Shown here: positions 1 through 64,000 of the stretch, in pieces
How the letters are laid out: every line of letters begins with the position of its first letter
Position numbering within the stretch: the stretch's first letter is position 1
Assembly: GCF_052425735.1 (NCBI RefSeq)
Contig: NC_135760.1
Coordinates: 8,246,001-8,310,000, forward strand
Length of the DNA: 64,000 nucleotides
Direction of reading: 5' to 3'
DNA from: Oculina patagonica
Lineage: Eukaryota
Program-made: the position numbers and the translations under genes
The notes under the pieces: model-generated
Database searches by the model: none
Seen by the model: the letters and a program-made list of their open reading frames with translations, nothing else
What the model was told of the DNA's origin: nothing

Positions 1-291
1 GAATATAAAACGCAAACGATGCCTCCTCCTGAGAACTAAAATTTTTTAACACGAGTTCTTAGAAAAGCAAAAACACTAAGGACATCGTCTGTAAAAGCAT
101 GATCACAAGCTCTGCGATATGAAGAGAATTTTGCGATAAACGCTACATTTGATCCAGAGTTTGTTAGGTGAGCCTTTACTAGGCAATTAACCTATATACA
201 CACAAAGGTCTCGGTAGTACATTATAGACTTGTGATGTAGGGCAAAAATAAAGAGCAGTAAAAAGGAAATCGAGACATATATTGTACTTAC

Positions 292-446
292 TGTCATCCT
301 AGGAACATACTTTCAAGTTGTTTATAGTAGCTTGAACTTAAACATAGCGAAGAAGTCCTTCGAAGCCGGCAGTATATACTTGAAGTTGTTTTAAAACAGC
401 GAAACTCAACTAAATACTCTAATGTAGATTTGGTGCTTTATTTATA
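292..446 (-). promoter_or_regulatory. Possible TATA/Inr promoter and first exon of a minus-strand gene continuing off the left edge
   Basis: On the minus strand: TATAAAT at 446-440, Inr-like TTAGTT near 411, then ATGACA followed by a consensus donor GTAAGT at 291. No downstream exon can be confirmed in this window. Confidence 0.3.
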
Positions 447-1190
447 GTAAAAAAACAAAATGGAACATGACTAATGTTATCTGCATGCCACGCAGAGTAA
501 CGTACAAGATCTACGCAACTTTTGGCGTCATAACTCACACCCGAGGCCACGGAATCACGTACAGAAATTACTAGCACTACAAGAACAATCTATTAACGCG
601 TGCATGAAGAAGTGTTGACAGATTCTTACGGCCGGCAAGGTACGATTTTCCTCGCCGTCACGCAACACCTACATATGACAGCAGCAATACCCCTTCTGGT
701 GCCCAGTCTTCTTGGTACACTGTGTTGTGGTTCCGGTTCACTGTGTTGTGGTTACCCTGTCGTGGGTGTACGTCCCAAATATATATGTCTTCACTGGTCG
801 TAAAAGGACTAAGTTACGTTATTTAAGGACTTTAAGGCGGTTCGGTTGCATACAAACTAGCTTACCAAACCAAGCAAAACTTCTTGATAACTTTTTGAGT
901 TGAAAAAATGTAAAATTAAAATTGCATTGGTACTTTATGAGTTCCATTTTTACATAAGCTTTCTTTAAAACTGGCTTGATAAACATTGATAACGTAACTC
1001 GGAAATAAGAGGTCGTTGAAAACAATGAATGGATGCCGACAGAAAGTTTAACTTCAAATCGTCCTCGTTCATTTTGAAACTGAGAATCTGTCATTGAATG
1101 TATTTTTTTTAAAGTTGGATTTAATAAGATAAGAATCACCAAAACCTCACGCGATCTAGCCCATCTTACTATTCAAACAATGACTTTTTT

Positions 1191-4100
1191 TTACACAGAT
1201 GCCGAGGCATTAGACAGTTCTTGTTCTTGAGGCAAAACGTCTCCCGCATCAATGCTATATTTGCAGGACTCCTTTCTGCCAGGTTCTGTGGGTGTAAAAT
1301 GAAGCAAAATTAAGGTCTGTGTTGAATTAAAAATAACATGACAAATGATAGAACTTGCGTACTGACTGGATGAGAAGTTTGCTATTACACGGGTGGGTAC
1401 TTGTTGAACTGTGCTCGGTTATGTCGGCGTTCCATTCTTTTTAAATCAAATGTATAACTAAAGACCAGGAGATGTAAGATGCGAGATGTAGTTTTCTAAA
1501 ACAGGTTTAAAAGTATTCTTTAAATGTAACATGCATTCCTTGTTTCTGTAATATTATAGAAATATTTGTAAAAGTTTGGAGGAACTCTTAAGAGCTCAGT
1601 TGTGGAAACACGCCCTGTTAGCAAATGTTCCCATAGTACTGAATTATTGTTCTCCTCTTTCCCACTATTGTTTTCCATAACTATATACTAGGCATGGAAA
1701 TGTTTTTAATTTATCTTAATATTTTTAGTATTATGGACTTAACTTTACTCTCTGAAACAAGGTGATTTGATAATGATTGAATTTTTTATTTATTCATGTT
1801 TTCGCCACAAGTCCGAACTTGAAAAGAACACCCCAGTGGACAGAGTTATGACTGAAATACCCTGCCTCTTACCTTCTTTCCATTCGTTCAAGTTGACAAC
1901 TTTCAGATTGTAACAGTCTGTCAAATCGTTGGCCGCACTCCTTTCACGAAAGACACTCGGAGTGATTCGCAGAATCCCATCTGAGTTATCACACAGCACT
2001 CTTGCCAGAGTGGCATCTCGTACTGCATTCAGCTGACCCATGGTAAATCCAGTGTACGAATCATTCCTCTCATACCAAAAGCGATCCCCGACGCGAAGAT
2101 TTTCGAACCCTTTAACAAGAATGCAAGTAAATGTAGCGCCCAATATGCTTCCAGGCAAAGGAGTCTCGCTTATCCCTCCAACATACAAGTCGACGTCATC
2201 GACATTGTTGTTATATGCCACTCGGAGTCTCTCTCGCTGCGCTGGGTTTATGTTCGTGAAGTTGTCAATGGACGCGGCTAGGCCCAAGCCGCAAGCCATT
2301 CGGAACTGATTATATGGTGGCAGACCATGATCACGACCGCGCTGGATGTTGATAGCTGAGAGGTCGCCCACGATGCCATCTACTGGTGGTCCGTCTGCTA
2401 CCAGATTCTCTCGTACGGCTGGTGCGAAGAACCTAATGTATGAGAAATGTTCAAGCGCATGAGCATTAATCTTTATCATTATCATCAACATCATCATCAT
2501 CCTTAACATCATCATCCTTATCATCATCATCATCATCATCATCATCATCGTCATCATCACCATCACAGGCAGATTGTTTTGCTGTTCCCTTAAACCCAGC
2601 CCTTTGTTTCAGAAACTGTAGTTTACCATACCAACTATACTGTGCCCGCCTGGAAGGGATTTTTAAACTACTCCCGTATTTATATAAATGAGCAATAATT
2701 ATGACTACATGCAGCCTTATACACCTACCTGTCTACTTTTTGAGATGCTTGAGTTACTAGTCCCAAAAGGATTCCACCCATACCATTACCACTCAAAGAA
2801 TACAGAGGTGACGGATCAAAAAATGTTTTCGTTGGAATAAAACCTCGCTGATTGAATTGTCTGTTAAACTGCCCAAAATTATCTCTGATCAAGGTGTGGC
2901 CAACTCGAAGAGCGGCCGTAGCGAAGGCGTTTGGAATTTCTGGGTTGACTGTTGGATCGTAACCGTTAAAGAAATTCCCTGCTGGCTCCAGGAGAATATT
3001 TGCATGTTTTCGCTGAAAGAGAAAAGGATCGTAATTACCTTGGTCTTAAGTCTTTTTTACAGGTATAGTAGAATCCCGATTTCTCGAACCCTATGTTTCT
3101 CGAAAATCCCGATTTCTCGAATCAATTTTTTCCCTTGGATAGTACTTCTCTGTAATTTTACCCCGATTTCGTTAACACCCCGAAAGCTTGAAGCAATTTT
3201 TTTTTCCCTGAACGTTTTAGAAATCGGTATTCTATTGTGTACATTGTCGCTTTGTAGTCGTGAAAAGAAAAAAAAATATGTTAAAATGTCGATGTCTTTA
3301 GCAATGTTGTGCAAATTGGGGACACTGTAAACAAACAAAAAAATATTGTAAATAGAACAGAAACGTTTTGAAAACCCCAACTTGCAGGAGGCTGACCAGT
3401 TGGTTATTTACAAGGCATGGAAGAGTTTATTCCGGGGCCACCGAACACAAATCCAACTAGTAGCAGGAAGGAGGATTTGAACCCGGGATCTCCGGATTAC
3501 AAGACAAGCGCTCTAACCAGAAGGCCGCGCTTCCTCCAAAGCGAACAATTTCATTCGTAGGAGTTGTTAGTTTTCTAATAAGCCCAGTGAAGTGAAGGGC
3601 CTGTAGCGTATGCTAACCCTCAGTTCTTTCTGTATGCTTACCAATTCTTCACTGAAGAAGACAGGAAGCCATTCGTTGTACGTGATGTGCTGAAGCTCAG
3701 CAATCACGATTTTTCGTGCTTCTTGGAATAGTTTATCATCGCGCCATGATGGATTAAGAACGTGAAGGTACTTGGCGATACGGTTGTGTTCACGGACCCA
3801 AATAGTGTGCATCGCCATCAATGCTGTGTAAAAAGCAAATTAGAAAGAAAGACTTTAGTAGGGATTAGGATTCAATCGGTTTATATTATCTGGAAAGATA
3901 AGTTAAGGGATAAGCACTACCCTAGCACTAGCACTTTGGGTGATCAACTTTTTAAAAATGTTTATTTTAAATCTTCATTAAATCCTCACTTTTGCTTTGC
4001 TTTTTATTTAAAATGCACAAATCGCCTTTCCTTTTCTTCGCCTTCGTAATTCGACTTATTCGGAATCAGCTAATCATTCTTAAACTGAACTTTTACGGTG

Positions 4101-7100
4101 CAGTAGAATTCCAATTTCTTGAATTAAAAATTGCATCAAGATATTAGGAGGTTTCGAGAAATCGGGGGTAAAATTACAGAAAGTACTATTCTTTCGAGAA
4201 ATCGGGATTTTCGAGAAACCGATCGAGGATTCGAGAAATCGGGATCCTACTGTACTTTTAAATGCATTATGGTATCTTCCAATGCACAATGCAACTAATT
4301 CTAAATTCCGTAAAACTTCAAAGAGCGAATAATTATAGGTTAGTATTAAAATAAAAAGCATGCATAACACTTTATAACTCCAATACCCAATTAAATATTG
4401 TTAGTACTAAAGATGTTCTGTGGTTTCTTATCTTACGTCGTTTAACAACTCACAAAACCTACGCACAACTATTTATGTAAGATATTTACCTGGATTTTCA
4501 TTTATTCTGCTGTCGCCAGCAATGAAACACGGTTTCATTGCAGTATTAGGAGACCTGCAGAAAGTTTGCGACCCAGCCTCGGGTAGAATGGGAGATTTGG
4601 CGGAGCTTGTAGGGAACGGAACAACCCGTAGCAATCCCAGGTTAGCCTTTCGGTCACGAAGCAGTTCCGCTTCCTGACAATTGGCCCCGTAAACTTGTGA
4701 TCCGTCAATAAAAGCTGAAACAGTGTTAACCTGGAAATGTTAAAACAATAAGATGTTTAATAAAAATGAGATGTTTAACATGACACGAGCATGGGACAAA
4801 GAACAATTCTGAGTCCCCGACGGGAATTGAACCCATGGCCTCCCAGACACCGGTTGGGCGCTCTAACCAACTGAGCTACGAGAGACTCGTTTTTATATGT
4901 GACACGCGTCCTGCATACTGCTAGGATCAGCAATGTCGAAATCATCAAGTGTGCAGTAAATAAATAAATATAATTTACTACAAACTTGATGAATTCGACA
5001 TTGCTGATCCTAGCAGTATGCTGGACGCGTGTCACATATCAACCTAGTAAATGGCCCAGCTCACAACGGTCTCTCGTAGCTCAGTTGGTTAGAGCGCCCA
5101 ACCGGTATCTGGGAGGCCATGGGTTCGATTCCCGTCGGGGACTCAGAATTGTTCTTTGTCCCATGCTCGTGTCATGTTGAACATCTCATCTTTATTATTT
5201 ATTACCGAGCTTAAAATTTACCATCTTTATTATTTAATAAGATGTTTTGAAGCCATACAATTTTGCCAACGAATCCTGAGGTATTTAGTGAAGGGTTAAA
5301 TGATCGGCGCAGAAGGTAATAGATCCTGGTAAAAAATTAGGAATAGAGACAAGCTTGTGATATATTTTATTTTTGATTAAAATAACTCTATGGCTGATAT
5401 GAGAGTTAGGTTATATACCTACAAAACAGTATTAGAGGTACATGGTACATAGCAACTTAATAAATCCAGACTTCCTGAGAAGAAAGAGACTGAAGAAGGG
5501 CTAAGCCCGAAAAGTCCGTGTTCGTCTAATTATATAATACAGCAAAGAGTTTTTCAACTTTGTACTTTACAACTGATCTTGGCCTTCAAATAATGAAAAA
5601 ATGAAAAAAAATATCAATCGCTGGCGATCTTTCTGCATATTTGAAACCTTACTTCAAAAAGCATCTATTAGCCTTATGTTACTTGTTATAGAGCGGACTT
5701 CTTTAAAGTGTAAAAGCTTTAGGTTTAAAATCAGGTACAAAACTTTAAAACTTAAACCATCGCTTGGCATCGGCTACTTGCATTGCTTTTAGTTTCCATT
5801 CGTTCACTTGTTTGCGTTTGCTTTAATTGGTTCTCCATTGTATTGCTTTTCTTTTAGCTCAAAGAGACATTGTCACGGGGATTTTTCTGCTTTTCAGTCA
5901 AAAGTGCTAAAATTGGCAAAGTTCCCTTGCTCGTACACGAAATGCATCTAGAACATAAAGGTGAAGATATAAAGCAAATTGTGTTGAAGGAAGATGGGAG
6001 CCGTTGTAAATTTTTTAGTTGTTTTTCAGGCCACAAAGGCAGAACTTGAAAAACCAGCCTGACTTTTTCAAGTTGAGATCAAATCTTTCTGATGACAACA
6101 CATAAATATCACTTGTTTATAGCATAGTAACTTTGAACAAAACTGGACCATTATTTGTTGATTTCTATACGTCTTTAGGCTTTTAAATTTTTGAAGTAAA
6201 GCTCATGACAATGTCCCTTTAACGAACACTCAGTTAAAAACCACTTTAATTTTTAACTGACCTGTTCACCATTTTTCATCGCTGACCGACGAAGTGGCAT
6301 GCACACTGCACTTCGATTATCCCTCAATTCATTCCCCCGGCTTATGTTGATACCGATACATCCCTGTTCAGGACCCCGACAAGGCAGGCTGTTATTACCG
6401 CACTCCACGCTCTCGTTTGCTTGGGTCAAAGTGATGTCGTGGTCCAAGAATTGTCCCCAAGTCATGGTCATGTGAGTGAAATTCGCCGTCGTGTTATCGT
6501 CGTTCGCTGTCGAGCTCACGAATACTATCGTGCTGATGTTTCTAGCGTTCGGAAGCGGCTGGTTGTTTGATCCCAGACTTCGCGGCGCTTGCACGCCGTC
6601 TTGATAGGCGGGCGGTAGCAGGCGTAGAAACGGCCTCAAGGCACTTCCTCTTGTAATATTGCACAGGTTATTGCACGATCCGTCAAACGTGCGATATCGA
6701 CGCATGAAGCAACTTAGCTGAATGTGCAGGGACACCGGCTCACATTTTCCTGTCATCATCGAGTTCAGAACACGGCGAGTGAAGGAATTTCCAATGTACG
6801 ATGCGTGACTCAAAGTACACATAACGGCCATGAAGATGAAACATTGCAGAGCCCTGTGTTTGAATTAATTAAAAGCTCAATTAGCAATAGATCCAAAATC
6901 ACGAAGCTATTTATATTTATTTATATTTGTAAGTCTTAGCTTGTTGATAAATAAGAGTCACTTTAAAGGGGCCTGAAAATTACAATTTTCATTATAATAT
7001 AGCAAATAATCTTAATAATCAAGGATGGTCACTGGAAAACGGCGAAAAAAATATTAAAAATGGAGGTTAAAGCCTCTAAAGGAATGGAAACTGTTAGCTA

Positions 7101-7359
7101 ACTTTTTTGAGATAGGCCATCTGGGAATTAGCGCCAGTAAGGTACTAACATTACTATAACCATTGAACAATTAAATCTGAAGTTTTATTATGTACATATT
7201 GAGCCTCTTCGTTAAACCTCCTTCCAAATTGCCAACACGGAAACCATTATTTCGACACACTCTTTGCCTTTAAAAAATACATGCGCCTGAAACAGTTTAC
7301 TCATTCATTCCCATACAACTCATAATCATGTTAATTTCAATTTACCTAGCTTCCTTCAT
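1191..7359 (-). CDS. Secreted animal heme peroxidase (peroxidase-cyclooxygenase superfamily; catalytic domain only), paralog A, about 655 aa
   Basis: Seven coding exons, all GT-AG and in frame: 7359-7346, 6853-6262, 4730-4490, 3823-3642, 3012-2729, 2432-1873, 1285-1191 (1968 nt). Signal peptide MKEARALQCFIFMAVMCTLSHA. Motifs: YRTFDGSCNN; distal WGQFLDHD; Ca-loop SAFIDGSQVYG; GDSRINENP (distal Arg, Glu); REHNRIA; proximal His ALRVGHTLI; [14 protein letters not shown]; GDRFWYE. Confidence 0.95.
2472..2565. repeat. (ATC)n microsatellite in an intron of peroxidase A
   Basis: About 30 imperfect ATC units; produces the spurious poly-Met N-terminus of ORF 1790..2566. Confidence 0.95.
3064..3239. 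mobile_element. Tc1/mariner-like MITE (CAGTAGAATCCCG-type termini)
   Basis: Imperfect TIRs tagtagaatcccgattt...gaaatcggtattctattg. A related copy in the opposite orientation lies at 4101-4252. Confidence 0.7.
3372..3538 (-). mobile_element. tRNA-derived SINE remnant
   Basis: Reverse complement carries a tRNA-like head (tggttagagcgc...ccgggttcaaatcct, A/B-box-like) followed by a non-tRNA body. Confidence 0.6.
4101..4252. mobile_element. Tc1/mariner-like MITE, same family as 3064-3239
   Basis: cagtagaattcc...gggatcctactg followed by TA; internal sequence is the reverse complement of the 3064 copy. Confidence 0.7.
4759..5235. mobile_element. Inverted-duplicated tRNA-containing retroelement with 12-bp TSD
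   Basis: 4769-4940 is a near-perfect reverse complement of 4994-5187, apart from one ~30-nt insert. It contains A-box TAGCTCAGTTGG and B-box GGTTCGATTCC. AATAAGATGTTT flanks it at 4747-4758 and 5236-5247. Confidence 0.8.
5490..5516 (+). ncRNA. Degenerate minimal hammerhead ribozyme core (Penelope-like element remnant)
   Basis: CTGAAGA-a-GGGC-taa-GCCC-GAAA-aGTC: the CUGANGA, stem II, GAAA and GUC pattern, with one change from the usual GAAACGUC. Confidence 0.55.
5861..6222. mobile_element. Kolobok-like non-autonomous DNA element
   Basis: Termini aaagagacattgtcacg...catgacaatgtccct-TTAA, similar to other copies in the window. Confidence 0.6.
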
Positions 7360-10300
7360 TGTTTGAAGTTCCACTAGCTGTTTCCACTGTTCAAGTTATA
7401 CCTGTTTGAGTGGGAAATAAAAAGAACAAGAAGAAATGTGTTACAAATTCCTCATATTCCTCTGAAAGGAAAAAAAAGAGCTTGAATAATCATAAAAGAT
7501 TGAGAATTTGACTTGATCCATCGCCACTGACACATATGGCCAGTGAAGGCTTTCACCATTAATTTCAAACAATTGCTTTTCACAACTACCTAGGATTATA
7601 ATATGTGCCAACATAACTCTGTAATGTTTATATTTTTAAAGGGATTCCATTCAAAAACTCTTGTCCTGAAAGTTTAAAAATTAGCAAAGATTGCACTTAC
7701 TCTTTCAAAATTTAAGGGCAGTAGATGCAAGGTCCCCTTGCCTTGTAACAAGACCTTTATCAAACAATATATTTTCACTTTTCCAAATTAAGCTACCAAG
7801 TCAGACTAAATCGATAAACAAAACAATACGACACATAGGATCGTATAGGAAAAGAACATTTGTCACCTTTTTAAACTCTTGCTAAGGGAAAAATTTGATG
7901 CTTTCGATGAAGAATTATAAATAGAGTTCGATGTAGGGGCTGCTATGTCAATTCGGGTATGGTGAGTTGTTCCTGATATTGATCAATATACTAGATTAGG
8001 TTTAATCCCAGTGCCCAATATTAACTAAATTACGATCTTTTACCGCTTTGTTTCATAGAAAAGCCCGATGGTTTTCAAGAACAATCAAGGTATTTTGTGA
8101 AACAAAACAAACATTCAAACCAATCAGTTGTCCTCAATGACGACAAACCGAGGTGAGATTGTTGATTTATTTAATAGTAAAAAAAACAGTAAAATTCTTT
8201 ACTGTCTGTCTTCACTGTTCGATCTCAGGTTTAAGAGGGTTGAACGATTTTTTATTAGAAATTTCTGAATGGTTTTGTGAGGCATTTAACGACTCAAATT
8301 TGTGATACGTGAACATGTTTATGGAACATCGGTTTGTTTGTTCGTTGCTGAAACATATACACTTTATGTTTGTATCTTATTAGACGTTTCTTGGACGTGT
8401 TTGAAGGCGATCCAAGATATTTTCAAAATTAAATAAGGCTGCGTTCTGTCCAATTCAAGCAAAGGCAACACACGAATTAAAGCACGAATTAATAACAAAA
8501 CGATCCATACGTACCAAAGCAATTTTTCTTTTCCTTGCTTCCTGTCGGAAACAAATCTTTTAGAGACCTGAAAAGCGACTCGCAAAGAGGCTACTTCAGT
8601 GAGTCGTTCTATTTGCAGACTTCCGAGCCGTGTTTTCTAAGACTTTGTACATCTTGTGCCTCATTATGACATTTATTACCACTTATTTCCATTGATCATG
8701 ACCTTCTCTTTTACGAGAAACAATTACTTTTTGACTGTTCCAAGTATTTTTAGAAGAAACGTTGATATGTCTTCTCCAAACTCAAGCACCGTGAAGTGAA
8801 AAACACTGCAAATTTTAACCGTTGACGTTTAGTCTTAAGTTCTCAGAACAATACTCAATTGCCAAGCATATATGCTATTTAGAGAATCTAAGATATTAAG
8901 TTTCAATCTGCTAACGAGACTAACGAAACAAGTGATATCATTCCCTTTCTTAAAGTGTAATTATGTATGATTCAAGGCCAGAAAATAAAGTTAAGTTCCG
9001 TCATAATGGAGACCCTCTAAACTGGCGACACCTTGGTTTCCCAACAGCGGCGCTAATTCTGTAATAACGGCAGTTGTTTTTTTTTGAAAGTACATTTGCA
9101 TGGATCCGTGATGGGTGGTGTCGTTTATAACGAGACTTCATCATAGAGGGAGTAGTTGACTAGTTGAGTAGTAAAATATTTTGATAGTTAACTTTTTTTT
9201 CTTTTTTCAGTTTCGTCTGTTTTGAAGCAGATTTTGTCTGAGTATAATGCATTTAAATAGTTTCGCCATAGTTTTAAGATATCTACTTGTAATCGGTGGC
9301 TATTATTAGTCATTTCGTTTAGCGTTTAGGTTTTTCATGGTCTGCTTATTCAGTTGTCTTTTACTGTCTAAAGCAATTAAGTCTAACGACCAATTATTGC
9401 TCTTTACTGCAAGCTGAGGAGAAGTAGGAAAGCAAAGGAGTAGGATTTCTTAATACTATTTCGTTCAATTTCTGCCTCCACCATTTTCTGCTGACCCTTC
9501 AGTTTTATCTAACGAAAAATGCGATTACCTTCTATCAAATCACTTTTTATCGTTTATTGGCGCCATACTGACCGGCCATTTCATCTCCTGACATTCGCCT
9601 AACGTCCAGACATCTCTAGTGTTTCCGCCCCGTGTTGTCGCCACGTCCTAAAATGGCGATGATTTTCACAACAACTTCTTGATTTTAGCATCATACAGAA
9701 GTTACACATGCATGGATTTGTAAATTTTGGGTTCACATCTGCATACACCTTAGTTTTATTTGGCCTCATTTAAGTTACCTGCGATGACTTACTATGCCAA
9801 GAGATAAAATAAACCTCACACAATTGTACAAGTGGTAAAACGTTATTAACAGATATTGTTGCCTCTCACTTCATAAAGGGTTGACTTTCTTCTGTTTTAA
9901 TACCAAAATCATGCCATTTTGATCATCAAAAGCTGTTTGACATCAAAAAATCTCATTTATTACTTTTTTGTTGATTTGGATCAGGTCTGGCATCTTCAGA
10001 GAGAGCGAGTCAAAGAAAGCCTGCTGTCCACAAACCGTTTTCGGTCCACGTGATAATCAGGTAGTTGCACTTTCTAGCTTCTTTTACTCTAACATTTACT
10101 AAGCTTCATTGAGACTCATGTGCAGCTGAATTGAAAGTCTGACGAAACGTTAATTGTATCACATCAACTTAGCCGTTTCCAAAAAGTTAAATTGCTTTAA
10201 GGTTTGCAGGAAAGGTTTGAAGGCAATTTTTGTCATTTTGGAATGCGAAATAAAAATAGCCGTCTGTATTCGCCTAAATTAAATACCCGAGAAGTCACAC

Positions 10301-10814
10301 CAACAGCATATTTATATAAGTGATTAGTCCGCACTTATCTTAAGCAACGTGAGAGGTAAAATGCATAGAGAAGGGTTTAAAACGGCTAAATTAAGAAAAA
10401 CTGCCATCATTTCATTTCTAATTGTAAGCTTTGAATGAGAGACAAAAATACGTGGAAGCTTGGACGAAATATGCTAACAAGACAGTTAACCTACTTTAAC
10501 TTTCCCGATCCTTTAATTTATCTCAATCGTCAAATTTCTCACTCTTAATTGGAAACGTTGCTTATCCTAAAAGTTCAATCGCTACTGAACCTTGCTAACT
10601 AAAAATACTACGTAACTGCTTGAATCCAAATGCTAAAATGTTAATACCCCAAATTTTTAATTGATGATTAATTTAACACAAAATACTACTGATGTTTACT
10701 TGCACTAAACATTAAATCGTTGACTAATTCCAAATACAATCGGCCTGTCCTAAATACTGAATGACTTGCTTTTCTACAAACCAAATAGCTGTTCACTCTG
10801 AAACATTACAAAAA

Positions 10815-12030
10815 TATCTTTTATTTATTTATTAACAATTCCAAAATTTACAAAAAAATACAATATAAAGTTATAAAAATACAATTGAACTCAAAGAGAA
10901 AATCAAAGTTAACGTGAAACCAAAAAGCAATTCTACTTAACGTTTAGCAAGATTGTTTTCGTATGAAATCACTTTGCGTGCACAATAAACTCAAATGCAC
11001 CGTCGCTATTCAAGCTAACGAGAAAAGACAATCAAGAGTTGCAGGCTTTCGCCTCGCCTTTCTCTCAATGAGAAGTCCCTCCTGCGAAAAATGGTTTACC
11101 TTCAACGCCCTAACAGCAAGCAACGACGTATTGCCAAAAATCATCTTCAAAACAAACTGTTTCGATCGGCCTATCCTCAGATGAAGTTTGGGCAAAGACT
11201 GTTTCGTTCACAGCGCACCGCATTCCTTGTAGACGTACTTCATCTTTCTTCCATCCTTTCTTTACTGATTCTACGAGACCCTGGCTTTTACGGAAGATTT
11301 AATAATAGCTGCGAAAAACTGACCTTTCAAGCTGCGGCAATCTTTGCTTACAAACCGCTATACAATCTTGTTATTTTCAATAATAGATTTCTATCCTCTG
11401 GTTTAACATGGATGTCGGAAGACCGCTTCGAGTTTTAACATCGCTTTGTTTTCCTCATTGCCACAGACATTTTTTGGAATACCAACAAACTTAAAGTAAA
11501 ATTTTCCTTCAAGCACTGTTCTTGCCTGTCGATACTTTCGTCTTGTTCGTCAATGTCATCTTATCTTCCTTGCCTTTATCTTTCGTTTTATAGTCGCTTG
11601 TAATAATTTTGTCTTTCTGTTCAACACTTCTTCAGCGGTTTGCAGTTCGGCTTCTTCATTCTTCTTTCTAGTTCATTTACAGGCTAGTCAACGGTTTCTA
11701 TAAATCTTTAAGTATTTAATGCATCAACCTCGGAGTTTGTGTTAGTCCTCTTTCCGTTCATACAGAACGTTGTAGATCGGAATCCGCAGTGGCCGCCATG
11801 TTGGGCGCTAAGAACTGCTCGCCTGTTTTATCGCTGGCGGAGATTCGCAATCGCTTCATTTTTTCTTCGATCCTGTTTCTACTGGAGACGTTACTTGCAA
11901 ATAAATTTCATGCTGAGTAAAATTGGTTCTTTATTAAAGTTTAACGGTTGTCGCGGAGGACAAGTTCCAAAAAGCGCTTAAGTTCCAAAAACGTTGTTGT
12001 CATCATCGACCACCCACGCACGCTTCTCGT
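10815..12030 (-). mobile_element. Decayed non-LTR retrotransposon-like remnant
   Basis: On the minus strand: GC-richer 5' end, a charged and frameshifted ORF1-like stretch, and an A-rich tail near 10815-10880. No intact ORF. Confidence 0.35.
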
Positions 12031-13244
12031 GATCAAATAATGACTAAATCACTTATACTAGATTATTGCTTACTCTAAATAGTTAAATCATTGCCTAATC
12101 CTGCCACTAAAAGTTAAACCCTTGCAGTTATTTGAAACTGACGATACAATTCATGGGAGTTCAGTTAAATGACAACGTTCCGCGACAAACGACAATCGTT
12201 TGTGTGGCTAGAAGGTGCACGTTTCGCCACTGATACCTCGAATCATAAAACAAATCTATCAGAATATTAAAACAGGAAAGAAAATTACACATTCACTAAG
12301 TGCGAAACACCTCCCTTTTAGGTTGAAATGGAAAACGGAAAACTTCAACATTTACCGGAAAAACCAACGTGATGCTTTTATCTTTCAATTGGGTGTTTCC
12401 GTTAACGCAGTCACTGCCAAACTGAAATTTCATGATCCATGGATACTTTTACTGCAATTTTCTTCTTCTTACCTTATGTATTCGTCTCACAGTCGGATCT
12501 GATGTATCAGTTAGTGTTACTCAGTAGAGCACAACAGTAGAATCTGCTTCCCCTGATTAAAACTGTGAAGTTTTCAATCGAAATCGTCAGTTTTAATCGT
12601 TGAACGTGGGTGGAGCTCTGACAGCTCCAATGAGAAACGAAGAGCGTTACTCAGAGCACGTTCTCATTCATGAGTGGTTAAGATGTGTCACGTGTCAACG
12701 TGCCGTCCCACAGCTTAAACTAGGAATATTGGATGTTTACCGTAAAAGGTTATTATGAGCGCCTTAAATGAAGCTCGAATCGATTTAGGACAATTTTTGT
12801 GGTTAACCCTCATTAGAAGGTTTCGTCGTATCCTTGCATAATTGTGCGCTTGCGGTAAGCAAGTCCGCCCTAGTTAGCAAGTATATTAGTCTTTGTAAGT
12901 AAAAAGCTAACCGAATCAAATTTGTCTTGTAAATTCTGTGTTAAAACTGATCAAATTAAGTTCGCGTGCAGGGAAAATATTTGAGAGATATTGAACACAA
13001 TAACTTCATTTTGACTTCACCAAGACGACCGTCATATTCAAAGATATTTGTCTATCAGTCTTATCTCTTCCTTGAAGTTACACGATATGCTTGCGTTTCA
13101 CTTTCTAAACGTTACACCCACCTCGGACAAATATCAATGCATATTTTGCTCGCCAAAAGGAAGTTGTTGTTTAGTCGCGTGGGTTTTTATAATGGGTAAC
13201 TTGTAGTTAGGTTTGTATATTATTTTGAGGGCATAGTTTCAAGG

Positions 13245-13475
13245 CTCAGTATAAGAAAAATGCGTCACTTGCTTACAGGATATTTCATTCAGTTATGATG
13301 GAAGACTGCACTGTATCATGTTGGTGAAAAGACATACAAAAGACAGTTTGAGAAAATGCGTCACCTACTTAAAATATATTTCATTCAGTTACGATCGAAG
13401 GCTCCAGAGTGCCCATGTTGGTAAAAAGGCATCATACAATAGTTAGTCTTAGAAAAACGCGTCACCAACGTTCAG
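13245..13475. repeat. Degenerate ~97-bp tandem repeat, about 2.5 copies
   Basis: gaaaaatgcgtcac...tatttcattcagtta recurs near 13255, 13352 and 13452. Confidence 0.7.
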
Positions 13476-14394
13476 GATGGTCCATTTAATTAATACCATT
13501 TCTATCTTTTATCAGGAAATCTATTCTTATTGGTGATAAGGAACTTTTATTCATACCCTACGGCTGTAAACAAGGCTATGAACTTAAAATGGCCCTTTTA
13601 ACATCGGAAAAGGGTAAATAAGAGTGTAATTTGTCTTCGGAACAAAACTCTTACTAGAAATTTATTGTCAACTTTGAAATGAACCGTAGCATATTTCCTG
13701 TATCTACGCTATTTAATGCACGATTTCGTAATATCGGACCTGGTTAAAATGTCGGCGCAATATGCATACCTTTACAAGTGTTCAGTTTATTCATTTTTGT
13801 CTGTCGATTTAAGCCAAACATTCACTTCCACTCCTAATGGCAAGGGAAATGATCTCTATGGGAAAACTTTTGGCCAGGGCTGCGTTTCCTATTTTTTGTT
13901 TTAGCGCATTTTACATTATTTTAAAATATCAGCGATGCTATGTTTGTTTCAGCACATTTCGCATTTGTTAAAAATATTGTAAGGCTATAAATAACGCTTG
14001 GAGATATTGGACTTTAAGTCGTGATACTTGTGTGATTGCAAACACGCTAAAAATGTGGGAAATGAGGGGTATTGATGTGATGGAAAGGGTGCTGGCTAAA
14101 AACAAGTACGAGAAACTAAAATTATATTTTAGATCGACTACCGTGCACTTCCGAAAAACGACCTTTCCCCTTCGTGCCAAATCACTAGTAATTAAATACA
14201 ACTGCCATCGTTAATATCCCCCGCCCACAGAAGTGGACGCCAATTTAGGTCCCCTTTCGTACACTTTCATGAATGTCCCTTCACGCCACAACCCATACAC
14301 TACAAGAAAAAGAGGGTCATTTAACAGCTCTCGCAAGATCACACATGAATTGCCCGCTACCCTTCGAGAAAACAATAGAACAAACAACAGGAAC

Positions 14395-14545
14395 AATGCC
14401 CCTAGCCCAAAAAACAATAGCCTGCAAGGTGTCACATGAATGGCTCGCTACTTAAACATCAGGAAAAATGCCCCTAGCACCCCAAAAATAGCCTGCAAGG
14501 TGTCACATGAATGGCTCGCTACTTAAACATCAGGAAAAATGCCCC
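14395..14545. repeat. Short ~72-bp tandem duplication
   Basis: tagcctgcaaggtgtcacatgaatggctcgctacttaaacatcaggaaaaatgccc appears twice. Confidence 0.85.
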
Positions 14546-15346
14546 TGGCCCCAGAAAAGGAAAGAAAAGGAAAAGGAACCAACATCCCCTCGTTGCTACG
14601 CCCACTCTAACCCCTGTACCTTTGCTTCAAATATCAGTCCATGGTCTTACATTATAAGCTCTGATTTAAAACTAGTCATAATAGATTTTCATTCGATAAT
14701 GAGCCTTGGAGAATTCGAAGAGCTTTCATAGCTCAGTTGGTTTGATTTTTGAGAAAAAGCCTGTCCATACACGAGCCTGTTTACGATTCTTTGTTATCCA
14801 TTGTCACTACATCGAACAATACGAGTTTAAAGACAACACACGTTATATCACATCTTTTATTTATCCACCTGTATTATGCCTATATACTACTTGTACAAGA
14901 GTTTGTTCAACACCCACATGACAACATGCTGTTTTATTTAACAACACTAGATTTCAAGCTGAAACTACTGAACCTGTTATAAAAAAAATCCACGTCTTTT
15001 CCAACCGGTCAACAAGCTGATAGCCTCGCAGTTTCACAATAACGCAGTACTCAACTCAAACTTTTTCAAGCTTTTAGCTGAGAGTAGTAGTTCTTGTGCG
15101 TCTTTATTAAAAGCTAATATCATGAATAAACGTTACCGTCTTTGTTTGTTTTTTTTTCTCACGAACATTTACTTTGCTAGACCTTTGAATCCTATGAGAG
15201 TTGTCGTTTACCTAACCCAGGAGCAGACGGATGTACATTTAAATTTATCATTGTATCAAAACATTACAGATATACTTATTGAGAAAAAAATTGCTATAAA
15301 TGTGATGGTGTTTACTTCCAAGTTAAATTGTTCTGGCTTATTTCCT

Positions 15347-18300
15347 TTAGCTGCAACTTCCACATCTCGCTAGTTTGTCTTCCATTCCTGGTTCTGAGGA
15401 TGAAAGGAGAGAAAAAGAAAAAAACTTGTGAATAGTGCTCGCTTCCATAATTAAACATCTTCAAATGCTTCCCTTCTTCACAGATATACTATCCATTTAT
15501 TTTAAAGAGGGTCTATGCGGAACCAGTTAAACCTGTCTTGCAGAACTCATTTTGCGTGTTATTTGTATTACACGAAGCAACGTTGGATAATAAGGTGTCT
15601 GTATTTCATTGGGCAGAATTAACGAATTAATTAATTTACCCATTTTTTCCCAAAGACATTAAAGGAGCTATGTAGCAGATTTTAATTGGTCTAAACTGTT
15701 CTGAAATTAGTGGTAGGCAACTAACCCATAAGAAAAATTATCTTTGAACATCTAAAGGAAGATATAATCTTGATTTGTGAATAGAAATCAACCTACGGCA
15801 ATAAATATCGATTTCTTGGTGACGCGCGAAAACGTTAGCCTAACTTTTTAAAGTTGCAATATTTACTCACCTTCTTTCCACAAGTTTAAGTCGATGGACG
15901 GAATATCATCACAGTGAACCACATTTAAAGTATCTTCAAACACATTCGGTTGAATTTCCTTCACGTTATCTGAATTGTCACAGATGAGTTTCGCCAGAGA
16001 GCTTCCCTGTCTGATCGAGTCTAGCTGCTCCAAGGTGAAGCCTGTGGTCGGGTCGTTTCGCTCGTACCAGAATCGATCACCCACGCGGTACCTCTGGAAC
16101 GTTCTGGCAATGATGCAGGTGAAGGTCTGTCCCAAGATAGACCCAGCTTGAGGATTCTCGCTAACACCTCCAACATAAAGGTCCACATCCGGAAGAAATG
16201 CGTCAATGTTATTGACATCTTGGACGTACGCCTTTTTGATCCTTGCCAGCTGGTTTAGGTCGATATCATTGAGATCTGCAAACGTGTTAGCAACGCCACC
16301 ACCACAGGCCGCTCGAAAATCTATGTAGGGTGGTAGGCCATGATCCCGACCACGCTGGATGTTAATTGCCAGGAGATCTCCCTGGGTACCATCACCAGGG
16401 CCTGGCATTATTAGGCTCTCGTGAATAGCTTCGGCAAAGTTCCTATACACACGAAAAGGCAATTTGTTAGTGATGTTTACTCAGTTGTGCTCACAGGAGC
16501 TCAACCAACGTCACCTTATCGGGAAGTTTAAGTTTACCCGAACGCAATCCATTTTAATCTTCTCTAATTTTGCCCATCCATGCCCCTTTTTGGCCTTACT
16601 GTGTTTTTTTTTATTTCTTCTACCGTTTTAAGCCATTATTGTGAAATTTCAGTTAATTCTATGAACAGCTGGTCAGTGCCGAAATTGCCTAAAATTGCGT
16701 GACATAGCCCCTTTAATGCTCCAGCATTCTTACCTGTCAAACAGCTGTGCTTGTTCTCTTACAAGCCCCAAATGTAGACCATCGATTCCATTGTTTTCAA
16801 GTTTGTACAAAGCAGATGGATCAAAGAACCTCGTAACACTAACTTCTCCAAGTCGTATAAAATCTTTGCTGAACTGTCCAAAACTTTCCCGAATCAGGGA
16901 GTGACCCATCCTGAAGGCGGCTGCAGCCAACGAGTTGAACGTCGTTGCGTCCCCGTTTGGATCGTAGCCGTTAAAAAATTGGCCTGCTGGCTCCAACAAA
17001 ATGCCGTTTTGTCGTCTCTGAAAAGCAGAAAAAGAAATAATCAATTTGCTGTCGTTTGTGTGCTTGTCGTTGCTGCTACTGTGTTTGTTAATACGAGCTC
17101 AATAATGAACTACGTCGCTTCTCGTTATATCTTACATCTATTTCCTTTAAAAAATACAAATTATAATATAACTACCACAGCCGCGCAATCAAATGCAGTA
17201 TACATAAGCGTGCACCATAATCCAATACTGCACGCTCTGGCGTGAGCAAAACGCTTAGAAAATTTTTCATCGGCAATGATATATAACAATCAGTCGGTGC
17301 GCGCTAAAACATGAATTAATTGTAATAAGGGGTTGATCAGGTAAAAAAAAAAACCAGCATTTTGGCTTAACATTTTGGTAAAAGGTAATTAGAAATTTGT
17401 TGTCTGTTTACAGACCCTCTATTTTCTCTAAGTTAGACAAGAACTTCAAACAAAATTAAAAGAACGCGTGAACGCAAGTGGGTGGGGATAAAATTTGGTT
17501 CTTACCAATTCTTCACTAAAGAACAATGTTGGCAGCCATTCGTTGTACGTAATGTGCTGAAGGTGCGCAATCACGATTTTTCGCGCTTCTTGGAAGATTC
17601 TTTCGTCGTGCCATGTTGGATTGAGATTATGAAGAAAATGTGCGATTCGGTTGTGCTCTCGCGTAATAAGGATGTGGAGGGTCATCAGCGCTGTTGACAA
17701 ATGAGAACGAGGTTCTTTAGAGATTATATCATTACCATTTAGACATTATTGATAATGTTTCGTAGTGCAAATTGACTGCGTGGAGTACAATTCAGAAAAA
17801 GAACAGGACGAATGATTTTAAATTATGAGCACAATTACTTTCTGAATTACACGAGGTCGAGGGCTTATTACCAATTATCATTCCGACATCAAATCTCAAG
17901 GTAACAAGTCTTTGAGAATCTTTATAAAGTGGGGGATATATTCTGTCAGTTTTGTAGCAACAAAAAGGAGTACATTTCAAAGAACAGCGGCTTACGGCCC
18001 CTTTTCTATCCGGAACGTTTAAACTGCCATTTCAAGGATCTAACCAAAACATCATAACAATGTTTAAAAATCTAACTAACTATATAAACTCGAAAACTCA
18101 AGGCTTAATAATTATTATTGTGCTTTTGCTTTTTACATTGAAACGATTGATTTTTAAAAGGCATAACTGTTTGATAATGCTAAAGCTATACCAGGATTAA
18201 AAGTTTTCAGTTAGCAAATTAAAGTACACATACTTGGGTTTTCATTGTCTCTAAAATCGGCAAAGAGAAAACAAGGTTTAACTGAAGGCCTTGGAGATCT

Positions 18301-20266
18301 GCAAAACGTTCCTGGTTCAGCCGGAGGAGAAATTGGCATCCTATCGGAACGCGGTACTGGAAGCGGAACAACTCGTATCAATCCAATGTTTGACGTCTGG
18401 TCTCGAACAGTCTCCGCTTCTTGGCAATTGGCACCGTAGATATTAGAGCCGTCCATGTAGGACGAGACCAAGTTGATCTAAACGAAAGAAAATTACATGA
18501 GATTTTTTTTAGATGAATGACACTCACTACAAATAGTCCTTCTAGTCTTCCCAGTCCAAGCCTTTGTAACCAAACCATTTCTCTCTGTAATTGTATTATT
18601 AACTTATATGTTTCAATCTGGAAACATTCATTTTAAGCAAAGCACTCCAGCGCGTGCTTTCTAAGAAGGTGTTTATTAATAAGTTTTACGGCTTGTCTTA
18701 CTATGAAATCAGTCAATTTATCATAATTTAGTGAAAGTTTTATACTTTAAACTTTGTATGTTTATCCAATTTTCTCGCCATCAGCCAAGTTTGACAAGTT
18801 TGATGATTTTTTCACTCCTCGCAGTTTGTCAGAGCAATGAACAACGCCATCAAAAAAATGTCTGTACATTAGCGGTTGTTCAGCAGAATATGCTTTAATA
18901 AATTGGCAAATATCTTAGCCAGTTTTAAAGGGATAGTGTCAAGAGAAATCTTCTTAGTCTTCGTGTAAAATAGTTTAGAATTACGAGGATGCACTCGCTG
19001 TTAGGCAAAATCTGATTACCTTTGAATAGCAAAAGAAAAGGATGAAATCATTCTCCAAGATGTAAATAAAGTGCAATAAATGGTTTTCAAGATGTTTTCT
19101 TCCACGTACAACTGACAAACTTGAAAATGTCGGGCCGACGTTTTTAAGTTTAACGGTACTTTTTTCCTACAAGTCTGTACCCAAACCACGTTTCAACAAT
19201 TTTCAGGACTTGTAAAGTACGTTTAGCAAGGCAAGGTCATTATGAGTGGATTTACAATTCAAACCAACACCCTCATGGGATTTTCAAATTGCACTAAATA
19301 AAAAGAAATGGTTCACGAAAAACAAACCTGCTCGCCATCTCTCTGTGTAGATCGTGAGAGAGGAATGCATTGTACATTTAGATTAGTTGTTAACCGGTCG
19401 TCGGGGTTTGCCTGCGAGATTGGGATACCGATACATCCTGGGTTGTTAGTGGGACATGGTTCATTGTTGGTTCCACATCCTTGGGTCATGTTGGATGCGG
19501 TCAGTGTGAAGTCGTGGTCGATGAAAGAACCCCACGCCATGGTCATGTGAGTGAAGTTGGGAGCCGCGCCCGCGTTCTCGGAGGTGCTCAGGAACACGAT
19601 GTTGCTGATTGTTCTTGCATTCTCCAGCAGCAACGGTTCAACTACAGACGCAATCCTTGGTCCCTGTCCGTTTTGGAAGGCTGGTGGAACGAAACGGACA
19701 AACGTTGATTCGGCAGATCCCTGTGCTATGTTGCACAAGTTGTTGCATGTGCCGTCAAATGTGCGATACATGCGTTTGAAGCATGCTAGTCTCTGCTTAA
19801 GTGGATCACAGTTTGCCTGGTTAAGCGTGTCCAAGACTAGTTGGCCAGAACTTGCAGAAGAAGACACTTGGTGCACTTCATATGCACTGGCAATGAGTAG
19901 AACTCCAAGAAGGAAGCTAAATAAAAGAAAACAATTATCTTAGACATTGTTTTAATCTGAGCACATGCCAGTTGGTTCGAGAGTAACCCTTATTTTTCTT
20001 ATCGCTTCCTGCGTCTCGATAATTCAAACGCAAAGCACGATATCTCAAACATTCTTCGACCGGAGCATATAAAAACAACATAAAAATTTCTGGTAGTAAT
20101 TTGTAAGCAGTTTTTCCTTCTCAGAGGGACCTCTAGCACTTGGGATATAGAAAACAGAAGAAGCACCATGTACTGAAATACCTTTACTTTTTCAAACGGT
20201 TCAAGTTCCATAGAAAAAATAAACTGCAAATTATAATTAATTTTAAATTTACCTTAAACACTGCAT
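15347..20266 (-). CDS. Secreted animal heme peroxidase, paralog B, about 644 aa, distal Gln replaced by Ser
   Basis: Seven coding exons: 20266-20253, 19916-19328, 18477-18234, 17690-17506, 17017-16734, 16442-15871, 15393-15347 (1935 nt), with the same intron positions and phases as paralog A. Signal peptide [16 protein letters not shown]. Motifs [68 protein letters not shown]. Ends ...ARCGSCS*. Confidence 0.95.
15659..15860. mobile_element. Kolobok-like element, left half
   Basis: TTAA-aggagctatgt..., colinear with the first half of the complete copy at 49735-50117. Confidence 0.7.
16543..16716. mobile_element. Kolobok-like element, right half
   Basis: cgcaatccattttaatcttc...cgtgacatagcccct-TTAA, colinear with the second half of the copy at 43342-43723. 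Confidence 0.65.
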
Positions 20267-22903
20267 TTTTCTCTCGACAATGCTACGTTCTACACTGTTG
20301 ACATAAAAAGACAAGTAAGGCTTTAAAAATTGTAACTAATAATCTTCTACACTATTCAGTTTCAGGTTAGCATGCATGGGAATTAGATATTAAGCTTAAT
20401 TTTGATAAGCTTAGAAATGACGACGTTCTTATCAAAACTCTTAGTCCGAAGAAACATTTAATAAGTACATTAAACAAGGCAAATTGATTTCATTGTGTTT
20501 CATTCAAGTTACAGCAACCCAGAAAAGTAACTTTTTTGCATGGGGGCAAGTACACTCTTTAAACGAAGACGCATTTCACTTATTCTATAGTGAGAATATT
20601 ACATAGAACAAAACGCAAAAATAGCTGAAAGTTTTCTTTAAAAGCCAAGAGAAATTTGTAAACCACTTTTTAAGTGCGTTTTTGCTGGAATTTCACGATT
20701 TAAACTAGGGTTCGCACATAAACGAGAATGACTACAAAAGGACAAGTCGACGGTGAAAATAATTTGTTAGTTAACGCGGCCAGCGGATATAGGAAAAATC
20801 CCGAAAGAGACCTCAACAGGAAAAAAGAAGGTTACCTGCTTCTTCAAACTGTGTACGTGAGTTGAAAACCCTTGCCAGATCTTAACAACTCGGTCAACTT
20901 CCAATCCTTGAGTTTCCCTCTAAAGAACTGACTACTTGTTGTGGTTCAGGATGGGTCGACCAAGTTTCTTTTATGCTAGCTAAGCGCTCATTAGTTCCTT
21001 GCTATGTGGCAAAAAATTGTGCCTTGTCACGACAAATAAGCACTACAAACAAAGCACTTTAGATAAGTGTTGAAGCAAATATCTTAGTGGTAATGACTTA
21101 ATTCGCGATTTCTATGAACAGGAACTTCGCGGGCGCCGTTGTACTGGGAAATACGCACGGTGGTTCTAGGACATTTATAACTGTCGTGTTTATGAGTTGT
21201 TTCCGTTGGATCAAACGTAACCGATAACGGTTCGATGGAAACGCAGATATAGCTAGCGTCATGGTAATATTTAATTTAAACGACGTCTGTTCGGTCAAAA
21301 GGATATATAAGTAGAGTACGTACTTTAACTTTGTACCGGATTTGTTAACGTGCATTGAAAGTTTTGCTTAACTGACCGTATCTTAAAGAAGCAGTGTCAC
21401 TGATATTTGAAGCCATTTTTCTGATTACTTCCAAATTGAAGGAAACCTCAAAATAATAGTTTTATAATGTAGAAAATGACAAAGGAGTAATAAAAACGCG
21501 AAAATAACCAAGGATGGTTTCGACTGACGAAGATTAAGAGAGATCACGAACAACAAACTTGAAAAAACTTGCCAGGTTTTTCAAGATACGTTCTCCTTGA
21601 CGTAGTTCCTTTAATACGACACGCAACGTCGCAAAGTCAGTACTTATCAACCAAAACTGAATATATTGAGCGTTTCAGTATTTTTTAAACTATAATTGAA
21701 GCCCGACTTAGCACTTCTTTTCTTTTCTTGTTTAATGTGGATATTAAATCCAGTCTACAAAGCTGCAATATCCAGCAATAGAGAAATGATATTGAAAAGA
21801 GTCTCACCCTCTCGACATTATCTGAAGCTGTTTGTATTTGACTGCAAACAAACTAATAATTGACTATTGAGACAAACAAGCAGTGAAACTTTAGTTAGTT
21901 TGAAACCTTGTAAGCTTTTAAAGTAAAAACACAAACACAAACACCAATAATTTTATCTTCCTTACTAAAATTTTTGAAAGGTTCATGAAACACACAAACA
22001 AATACAGTTCATCTTATTGCTCCTTGTACCTTGACGTCAAGAAATATAATAAACATAATATTATAACAATAACAAGTTACATTGCGTAACCTATACACCT
22101 TCGGTAATCAGGCGTAAGCTAAACAGGTAGATAATATTGAATGGTGGTCTTTAATTTTCTAACACCTCAAAATATCAGTTCAAAATGATCGGGGATTGTG
22201 TGAGTTTTCTAGGCATATTCTTGTTGTATACTAAGACTTGATGTGGTACCAGAAGAACATAATACATAATCTAGATTATGTACTTCTGGTGGTACATTTG
22301 GTAAGCATATTCACGCAAACGTTACTCAGTAAGAACTTTAACAAAATTTTTGAGAAGGTTTTGTGCCAATATCTGAATTAAAGTCAAGGTTATTAACATC
22401 AAATCATACTTTTAGAGCCAACGAAAACAGTATTCGAGAAATTTATGCAGTGAGTCAGCTGAAGTGAGTCAGCTTAATCAAGTATATTTCCTACACACTC
22501 AGCAGACAGGCGTTCTGCATAATAACATATTTTAGATAATGGGAAATTACGAAATCACAAAACGTCTGTACTGATATTAGCTTTTCTGTTCAAGTGATTT
22601 TGGACCAATATTCAAAAACAATGTCTTCCACAATTTTATAACGATATGGTCATCTGTCGCAAGACTATAAAGTGCTACCCTCGTACAAGACAATTTATTT
22701 TATGTAACACATCAAAAAAATGATAAATAAAAGTGAAACGCAAGGGAACGCTATTTGTTTCCGCAAAGTTATGGTAAGAAAAGTTTCGTGAAACTCTAGC
22801 TGGAAATTGAGAGGCTGTGGCATTTTTTGGGGGGACGGGGGGACATATACCTTCTTCGCTGTAGTTAATGAATTTTAAACGATTATCAAATCTGACATGA
22901 ATA

Positions 22904-23237
22904 CCGTAAAATTCCGGTTATAAGCCCCCCCCCCCCCCCCCGCTTATAAGCCCTCCCGGTTATAGGCCCATCTACCTGGAAACAAAAAAATACAGCCGAT
23001 TATAAGCCCCCCCCCCCTCTCTCTACTAGATGGCAGTACTGAACAGGGCTAAATGTTGCTTTATTATGCGTTTTTAACAAAAACAGTATTTCGATCAACA
23101 CTCCTTTGGCTCGTTTCGAAACGTTTATTTTATTCCACTTATAAGCCCTCCCAGATATAAGTCCCTCCGCTTATAAGCCCACCCAAAACCTCTTACGAAG
23201 TTGTATAAGCCCAGGGCTTATAACCGGAATTCTACGG
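22904..23237. mobile_element. Tc1/mariner (pogo-like) MITE
   Basis: TIRs ccgtaaaattccggttataagccc / gggcttataaccggaattctacgg with TA on both sides; internal tataagccc subrepeats. Confidence 0.85.
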
Positions 23238-23860
23238 TATATGAAATTCATATATTTGTACTGCGGACATACATAGAGATATACATAGAGCGCTGCACTA
23301 GTATCGCAGAGGTCATGGGTTCGATTCCCGTTCAAGCCTTAAAATTGGTATGCGCTCAAGAAAACCTAAGCAGGTCAAATAAAATGGTGACGGATTACTC
23401 GTGCTGAACCAACTTTTTTGTGACAAGCCTTCATCCTTTGGTCAGCACCAAACGGTGAAACAAGGAAAACAAGTCGCCAAGAAATATATATATATATATA
23501 CTCGTGGAAGTTCGTGGATGATCAGTGATGCCCATTATGCTGATTCAGACAACGCAGAAAGAATTTCCAAAACAAAAAAATGGTCGCTCGGTGCGAGGGT
23601 TACAAGCCAGCATTGCTGCCATTAATTTGAACACCTAGATTGTACCTTCTCTCTTTTCTCTTCTTTTTTTGGAAATTAAAGGGGAAAAAATACTGATTTT
23701 CGAATTTGAAATCCTGTGTGAAGATGCGCGGTTTTTTTTATAAGAAGAAACTCCAAATACTTCTCCTTCGCCGTGTATAAATGAAATAGCGGTATGCACA
23801 CTAAGAAAAAATTACGTACGCTGGTCGTAATGTTGTGCTTTTTACCCGCACCTAGAAAAC

Positions 23861-24295
23861 ACTTCCACACTTGAGAAGTGTAGAACTAAGTAAAGAATGA
23901 AAGAGTAGAATAACTGGGAAAAGGTCGTTATAATATAATCCCCTGTTTGTCAGAGTATTATACAATTCCACACTTGAGAAATGTAGAACTACGTAAAGGA
24001 TGAAAGGGTAAAATAAGGGAGAAAAGGTCGTTATAATCCCTAGTTTGTCAGAGTATTCTACACTTCCACACTTGAGAAGTGTAGAACTAGGTAAAGAATG
24101 ACAAAAGTAGAATGAAAATCCCTAGTTTGGAAGTGTTTCTATACTTCTCCAGTATACATTAAAAAGTGTGGAACTAAGTAAAGAATGACAAGAATAGAAT
24201 AGTAGGCAAAAAGGTCGTTATAATCCCTTTAGTTTTTCAGTTTTCACTACTTCTATGCATTAGGAAGTGTGGAACTAGAATAAAGTGTAGAAACC
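23861..24295. repeat. Tandem repeat, ~80-105-bp units, about 4-5 copies
   Basis: cttccacacttgagaagtgtagaacta...gtaaagaatga recurs near 23862, 23966 and 24063, with weaker copies near 24143 and 24250. Confidence 0.85.
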
Positions 24296-24993
24296 CGGGA
24301 TTTCATGGCCATTGCGGACATATGTGCACGTCTACCCGTGTTTTGGCAACTCGCGTGATCAGAAAGAATAAGAGGTATACTGATAAGAGAAGCGTCGCGT
24401 GATAACCGAAATAACGGGTGCTAAGGAGACTAATGTACTCGTTCCGTGCATTAATTATACTCTACCGAGTGGAATGAGCTTATAATACTGAAATGATTTA
24501 ACTCTCAAAAGAAGATTGACATGCCTTCTAGCAATTTTAAATATGCATATGCTAATTCCAACAGTGGAAACTCAAAACACGTAGGAGAGGGGAACAAAAG
24601 CGAACTGAATTATCACGCTAGAGGATAACATTGATTATTAAAAACTAGCAATGGTATATAGCAATTCCTGAGTTTTGATTGGTTAACAGGCAATGGTATA
24701 TGAGCTCATATACCATTGACCACAAATATGGTAGCCGATACGCGTCAACGAAAACAGCTGGGGAGCTTACATATTGCAATTCTTTGGGCGTTTTTAATAA
24801 AACAATTATTCCGCTTTTAACATTTTAAAATATTAAATAATAATGACAAACAATTACGAAGACGATCTGTAAACATTTACTTGTTTACAGAAAAAAGCGA
24901 CGTAAATTTGGAACGTTTTTTCGAAAGAGTTAACTAAGGCAGAAACAACAACGAAGACAATTTCTCAAGTTCAATTTAATTTAAAAAAATAAA

Positions 24994-28400
<3,407 letters not shown>

Positions 28401-28830
28401 TGCTTAGGCCGCGATTTGATTTTTTAAGGTAAGGACTGTGAATATACACACAAACAGACAAACGCTTTCGCGGCCGCCATGTGCAATTTTTGCTGAGCCC
28501 GCGGTGCAAATACCCGCGGTTTACATTATAGGCACTTTTTTCTCCATATATCCTTAACAAAGTGTACCTGTACATGGAGAAAAAAGTGCCTATTACTCCA
28601 CGCGCGTACTCCTCCCACGCACCCACGAAAGCGTATCCTCGCGCGTGGGTCTATCAGTACTCCAGCACAGGCTGGAGTAAAATCAATGAAAATAGACCAT
28701 GCTTAATTTCCTTCGCTTCCTCGAGTCTGGCCTTCGTCCCCGCTAAGAAGGACAATGGCTGAGCCTTTTCACAGGCAGGTAGTTCTCCAAAAGACACCTA
28801 TATTTATCTTCACGAGCTGAGATCGAGAGA

Positions 28831-29303
28831 CCCGGGGGGGGGGGGGTGGGTACTCCCATAAATTTCGGATAGGGGTGTGCCGCCAAGGTTCTTAAACCCT
28901 GACCCTATTTAAGGATAAAGAAAGCGAAAATTGAAACCCTTTTTAAGGCCCAAAACCGAAAATGACACCCTATTCAAGGGGAGGAGAAGCGTTCCCTGAC
29001 GACCCAAATAACGGCTAACCGCGCACGGCAAGACACAAATCTTTATAAAATCGCTTTACTAATACCTGAACAAAAAATCCAGTTTTAAGAAACCTATTTT
29101 TTCGTTTAGCTGGGCGTTTATTTTAGCTAATAGAATTTAGGTACCCTATCTAAGGATTACACCGGGAACACATTGCCAAAAGGAGCAAAAATGATACCCT
29201 ATTTAAGGACCGAGAACCTCAAAAACCATACCCTATCGGGCGGCACATACCTATATAGGCCACATATGGGAGTACCCCCTCCCCCCCCACCCCCCCCCCC
29301 GGG
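28831..29303. mobile_element. MITE with CCCGGG(G)n-GTACTCCCATA TIRs in the divergent promoter region
   Basis: Inverted termini cccggggggg...gtactcccata / tatgggagtacccc...cccggg, flanked by a duplicated CGAGAGA (28824-28830, 29304-29310). Confidence 0.85.
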
Positions 29304-29768
29304 CGAGAGACTAGGAGCAAGATTTCCACCCGAAGTAACCTTATTTAGCGGAAGACATGCAGTCAGCAGAGTCAAGCATGTGACGAGTGACATCATTGTA
29401 ACGCGATCACCATCTTAAAAAATTAAATATTTACATTTGATACAGATGATGAGTCAACCATTTACTAGTGTTCTCACCAAAATCCCGGTACTTTTGGCAA
29501 ATTCCTTAATTTTTGTTTTTTTTTTCGCTAGACGACTGTAGACAGAATTTTACAAACATAAAATAACGGCCACCTTAAATACGATCCTTGCTGCTGTAAG
29601 AATTAAGAATTTACGGTTACGTAAAGATTTATACCCGATAACCTTGTTATGTCTTTATTTTGTAACTGAACACCGTTTAATTTATAGCTTTCTGTTTAAA
29701 ACCAAACAATGCCCCTCAGTGAAAACTAGCTTCAGTTCTGAGGAGAATTTCTCCGCCTCGCTTTTGCC

Positions 29769-32700
29769 ATGAAGAAAGAACTTGGTCACAACGTTTCTCG
29801 GACAATCACTGTCCACCACTTCTTCACGATTCTCAATTTTGTTATTCTGTTTATCTCGGTTGCTTGTCTGTCCGTCAATGTGTACATTCTACGCAGGGAA
29901 ATTGAGAGCGTGAAGGCCGACATTCGTCCCTTGGTGGTGAAGGAGAATGCGAAAAGTACTTCACAGTTGTATGACGATTATTTTGTCAAATCTCGGAAAG
30001 TTCGACAGATCGAACCAGGATCACACGAGATGGGGCCAGGACCGCATGAAATGCAGCCAGGAGCTGGCGGAGACAATGCCACTGAGTCTGCCGAGCCGAC
30101 TGAAGGCGAAATGACACCACATGAAGTTGATCCAGGGGCTGGCAGAGAAAATGCCACTGATTCTATTGAGCCGACGGAAGGCGAAATAACACCACATGGA
30201 GTTGATCCAGGGCATGGAGGAGAAAATGCCACTGAGTCTGCTGGGCCGACTGAAGGCGAAATGACACCGCATGGAGTTGATCCAGGGCATGAAGGAGGCG
30301 AAACAACAACTGAAGCTCCCCCGGAAGGGCATGGTGCGACAGCCGGTGCAACTAAGCTCAACTGCAGCAAGGTACACATATCCATTCACCCTGATATCGA
30401 CTTGAAACTGTTTTAAATAGCCTTTTCTTAAATTAAAATGCATCTTCGAAAGGTTTATTAATTTGAGAAATAGAATACTTTGTCAAAGTTTCTTTCAGTC
30501 CTAGTTTAAAACATTTATTCGAGAAGTCACTTTTCGGTTACAGATCCGTCTTGTAATGCAGATGTTTGTGTCGCAGATTAATGTTTGTGGAAAAGCTTTG
30601 CGATAAACCCGGGATGAACCAACTCAAAGTGCCTCTCAGCTGCGTCAGTCAGTCCCCTTTCCTTACCCCCTCGGCCCTTACAAAGGAGGGAGAGGATCAG
30701 TGACATGCTGAATGGTAGTTCATTGAAGTATCACGCTGGAGGAATAATAACCTCTTACGTACACAGAAGTTTTTTTTTTTGTTTTTGTTTTTTTTTTTTC
30801 ACGTCACGCAATCTTCTCTCCCCAACGCGTGGAGGAAAGATAGCGTGACAAGCCAAAGCTTAAAAGCTACGCTGGAGACTTAACAGTTGTTAAATTCTAC
30901 TCTTGATTCTCAAGTTCAACTGAATTATTTCTGTGAATGTTATCTTTTTTAGGATGCCCATGGTAACAATATTTGCACCGTAGGTAAGTAAACAGTCACT
31001 GGACGCGAATGTGGCTACTGGGCTGCAATATTTTACTTTTTAGTTTTAAAGGAGCTACGTCACGGGGATTTCGCAGATTTTTGGTCTTAGCTGCTCTGAA
31101 ATTAGTAGTAGGCAACTTCACGCATGAAAAACATTATCTTTGAACATCTAAAGGAAAATATAACCTCAGTTAATTTGCGGATATAAATCATGCTACGGCT
31201 ATAAATATCGAATTTTTTTTTAAGACGCGCGGAAACAACTTGAAAAGATCCGCTGCCAAAGAGGCTTGTTAACAGTTTCAGTGCTCTAAAATAGCAACTG
31301 TTAACAAGAATGCACCATTATTTTTAGGTTTTCTACGACACAAATATATGTTTTGGCTGTTCAAAAACTTGAAATCCTTGATAAAGCGCTGTTGATTATG
31401 CGTTATCATCATCAGCAGCTGCAGCTGCAGCAGCAGCTACATCGTCAGCTATTACATCACACGGCATAAAAATATCCAAAAAATAGGCCATTTCCGATAC
31501 CATTTGCCTCCATTTCAAAACGAGTCTACGTGCGAAACCATTCATATGAAAATGAGTTTGACCTTCAGCCCCATTTTCATGCAAATCAAACTCATTTTTG
31601 AATGGTTTCGCACGTAGACTCGTCTTGAAACAGGGGCAAAGGGTAACTCGGAAATGGCCTATTGTCGTTTAGTAATTATTATTTTTACTGTGTAGTTGGT
31701 GGAAGTCTTCTGGGAACTCCGGAAGCTCGTCAGGAGATAGAAGAAATGATTGAGTCTTACCTGGACAAAAAAGTTGGTGAGTGAGCTGTCATGTTGGTGA
31801 AGTACGTACTGGTTTAAAATGTTCAAAAACTGACTCTGCGTGCGAATACCTTTTCACATCATCATTGTATATTTTTACTTTTTATTCGTGTCTCTTAGGA
31901 ATTCTTTTTACATATATAGTCGTACCTAATTCATTCATTTTTGACTTGATAATGACATTTAAGCCTGGTTCTCATATTATCGTCCCGGTCGTCTCTGTCG
32001 CTTCAAAAAGTTTGCTTGCTCCAATCACCTCAGACTTTGCAAACGACAGAAGCGACAGAGACGATCGGGGCGATCATATGAGAACCAGCCTTAAGCGAAG
32101 GTCGAAACGTCGTTGCATTTAAAACTTTTAAATCAAGATGGTTTTAATCTTTTCGATTTTATCGCAATGTTTTTTCATTTAAAATCTATTTAGCTCAACT
32201 TTTCAATTGATGCTGTTTTATCCAAGCCATATAATGATTACCTCGACAGAACTCAAGTGGAAAACATTTCAGTCGCTTTGCTTTCCACCCTTGTTTGTGC
32301 AAGAGCTAAATTAAAATAACCATCATACGTCGCACAATCCAATTATTTCTCGTGCAATTATTACCATTGAATGCCTTATTTTTGTTTCCAGACCCTCCGG
32401 ATGGTGGGGTACCGAGCGGGGAAATGAATCAGACTATTCAGCAGTACCTGAAATCATTCGCGCAGGAATCTCTCGGTAAGCCATACAGTGCTGAAAATGT
32501 TCGTTGGTTTCTGTTTCATGCATGTGTCTTTAAGTGTTTGTTCATGGTTTTAGCGTGGAAGCCAACGAAATGGTCAAAGAAACAAAAAGTTAGAGCTCAA
32601 CAGAAGGACTTCGTTTCCACGACCCTCTGTATATTGAGGCAGTAAAGTAAATTTATTTAAGTAGATTTACAAGTGGGTTTTTTCTGTAACGTTCCAATTT

Positions 32701-35700
32701 CCACCAAGAATTGAGTCGTTCTACAGAGGCTCTTTTTTCATAATATTTAGGTTCCGACTTGCAGTGCCTACGCATGAGACGCGCATTTATTGTTTAACTT
32801 GTTTCAATTTGACACAACTGGAGCAAAAAAAATGCGACACATGACGACTTCTTTGTACGTGTGAAAGCAACCATTCGTGTAACTTGAGTCGCAGCAAAAA
32901 CGCGCGTCAAGTTCTACAGACAACTGCCAGGTGTAGCAGCGCTCTTACTCCTTGAAAAATAACTGTTATAACAGTTAAGCCGGCAGTAAAATATTATTGT
33001 CAGAATTAAAAAAAACGCATGCTAACAAGCTCCTTTCGAACATTTTATCAAATGCTTACATGTCAAACCGTGGACAGTTATAATTTTAAGAATAAGTAAA
33101 TATATTCTTGTTTTCAGGTCCCACTTTTGTACCCGGCGCCTCAGCCCCAGGAGAAAAGACACCTCTGGACACGTACGTGGATGATTCTGTTTCGCGTGCT
33201 TTAATAAAGTACTTTGAAGACAAAGGAGACCCCGGTAAGCCGAGAGCAACATTTTGTAGAACTTGTAGCCTATTCACTGGTATCAAATTGTCAACTTTGT
33301 TTTTTCGTTTTGATTGAAATGAATTAGGAAACGAGCTACCGCATAAGGTGAGTAAAGGTCCATCAATCCTGGGAAAGATCCCTGCTTTTCGTATATCTGT
33401 CTCTTTAACATGAGCGCGCGCTTCCTTTTCTTGTCTTTTCTTTTCTTCCTTTTAGTACAACTGCGAGCCAAATGGTTTTTCAGCAACGCAAAAACAAAAA
33501 AACATTTGCAAAAAAAGTGAAAGTTGACGCACATATTGTCATTTTCCTTCTGCATGTTGTCCTACTTTTAAAGGTTTTGCAGCACTATTACCGACGCGCA
33601 ATTTACTGCCGGAAATAAAATAAAAAAAGAAACTGATTTCAGTTATCCCTCTGACGTCCCACATGCCCTACCTGCGGTTGGAGTTTCATTGAAGCACGTG
33701 AATGCACATGAATAAAATGAGTGTTAGAAAGGTGAAAAAAAAACCGAACACATCATGAAAGAAAAATGACTGCATTCATTAATTTAATACATGGATAATA
33801 CATGGATTGCATGGAAAGCATCAATGTTGCTTGGATGGCATATGATTGCTTAGTTGCAAGAATTGCACCAATTACATGGTTTGCATGAAACGACACATGG
33901 TTAAATACACTGCATGATTTAGTTTTAGTTTAGGTATGCCAATGCATGAATAAAGGGCCATAAATTGCATGACTGCATGAGTTACTTGCATGATTTGCAT
34001 GAACAGCATGTGCATGAATTGCTTAGAAGGCATGCAATGCACGAATGATTAGTTGCACCGATGGAAGAGTTACATAAATTGCATGAATGCATGACTTGCA
34101 TAAATTGCAAGGTTTACATGAATATCGATGCATAGTTACATAAATTGCATGAATGCATGACTTGCATAAATTGCATGGTTTGTTTGAATATCGATGCATA
34201 GTTACATAAATTGCATGAATATATGACTTGCATAAACTGCATGGTTTGCATGAATATCGATGCATAGTTACATAAATTGCATGAATGCATGACTATCGTA
34301 AATCCCATGGTTTGCATGAATATCGTTGCATGGTAAATACATTGCCTGATGTACATATATAACGCAAAGTTACGTAAACTTGGCTTAGTCCTCAACGCTC
34401 GGCGGGCGCCAAAACTTGTGACTAGCTTATCCCTTGAACAACAGATCCTACAATCTTCGGTAAGTAGAATGGTACGACTTCAGTTTGTGATTATTTTTAA
34501 AGGAATTTTCGATATCCTACGCGGTACGACATCCTTTCACGTTTCAGTTATTTTTTTCATTTAAGGTGGACTCAATTTTTCCTCATCAAAACTGCCAGAT
34601 AATCACACTATCCAGAGTCTTGTAGAGGCTTATGTCGAGAACTATATCGGTGGGTATCCTACGGCATGCCACAGGACCAGACTCGTACCTAGTCGCTTCT
34701 CTTGCCTTTTGAGCGGCGCGCAAGGCATCAAGGGAAGGACGAACTTATTTACTTTTTCTATGTCCTTCCCATCAACCTCTTCGAACGTAGCGAAAACGAA
34801 AAAATGAGTAACGTCTGGGCACGAGTCTGCCACAGGACTGTGTTTCATGTTAACATTTGAACAGTACACAGTTTCGAAGATTTTGACATCCCTACGCCCG
34901 AATATCGTTTTTCTTTAGTTTTTTCCTTTCTTTATTTTAAGATGGACTCAACCTTTCCTCGTCACAGACGCAACAACAGCCGCCTGATAACCGCACCATC
35001 CAAAACTTTGTTCAGGCATATGTAGATAAGTATGTAGGTTGGTATACTGTGCATCCCACATTGTGTCCCTTTTTGTTATTGTTTGATCCAATTTATATCT
35101 TGTAGCATTTGACATTGTTTTACTTCACTAAATCCGTGTTCTTTTGTCATTCGAGATGAACGCAATTTTTCCTGGCCACAACTACCTGATAATGGGACTA
35201 TTGCGAGCTTTGTAAAGGATTACGTGGATACTTACGTGGGTGGGTGAGCTGTGGCATGACTCTGTTGTTTGTGTTAGTCTTTGAACAGGTTCATGTTCTT
35301 TCATATTTTAATATATATATTAAGAATTATTATTGAGAATACAGTTCTTTTACGTTGATGTCACGTCCGTTTTTTTTCATTCAAGGTGGACTCAATCTTT
35401 CCTCGTCACAACCGCTGTCACAGCTACCTTATAACAGCACTATCAGGAACTTTCTAAAGACATACGTTGATAACTTTATGGGTGGGTATACTATAGATAT
35501 CACACACGACTGTATTGTTTGCGTTTTTCTTCAAAATATTTCAATGTTTCTTTTGCTGGACTTCTAGCTGGACTCAATTTATCCTCGTCACAACCACACC
35601 CCTTTGATAACCGCACTATCCAAAACTTTATAAAGGATCATGTACATGATTACGTTGGTTAGTATACTGGAAAACGTCATTTCAATGTCTCGTTTGTGGC

Positions 35701-38700
35701 AATCATTGTGAAAGTTATTTTGTAAAAAGATTATGACATTGTTTTAAGAGAATTCTATTCATCTTTTATTTGCCCTTTAGGTGGACTTAATATTTCCTCA
35801 TCACAAACGCAGTCAAGACCACCCAATAACCGTACTATTCAGAACATTATAAAGGATTATGTGGACGAGTATGTAGGTGGGTATACTATGTCAGACCACA
35901 TAACTATGTCTTTTGTATTAATCACTGAAGTTTATAACATCCGTTTACATTGATACCACTCCTTTTTCATTCAAGATGGACTTAATCTTTCCTCATCACA
36001 ACCGCAATCACTGCCGCCAGGGAACCAAACTATCCAGAGCTTTCTGGAAGCGTACGTTGATAACTATATGGGTGGGTATACTGTGCGATACCAGACGACT
36101 GTGCCCCTTCTTTTAATCTTTAACAAGTGTTATAATTTCCAAGACTTCTTATGTCTTATTTCTTCTTTTCTTTTAGCTGGACGCAATTTGTCCTCATCAC
36201 AACAGACGCGTGAAAACCAGAGCATCCAAAAGTTTGTAAAGGATTATGTTGACGACTATGTTGGTGGGTAAAATGTGGCATTCCATATGTTCAATGTTCA
36301 AAGATCATTCATCTTAATTTTACGTTGATGTCAATCGCTATTTTTATTTAAGGTGGACTCAATCTTTCCTCGACACAAACGCAGCCACAACCGCCTGATA
36401 ACCGCACTATCCAGAACTTTGTAAAGGATTATGTGGAACAGTATGTTGGTGGGTGTACTGTGGCATGCCACCAAATGAATTGTCAGTGTTAATTCAAATA
36501 CGTTTATAATTTCAAAGATTACATATCTTTTCGGGTTGATGTCACTCCCTATATTTATTCAAGGTGGACTTAATCTTTCTTCGACACAGCCGCAACCACA
36601 GCCAACTGATAACCACACTATCCAAGACTTTGTTAAAGATTATGTTGATGATTATGTTGGTGGGTAAACTGTGGCATGCCATTCACTCTGTTGTTTGTTT
36701 TGATCATTAAATAAGATTATGAGTAACACATTGATGTTACTCACTATTTTTATTCAAGGTGGACTTAATCTTTCCTCGACACAACCTCCTGATAACCGCA
36801 CTATCCAGAACTTTGTGAAGTACTATGTTGACGAGTATGTTGGTGGGTAATTGGTGTAATGCTACCCAGTGAATTGTCTATAATTTTCAAAGATCATACA
36901 TCTTTTCACGTTGTTTTTTTAATATATTCAAGGTGGACTAAATCTTTCCTCGACACAGCCGCAACCACAGCTTTCAGACAACCGCACTATCCAAAGGTTT
37001 CTTGAAGCATACGTTGATAACTATATGGGTGGGTTTACTAACGACTTTATGTGTTGTTCATGATCAATAGGCCATTTCCGAGTCACCCTTTGCCTCTGTT
37101 TCAAAACGAGTCTACGTGCGAAACTATTCAAATGAAAATGAATTTGATTTGCATGAAAATGGACCTGTAGGTGAAACTCATTTTCATTTGAATAGTTTAT
37201 GCACGTAGACTCGTTTTGTGACCGAGGCAAAGGGTAACTCGGAAATGGCCTATTTTATCTTTTCTAAACTTACAACATAAGTCACATGCAAAGCAATTCA
37301 GTTTTGGGCATGCTGTCACTTAGCACGCGCTTTGATGTTTGTGTTATTCTTCAACCAGTTTGTATTGGAATTCTAAGATTTCTAATGCCGTCTCTTTCTT
37401 GTTTTAAGATGGACTCAATGTTTCCTCTTTACGACCTCAACTGCCTGATAACAGTACTGTCCAGAACTTTTTAGAGGCTTATGTCGATAACTATATAGGT
37501 GAGTATACCGTGGACAGCACACGACTGCGCTGTTTATTATTCTTGTGAAAATTATTTTGAGCTCTAAGGCTTCTAACGTCTTATTTTATCTTTTTAGCTG
37601 GACTCAATTTTTCCTCGTCACAATCACTTCCACCAAATAACCGCACTATCCAGAACTTTGTGAAGGATTATGTAGACGAATATGTTGGTTGGTACCCTGT
37701 GACATGACACGTCATTGCATTGTTTGTGTTAATCATAAAACAAGTTGACATTTTGTAAGATAACTTGATGAAATTCCGTTAATACCACAACTATTTGATT
37801 TGCATGGAAGGTGGACTCAATCTGTCCTCGCCGTCACAACCACAACCGTCTGATAACCGAACTATCCAGAACTTTGTAAAGGATTACGTTGACGAATATG
37901 TGGGTGGGTATACTGTGCCATTCCGTATAAAGCTAGGCTAAGCATTTTTGTATAAATCATCAAACAAGTTTATGATCTCTAAGGTTATAAAATCCTATAA
38001 CGTTTATACCACTCTTTTTTGTTCAAGGTGGACTCAACTTTTCCTTGTCACGGCTATCAGATAACCACACCATCGAGAACTTTGTTGAGGCCTACGTAGA
38101 TAAATACTTAGGTGGGTATACTATGGGACGCCACATAGTTTTGTTGTTTACATGTATGGTATTCTTCGAACAGTTATATTATTTCTAAGATTTTAAATCT
38201 CTTTCGCTTTTTAGTTGGACTCAATTTTTCCTCGTCACAAATGCAACAACGACAGCCTGATAACCAGACTATCCTAAACGTTGTAAAGGATTATGTTGAT
38301 GAATATGTCGGTTAGTATATTGCGGAACGCTATTGACTGTTTTGCTGATTATTGAACAAACTTATGACTTTTTTATTTGCATTTAAGGTGGACTTAATCT
38401 TTCTTCATCACAACCATTGCCTCAACCGCCCGATAACCACACCATTCAGAACTTTGTAAAGGATTATTTGGATGAGTATGTAGGTGGGTATACTGCGTCA
38501 CGTCATATGACTTAGCCTGTTCCAGGCTCTCGGTAGTTGAACGGGAGCGTTTTTCGCTCTCCCATGACTACCGAGTGCCTGGAACAGGCGACACATGACT
38601 ATGTTTTTTGAATTAATCATGACCTCATAATATCTTAAATAATAAAGTTCTTTTCACGTTGATACGACTCATATTAGTTTTTTTTTTTAGACGGACTAAA

Positions 38701-41700
38701 TCTTTCCTCGTCACAACCGCAACCACAGCTGCCTGATAACAGCACAGTCCTGAGCTTTCTTCAGGCTTATGTTGATAGCTATATGGGTAGGTATACTGGA
38801 TTTTTTGTGTATTCTTTGAAGAAAATTATAATTGCATGATATATATAATATATCATTTCTTTTCTTTTTTTAGCTGGGCTGAATTTGTCCTTGTTACAAC
38901 TGCAGCCACAACAGTCTGATAACCGCACTATACAGAACTTTGTAAAGGATTCTGTGGACAAATATGTGGGTGGGTATACTGTATCATGCCATACGACTTT
39001 GTGTTTTGTACAAATCATTGAACGAGTTTATTGTTTCTAAGATTATAATATCCATTCCCGTTCATACCATTACTTTTTTTATTTAAGGTGGCCTTAACTT
39101 TACCTCATCACAACCGCAAACAAAGTCGTCAGATAACCGCACTGTCCAGGACTTGGTTGAGGCCTACGTAGATAAATACTTGGGTGGGTATACTGTGGGA
39201 TGCAACATAGTTGTGTTGTATATGCAACTCTGCGAACAGTATTTATTTATTATTTGTTAGATTTTAAATGCCTCTTTCTCTCTTTTAGCTGGACGCAATT
39301 TTTCCCTGTCAAAATCACAGATAAGATCGCCTAATAACCGCACTATCCTGAACTTTGTAAAGGATTATGTTGATAAATATGTCAGTAAGTAAACTATAGA
39401 ACGCCATCTGACTGTATCGGTTTGCTTAAATCCTCGACAAAGTTTACATTTTGTAAGATTATGATATTCTTCTAAGTATATGGCATTTTTTTTTATTTGC
39501 ATAAAAGGTGCACTCATTTTTTCCTTGTCCAAGCTATAACCATAACCAAAACTTTGTAAAGGACTATGTTGATGAATATGTCGGTTAGAATATTGCGTCA
39601 TGCCATAACACAGTGTGTTTGTATTTAATCATTGAAAACATTCATAATTTCTTAGTTAATAACATCCCCTCACTCATATACCACTCCTTTGTTTATTCAA
39701 GGTGGACTCAATCTTTCCAGGCCACAACAACTGCAACCACAGCCGCCTGATAACCACACACTCCAGAGCTTTCTAGTGGCATATGTCGATAACTATATGG
39801 GTCGGTATACTGTATTCTTTGTGTTAATCATTGAATAATTTTATAGTTTCCACGATTTCTTTTGACTCATTTTCTTTCCTTTTTTTAGCTGGTCTCAATC
39901 TGTCCTCGTCACAATCGCAACTTCAACCGTATAATAACCTCACTATCGAGAAATATGTGAAGGCTTACGTTGACGAATATTCCGGTGGGTATACTGTGGT
40001 GTACCGCGTGATTGAGTTGTTAATATTTTAAACAATAGAGAATTCTTTTAAGTGGATGCCATAGTTTGTTTTGCATTGTAGATAGGATCAACATTTCCAC
40101 GTCACAGCCGCAATCACAACCGTCTGATAACCGCACTATCCAGAACTTTGTAAAGGATTATGTGGACGAGTATGTGGGTGGGTATACTGTGGCATTTGAT
40201 ATGGCTGTGCACAAATCATTGAACAAGTTTATAGTAACATATTTTTGAGATTATAAAATTACGTTGACGTTGATACAATTCCTTTTGTATTCAAGGTGGA
40301 CTCAACATTTCCTCGTCACAACCGCCTAATAACCGCACTATTCAGAACTTTGTAAAGGATTATGTTGATGACTATGTCAGTAAGTATATGATAGAACCCC
40401 ATGTGATTGTATTGTTTCTGTTAATCTTTGACTACACAGTTTACATTTTGTAGGATGATGAGATTCTTTTAAAGATATGCCGCTTATCTTTAATTTGCAT
40501 TGAAGGTGGACTCAATCTTTCCTCGACACAACCACAAGTACAACCTTCAGATAATCGCACTATCCAGAACTTTGTAAAGGATTATGTGGAAGAGTATGTA
40601 GGTCGGTATACCACGGATAGCTACGTATAAGTGTGTTTTTTGTGTTTTTACTATCAAAATACGTGAATATGCTAGTGTGTTTCAAGAATAAGGCATCCTT
40701 TAACGTGGATATTTCCGTATATTCCTTATTCAAGGTGAGCTCAATATTACCACGTCACAACCGCAACAACCCCCGCCTGATAACCGCACTATCTTAGATG
40801 TTGTAAAGGAATATATAGACCAGTATTTGGGTGGGTATGCTGTGACCATGTTGTTTGTGCCTCATGACTACGTAAACATTTTCTAGTAAGTTTATAACAT
40901 CTTTCACATAAGTGTCTTTCTCTTTTCTTTCACTTAAGGTGGACTAAATTTGTCCTCGTCACAACCGCTTGATAACCGCACTATCCATAGCATTGTAAAG
41001 GCTTATGTAGATACGTATGCAGGTGGGTAAGCTGTGGTATATTAGTGACTCTCTTGAGCAAGGTTATAGCTTTTAAGACTGTAAATTCATTTTAGTATAC
41101 TATGGCTTGCCAATGGCTGTATTGTTCCCGTTATTTTTGGGCAAGTTTACAGTTGTTTTTTTTTTTAATTTTAAACTCCATTCATATGGATATCCATTTT
41201 TTCTCGTTTACACGGTCTCAATATTTCCTTATCTAAAGGACAACCACTGCCGCCCGATAACCGCACTATCCAGAACTTTGTGAAGGATTATGTGGAAAAG
41301 TATGTAGGTGGGTATGCCATGGCGTGCAACTGGACATTGTTGTAAGTAATCTTTGAAGAGGCTTTCATTTTCTAAGATTATGACATCTTTATCTTGATGT
41401 CTCGATGTCTTGTTATCTTTCTTTTAAGATGGTCTCAATTTTACCTCGGTGCAACTGCAACCACAATCGCCAGCTGATAACCGCACTATCCGGCACTTTG
41501 TTAAGTCTTACGTAGAAGAGTATGTAGGTGGGTATGTTCTGACCTTGCTGTTGGTGTTAATTTGTGATGCAGTTTTTACTTTCACTGATTATTACGTAGT
41601 CTGAAATTCAGCCGTCCTCTCGTCCTCTCGCCCGCGCCCCTCCGTTGGGGGGTTGGGTCGAGAGGACGGCTGAATTTCAGACTAATTATTACGGCGCTTT

Positions 41701-44700
41701 CACTTGGGTTCGTCCTTGCTTTTTTTTCATTTAAAACGAACTCAACTATCTAATAATTGCACTATCTAGAGCCTTGTGAAGGTTTATGTAGACAAAAATA
41801 TCAATACGTAGACGGCAGAGGGTCGTATGTCTGTATTGGTTGTGTTAACCATGGAACAAGTTTATAGTTTCGACGATGTTTCACCAAGATTTGTTTTTTA
41901 TCCTGGATGCTTTTTCATCTAAGGTGGACTTAACCTCTCCTCATCACAAGCAGAGCTACAGCCGCCTGATAACCGCACTATCCAGAGCTTTGTTAAGGCC
42001 TACGTAAACGAACATATCGGTAAGTATGCCGTAGAGAGAAAGGAAGTAGCTTTATTAACCTGTATTGTTTGTGTTAACCTCTGAAAAAGCTTATATCTTC
42101 CGTGATAAGAGTCTTTTTACCTGAATGTCGTTTTTCTATTTTAGTTTATGTGGACTAAACGTTTCTTTATCACCCCCCCCCCCCCCCCAACCTCCTGACA
42201 ACCGCACTATCCAGAACTTCGTAAAGGATTATGTAGACAGCTATGTGGGTGGTTTTTTTTAGAAGTTAAAATTTCTTTGTTATTTGTCTCAGTCTTTGAA
42301 GTTTATATTTCGTTAGATTATAACATCCTTGCACTTTTAACCCACCTTTTTTAAACTTTTTTTTCGCTTTAGGTGGAATCAATCTTTCTTTGTCACAACC
42401 GCAGCCTGATAACCACATTCTCCAGAACTTTGTAAAGGATTCTGTAGATGAATATATCAGTGAGTACACTTTAAAAGTCCATTGGACTGTTATTGTTTGT
42501 TTTTATCGATGAACAACGTTATATTTTCCATAACAATGATAATCTTTCACCTGAACACTTTTTCCTGTCTTCATTTAAGGTGCACTCAACTTTTCTTCGC
42601 CGCAACCCCAAGCACCTAATAACCGCACTATCCAGAACTTTGTAAAGGATTATGTCGATGCGTATATAGGTTGGTATACTGTGTAACAGGGCCACATCGG
42701 CTATGCTGTTTGTGTGTATATTTTTTTAAGATTGCGATAACCTTTCACACTGGCTGTCTCTTTCCGTTTTTCATATTCAAGGTGGTCTTAATCTTTCCTC
42801 GTCACAACCGCCTGAAAATGGCACTATCCAGGACCTTGTTAAGGCTTATGTAGATGAATATATTGGTTAGTATACTGTTCCATACCAGTGACTGTTAACC
42901 TCTAGGCAAGCTCATTATTTCAACGATCGTCACATCTTTTCACGCGAATGTTTTTTTTTTTCAAGGAGGACTCAATTTTTCTTCCGCACTACTACAACCG
43001 CCCGATAACCGCACTATCCAGAACTTTGTCAAGGATTATGTAGACGAGTATGTGGGTGGGTATACTGTGGCATGCTACTTTACAATATTTTTTTTGTGAT
43101 CAACTTTGAACAATTTTCATTTCACTGTACGTCTATGTCACTTCTCTTTTTTTGTTTAAGGTGGTCTAAATTTCACCTCGTCGCAACAACGACCGCAACC
43201 ACCTGATAACCGAACTTCTATCCGGAATTTTGTCAAAGATTATGTAGATGAACAAATCGGTTAGTATAATCTGGAATGTAACGTGGCTGTGTGGTTTGTT
43301 TTGACTAGCTTTTGAGAAAAGATAAGTTGTTAAGATATTAAAGGGACTGTGTCACGGTTAAGTATATTTTGCCAGATACTCACTATGAAACGTAATGTTT
43401 GCAAAGAAAGTACTTCTATGGATCTAGATGACAAAATCATAGCTTCGACTGCGACCAAATGTGTCTCCCGGGCGTTATAATTTTTAAAAAGTTTTAAGCA
43501 AACAAGATATTAACTTTGAAAACTGTTCAGCCCAACAATATTTCAAAACCCGTATCGCAATCCATTTTAATCTTCGTCGCTTTTGGCCATCCATACCTCC
43601 TTTTGTATTTGCTGTGTTATTGAAATGTTCCTTCACTGTTTTAAGAAGTTATTATTATATTTCAACGAATTTGATGGTCATTTCCCATGCCTTAATTTAG
43701 CTAAAATCCGTGACACAGTCCCTTTAACATCTTTTTAACCTGATGTCACTTTTTTGTTCTTTATTTAAGGTGGACTCAATCTTTCTTTGTCGCAAGCGCA
43801 ACCACGGCCACCTGATAATCGCACTATTCAGAACTTTGTAAAGAATTACGTAGATAAGTATGTAGGTGGGTATATATACTTTAGCATACCTTAATACTGT
43901 GTTATTTGTGTCAATTTTTTACACGATAGTCAATGCTTTTTTTTTTCTTCTGCAATCTAGGTGAACAAAACCTTCCCTCGTCACAAACGCAACTACAGTC
44001 GCCTAATAACCGCACTATCCAGCACTTTGTTAAGGCATATGTAGATAAGTATATTGGTGGGTATATAAGGATCAGATGACTGTGCTGTTATTTGTAAATT
44101 GTTGATCTCATTTTTCATGAAATATTGTCTTTCCCTGCAGATGTAAAAGGTTACTCGTGCGTTGATACAAATGAGAGCAGTTTTAAATTTAGAGGCTGCA
44201 CGATACTGTGTTATTGGGCAACAGAAAGACTTCAAAACGCAAACAAGTCTTCTGTTAAAATGTCAGAGATGACCAATTCCAGGGGAAAAGGGGCAAATCA
44301 ATAGAGAAATATTTTGGAGTATAAGGTTTTTCATATGGGAAAAATACGCTTTAATGGGAGGACTTGCAGCTTTTGCATGTTAATTGACTTTATCTGGCTT
44401 CGTGAAAGAAACATGAATAAACTGCATGTATATGTTGCTGGTTAACCTGCATGCATGAATATGATGCATGTTTCATTGCATGTGTGCATGCTTTTGCATG
44501 TTATTTGCACGTTTTTTGACTTCATCTGGCTTTATGAAAGAAACATGAACAACTGCATGTGCATGTTGCTGATTTATTTGCATGTTGCATGATGAATATG
44601 ATGCATGTTTTATTGCATGTGTGCAAGTGTGCATGTCTTTGCATGTTATTTGCATGTTTTGTTGTCTAAATCTGGCTTTATGAAAGAAGCATGAATAACT

Positions 44701-46926
44701 AGTGCATGTTGCTGGTTAACTTGCATGCATGCTGCATGAAGAATATGATGATGCATGTTTCATTGCATGCGTGCATGCTTTTACATGTTGTTTCATGTTA
44801 ATTGACTTCATCTGGCCTTATGAAAGAAGCATGAATAAATGCATGTGCGTGTTGCTGGTTTACTTGCATGCTGCATGATGAATATGATGCATGTTTCATT
44901 GCAAGTGTGCATGTCTTTGCATGTTATTTGCATGTTTATTGACTTCATCTGGCTTTATGGAAGAAACATGAATAATTGCATGTGCATGTTTGCTGGTTAA
45001 CTTGCATGTTGCATGGTGAATATAATGCATGTTCCATTGCATGTGTGCATGCTTTTGCATGTTTTTTGTATGTAACCTTTCCTCAGATGGCAGCAATCTG
45101 AATGCAAAAATCAACGAGGTGGTTACCTCGCGCCTGAGAAAAACCAGTACAGGTTAGTTTATTCTTCTTTCAGCCGTCAAAATGATCAGCTACGAGAATT
45201 TCGAAGTTGTAGTCAGTCTCTGAAAAGAAATTGCGTTTTAAACTCGCTTGTTTGCTTGTTGGGAATAAACTTAACCCGTTTATGATATGTCCTAGCGCCT
45301 TTTGCATGCATGTCGCACACCTTAATGTTAAATGCATGTAGCTGTTACGTACTCTATTTTCGTTGACTTACACTGGATTTCCACTGACGCGTAATTCGTG
45401 CGTGAAACAATGACAATGTATGAACGACTTGCGCATAGTTAATAGAGGGAAGTGGTTAGGAAGCCTGGCAAAGTTCTTTGTTATATGTTTTTGTTCGCTA
45501 TTTTGGGGGTTGACCCTGCACAAAACCTGAGAAAATACAATAGGTGGTTACGTGTGTTCATGCAACTAACCAATTGAATCATAGCGATTACGTAATTCAT
45601 GCATAGTGCATGAGCGCAAAACAAAAGATGTGCAGGGTTGTGGACCTTCCAACATAAATCTTGGCCTCTTTGTTTGCTCCTTTGATGTTTGCCGGGCTTC
45701 CTAACCATTTTCCTATATTAACTATGACTTGCGTAAACGTTTACGTATGTCGTTCATACATTGATGACGGTCTCTAATTTTTTTTCACGTACGTAAACGC
45801 ACGTAAAAAATTAGGCGTCACTGGAAATTACAGTTGAAATCCACCTTTAGAGAAAAATGTATTATCTTTTTAAGACGGAATCCACTAGGAAGTCGAGTAA
45901 TATTTATTAAAGTTGGACAAAAATCAAGTACCAGAATAATTTAAATCCTATTGCGTTATTTCCTACCCTTAATAAAAGGTAAAGATGTAAGTAATTATCC
46001 GTGATAACACCAGCAACAATTTCTTATCAGAGTCTGAGAAAATGAATTTCAAAGTTCACAAGGTATGGGCAAAATCTCACGTGTAGCCATTTTGTAAATT
46101 CATTCAGTGGAATTCAGCGGAACTTCAAAATGTGTTTTCGATGTGTGGTGTTGTTAGAAAAGATTTCTTTTGATAAGATATTTGAAGCAGTAACAAAAAA
46201 GTTTGCAATAAGGTGGAAATAACTCTGGTACAACAGTTTCTTATCAGAGTCTGAGAAAATGATATTTAAATTTCACAAGCTATGGGCAAAAGCTCACATC
46301 TTTTAAGCGATTCAGTGGAATTCAGCGGAACTTCAAAATGTGTTTTCGATGTGTGGTGTTGTTAGAAAAGATTTCTTTCGATAAGATATTTGAAGTAGTA
46401 ACACAAAAGCTTGCAATCAGGTGTAAATAGTTTTGGTACATAATTTTGTCCAATAACTACTCGAAGTCCTGGCGGATTTCCTCTTAAAACCTGAAAACTT
46501 GACGGCGCGCTTCTCAACACTTCTATATCCTTCTTTACTCCAATTGCTGAAATTGGAAATTCACTGCGACAATCATTTATCACTCTCATATTAGCCTGCG
46601 AACAGGCTCCCGAGTGGGGTTTTACGCGAGCGAAGCGAGCGGAAGAGCGGGGCCTGAGGGGGAGCCTCCCGCGCCCCCCGTACTCCCCCTCAGGCCCCGC
46701 TCTTCCGCTCGCTTTGCTAACTCCACTCGCTTCGCTCGCGTAAAAACCCCACTCGGGAGCCTGTTCGCAGGCTATCTCATATACATCCGCAGTTCATATA
46801 TGAATCATTTCATATACATTACATCATTTCACTCCTCTCACGGGAAAATATGAACTCACAATTGACCTCGCTTCCAATGTGTGGCTTCAATTAATAGCTC
46901 AGTTGGTGGAGCATCGCACCGGTATC

Positions 46927-46960
<34 letters not shown>

Positions 46961-49900
46961 TGAATTTTTTTCAGGCTTCTTTATTCCAATTGCTTAAATT
47001 GGAAATTCACTGCGACGATCATTTATCACTCTCACTTCTATATCCCTTATTACATATGAACACCGAGTTGTATGACGTTGCTCACTCACCGCGAGTCTTC
47101 TACAGCGAAATGGTAAGAGCATCTGAATGCTACCCAGTGAGAAGGTCATCGTTTTTACTCCCATTGGGGAATTTAGTGGTGGTTGGAACATCCGATACGA
47201 TCGGCCGGTCGGGGACGATGAAGTCCCAAGGAGAAATTCGAAAAAATTAACGTATAGGAAAAATACACTGGGAAAGACTTTTAGAACGTCTGTGGAATCC
47301 CGTAAAAGCACTGTTATTCGTGTCATGTTTGCATACCATACAAAAAGCGGCATAAAACGGTGCATTACCAACTGTACAACATGATTGTTCAAGGCAGGAA
47401 GCTTGCCATGCCAAGCCAAGCTATCCTCTTTTTACTATAAAATCAGTCTGCCTGATCCTTCGTTTAACCAATTTATCCGTGTATCTGCCGCTATTTGTTT
47501 TTCACAGGTTTTCAACTTGTTTACTGTGTACGTATAACAATTTTTATCGTAATTAAATGACTGTACCTGAATATCAGCCTTGTCCCTAGGCGTTCTCACG
47601 TCCTATTGTCCGTGCGAAGTCTGGGATGGGAACGGGCGTGTCTCAGTGACGTCATGGCTCACAATCGGGTCCAAGTTTTACCGAGCCGAGAACTCTAAGG
47701 ACTAGGCTGCCTGAATATATGTCTATCAATTGTACAGATTTATGTTTTGTTTTTTTTCAACTTTGATAAGGGTGATTTCCCTTAAAGATTTTTTTCTTAC
47801 TTTGTATTTGTATTAAAATGAGTATTGTAGGCTTGAGATGGCATGATTTTCAGCTTTTGTCCTGACTCCTTAAGCGTTGCAAAAGGTTTTGGGTTGATTC
47901 AATCTATTTTGATGCAAGCACAGACGCCCCCAGAAAAAATCTTGATTTCTAAAATTCTCATTCTTAACAGATGTCAAGGCAATTCCTGGTCCTCCAGGTC
48001 CCCAGGGAATTCAGGGCGCTGCCGGTCCCCCTGGTATTCAAGGTCCTATCGGTCCTCCCGGTAATCCGGGGACTTCTGGTCCCGCAGGAGCAGCAGGATC
48101 ACCCGGCCCCGCAGGGGCTGCAGGTTCTCCGGGCGCTAATGGTATTCCGGGACCTCCCGGCCCACCGGGGACTCGGGGACAGCGCGGCTTACGTGGCCCG
48201 CCCGGCCCCCCTGGGAGGCCAGGGACGGCCACAACAGTGACTCGCCCAAAAGTAGAAGAACAAGAGAAAGATCCAAAGGAACCTGTGAAGAAAGCACCGT
48301 CGTTTGAAGGATTCTGTAAGTTTTTACACTTTTGTCAAAGCTACTTTTTCCTTTTTCCCATTTTTATTCTAAAGAATGAAATTGGCCAATCAAAGTGAAA
48401 AACTGTGCAGTAAGTGGCGGAGTTGTCAAGTTTCACGTCCGCTCTCCGACAATTGTCAAATTCACATCCTTCGCTACTTGCGTTTTGATTGGCCTATTTA
48501 AGAAGTTGTCAAAAATAATCAAAAAACTTTGTCGGTACAGTGCAAAGCACAGTAAGGGCCTGTTTACATGATTCCGGAATGACTTTCATTCCGGAACGAA
48601 ACTCGTTCCGGAATGAAGTTCGTTCTGCATTCACATGACAGAGTCGACCGGCTCAACCTAAAGCGTTTTCACGTACGCGGTTTTCGCGCGAGATCAAAAC
48701 AAGATGGCGCATGTTTCGCGCAAACATGTTTTTATGCTCATGAATGGCCGTATCTGCAAATTTAACGTGCAATTTCACCATAGAGCTGCTTCTTTGGGCT
48801 AAACAGCAAATGCTTTTAAGTTATTTCGCTCTGAATTCAAACTGTGGCCTCCGTATGCGATTTCATCTCGGAACGAAATTCGTTCTGTGTTTACATGATA
48901 CCAGAATGAAATGTCATTCCAGAACGAAAATTTCATTCCGGAATGAAAACCGGAATGAACTCATTTCGGGATGACTTGACTTTCGTCTCGGTATCATGTA
49001 AACAGATACAGAGAAATATGTGGGGATGGAATGAACTCGTTCCGGAATGAAAGTCATTCCGGAATCATGTAAACAGACCCTAAGGGTTGCTTACATTTAG
49101 TCTATAATGTGTTTTCGTCATTCAACGGCCTTGGATATATGTAAAAGGCCCGTTTACACAGGCGATTTTTGTCGCGCAACTCACTGCAATTTTTGTCGCG
49201 CCGAAGTTGCATAAAGTCTCCTGCGATGTCGCAGCGATGAAAATCGCCATGAAATCACCGCGAGTTTGCACGCGTGTAAACTAGCGGTGATATCGCAGGA
49301 GTTTCAAACCTGTTCGAAACTTCATGCAACTTCGGCGCAACAAAAATTGCATTGAGTTGCGCGACGAAAATTGCCTGTGTAAACGGGCCTTTTACATATC
49401 CAGGGCCTTTGAAATAAACGATAAAATTGATTCATTCAATTTTTTAATGCTTTCAGCTAAGCCCAACATTACCACCCCGCCTCCGAAATCGTACACAGCC
49501 ACGAAAGGAGACATGATAGTCCTACAATGCTCAGCTCATGGAACACCGAAACCTGAAATAATCTGGGCGAAAAAGAACAGCGGAAGAGCTGTCATAGGAA
49601 GTCACTTCGTCTTAGAAAATGCCCTCCCAGAGGACACTGGGAACTGGACGTGCAGGGCAAGTAACTTCATGGGTACGGACACCGCTGACGTTGAAATCGT
49701 CGTCGCAAGTAAGTGCTAAAATGCAAGGTATTAAAGGGACTATGTCACGGAGATTTCGCAGATTTTTGGTCTAAATTGTTCTGAAATTAGTGGAAGGCAA
49801 CTAAACCCATAAAAAACAATATCTTTAAACATCTAAAGGAAGTTATAATCTTAATTTGCGGAAGAAATCAAGCTAAGGCTACAAATATCGATTTTGTTTG

Positions 49901-52900
49901 ACGATACGCGGAAACAATTTGAAAACGTTTGCCTAACGTTTTCAAATTACAATCCGTTTCCATCCGAGCCATCTGCATCCAATAATGCTAGTTAACAGTT
50001 TCAGTGTTTTAATATAGCAATTGTTAATAAAAATGGACTATTATTTCTAGGTTTCATGCGACAAAAATATAAATTTTGGCTGTTAAAAAATCTGGTAAAA
50101 TCCGTGACATACTCCCTTTAAGGCCTGGCAAAACGAGGATAATTGTTTTCTCGTTTAGCCATGTTTCCATGCCCCCTGAAACACGGAATGTTTCTGCGGT
50201 GTAGCCGAAGCAAATTTTGCTTCCTGGAAGCAAAATTGACGCTGGAAACAATGCTTCCCGTTTGGCAAAACTGGGAAACATTTGGAAAACATGTGCGCGC
50301 TACAAATGTTTTTGGAAACATGTTTTCTCGTTTTATTAGGCTTTTAGCCAGAATTTACTTGAATTGGAGTTAATCACTGCCAAGTTGACATCTAACATGC
50401 CAACAACACTTGAACGAGCAATAGGCTAGGTCGTTAAAAGGGTGAGTAACCTCGTCACAAATAAATCTTTATAGGTCATGCTACACGAAACAATTTTTCT
50501 TGCAATTTGCAGCCCAACAATGACGACCATAAAATATTGCAAGTTGCAAAGCGGGTTTTACAGGTTTGCAATTTTTGTACGCAAGTTGCAACGCACCGTC
50601 TGGAAATTACCATCTAGAGATGTCATGCAAGCGAAGGACTTGCTCCTATTGGCTCCTTAAACCTTTAAATAAAACTGCTTTGCAAATCGCGACTGTCATG
50701 TCGCACCCAGCAACTTCTCTCAGAACGTTACAAAAATAGAAGATAGTTTCCTTGCAACTTGCAACGCAATATTTTGTTGCATTGCAGGTTGCAAAAACGA
50801 GGTGTTAAACCGGGAAGTTTTCTGGGTACCTGGCAATGCAATGTTCGTTGCGTTGCAAGTTGAAAGGAAAATTGTCTCGTGTAGCATGGCCCGGCCTTAT
50901 CTAGGGAGTAGCGTAGTTCGTAGCACTGCAGTTAAAAATGTTTGGGGGGAGATATTTGCTGGGAGATCTTTGCTGGCGTTAAAAATGTTCGGGTTGTAGC
51001 CAGGCATGTTAAAAATTCGAATTAATAAGTTGACACTGGCTAAAAATATTGTTTTTGGACGTTTCGGCCACTACTGTTGCCTTTTTCAGCAAGATAAAAA
51101 TGCAAATGTTCAACGGCGTCCTGTTAAAATATTTAACGAATGTGTGAAAACTAAATGAACTTTCCGAGTGCAACAAAAGTCTCTAGAGCATTCTTAATGA
51201 GTCTATAAATTCTTAATGCTATTGTAAACGTTTGGTAGCGCTATGTGTTCGTTTATAGCGTTCCTATCTCGCACAGAATGCCAAGCTTCAAGAATATAGT
51301 CGTTGTTTCAACACCGTTGACCTGTCAACAATTTCGACGCACTCCAAATCTATTTGATGGTCGTTAAGCATATGGTGTTTTGCCAACAAAGACTTTTTAT
51401 CCAATGTTGCGATGGCCTTTGCGTGTTCTTTCATACGTGTTTTAAGCGCGCGTGATGTCTGACCAACATAAACATTGCTGACGTCATTGTTCACATTTTG
51501 CCTCATTGGCATACGACTTTGCATAGAGAAGGCATCGTACTATATACAAAGTGACTTCAGATATCTTTAAAAGCTTGTTAAACGTAATTTTCTGCGAAAT
51601 ATTTTAGCATTTTGTGTGCAATATTCAAGGAGATATAAGCATTCAAAAACTGAAAAAATTCTAGGTAGCAAAAGCGCCAATGAGCCCATAGCATTTTTTG
51701 TAAAATATCAAGTTTTCAAACCTATGTCACAGAAAAAGTAATTAATACATCGGGCTCAAATTTATAGCGAGGGTTATTGTACCATATACTTTCAATATTT
51801 AGAATTGATATTATTGTAGCTCGATTAGAAAGTGAAACGCTTTTGCTTATGAGGCAAATATTGCAACCAAGAATCCCCTATAACTTACTCTCAAACCTCT
51901 ATCTTCGTTAGCTGAGCCCAAGTTCACCGTAGCACCAGATCCAAAAGTCACGGCCTTCACAGAGCAAGTGACAGAACTAAAATGCATCGTTGAAGGGTTT
52001 CCGCCACCGAAGGTAGAATGGCGTCGTCAAGGCAACAAAGAGCTACCCTTTGGCAGACACTACATCCGCAATAACAACCTGTACTTACAGAATCCCATCA
52101 AGGAAGATGAAGATATTTACATGTGCCACGCTTCTACTCCAGCTGGCTCTGTTATGGGCGGTACTGAGGTCACCGTACTAACATATGGTAAGTTATTTTG
52201 GAGTGGTATTCAATTGCACGCATTTACTTGTGAAAAATAATTCTTTTAAGTGTGAATTAATTCGTGATTGTGACAGTTCAACTTCTGTGAATGTGACGTG
52301 GGATTTTCGTATTACATTATGACGTTTCGGACGTTAACAACAAGTCCATTCCTCTTTTAAAGGGACTGTATCGTGGCTGAATTTATTCTATTTTAAATTT
52401 TGTCAAATATTTGCCATGAAACGTCATGTCTGCAAATGAAATTACTAAAATGGATCTAAATGAAAAAAATCGTAGTTTCATGTCAACCAGAAACCTCTCC
52501 AGGGCATAAGAATTAAAGGTTACAAACAACCGAGTCTAATTTTGAAAATTGTTCAGCCTAAGAGTATTTCAAAAAACTACATCGAAATCCATTTCAATCT
52601 TCTCAATTTGTTGCCCATCCGTACCTTCTTTTGTATTTGCTGTATTTCAGCCAATTGGCTGCCATTTTCCGATGCCTAAATGTGACAAAGCTCCTTTAAG
52701 AAAGTTAAAGTACAAACAACAGATTGTTTTCAATTGGCTTTAAAGTAGCTCTTCCGAGTTTTTTTTTTTCTGGCCTCAAAGGTAGCCAAAAGTGGATAAC
52801 ATCCTAAAATTCTCTTTTTATAGACAATGTAGAGGCGAAAATGTCAGCAAAATAAAGTTGTTGAATTTTGACTGAGGGACATTTTCAAGCACCAATAAAC

Positions 52901-55649
52901 TAGATTAACAGTACCACACAAAAGTAATGCTATTAAAAATGTTTATTTGAATGGTCATATATTACGTTTTTTCATCCACAGGCTGAAATAAAAAATTCGA
53001 ACCGCCTCGTAAAGCATAGTTAACAGTACCACATGAAAGCACTGCTCATTATCTTTCATTTGAATGGTCATACACTAGGGTTTCAAGCACAGACATTAAG
53101 ATGACACCACTTTTCGTGACACAAGCGTTGACTCTGGTAGTGAATCGGTTCGCAGTCATGTTATATATTGCTTTCTTTTTCTAGAGCCTGTTGAAGTAAA
53201 AATCGTTCCCCGAAGTCAAGTAACACTGTACGAATTTGATGCACCAGTCCGCGTAAACTGCTCTGCACGAGGCGTGCCTCCGCCAAATATCACGTGGTAC
53301 AAAGATGGCGTTGCCATGCCAACGAGGACAATCATCATCGGTGATGAAGTTATTGCAGAATTAAACCTGGAACGGCTGCGACCTGACGAGCAGGGAGACT
53401 ACAAGTGCGTGGGAACAACTGCTGTGAGAAGCGAGCCGTTCTCATACACAACTAAGATTCGTGAGTACAGGCAATTAGGTTAATAGTATACTCTGGGTAG
53501 AAAAAGTTTTAACGAGCCTACAGTGGCTCGCAACTGTCAGATCTTATCTCGGTTCTCCATAGCATTAAGCAACTAGGAGTGTCGCTACTCTCCCCTGGAT
53601 GGGATGCTTGTCCATTGCAGGTTACCCCAAGGCTAATCTCCTTAGAAACTCTCGAGTACCCATTTATACACGTGGGTGAAGAGAGGTACTGTAAGAGGTC
53701 TTGCCCAAGAACACAACACAGTGACTCTGGTGAGGAAACCGGCCGCTGGATCAGGTGGCCCCCTGGCGTCCAACGGCGTATAACCGTTAGGCCATCGCTT
53801 CTTTTTGTTTTTTGTCCCCCCCACTTATAATCTTGATACCAGGGCGTTTTTTTTTTTCTGCCAGTGTAATCAATTTAATATTATATTCGAAGATTTTTTC
53901 ATCCAGTTCATGTGCCTGTCTTCACTCTTCTTATACCCATTTTATCTTGACATCAAGACCATATCCCAGCAGCTGGAAACGACTTGAAACTAAACAAGGA
54001 GTAATCATAAGATTAAGTAAATACATTCAAATGGCCTTTTCGGTGCTTGCAGGTTGCTGAATGTCAGTTAATAAGGAAAAAGCCTTTTCTAATTGTTAAT
54101 GGACCTATAGTTTTTATTAGAAAGCTAAGTGAAGATAGGAACCCGATGGCAGATAAGGTGCTTTTTTTGACGGTGGGCCGGGCGGGGGGGTTTTGTTTTG
54201 TTTGTTTGTTTGTTTGTTTAAAGAAACTACTTCATGGTTGGAGCATGTTTTGGGTTTTGTTTCGTTTGATCTACCCCCCCCCCCCCCCCCTTTACAAGCT
54301 CATCGATCGCAATCGGTCTCAATCTTTTCCTGTTTTAACCATAATTGTTGTTTTTTATTATTATTTTTTCGTGGTGTTTTTCCACCCTAGTTAACCTTTT
54401 TTAGGTTTCTGTGCGTTAACAGGTAAACTCGTGATGTGCCCTTGAAATTCTTATCTTTCCAGAGCTCTTAAAGTGTCGTGAACTGGCAGATCCTGTAGAC
54501 GGGTATAAGGTAACTGACGGTTATAATGTGGTGGGAAGTATCGTCAGGTTTACATGTAATCCCGGATGTATGTTGTATGGATCTTCAGCGAGAGTCTGTG
54601 GAAAAGACGGAAAATGGAGCGGAACGCAACCCTATTGTAAGTAATAAGAGAAAACTGTTATTCTATAGCGTAATTTTCTTAAGCTAACTCCTCTCTCTAG
54701 TGCCATATTTTTTACAACAAATACATGGTATCGCTAACACTGACACACTAACGCTTTTGACAAAGCTTGTGCAACCAAGGGTAGGTAAGGTAAAGGTCAA
54801 GTCTGCGTCGAGCCTAGTGGCCCATACAGGCCGGAGCTTATCCTGGTTTCTATAGCATGAAGCGACTACTTCTACTTCCCGCTGGATGGGATGCTAGTCC
54901 ATCACAGGGTTACCCCCCCCCCCCCCACCCCACCATCAGCGCGCCGGTACCCATTTATACACCTGAGTGGGATAGAGGCACTATGAGAATACAATGACCC
55001 TGGCCAGACTCTAATCCGGACCGCTCGATCCGGAGTCAAGCGCGCTAACCATAAGGCCACCGCGCCTCCCAGTCAACTTAGGATGGAATGGTCAGAAATT
55101 GCGCAGATATCAAGCGAATGCTCAATGAAAGAGCCATGATAGGAGAGCAACCTTCCATCCAATCTAATTTCGTGTCATTCACGTTAAATTTGAAACATTA
55201 AACGCTACAAATTAACTATGACTTTTCCTTTCGTAGGTTACAATGTTGGAATTGTTGCTTATGAGTGCCAACATTACCGCCTCCTCACGGAACACGACAG
55301 AAATTCCAACAGCAGGCAACTGCTCGGCAAATGTGACAAAAATTTGGCGGAGGGCTGGTACCGAATTTCCGGCGCCGCTGGGGTTCAGATGCCCATCGCG
55401 TGCCCAGGCCCCGGCAGATGTAACACGCAATATCCCGGCTGGCTGTTCGGCTCACATCCCCATAAGGATGATGGGTGTGTCGAGCGGATGGTTTGTTTTG
55501 GTGATTATGTGTCCGGCTGCTGTGAGCACCGCCGGAAAGTACTGGTGCGAAATTGTGGCAAATTCTACGTGTACAAGCTCGGTCCAACTCCCGGATGTAA
55601 CTTTCGTTACTGCGGAAGAGATGCGCCGAGCAACATGGATGGATGGTGA
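29769..55649 (+). CDS. Type II membrane (probably shed) collagen-Ig-Sushi-D8C protein with a tandem-exon stalk; about 910 aa without the array, about 2100 aa with all intact array exons
   Basis: Exons: 29769-30371, 30953-30983, 31696-31776, 32392-32475, 33118-33234, (34445-34459), array 34566-44056, 45087-45152, 47971-48315, 49457-49708, 51912-52187, 53185-53460, 54463-54636, 55237-55649. Non-array exons sum to 2733 nt in frame. [26 protein letters not shown]; SRKVR; Gly-X-Y x27; three Ig folds; CCP; D8C. Confidence 0.88.
30045..30300 (+). repeat. 75-bp (25-aa) coding tandem repeat, about 3.4 copies
   Basis: [22 protein letters not shown](A/H)G-type units: acidic, His-containing, one NAT sequon each. 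Confidence 0.9.
31046..31385. mobile_element. Kolobok-like element, eroded right end
   Basis: TTAA-aggagctacgtcacgg..., colinear with 49735-50117. Confidence 0.7.
31482..31663. mobile_element. MITE with AATAGGCCATTTCCG TIRs
   Basis: aataggccatttccga / tcggaaatggcctatt; a second copy at 37066-37254. Confidence 0.85.
31959..32094. mobile_element. Short palindromic MITE
   Basis: ttaagcctggttctcatattatcg...cgatcatatgagaaccagccttaa, about 45-bp inverted arms. Confidence 0.75.
33800..34335 (+). repeat. TGCATG-rich minisatellite (66-bp unit) upstream of the exon array
   Basis: gttacataaattgcatgaa recurs at 34069, 34135, 34201 and 34267. About 21 TGCATG against about 1 CATGCA by hand count. Confidence 0.9.
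37066..37254. mobile_element. MITE with AATAGGCCATTTCCG TIRs inside an array intron
   Basis: Same TIRs and internal sequence as 31482-31663. Confidence 0.85.
41597..41684. mobile_element. 88-bp hairpin MITE with 9-bp TSD
   Basis: tagtctgaaattcagccgtcctctcg / cgagaggacggctgaatttcagacta flanked by ATTATTACG on both sides. Similar small TSD-flanked hairpins occur at 34679-34829, 38513-38591 and 47576-47708. Confidence 0.88.
43342..43723. mobile_element. Kolobok-like non-autonomous element, complete
   Basis: TTAA-agggactgtgtcacgg...ccgtgacacagtccct-TTAA: 16-bp perfect TIR with TTAA TSD. Confidence 0.88.
44370..45062 (+). repeat. TGCATG-rich minisatellite (~132-146-bp unit, 5 copies) downstream of the exon array
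   Basis: atctggc(t/c)tt recurs near 44392, 44524, 44670, 44810 and 44947. About 39 TGCATG against about 2 CATGCA by hand count. Confidence 0.9.
46020..46440. repeat. ~200-bp tandem duplication
   Basis: tttcttatcagagtctgagaaaatga...ttcagtggaattcagcggaacttcaaaatgtgttttcgatgtgtggtgttgttagaaaagattt appears twice. Confidence 0.85.
46531..47034. mobile_element. tRNA-containing retroelement with ~60-bp direct terminal repeats and TSD
   Basis: ttcttta(c/t)tccaattgct(g/t)aaattggaaattcactgcgac(a/g)atcatttatcactctca at both ends. Internal A/B boxes at 46896-46950. CTTCTATATCC is duplicated on the flanks. Confidence 0.75.
46592..46774. mobile_element. hAT-like MITE nested in the retroelement, 8-bp TSD
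   Basis: tagcctgcgaacaggctcccgagtgggg / ccccactcgggagcctgttcgcaggcta, flanked by TCTCATAT on both sides. Confidence 0.88.
47971..48315 (+). CDS. Collagen exon (27 uninterrupted Gly-X-Y triplets) of the 29769-55649 gene
   Basis: [21 protein letters not shown]...GPPGRPGTA; AG at 47969-47970, GT at 48316. The ORF track shows only other frames and the antisense shadow. Confidence 0.95.
48556..49080. mobile_element. PIF/Harbinger-like MITE with TAA TSD
   Basis: TAA-gggcctgtttacatgattccggaatgactttcattccggaa...ttccggaatgaaagtcattccggaatcatgtaaacagaccc-TAA. Confidence 0.88.
49146..49390. mobile_element. Harbinger-like palindromic MITE
   Basis: aggcccgtttacacaggcgatttt / aaaattgcctgtgtaaacgggcct with long inverted arms. 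Confidence 0.8.
49457..53460 (+). CDS. Three I-set-like Ig domain exons (49457-49708, 51912-52187, 53185-53460)
   Basis: [15 protein letters not shown]...DTGNWTC; [15 protein letters not shown]...DEDIYMC; [15 protein letters not shown]...EQGDYKC. All are phase 1-1. Confidence 0.93.
49735..50117. mobile_element. Kolobok-like element, complete
   Basis: TTAA-agggactatgtcacgga...tccgtgacatactccct-TTAA. Another related copy lies at 52361-52695. Confidence 0.85.
50473..50892. mobile_element. MITE with inverted termini
   Basis: ggtcatgctacacgaaacaattttt / aaaattgtctcgtgtagcatggcc. Another degenerate MITE lies at about 50121-50343. Confidence 0.7.
51025..51480 (-). mobile_element. Penelope-like element 3' fragment (GIY-YIG endonuclease plus hammerhead-like core)
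   Basis: [18 protein letters not shown]...SLLAKHH, then a frameshift into LEAWHS...AINEH. Downstream on the same strand: CTGAAAA-aggcaacagtagttggcc-GAAACGTC (51089-51057). Confidence 0.8.
54463..54636 (+). CDS. Sushi/CCP domain exon
   Basis: [12 protein letters not shown]...[35 protein letters not shown], with the last Cys codon split across the intron. Confidence 0.92.
55237..55649 (+). CDS. Terminal exon: uromodulin/GP2/OIT3-like D8C domain
   Basis: CQHYRLL...[21 protein letters not shown]...[14 protein letters not shown]...VCF...CC...[12 protein letters not shown]...CNFRYC, then the stop codon. Confidence 0.9.
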
Positions 55650-58600
55650 ACTGGGAACTAAAATTTGAACCGTGTATGAATATCGTTATCTTAACTTTAT
55701 ATTTTGGCTTATTTTATTTCCTTTAGTATTTTATTTCCTTGCAGACACAATTTCTTGGGTATTAGTATTAGCATAGGCAGTCAGTGTTGGGGTGTTTTTC
55801 GTAGAATTAGTTTACTACTCTCAGAACACTTAAACAATTATTTTCAGGAAAAAAGATTTTCCACAAAATAAATATATTATATTTTTTAAATAAATTTAAA
55901 CATTAATTTACCTTGATTGCAGGTCAACCTTTCTTTCCAAAATCTGTCCATAGGGTGATCCTCGCATCATTTCCTTATTAGCAGAAATAATCGGAAAAAT
56001 TGCACTTGGCAAATTTAAAGTTTATAAACGTACTTAAGACTGTGAAATTAAGTTTATTCGACTAGTATGCGAGAAATAAGGGGTACTGTATATTGAACGC
56101 CTGGAGGAGATGTTATCCCTAAAGTTAATTTTACCGGTCATTTGTATGGTTGAGTGAATGCATTTTCTAAAACGTTTTAAAAGCATTTTCTCATATTTTT
56201 TTCAAAATAATATCGCAATTTCTATTTGTTTTCTTGTACTAGCATCACAAGAAAGGGCCTATTTTAACTCTTCCCGTCCCTCTCCTCCCCCCCCCCCTTC
56301 CCCAAGAGCACCCTCTGGAGGCGCCCCTTCATGTTACGGAAGTATCAGCAAACGGCGCAAAAATCAAGAAAATAATATTTCGAGAAACAGAGACGAGGAA
56401 GGATGACTCTTATACAAATGACAACAACTAAATAATGCTGAGAGTATCTTTGACATGTTTATTATAATCTTGAAATTTTTGCGTAAGCTTTAGGAAATAA
56501 TTGATATATTGAAAAGAAAAGCAAAGAAAAGGATGCCACCTAAACTAATGACTACCCCTGGTCACTAATGACTCACTAATCTACAGTTTCTGTCAGTTCA
56601 TTTGTAATAAGTTGCTCTCTAAATACTCAAGAAACAAAACTGCTGAAGGTCCAAACGTATGAGGAAGTGAATGTAGTTTGTGCAGATCGAATTTCATCTC
56701 GGCTACTAGGTCTTTATTGCACTGTTATTAACTGATAAAAAAAGTTCACAAGGTCAGTTCTTCTGATCGAAATATGGCTGCGAGTTCCGTTTCCACAAAA
56801 CTCTCGGCCATTGTCGTTCCAGTTCTTCAATGCATTTGTAGTTCTCTCATTAGGGACTCCCTCCTACAAAGGTACGTATAATGGTTTTGATATTTTAGTC
56901 TGTATAGCCGAAAGGTGGTGACGTGTTCCTTATCGCTGATCTGTGCCACCAGGCAGCAGAAATTGTTTCCCAGAACTGGAAATACCGTTTTGAGTCTTTT
57001 ACCGCGCCCTCTAAGCGTGATTTATCAAACAACCTAGGACAGCCACGTCTGTCTAAATTACACTACCACCCTCCGCGCTCAATTATTTTGGGGTATAAAG
57101 GATGGACTAACATCCCATCTCACGCGGGGGAGGGGGGGGGGGGTAGAAATACTCCTAGTCGCTAAATGTTACGGTGACCGGGATAAGCTTGACGGATGGC
57201 CACCAGGCCCGAACGCAGGCACCTACCTCTATACTTGTACTTGACTATCCTGGGATTTTAGGGCACTCTCCTATTTTTTTGCGCAAAATGAAAAATAATC
57301 TCGAGGCAAGCCTTGAAGGGCTGCTAGGGCAGCTCAGCTATGCTGTTTGGAATTTAGACTCGCTTGGATTTTGATATACGAAATAGACAGTTACATGCAT
57401 GTCGGGAAGACGTTTCGTTTACCTCCTTTTACGTCAGGCGGTTATTACTCCGAGAAATATAAAATTATCGCAACGCGTAATCAGCGCGCGTAATGCTGCT
57501 GTAAAAGCTACTTAGCGTATGACGTCATCATCAATTACCATGGTAACTCTGAAAGCGACAAAACATACCCTTCTTTTCACATTTTAGGGCCAAAATGCAA
57601 AAAATAATACATTGTAAAAGTCGCATTTTTTATTTTATTTTTCATTTTTCTATTATTTTTTCCAACTTTGACCAAACAGATTTAGATTCTTCTCATGGAG
57701 ACACTTAAGAATGTTCTGCCACGTTATTGGAACAGAAATGTAACAGAAGTTGTTTGTCAGAATAAGTGGCTTAGCTTTAGAAAGTCAAGAGATTTTTACA
57801 GTTGGCTCAATATTCATTTAGTCACGTCACATAAGGGGATACAGTCCTCAAATGAACTCTCAATATTGCGCCGAAACCACTGTTATTTATTGGCACTTAG
57901 TTCTAACAATTTCGGGAAACCACAGAGCCGATTTCAAGATCATCCTCCGTAAAAAGTGAAGGACTGTTTTTAATCCATATTATTTAATTTTTCATGAGAC
58001 AACTTTTAAGCAACATTCAGATGCGGCAACAGTATGTTACATGAGTCGATTTTTAACGCAACGTTGAAAATAATTCGTAAAACAATGTTGCAAGTTTTTG
58101 AAAGCAGTTCAAAAACCTACAACATGGATGTTGCCACAACAAAACTTGGTTGTGTATACGATATCGATTTTTAACGCGAAAATGCGCAAAAGTCGTCTCG
58201 TGTAACATCACCTTTTGTCCATTAAAATCAAAACACTACACCTTTCTTGAAAACGTCCACAACTCAAGGTTTCTAACACTCGACTCATTCGCTGTTTGTA
58301 ATCCGCTCCCTTATTCACTCAATCGTTCGACGTTCGCGCTCGTTGTGTTATTTGTTCGTTCGTTCATTCGTCATTTCGTTTGTTTGTTCATACATAGGGC
58401 ACGTCACGTGATAAGGAAGTGAAAAACTTACGCCGTCACTGTTATATTTAAAATTGACTGTAATAGCCTGCGTGCACCCTTATTTAAGATAGCTTGCCTT
58501 GAGGCTATTGAATTGATAGGTACACTGCAGCGATTGACTTGTCAAGTTCAAAGAACTTTTTAAAGCCTTTACATCATGCAGACGAAACAAACACTCTAGC

Positions 58601-61383
58601 ATGGACAGCTAGACAATTCACTTTCAGATTTCATTGTTTCCAGTGGAACGAAACGCGGTGTTGCTATGGATACCAAACAAAGAACGCACCATGTTTTGTT
58701 TTTGAGGAAAAACTGACGCGCGTAAAATTCCACCTGTTACGGCATTGTTTTCGCGACAGTAGTAAACAGCTTTGTCATGCCAGTTTCGTACGTGCGAAGA
58801 CGCAGATCAAACACTGTGCGTGAGAAACACGCATTAGTACACATTGAGGTTATTCTACTACGCTCATGAAAACAGCCGGAAAATCCCGAAAGTCATTCAA
58901 TTCGAGCACTGTTGTGAGCCTAGGACTTTATCATGTCGCTTTGGACGAGTTGAGCGTAATCTGGGGACTAGCGGAAAAGATGGTTAGGTATGTTGAACAG
59001 AAAGCACGTGTGATATCGAGTGACTGAGAAATTATTGACCAATTGAAGGGCAAGGGCAATTTTATTTCCTGGGTCGACATTTAGTTTTTGGCGCTCGTTT
59101 TAGGTGTTTTGCAGTGTAGCTGATTGCTTGGTGTTCTAGATAAGCTAAGCTTTAAGCTACTGGTAACAAAATATATTTACACTGAGGCTCAAAACTTAAA
59201 AAAAAAAAACCGAACGGTTTCGCGACTTAAATTGAGTCGTCATCTGGGTATTAAACGATAAGCTACTATTGATGCAAGAAAAAAATTTCAAATCAGTTAA
59301 CACCAAAATTTAAAGCAACAAAGGAGGTGTTGCTATTTGAAATAGTAAGTTGTGACGTTTTATTTTTATTTTGTGTATTTCTTGCCAAACCTGTCACGTT
59401 TAAGTTGTGTAACGATACAATGCATTTAAAAATAAAAGACATTTGCGTCAAATTTGTTATTCCACAATAAAGTAGTATTGAATTTCTTTCTCCTATTCCA
59501 GAAATTTCGAACAAAAAGGTTTGATCCGATTTTCGGTTGAACTGCGGTTGATCCATACGGAAATGAAAATCTGACTACGAGGAAATAATTTTCAGTTTTG
59601 GACACTGCGGTATTCAATTCATTGAAAAATACCTGTACTAGAACATTTCTACCATAAAAGGTCATAAAACAAGCAACTCTCTTCTCATTGTCAAAGTCAT
59701 TCAATTCTTTTTCGGTACGGTAGTTTTGATCGTGTGTGTGATTGACAGACTGACCGAAGAGCTAATAAATATGCGCATAAATTATAGCAGTTGCCAAAAT
59801 ATTGACACTGCTTTCCACTTGGGATTAGCAAATCATAACTTCCTATTACGACAATATAATTAGCTTAGAATCAGTGAATCGTGGCTTTAGCGTACTTCGT
59901 TGAAAAGCGCTGCAACAAGTGTTACAAGAAGGGAGATTTTGGCGTAATTCGAGTTGCGCTGTGGACAATTTCATGCGAGCGATCAATGGCATAATTTATG
60001 AGTGATTCGCACTACTGGGTGATGAACCCGGTGGGACTACAATTTCAAAATATTATTATTCACAGAGATTAACTAATCTGAGCACCGCACTCAAGACTAG
60101 GATGTGACATTGTAAAAGTGCTCGAAGATACAGGCCAACATGTCCTCTGGCAATCATAGGATTTTGCAAGTCTTTCGTCGCGCCGCAAAGAAAGCCAAGA
60201 ATTTCCGACTCTTTACCAAAAGGTGGGTGATTTTGCCTGGTTGTACATGTTTGTGAATATCAAGTAGATCTGCGCGAAGCTCGAATTGTTGTCCGCTGTA
60301 AACACGTCTTAGCGAAACTGTTTTGATTTCCCTGCACTTGAAGGTATTGCAGACCGCAATCAGAGCGTGCCTCTGAAAACATTTCTTCGCTACATTTACG
60401 ATCGGACGCGTAAACACGCTATTAGGGGTCTCTCGTGCTTTGAAAATAGCGAGCGATTCAGCTGAATAAGGACAAAAGAGAACCGCTGGATTTAAACTCT
60501 CGCTTTGAAAAACAAAGCTAAAGATCAAACGTGGCATGTAGAAAGTTGAAAAATTTCCTTTTATAGTCAAGGGATTAATTTTGATTGCATTGCTAGAAAG
60601 AATTGTCTTTTTGTCATGTGAAAATTGGTTCATTTCCTTGGCCGGCTATACAAGACCTTGCTCGGGTGATTACAGGTTTATTTCCTTTGTTTTGGTTTGT
60701 TTATATCGAGCAGTGATTTATGATCGAAAGCTACGATTTATATCTGATTTTGCATAACAAGCATAACATCAGATCGATAGATGTAACACCCAAACTTGAA
60801 AGAACCTCGATCAGTATCTATAGCTCGGTATTTCACGATCGGGCAAATTCGCGATATAAAGGGTCAAAGAATTGTGCAATTGAGCATCGAAAAGGTCACC
60901 AAATGTTTTATCGCACAACATGTTGTATAATTTTCAAAGGGCTGCTTTGTATTGTACAAAAACCGCGTAACGAAATTTCATCAAAGGAATGGTCTTTAGA
61001 ACAATTTTATCCCATTAAATTAAATAGTTCGCGCGCGTTTTGTCGCGCGAGCCTCGAGGGTGACCTTGGCGGAAATGAACAAGTAAAAAGTTCGAAATCG
61101 CGCAACAAATTGCATTCAAATGGATTGCCATTGCTAGGTTATTTTTAGTTTGTTCACTTTGATATTACACACAGATTTGAAGTGATTTTTACAAGGCATA
61201 AAATATATCCTGCTTCAATGAGGTACAATGGCGTCAAAAGCGTCACTACACCAATAGATTCGCACGTAGTATTGACATTTGTCAGTAAATGTTTTTTCAC
61301 TTTTCAGTTTTTGTTTACCTTTCTGACAAAAGATTGCTTCCTGACATAATTAAAAGTTTTCCGGTATCTCGTATTAAGGTTAA

Positions 61384-61860
61384 CTACCAAAATTGCATAA
61401 CAACACATTGATTATAATAATTTAATGATGGAATTTGTCACGCAAGAAAATTATTAAAACAGGTTCTCCAACTAATCTCCTAAGGTAACGAGCAAAATCG
61501 TTGTACAAACAACCTTTCACATTTAATAAGACATTGATGCCATTCAGAGGTAAATCGAATATTTTTATTTACTTTCAGTCTGTTGTATTTATCAGGTGTA
61601 CAGATCTAATAGACTGTAAAGTTTTTAAAAACGCCTCATTATAGGTTCTTTTTCCTTGGGTGCCAGCGAGTCTTTTCCGTGATATGTTAGACTATATTCA
61701 CAGCCCTCAGTTTTCTCGTATTTTTTCGATCGCTGAACTACTAAAATTGCATAACAACACATTGATTATAATAATTTAATGATGAAATTTGTCACGCAAG
61801 AAAACTATTAAAAAACTTTATTACCCGTGATATGTTAGACTATATTCACAGCTCTCATAT
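61384..61860. repeat. Interleaved short direct duplications
   Basis: ctac(c/t)aaaattgcataacaacacattgattataataatttaatgatg...cacgcaagaaaa at 61384 and 61738; cgtgatatgttagactatattcacagc at 61678 and 61826. Confidence 0.75.
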
Positions 61861-64000
61861 CAGTTTTCTCTTTTCTTCGATCACTGAACGCGGGAAAAGA
61901 ATCACCAAAGAACTGGACGCGCGCGCAAAACGGGAGGCGCGAGGGATAGAGAAACTCGGTGAATAGTCTATGATATGCGCGGGCGCCGCTTTCCCGAACG
62001 AAAACTAGAACCTCTGCCCCCGGGTAATTAGTACTTAAAGAAGATAAAAGAAACATTCTTTACTAAAAGAAGCGCACTCAAAGAAACATACAGAAAAGTT
62101 AGTTCCGTGGTTCTCCCGTTCTTCTGCCTGCGTCGCAGCGGGACGTGTCACACCCTCCATACTTCATTACTTCAACCGCGCGAGGAAAGCCTGGTACCCA
62201 AGGAACTCCGGTAAAAAAAAATATGTTGAAGTCAAGGTCTTCGATTTAAAACGATCAGTGCTTGACCTGAACAATTGTTCGCATTCATATCATAGCTATT
62301 AAAAATATATTTACTTCTTTAATTGCTCATTGCGCAATCATCGTGCGTAGCGGAATGATGTTTTGATGTTTTAACATCATTCCGCTACGCACGATGAATG
62401 CGAAATAAGAAAAAAAAAAAAAAATATTTTTTAAAAAAAAAAAAAAATGCGCAATGCCCGTACACTGTATTGGTGGTGAGCGACCAGGCACGTCTACCGC
62501 GCGACCGTACGAACATGTTATTTTTTGTGAGTATATTGCGCGCTGATTTTGAAACACTACCGGTAAGGTAGAGCGCGCAAAACGATTAATGGAATTCAAA
62601 CAATCTCACTTTTCCGGTAAAACGAATATCACAACCGCGGGCATTAAAATGAGCGGATGGTTTTCCGTTAATTGGCGACATTAGAACTACAAAATGAGAG
62701 GAGAAGGAAGTAGCTAAATGGAAGAACAACTTCCGAGCGCTTGTTGGAAAGGAAATAAAATTAAAATCCAAAGATGCTTAACGCTGTTCTCGTCTTTATC
62801 CGTAAAGTAAACAGCAAGGATTTTTTAGCGTTTTTGACCAAGTTTGGATATAAAAAGCCGTAAACTAGCTATGAGCTTTTTAATTCGTCCAGTTTTTACA
62901 AAGTATAATATTTACATAGTATAAAATTTCATTTTCTGAAATTTGAAGTTTTCGGTTTCATTCCATGTGCGATTTTAATATATGGCATTTTGTATAAAGT
63001 GATTCTATTTTTAAAATCTCTTAAAATACCTTTTAAAGGTATGCGATCGGCTCTCGATCGTTTTGCACACGAAACGAAATCTAGCCTGCAGAAGTGAAGA
63101 GGTTATTTTGCCCTCCTCAAATCATCTCCAATTCAATGGACATATTTGCAATACAGTGATCTGTATTAGAAATTGCGTTACTCTTTCACGTAGGCGATAT
63201 TCGAGCTGGAACTAGAAGCTTCAATTTTTTGACATTTCAAGTACCCTCCCAGGCATTTGTCACGTGCATGAATCTTTTTGACATACTGCAAAGGAAGTGC
63301 GCAATACAGGCAACACGCTTGTAGATCTTTGATACATGAGCATACAGACAATACAACGGTTTTTATTTAAAAACAATGAAAATATGCACATTTTTTTTTT
63401 CTTTTTCTCTTGTCACTTGCGGTTGAACCATCTTTTTCGATCCCTTAAATTCCTGTCGTCTGAGATTAGCGCGTGGGCATTGTTCGATGACAAGGTCATG
63501 TCACGCCGACTTCCGGTGGGCGAATTCATTCAAGCGTACTGTTCGCCGGTTCGAAGTAGTCCTCTTGTCACTGGCAATTCTTATTCATAAATGACAGGAA
63601 AGGCATCATGCGGCACCTAACTTTACTCACCAGGACGTTCAACGATTTATTGTTTTGGTAAGGTATAAATAACGCTTAAAATAACTAAAATTGCCTCAAA
63701 AACGAGGAATCTTTAGCGGGAACGAGGCTTGACAACAATGCCCATGCGCAGTAGCTGCCAAATCTTTATTTTTGTCTTTGGGATAAGGATGGGCCGATAC
63801 TGGTTTTTCAAAACGATACGATATCGATACGATATTTGCCTTTTTTCTCGATATCGATCTCGATCTCGATATTATGACGTCATTTCCATCCTGATGTCAT
63901 TGGTTTGTCACGTGACCATACAAAGGACAGACCTGGCATTATAAATGTTAGCCAAGAATGCTGATTTTGGTCTTTTTGTTTCACTGTTGCATCAGCAATG

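What the first reader, a model, noticed from the sequence alone, without database searches (positions are those of the whole stretch)
33800..45062. Exon array bracketed by two unrelated minisatellites, both saturated with sense-strand UGCAUG (Rbfox element): candidate block-splicing switch
Seen: the intron before the array carries a 66-bp-unit repeat with about 21 TGCATG in about 530 bp. The intron after the last array exon carries a different ~140-bp-unit repeat with about 39 TGCATG in about 690 bp, ending about 25 nt before the next acceptor. The reverse complement CATGCA is rare (about 1 and 2), so the enrichment is on the transcribed strand. A hexamer is expected about once per several kb, and I saw no comparable cluster elsewhere in the window. 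Established: UGCAUG is the Rbfox/Fox-1 binding site, acts position-dependently (upstream represses, downstream enhances), and Rbfox self-associates. Inference: two independently amplified Rbfox platforms at the array borders control inclusion of the ~10-kb cassette as a block. Exon 33118-33234 and exon 45087-45152 are both phase 1, so skipping everything between them keeps frame. That would give a short (~900 aa) and a long (~2100 aa) protein in different cell types.
Basis: partly seen in the sequence, partly recalled or inferred. Interest (0 to 1): 0.92.

Follow-up and report, generated by a model that had tools for sequence, protein, structure and literature searches.

The report
Conserved UGCAUG clusters flank exon array
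In a stony-coral membrane-collagen gene, the two long introns on either side of a roughly 40-exon mini-exon array each carry a dense sense-strand cluster of TGCATG (the Rbfox splicing-factor motif). Other coral genera have clusters at the same two places, so these are probably real splicing control elements, but nothing shows that they remove the whole array as one block.

Summary
There are 21 TGCATG in 33808-34327 and 39 in 44374-45061, against 1 and 2 reverse complements. The other 62.5 kb of the window holds 19 forward and 18 reverse.

New evidence makes the clusters look functional.
- Clusters sit at the same intron positions in Pocillopora verrucosa and in two further corals, although the rest of the one intron compared in full does not align.
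- They are almost only on the sense strand, also where the sequence is not tandem.
- In every species, TGCATGA dominates the cluster before the array and TGCATGT the cluster after it.
- The downstream repeat has single-copy DNA depth, so it is not a dispersed satellite.
- Coral lineages whose gene has no array show no cluster.

The window's two minisatellites are lineage-specific tandem amplifications within or beside these older elements. The 137-bp unit copies a roughly 150-nt element that is about as conserved as the 66-nt exon 45087-45152 it abuts.

Whole-array skipping is not supported. Six P. verrucosa RefSeq isoforms (X1, X2, X4-X7) skip only 1, 7 or 8 exons inside the array, and the RNA contigs were inconclusive.

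Best reading: Rbfox-type intronic regulators of splice-site choice at the array borders. The regulated event is unknown. Two earlier notes of this scan described the same array, not the clusters.

The parts
29769..30413 (+). First coding exon: start codon, predicted transmembrane segment (type II orientation inferred) and a 75-bp coding tandem repeat
   Evidence: Open frame. tblastn of P. verrucosa P0148 residues 1-94 maps to 29769-30059. Tandem repeat at 30057-30287.
33118..33234 (+). 117-nt phase 1-1 exon (GPTFVPGAS...KYFEDKGDP), the last exon before the array
   Evidence: AG and GT borders read. 76% aa identity to P0148 residues 448-485. In Acropora-type corals this exon joins straight to the collagen exon.
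33808..34327 (+). Upstream UGCAUG cluster (R1): 21 sense TGCATG, 1 antisense, 17 of them TGCATGA. The 5' part is non-tandem; the 3' part (34068-34349) is a 66-bp unit x4.3
   Evidence: Orthologous clusters at L002 7861-8109 and L004 2939-3972. Partial alignment to the L004 unit.
34460..34466 (+). Conserved consensus 5' splice site GTAAGTA inside the upstream intron, about 105 nt before the first array exon
   Evidence: Read at about the same distance before the first array exon in window, L004 and P. verrucosa L002. The putative upstream mini-exon would be 15, 7 or 13 nt, so it is not frame-conserved. Its role is unknown.
34566..44056 (+). Array of about 40 phase 1-1 mini-exons (69-99 nt) encoding [33 protein letters not shown]. 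Introns are mostly 77-146 nt; a few are longer, up to about 700 nt
   Evidence: 37 exons with AG/GT borders and open frame, more by eye. Alignment A1. RNA joint 43862>43958.
43961..44056 (+). Last array exon
   Evidence: An RNA contig of run X13 (depth 34) appears to end at its donor, inferred from the from_end values.
44372..45073 (+). Downstream UGCAUG cluster (R2): 137-bp unit x5.1, 39 sense TGCATG, 2 antisense, 26 of them TGCATGT. Ends 25 nt before the next acceptor
   Evidence: Single-copy DNA depth. Orthologous clusters at L002 17004-17699 and L011 748-1471. The last unit aligns with both (A3).
45087..45152 (+). 66-nt phase 1-1 exon ([22 protein letters not shown]) between the array and the collagen exon. 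Candidate regulated exon
   Evidence: Borders. Orthologous exons at L002 17734-17796 and L011 1502-1567. Missing from the array-less Acropora-type proteins.
45303..45338 (+). Three more sense TGCATG, 151-186 nt downstream of the 66-nt exon
   Evidence: One lies in a block shared with L011 (TTAAATGCATGTAGCTGTTAC). L011 has copies at +164 and +183; P. verrucosa has copies at +38 and +257.
47970..48320 (+). Collagen triple-helix exon, followed downstream by three Ig exons, a Sushi exon and a D8C exon (to about 55646)
   Evidence: Pfam hits. tblastn to orthologs. RNA contig X13 record 7 starts at 47970.

Best explanation
R1 and R2 are two old, orthologously conserved intronic splicing-regulatory elements built from sense-strand (U)GCAUG. 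They lie in the two long introns (1.3 and 1.0 kb) that bracket the mini-exon array of a coral transmembrane collagen/Ig/Sushi/D8C protein.

In this species each element was enlarged by local tandem duplication: 66 bp x4.3 upstream and 137 bp x5.1 downstream.

The most likely reader is the coral Rbfox ortholog, which would set splice-site choice at the array borders in a cell-type-dependent way. The event best placed to be controlled is use of the 3' splice site of the 66-nt exon 45087-45152, which R2 abuts. R1 would act on pairing of the 33234 donor with the first array exon.

Shown: motif density, strand bias, positional and partial sequence conservation, single-copy status of R2, and absence where the array is absent.

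Inferred: that the elements act at the RNA level, that Rbfox is the binder, and which splice event changes.
For: 1. Density and strand: 21:1 and 39:2 sense to antisense, against 19:18 in the rest of the window.

2. Orthologous conservation. P. verrucosa locus L002 has 7 TGCATG at 7861-8109, between the orthologous 117-nt exon and the array. It has 15 at 17004-17699, ending 30 nt before the orthologous 66-nt exon, and only 2 (positions 669 and 25595) far from these introns in 27.6 kb. Coral L004, L005 and L006 have 27, 22 and at least 18 in the upstream intron. Coral L011 has 26 sense and 0 antisense in the downstream intron, ending 25 nt before the exon.

3. The upstream intron of window and P. 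verrucosa does not otherwise align. The roughly 150 nt before the 66-nt exon align in three species about as well as the exon, with shared TGCATG columns.

4. Sense-only orientation holds in non-tandem sequence: L011 26:0, P. verrucosa 7:1 and 15:1, window 33800-34067 9:1.

5. The motif flavour is conserved. The upstream cluster is TGCATGA and never TGCATGT in three species; the downstream cluster is mainly TGCATGT in three species.

6. R2 is single-copy in DNA.

7. Array-less lineages lack clusters. In L008 the exon is followed by the collagen exon about 560 nt later, with 2 TGCATG. A. digitifera L003 has none in the readable part.

8. Different units were amplified in different lineages (66 bp here, 85 bp in L004), and copy number differs among L004, L005 and L006. 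The motif content stays high throughout.

9. Rbfox binds GCAUG, and Rbfox/LASR complexes multimerise (PMC11874969).
Against: - No tool here could show that corals encode an Rbfox protein with the same specificity, or that it binds these sites.
- No alternative splicing was seen at either array border. The six P. verrucosa isoforms recovered all include the first array exon, the end of the array and the 66-nt exon.
- The RNA contigs gave only one clean junction, inside the array.
- There are effectively two independent old elements, so 'both on the sense strand' is weak statistics on its own.
- Tandem duplication keeps orientation automatically.
- R2 conservation could partly reflect ordinary 3' splice-site and branch-point constraint.
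Confidence: 0.55

Rival explanations
1. Block-splicing switch. Rbfox assemblies on R1 and R2 bridge the two introns and loop out all of the roughly 40 array exons. The 33234 donor then joins 45087, or 47970, giving a short protein in Rbfox-expressing cells.
For: - The clusters sit exactly at the two array borders in every array-bearing species seen.
- All exons involved are phase 1-1, so the product stays in frame.
- An array-less architecture is viable, since it is the only form in Acropora-type corals.
- Blocks of 7 or 8 array exons are skipped in P. verrucosa isoforms X6 and X7.
- Rbfox/LASR multimerises and could bridge intron segments (PMC11874969).
- The X13 mRNA contig appears to end at the 44056 donor, which could mark a branch in the assembly graph (inferred).
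Against: - None of the six recovered P. verrucosa isoforms skips the whole array.
- No such junction appeared in the shown part.
- Upstream-proximal Rbfox sites normally repress the adjacent acceptor, which argues against a 33234>45087 joint.
- Phase compatibility is trivial here.
- The deepest conservation is tied to the 66-nt exon, not to the array.
Confidence: 0.12
2. Neutral repeats. The introns happen to hold slippage-prone TGCATG-rich low-complexity DNA that expands and contracts without function. Conservation would reflect shared descent and repeated re-amplification.
For: - Both window clusters are partly minisatellites.
- Copy number is polymorphic in L004, L005 and L006.
- This genome has many minisatellites by earlier notes of the scan.
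- No regulated splicing event has been shown.
Against: - The motif stays intact while spacers and unit lengths change (66, 85 and 137 bp, or no tandem structure at all in P. verrucosa and L011).
- The surrounding upstream intron is unalignable.
- There is no antisense drift.
- Position relative to the acceptor is fixed at 25, 25 and 30 nt.
- Clusters are absent in array-less lineages.
Confidence: 0.13
3. DNA-level element. The clusters are intronic enhancers or other protein-binding DNA, for example for a factor that recognises TGCATG or the overlapping TTGCAT. They would not be RNA elements.
For: - Dense homotypic motif clusters are typical of enhancers.
- TTGCAT is also enriched.
- Nothing here measures RNA binding.
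Against: - The full POU octamer ATTTGCAT is rare in the clusters (0-5 copies).
- DNA sites usually work in both orientations, yet orientation is sense-only in non-tandem clusters in several species.
- R2 keeps a fixed distance of 25-30 nt from a 3' splice site.
Confidence: 0.1
4. RNA-RNA bridging without a protein. The palindromic sub-motifs UGCA, CAUG and AUGCAU let R1 and R2 pair with each other (or each with itself), folding the array out or masking the 45087 acceptor.
For: duplexfold of R1 against R2 gives -275 kcal/mol, against -209 +/- 9.5 for mononucleotide shuffles of R2 and -180 +/- 13 for other window segments. AUGCAU occurs 7 and 8 times.
Against: - The helices would be only 4-6 bp each.
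- The calculation ignores competing intramolecular folding, and its shuffles destroy the palindromes by construction.
- There is no long complementary arm, and blastn finds no inverted match.
Confidence: 0.04

Closest known systems
Repeated (U)GCAUG intronic splicing elements bound by Rbfox/Fox-1 next to vertebrate alternative exons (for example fibronectin EIIIB, calcitonin/CGRP, CAMKK2 exon 16, MARK3)
   Same: The same hexamer on the transcribed strand, in introns within a few hundred nt of small frame-preserving exons, in several copies and conserved between species. A cluster close to a 3' splice site matches the known repressive arrangement (own knowledge for the named classic cases; GCAUG binding and multi-site modules from PMC11874969).
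   Different: There are 20-40 copies instead of about 2-6, enlarged by minisatellite amplification. The host is a cnidarian. The clusters are paired on both sides of a 9.5-kb array of about 40 mini-exons. No regulated event or binding has been shown.
RBM20 control of the titin I-band exon block (UCUU clusters in flanking introns)
   Same: A long run of small, frame-symmetric, repeat-encoding exons that can be left out in blocks. RNA-binding-protein motif clusters lie in neighbouring introns (UCUU motif: bioRxiv 10.1101/823351; the block-repression picture is own knowledge).
   Different: A different motif and factor. In titin the sites are spread through the repressed region, whereas here the array introns themselves carry almost no GCATG (9 sense and 9 antisense in 9.5 kb). 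Whole-block skipping is not shown here.
Dscam-type exon arrays with docking and selector RNA pairing
   Same: A tandem array of similar exons with special intronic sequences at the array border.
   Different: Dscam exons are mutually exclusive and are chosen by long complementary RNA pairs. Here many array exons are included together: 16-24 repeats per P. verrucosa protein, and consecutive exons are joined in RNA. No selector or docking complementarity was found.

Membership tests
Rbfox-dependent intronic splicing element | (U)GCAUG on the transcribed strand in an intron near an exon | tested here: met
   21 and 39 sense copies against 1 and 2 antisense. R2 ends 25 nt before exon 45087; R1 lies 317-1093 nt after the 33234 donor.
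Rbfox-dependent intronic splicing element | Motif conserved at the orthologous position in other species | tested here: met
   P. verrucosa at both introns. L004-L006 at the upstream intron. L011 at the downstream intron. Shared TGCATG alignment columns.
Rbfox-dependent intronic splicing element | The neighbouring exon is alternatively spliced | tested here: inconclusive
   P. verrucosa isoforms vary only inside the array. RNA contigs gave one constitutive-looking joint and truncated tables.
Rbfox-dependent intronic splicing element | The organism has an Rbfox protein that binds the site, and splicing changes with it | not testable with these tools
   No eukaryotic genome search, CLIP or perturbation data were available. 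Literature searches gave nothing for cnidarians.
Block exon skipping (titin/RBM20-like) | Transcripts that lack the whole exon block | tested here: not met
   None among six P. verrucosa RefSeq isoforms; the largest skip is 8 exons. No whole-array-skipping joint appeared in the part that was shown (tables truncated). Bulk data can miss rare cell types.
Block exon skipping (titin/RBM20-like) | Regulator motifs concentrated at or in the block | tested here: met
   GCATG density is 18 and 40 per kb in the two flanking introns, against 0.95 per kb inside the array and 0.5-0.7 elsewhere.
Dispersed satellite or transposon-derived repeat | Many copies elsewhere in the genome | tested here: not met
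   R2 DNA word depth is 41-64, close to the 35-48 of single-copy flanks; nearby repeats reach 1e3-4e5. No other copy of either unit in the 64-kb window. R1 depth was not measured.

The most novel reading that the evidence does not exclude
The two conserved UGCAUG platforms are bridged by multimerising Rbfox complexes. In a minority cell type the whole 9.5-kb, roughly 40-exon array, with or without the 66-nt exon, is then looped out as a unit. This would recreate by splicing the array-less architecture that Acropora-type corals have in their genomes. Minisatellite copy number would tune the switch.
Probability: 0.12. Interest if true: 0.85.

Novelty: new variant of a known kind. Interest (0 to 1): 0.6.

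Why it matters
If these clusters are Rbfox elements, they would be among the densest natural UGCAUG platforms described, and they sit in a cnidarian. That would push a working Rbfox splicing code back to the cnidarian-bilaterian ancestor.

The locus also offers a natural series for studying how motif number shapes splicing of a length-variable extracellular stalk: 7 to 39 copies, tandem or not, and polymorphic within populations. It makes a concrete question testable with simple RT-PCR: how does a run of about 40 near-identical mini-exons get joined correctly to its unique neighbours?

If the clusters turn out to be inert, the case is still a clean example of motif-preserving minisatellite turnover.

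Tried and rejected
- Direct junction evidence. The single read-laying run (42400-48399; three RNA runs and one DNA run) was swamped by two high-copy repeats at 43.2-43.8 kb and 45.4-47.2 kb. 231 joints and 1399 loose ends were not shown, so 44056>45087, exon-45087 skipping and whole-array skipping could not be read.\n- A search for spliced transcripts through the peptide of exon 33118-33234 returned only genomic read-through ORFs, because the length filter excludes long mRNA ORFs.\n- A. millepora and A. palmata loci were not on record. The A. digitifera locus has an N gap exactly in the relevant interval, and it was left unfilled.\n- P0164's contig had no DNA. The equivalent pieces would be 15, 7 and 13 nt in three species, and the piece is absent from the P. 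verrucosa proteins.\n- Literature searches for Rbfox in cnidarians or for UGCAUG tandem repeats found nothing relevant.\n- Pfam finds no family for the 32-aa repeat.
Full report
**1. Observation**

The window has 79 TGCATG and 21 CATGCA in total. Sixty of the TGCATG lie in two places: 33808-34327 (21 copies, with 1 CATGCA) and 44374-45061 (39 copies, with 2 CATGCA). The remaining 62.5 kb holds 19 forward and 18 reverse copies.

TGCATG is the commonest hexamer in both regions, about 127-fold and 179-fold above the window background. Dinucleotide-preserving shuffles of each region give means of 3.7 and 8.0 copies, with maxima of 9 and 17.

Tandem Repeats Finder reports a 66-bp unit x4.3 at 34068-34349 and a 137-bp unit x5.1 at 44372-45073. 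The first half of the upstream cluster (33808-34067) is not tandem and still has 9 sense against 1 antisense copies. Neither repeat matches the other, or any other part of the window, by blastn. The last downstream copy ends 25 nt before the acceptor of exon 45087-45152.

**2. The gene**

On the + strand the gene has, in order:
- a first exon with a transmembrane segment (about 29769-30413);
- a few small exons, the last of them exon 33118-33234;
- about 40 mini-exons of 69-99 nt between 34566 and 44056, each phase 1 to phase 1 with AG and GT borders, encoding [33 protein letters not shown];
- a 66-nt exon at 45087-45152;
- a collagen exon, three Ig exons, a Sushi exon and a D8C exon (Pfam).

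A profile of the repeat searched against 1.84 billion proteins found one full-length protein, an uncharacterised protein of Pocillopora verrucosa. The other hits were short read-through ORFs from coral contigs. The window therefore comes from a stony coral. Its exons are 55-89% identical in protein to P. verrucosa, which I read as a distant relative, not the same genus.

**3. Orthologous loci**

*P. verrucosa (L002).* This locus has 26 TGCATG in 27.6 kb.
- Seven lie at 7861-8109, in the intron between the ortholog of exon 33118-33234 and the array.
- Fifteen lie at 17004-17699, ending 30 nt before the ortholog of the 66-nt exon (17734-17796).
- Two more follow that exon.
- Only two (positions 669 and 25595) lie far from these introns.

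These clusters are hardly tandem: only a 22-bp unit x3.5 is reported. The upstream intron as a whole does not align with the window's.

*A further coral (metagenome contigs L004-L006).* Its upstream intron holds an 85-bp minisatellite carrying 27, 22 and at least 18 TGCATG in three samples, so copy number is polymorphic. Its unit corresponds to the non-tandem piece 33940-34060 of the window, not to the window's 66-bp unit.

*Another coral (L011).* It has the last two array exons, then 26 sense and 0 antisense TGCATG in mostly unique sequence. The cluster ends 25 nt before its 66-nt exon, and two more copies lie 164 and 183 nt after the exon.

*Alignment before the 66-nt exon.* The roughly 150 nt before this exon align among window, L011 and P. 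verrucosa about as well as the exon itself, with TGCATG in shared columns. The window's 137-bp unit is a five-fold tandem copy of this element.

*Motif flavour.* The flavour is kept in all species. The upstream clusters are TGCATGA and never TGCATGT; the downstream clusters are mainly TGCATGT.

*Array-less corals.* Acropora proteins, and an mRNA contig from another coral, join the KYFEDKGDP exon directly to the collagen exon. In contig L008 the two exons are about 560 nt apart with only 2 TGCATG between them. The A. digitifera locus shows no cluster in its readable part, but it has an assembly gap there, which I left as it is.

**4. Is it a dispersed repeat?**

In a DNA run under the same organism label as the window (it holds 92% of the sampled words), word depth over the downstream repeat is 41-64. 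Neighbouring unique sequence has 35-48. Two real high-copy repeats nearby (43.2-43.8 kb and 45.4-47.2 kb) reach 1e3 to 4e5. R2 is therefore single-copy. R1 was not measured, but its conserved position argues the same.

**5. RNA evidence**

Three runs labelled as probable RNA, from three organism labels, contain a contig that joins 43862 to 43958 (GT..AG). That is array exon 43770-43865 joined to the last array exon. The joint is absent from the DNA run.

The runs also hold unspliced intron sequence. One of them (X2) covers R2 at 29-55, near its exon depth, but multi-mapping of the repeat units inflates that figure. Junctions at 44056, 45087 and 47970 were not among the rows shown, so border splicing remains unknown.

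Six P. verrucosa RefSeq isoforms were recovered (X1, X2, X4-X7). They differ by a 7-residue segment, one short exon, one full exon, seven exons or eight exons, all inside the array. None lacks the whole array or the 66-nt exon.

**6. Interpretation**

Several features point to selection on the RNA motif:
- motif density;
- sense-only orientation in non-tandem sequence;
- a fixed distance to a 3' splice site;
- conservation through unit turnover;
- presence only where the array exists.

(U)GCAUG is the Rbfox site, and Rbfox/LASR complexes multimerise and may bridge intron segments (PMC11874969). The position rule (upstream represses, downstream activates) is established knowledge that I did not re-check here.

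By that rule, R2 should repress the 45087 acceptor or help the last array exon. R1 should help the 33234 donor or hinder the first array exon. This fits regulation at the array borders better than a 33234>45087 joint.

The block switch is not excluded, because bulk RNA data and gene models miss rare cell types. It has no direct support.

Rival readings were considered and rank lower:
- neutral minisatellite;
- DNA enhancer (the POU octamer is rare);
- RNA-RNA pairing through the palindromic sub-motifs (duplexfold -275 against -209 +/- 9.5 for shuffles, a weak and biased test).

**7. Novelty and limits**

Multi-copy UGCAUG intronic elements are a known kind. Three things are new here: the scale (20-40 copies through minisatellite amplification), the cnidarian host, and the paired placement around a mini-exon array conserved across coral genera.

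Not shown: presence of Rbfox in this coral, binding, and any regulated splice event. The earlier notes of this scan (s1-306340, s1-306475) describe the array and its glycosylation sequons, not the clusters. My exon list and alignment A1 agree with both (invariant N4 and N17).

Noticed in passing
window 34445-34466; L004 about 4075-4100; L002 about 8440-8462: A consensus donor (CAG or TCG followed by GTAAGTA) is conserved about 105-125 nt before the first array exon in three corals, just after the upstream cluster. The possible mini-exon before it would be 15, 7 or 13 nt, so it is not a frame-keeping coding exon. It could be a decoy, recursive or alternative-first-exon donor.
   Followed up: partly
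window 43200-43800 and 45400-47200: Two high-copy repeats (DNA word depth 1e3 to 4e5) lie inside introns of the gene. The second contains a 208-bp tandem duplication at 46014-46440. Contig record 5 of RNA run X13 goes from 45869 to 47033, so some individuals seem to lack about 1.16 kb there (a polymorphic insertion).
   Followed up: partly
P0149, P0153 (Acropora orthologs): Acropora has no 32-aa array. Instead it amplified the exon pair [18 protein letters not shown] + SMFVPGAP...KYLEGKEDP about four times. The same gene therefore grows different exon arrays in different coral lineages.
   Followed up: partly
window 30057-30287: A 75-bp coding tandem repeat (x3.1) in the first exon encodes an acidic [25 protein letters not shown] unit with an N-glycosylation sequon.
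   Followed up: no
window 44400-45000 in RNA run X2: The R2 intron is covered at depth 29-55, close to exon depth and 2-4 times other introns of that run. This could mean slow removal or retention of this intron, or only multi-mapping of the repeat units.
   Followed up: no
window 44016-44057 in RNA run X13: The spliced contig of depth 34, which covers at least the last two array exons, appears to stop at the 44056 donor (from_end 41 at position 44016). Unspliced sequence did not break it at the shown joint 43862>43958. This may mark a real branch, that is, alternative continuation.
   Followed up: no
L004 against L005 against L006: The 85-bp TGCATG minisatellite differs by two units (170 bp) between contigs from different samples of the same study. 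It is a length polymorphism of a putative regulatory element.
   Followed up: partly
window array introns, e.g. 37796-37810, 38373-38387, 40067-40081, 40491-40505: Several array acceptors are preceded by TTTGCAT(T/G), a near-copy of the cluster motif inside the pyrimidine tract. Only three full TGCATG occur in the whole 9.5-kb array.
   Followed up: no

Follow-up and report, generated by a model that had tools for sequence, protein, structure and literature searches.

The window analysed here, a 64,000-nt stretch of the Oculina patagonica genome (contig NC_135760.1, positions 8,246,001–8,310,000), carries an array of short exons at 34566–44056 that forms the middle of a 26-kb gene (29769–55649, as delimited by tblastn of a Pocillopora verrucosa protein; positions are those of the window, and the exons and sequence motifs given below lie on the plus strand). 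The gene is the ortholog of P. verrucosa LOC131781004 (XP_066018855.1 and isoforms), which is annotated as an "uncharacterized protein" and for which a literature search found no function or paper attached. In both the window and P. verrucosa the upstream neighbour is BCS1, encoded on the opposite strand, and the locus is conserved with this synteny in other stony corals, the array being present in four coral loci. In order, the encoded protein has a putative signal anchor, the array, a collagen stretch of 27 triplets, three Ig domains, and then Sushi and D8C domains, and the P. verrucosa protein has the putative N-terminal anchor, the repeat, the post-array exon and each of these head domains in common with it.

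Exon 1 (29769–30371) contains the start codon, which is conserved with the ortholog, a putative signal anchor at residues ~18–40, and three 25-residue repeats each with an N-A-T sequon, which appear in the DNA as a 75-nt tandem repeat. The hydrophobic stretch beginning at about residue 18 exceeds 20 residues, with a Kyte-Doolittle 19-residue maximum of 2.48, and the exon is 55% identical to P. verrucosa residues 1–94 (tblastn). Its 3′ end is approximate, with a candidate donor at AAG/GTACAC. An 84-nt exon at 32392–32475 with AG/GTAAGC boundaries encodes an N-Q-T sequon and a helix-like stretch (71% identity to P. verrucosa residues 421–451); the repeat profile matches it weakly, and its sequence suggests a distant, diverged relationship to the array units. 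The final exon before the array (117 nt, 33118–33234) is 76% identical to P. verrucosa residues 448–485. Downstream of the array, a 66-nt exon (45087–45152) encodes 22 residues that match DGSELNQKIIEVVNSRLRTIT in the P. verrucosa protein, and a 345-nt exon (47971–48315) encodes 27 uninterrupted G-X-Y triplets (70% identity by tblastn; PF01391 is recorded for the ortholog). Phase 1-1, which characterizes the array, also holds for the two exons preceding it and for the two checked after it (45087–45152 and the collagen exon). The head is encoded by three Ig I-set exons within 49456–53477 (approximately 49456–49713, 51914–52180 and 53184–53470; Pfam I-set/Ig_3; tblastn identity 72–80%), a Sushi (CCP) exon at 54462–54638 (88% identity to P. 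verrucosa residues 1596–1654; PF00084 precomputed for the ortholog), and the last exon at 55239–55649, which carries a D8C (uromodulin-like) domain (PF23283, E 9e-12; 89% identity to the C-terminus) and the stop codon.

An earlier note, made from the letters of the window, had described the array as a tandem series of mini-exons of phase 1-1, with lengths in multiples of three and five transposon insertions confined to introns, and each of these points is borne out. We resolved 42 units, comprising 40 open units, one frameshifted unit (39508) and one remnant (~41737). All 40 open units are phase 1-1 and multiples of 3, measuring 84 nt (seven units), 87 nt (two), 90 nt (five), 93 nt (one), 96 nt (21) or 99 nt (four), with introns of 77–510 nt between them. 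Their donors invariably start with GT, as GTGGGT in 24 of 40 cases, and 38 of 40 acceptors are AG, the exceptions being AC at 41212 and AT at 42150. Joining the 39 usable units yields 1,206 codons with zero stops. Mean pairwise identity is 0.71 among the exons, 0.61 among the introns and 0.55 among shuffled introns. A general repeat search reported the array as families of 21–35 diverged copies, and Tandem Repeats Finder missed it because the copies are only about 60–80% alike; across the 529-Mb genome the repeat matched at the array locus only. Five terminal-inverted-repeat elements are inserted in the region (34678–34829, 37066–37254, 38515–38589, 41590–41691 and 43332–43733), all of them intronic.

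Each unit encodes one ~31-residue module, in which a linker rich in Pro and Gln carries an N-x-S sequon and is followed by an N-x-T sequon opening the conserved pattern I-x-x-F-V-x-x-Y-V-x-x-Y-V. Positions N3 and N16 are invariant, T18 is conserved in at least 90% of units, and the two sequons per unit amount to 76 across the array. A hydrophobic face is conserved across units, and the joined array is acidic (pI 4.6, net charge about −48) and free of cysteine. AlphaFold2 predicted, at low confidence (pLDDT 52), three successions of a linker and a 15–18-residue helix for three units. The repeat had been noted as unrecognised, and it belongs to no named family in searches of Pfam, PDB and the ESM Atlas: a single unit had no match in Pfam, a 721-residue stretch of the array gave only summed weak Pfam matches with no single stretch passing, the best PDB match (E 0.015) was unrelated, and the ESM Atlas returned no usable match. 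The families behind the weak Pfam sums, APOC4 and ApoLp-III among them, are of the amphipathic-helix kind, and these matches reflect composition, not homology. Among 1.84 billion proteins, the repeat profile found one annotated gene-model cluster and short fragments; the ten fragments whose source we checked derived from ENA, JGI/IMG or Logan assemblies, and two fragment-source contigs that were retrieved proved to be orthologous loci.

Expression was assessed in short-read RNA contigs from four runs of three studies, whose individuals are several percent diverged from the reference and whose contigs covered the 3′ half of the array region (39200–45199). Eight GT..AG joints fall at the predicted boundaries (39800>39889, 39984>40082, 40177>40296, 40379>40506, 41307>41429, 42019>42373, 43055>43161 and 43865>43961), although several joints are ambiguous owing to unit similarity and such contigs cannot quantify isoforms. 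The array is thus spliced and expressed, and its units are real exons and not mere tandem repeats, as the earlier note had held. The best-supported joints connect adjacent units. The only clear skip, seen in 4/4 runs as the joint 42019>42373, concerns the open unit at 42150–42248, which has the AT acceptor together with a poly-C tract. The broken unit at 39508–39584 is a pseudo-exon with a frameshift and stops, and contig depth was zero in its bin (39400–39599) in 4/4 runs, while the degenerate remnant at 41737–41766 lies beside an inserted inverted-repeat element. The open unit at 41212–41307, with an AC acceptor in the reference, has depth over it, and its donor is used in the joint 41307>41429; its 5′ boundary is absent from the RNA joints shown. 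Unit 39289 had zero depth in 3/4 runs, and the intron downstream of the array is present in RNA, with contigs spanning 44027–45115 in 4/4 runs.

The unit peptide is under purifying selection. A dN/dS check put forward in the earlier note gave ~0.25 among paralogous units (dS ~1) and 0.19 (dS 0.55) over 22 collinear ortholog unit pairs between the window and a second coral locus (L011), rather than ~1. Unit counts differ among taxa: the window has 42, L011 has 47, a third locus (L012) has about 33, and P. verrucosa has 26 genomic units, of which about 23 are used. The P. verrucosa units are not collinear with those of the window, and 38/40 window units are closer to each other than to any P. 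verrucosa unit. Unit turnover is slow, because 22 units pair collinearly with those of another coral at dS 0.55, and an array whose units are this old and still collinear is not hypervariable, even though their number differs among taxa.

Based on this architecture, in which the array is placed between a signal anchor and a collagen/Ig/Sushi/D8C head, we hypothesize, with a probability of roughly two in three, that the array encodes a glycosylated, segmented stalk in a type II receptor, the length of which is set mainly by the number of usable exons, with exon skipping secondary. The stalk suggested in the earlier note fits this arrangement. Hydropathy and domain logic point to a type II membrane glycoprotein with an N-terminal signal anchor, after which ~38–39 joined units would contribute about 1,200 residues and ~76 predicted N-glycan sites. 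The stalk is predicted to consist of short helices and flexible linkers and to be heavily glycosylated, and the 27-triplet collagen helix should trimerise the molecule. On such a stalk the recognition head would stand well away from the membrane, in the manner of the neck or coiled coil of DC-SIGNR, class A scavenger receptors and collectin-12. Its length would be set mainly by the genomic count of usable exons, which would shift slowly between lineages as whole units are gained, are lost or decay, whereas in-frame exon skipping, enabled by the 1-1 phase, would be a secondary source of length differences.

Class A scavenger receptors (SR-A, MARCO) and collectin-12 combine a type II anchor with a glycosylated spacer or helical stalk, collagen and a C-terminal recognition domain. 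The window protein is like them in its inferred type II anchor and in a spacer followed by collagen (27 triplets here), but its head consists of three Ig domains, Sushi and D8C instead of SRCR or C-type lectin, and its stalk is a 40-unit exon array instead of a continuous coiled coil. It would resemble type II collagenous receptors in the way it works but stands outside that family. A head projected on a segmented stalk of short tandem repeats, which is predicted here, is known from the type II receptors DC-SIGN and DC-SIGNR, whose repeats form helices with short non-helical linkers and in which DC-SIGNR variants differ in repeat number (PMC2971551). Unlike the window protein, the DC-SIGNR neck has 23-residue repeats with no stated N-glycans, forms a four-helix bundle and has no collagen (PMC2971551). 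A PDB search found no sequence similarity between the DC-SIGN/DC-SIGNR neck and the array.

The exon organisation has its own parallels. DMBT1/gp-340 is an extracellular pattern-recognition glycoprotein whose SRCR modules lie on separate symmetric exons and whose variable copy number changes binding. Repeated modules on separate symmetric exons are likewise found in the array, in a copy number that differs between taxa, but DMBT1 modules are 110-residue disulfide-bonded SRCR domains of a secreted protein, with documented within-species copy-number polymorphism. The PEVK region of titin has many short, highly repetitive exons and abundant alternatively spliced isoforms, varies in length between species, and is difficult for annotation tools to model (PMC6469411). 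The likeness lies in organisation only, with one repeat per exon and uniform phase in the window array; titin works inside the cell as an entropic spring, is unglycosylated and unrelated in sequence, and has well-documented alternative splicing (PMC6469411), and no credible Pfam or PDB match links the repeat to PEVK/PPAK. Exon size speaks against the parallel with micro-exon genes drawn in the earlier note: in the schistosome type most of the coding sequence consists of symmetric exons of tens of bases at most, and the array exons here are 84–99 nt, alongside exons of at least 345 nt.

A first alternative, which we consider improbable, is that the array exists so that its 40 exons can be chosen in regulated combinations, which would give many stalk lengths or sequences per animal, with allelic copy-number variation adding to them. 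Any subset of units would remain in frame, all being phase 1-1, the donors are mostly GTGGGT and not GTRAGT, and the lack of depth over unit 39289 in 3/4 runs is consistent with such a choice. In P. verrucosa, six isoform models were recovered (X1, X2 and X4–X7), computational predictions with 16–24 units in series, among which X4–X7 are shorter by precisely a single unit or by 7–8 units in a block and X2 has an alternative 3′ splice site. The P. verrucosa gene models differ by 1, 7 or 8 units, and in the window the dead-acceptor unit is the only one seen skipped. The four RNA runs did not reveal the combinatorial splicing proposed in the earlier note: their best-supported joints are all neighbour-to-neighbour, and the sole clear skip leaves out a unit that lacks an AG acceptor. 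Further, individual orthologous unit identities are kept under purifying selection, which is more in keeping with constitutive use than with cassettes that can be swapped, and the paralog dS of ~1 argues against frequent unequal exchange. A Dscam-type mutually exclusive exon cluster was rejected, as neighbouring units are joined in RNA and the P. verrucosa models hold their units in series.

Conserved UGCAUG clusters that bracket the array also favour combinatorial choice. The window contains 100 copies of TGCATG versus 35.5 ± 6.3 expected, with a sense-strand concentration in the two introns flanking the array, as in three other coral loci. The intron directly upstream holds 21 sense-strand motifs at 33808–34332, including a 66-nt minisatellite (34068–34349), and the intron directly downstream holds ~40 at 44374–45061 as a 137-nt minisatellite. 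The upstream cluster is found at the equivalent position in L011 and L012 and is weaker in a further coral locus (L013), and the downstream cluster is at the equivalent position in all three. Intronic clusters of Rbfox (U)GCAUG motifs regulate splicing (PMC12435732), and the clusters here are similarly tight sense-strand groups in introns adjoining the exons concerned; they differ in being minisatellites placed on either side of an entire 10-kb array of exons. These candidate splicing-control elements may govern unit skipping. It is possible, though doubtful, that they make the 10-kb, 40-exon block a switchable cassette under an Rbfox-like factor, with three alternative products: a receptor with a long stalk; one with a short stalk, made when blocks or the whole array are skipped in frame (33234>45087 would be in frame); and a head-less, stalk-only form in which intron 44057–45086 would be retained and translation would stop after 8 codons. 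If true, a cnidarian would be controlling the reach of a receptor by splicing exons in whole blocks.

It is less likely still that the repeats are a functional binding surface, for calcium or mineral in a calcifying matrix, lipids or microbes, with copy number setting avidity and not reach. The acidity (pI 4.6, net charge ~−48), the conserved hydrophobic face, the compositional sums to APOC4 and ApoLp-III and the purifying selection on each unit's sequence would suit such a role, but the ESM Atlas, Pfam and PDB searches turned up no known matrix or lipid-binding protein homologous to the repeat, and a place between membrane anchor and collagen helix is the classic stalk position. That the units are decaying satellite or pseudo-exons, coding-like only, is scarcely credible: 4/42 units are defective (39508, ~41737, 42150, and 41212 on its acceptor) and transposable elements have inserted in the region, but this reading is contradicted by the spliced RNA joints, the 1,206 joined codons without a stop, dN/dS of 0.19–0.25 and the conservation of the array in four coral loci within an annotated gene.

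These results define a repeat family that had not been described and, at four stony-coral loci, the architecture of a predicted surface protein that has gone unstudied. As a practical warning, such arrays are poorly handled by standard gene models and repeat finders; this one escaped Tandem Repeats Finder, and the protein libraries searched held one annotated gene-model cluster with the repeat. The head domains of the protein (collagen, Ig, Sushi and D8C) are common in adhesion and recognition proteins, and the locus, with 26–47 units across taxa and units under purifying selection, offers a clean natural case for how receptor reach is set.

The repeat search of the window returned many families of 21–35 diverged direct repeats at 34.5–44.1 kb, a region in which Tandem Repeats Finder, run on 30000-48000, picked up the flanking minisatellites and missed the array itself. 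When units were delimited by anchoring on their conserved 5' and 3' ends and then reading the phase-1 frame, 40 open units were obtained within 34566-44056, each 84, 87, 90, 93, 96 or 99 nt long, with an acceptor on one side and a GT donor on the other. The acceptor is AG in 38 of the 40, the exceptions being AC at 41212 and AT at 42150. Together with a frameshifted unit at 39508 and a remnant near 41737, they make up the approximately 42 units that the earlier note had counted. Joined end to end, the 39 usable units give 1,206 codons with zero stops, and both sequon asparagines are invariant across units. Identity among units is 0.71 for exons vs. 0.61 for clean introns and 0.55 for shuffled introns. 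The five transposon insertions said to avoid the exons correspond to five elements with terminal inverted repeats, every one of them intronic. One of these, at 43332-43733, has a 26-nt terminal inverted repeat, lies in the longest array intron and has contig depths of thousands in each of the four RNA runs; it is presumably an expressed transposable element present in many copies.

RNA contigs from four runs in three studies were aligned to 39200-45199. GT..AG joints were found at eight predicted boundaries (39800>39889, 39984>40082, 40177>40296, 40379>40506, 41307>41429, 42019>42373, 43055>43161, and 43865>43961), bearing out the proposal that the units are spliced exons. The joint 42019>42373 skips the AT-acceptor unit (42150), and no contig in any of the four runs lies on the broken unit 39508. 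The skipped unit contains a run of about 15 C at 42189-42203 that encodes a proline run, likely a slippage-prone tract in a decaying exon. Two further units behave less simply. The unit at 41210-41307 has AC in place of the AG acceptor, but RNA contigs contain its body and donor, which points either to a mutation in the reference allele or to use of a different acceptor. The intact unit at 39289-39384, with a GTAAGT donor, has a contig depth of zero in three of the four runs and a low depth in the fourth, which could reflect skipping, absence in the sampled individuals, or misplaced contigs. Several joints (40151>39701, 40587>39702, 40371>43769, and 43053>42787) run backward or over long distances and contain extra letters. 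The best reading of these is that contigs of look-alike units were placed on the wrong copy, or that alleles differ, and they were excluded from the tally of alternative splicing.

Between paralogous units, whose synonymous sites are close to saturated, dN/dS is about 0.25, and for 22 unit pairs collinear with the array of an orthologous coral locus (L011) it is 0.19 at a dS of 0.55. As judged from these ratios, neither of them near 1, the peptide is under purifying selection. Neither a lack of spliced reads, nor a dN/dS of about 1, nor one invariant isoform with a fixed copy number, the outcomes that the earlier note held would speak against it, was found. The array is real and expressed.

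A long Pocillopora verrucosa isoform maps to 29769-55649 by tblastn. The mapped gene starts with an N-terminal exon encoding a strongly hydrophobic stretch over 20 residues long, and two phase 1-1 exons then lead up to the array. Beyond the array come a 66-nt exon and a 345-nt exon encoding 27 G-X-Y triplets, and the 3' end of the gene consists of three exons for Ig I-set domains, one for Sushi, and one for D8C that also contains the stop. Because the array is flanked on one side by a probable signal anchor and on the other by a presumably trimerising collagen helix carrying a recognition-type head, its predicted position is that of a stalk. The stalk put forward in the earlier note fits this layout and, as a reading from sequence, is well supported by the architecture. 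For three units, AlphaFold2 predicted, at low confidence, a disordered linker followed by a helix of 15–18 residues, three times over. A homotrimer prediction for three copies of a three-unit ortholog segment (score 0.00, pLDDT 36) supports neither side on trimeric bundling.

Other putatively glycosylated or repeat-like segments occur toward the N-terminus. Three 75-nt tandem repeats in exon 1 (30057-30287) encode a 25-residue Pro/Gly/Glu-rich motif, each copy with an N-A-T sequon, so that a second, unrelated repeat predicted to be glycosylated lies beside the membrane anchor. An 84-nt phase 1-1 exon before the array (32392-32475) has a sequon and a helix-like motif resembling a diverged unit. 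In the P. verrucosa protein P0123, residues ~140-250 near the N-terminus form a second repeat family of about 29 residues, with N-x-S plus Y-V-E-x-Y-F. In both species BCS1, the mitochondrial chaperone gene, lies upstream on the opposite strand, head to head with the repeat gene; its first coding exon in the window (27678-28400, reverse strand) is 91% identical to the Acropora cervicornis protein and 91% to the P. verrucosa protein, and so sides with neither.

The repeat had been called unrecognised, and it has no match in any Pfam family, solved structure or ESM Atlas cluster (the ESM Atlas feature search gave nothing usable). Within the window, the 40-peptide profile matches only one weak cousin outside the array, at 32427-32456, and across the 529-Mb genome its matches are confined to the array locus. 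Among 1.84 billion proteins, it hit a single annotated gene model carrying many copies, P. verrucosa XP_066018861.1 ("uncharacterized protein isoform X7" of LOC131781004), besides about 118 short fragments, of which the ten looked up come from ENA, JGI/IMG or Logan assemblies. An ortholog search with the C-terminal region returned P. verrucosa only, otherwise generic collagens and Ig proteins. Searching the literature by gene identifier turned up no paper on the gene, and none of the papers listed for coral collagen/D8C proteins was relevant. The repeat is undescribed.

The nearest functional models for the array are the stalks found in type II collagenous receptors and the neck of DC-SIGNR, which is segmented and helical (PMC2971551). 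The way the array is organised is like that of the titin PEVK exons (PMC6469411). The array is a member of none of the three, showing no sequence similarity to them and lacking the head domains that define them. The likeness to micro-exon genes drawn earlier does not hold, since the array exons are too long, and a mutually exclusive exon cluster is ruled out, as the units are joined in series.

The number of units differs among loci. L011 has 47 and is broadly collinear with the window at 70–85% DNA identity, a second coral locus (L012) has about 33, and P. verrucosa has 26, with about 23 of them entering isoform X1. There is no collinearity between window and P. verrucosa units, and 38 of 40 window units are closer to each other than to any P. 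verrucosa unit. Within the array, a five-unit block of about 1.06 kb is duplicated (at 38028, 39088, and 40082), the higher-order duplication spanning 38028-40177 with best pairings of 38028/39088, 38691/39702, and 39289/40296, introns included. Unit number thus changes slowly, through whole units being gained, lost or decaying. The predicted P. verrucosa isoforms, which are computational gene models, likewise differ by whole units: X4 is missing one short unit, X5 one unit, X6 a block of 7 and X7 a block of 8; in X2, splicing goes to an acceptor inside the last unit. Since the best-supported joints of the four RNA runs in 39200-45199 are all neighbour-to-neighbour in the present genome, regulated or combinatorial use of units is a possibility, and the tuning of stalk length by splicing is a hypothesis with indirect support.

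The window contains 100 copies of TGCATG, where 35.5 +/- 6.3 would be expected; on the sense strand, 21 of the 100 lie in the last intron ahead of the array and about 40 in the first intron behind it. The sense-strand clusters (33808-34332 and 44374-45061) are partly minisatellites. L011 (~1001-1500 and 14501-15500) and L012 (1-1500 and 12001-13000) are enriched at matching positions with a strong sense-strand bias, and P. verrucosa is enriched downstream of the array too (L013, 17001-18000, sense strand), its upstream cluster being weak. The enrichment holds even where the flanking introns no longer align. GCATG near donors was dropped as a per-exon signal, being present at only 5 of 40 units, and looks like an ancestral remnant. 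In mammals, intronic clusters of (U)GCAUG are known to have Rbfox-dependent regulatory roles (PMC12435732), and by analogy the array-flanking clusters may be candidates for Rbfox-type regulation. A search for Fox-1_C, the Rbfox-specific family, gave no match in this genome and equally none in control genomes, and is hence uninformative.

Of the array-associated introns, only the downstream one, 44057-45086, is present in the RNA contigs of every one of the four runs; its depth there is about one third to two thirds that of contigs on neighbouring exons, and other array introns have almost none. At 44798-44934, contigs of RNA runs X1 and X2 are without about one 137-nt minisatellite unit and are ~3–6% off the reference; the assembly and the individuals sampled have diverged from each other, and this minisatellite varies in length. 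Read-through into the intron meets a stop after 8 codons of open reading frame and would give a stalk-only product.
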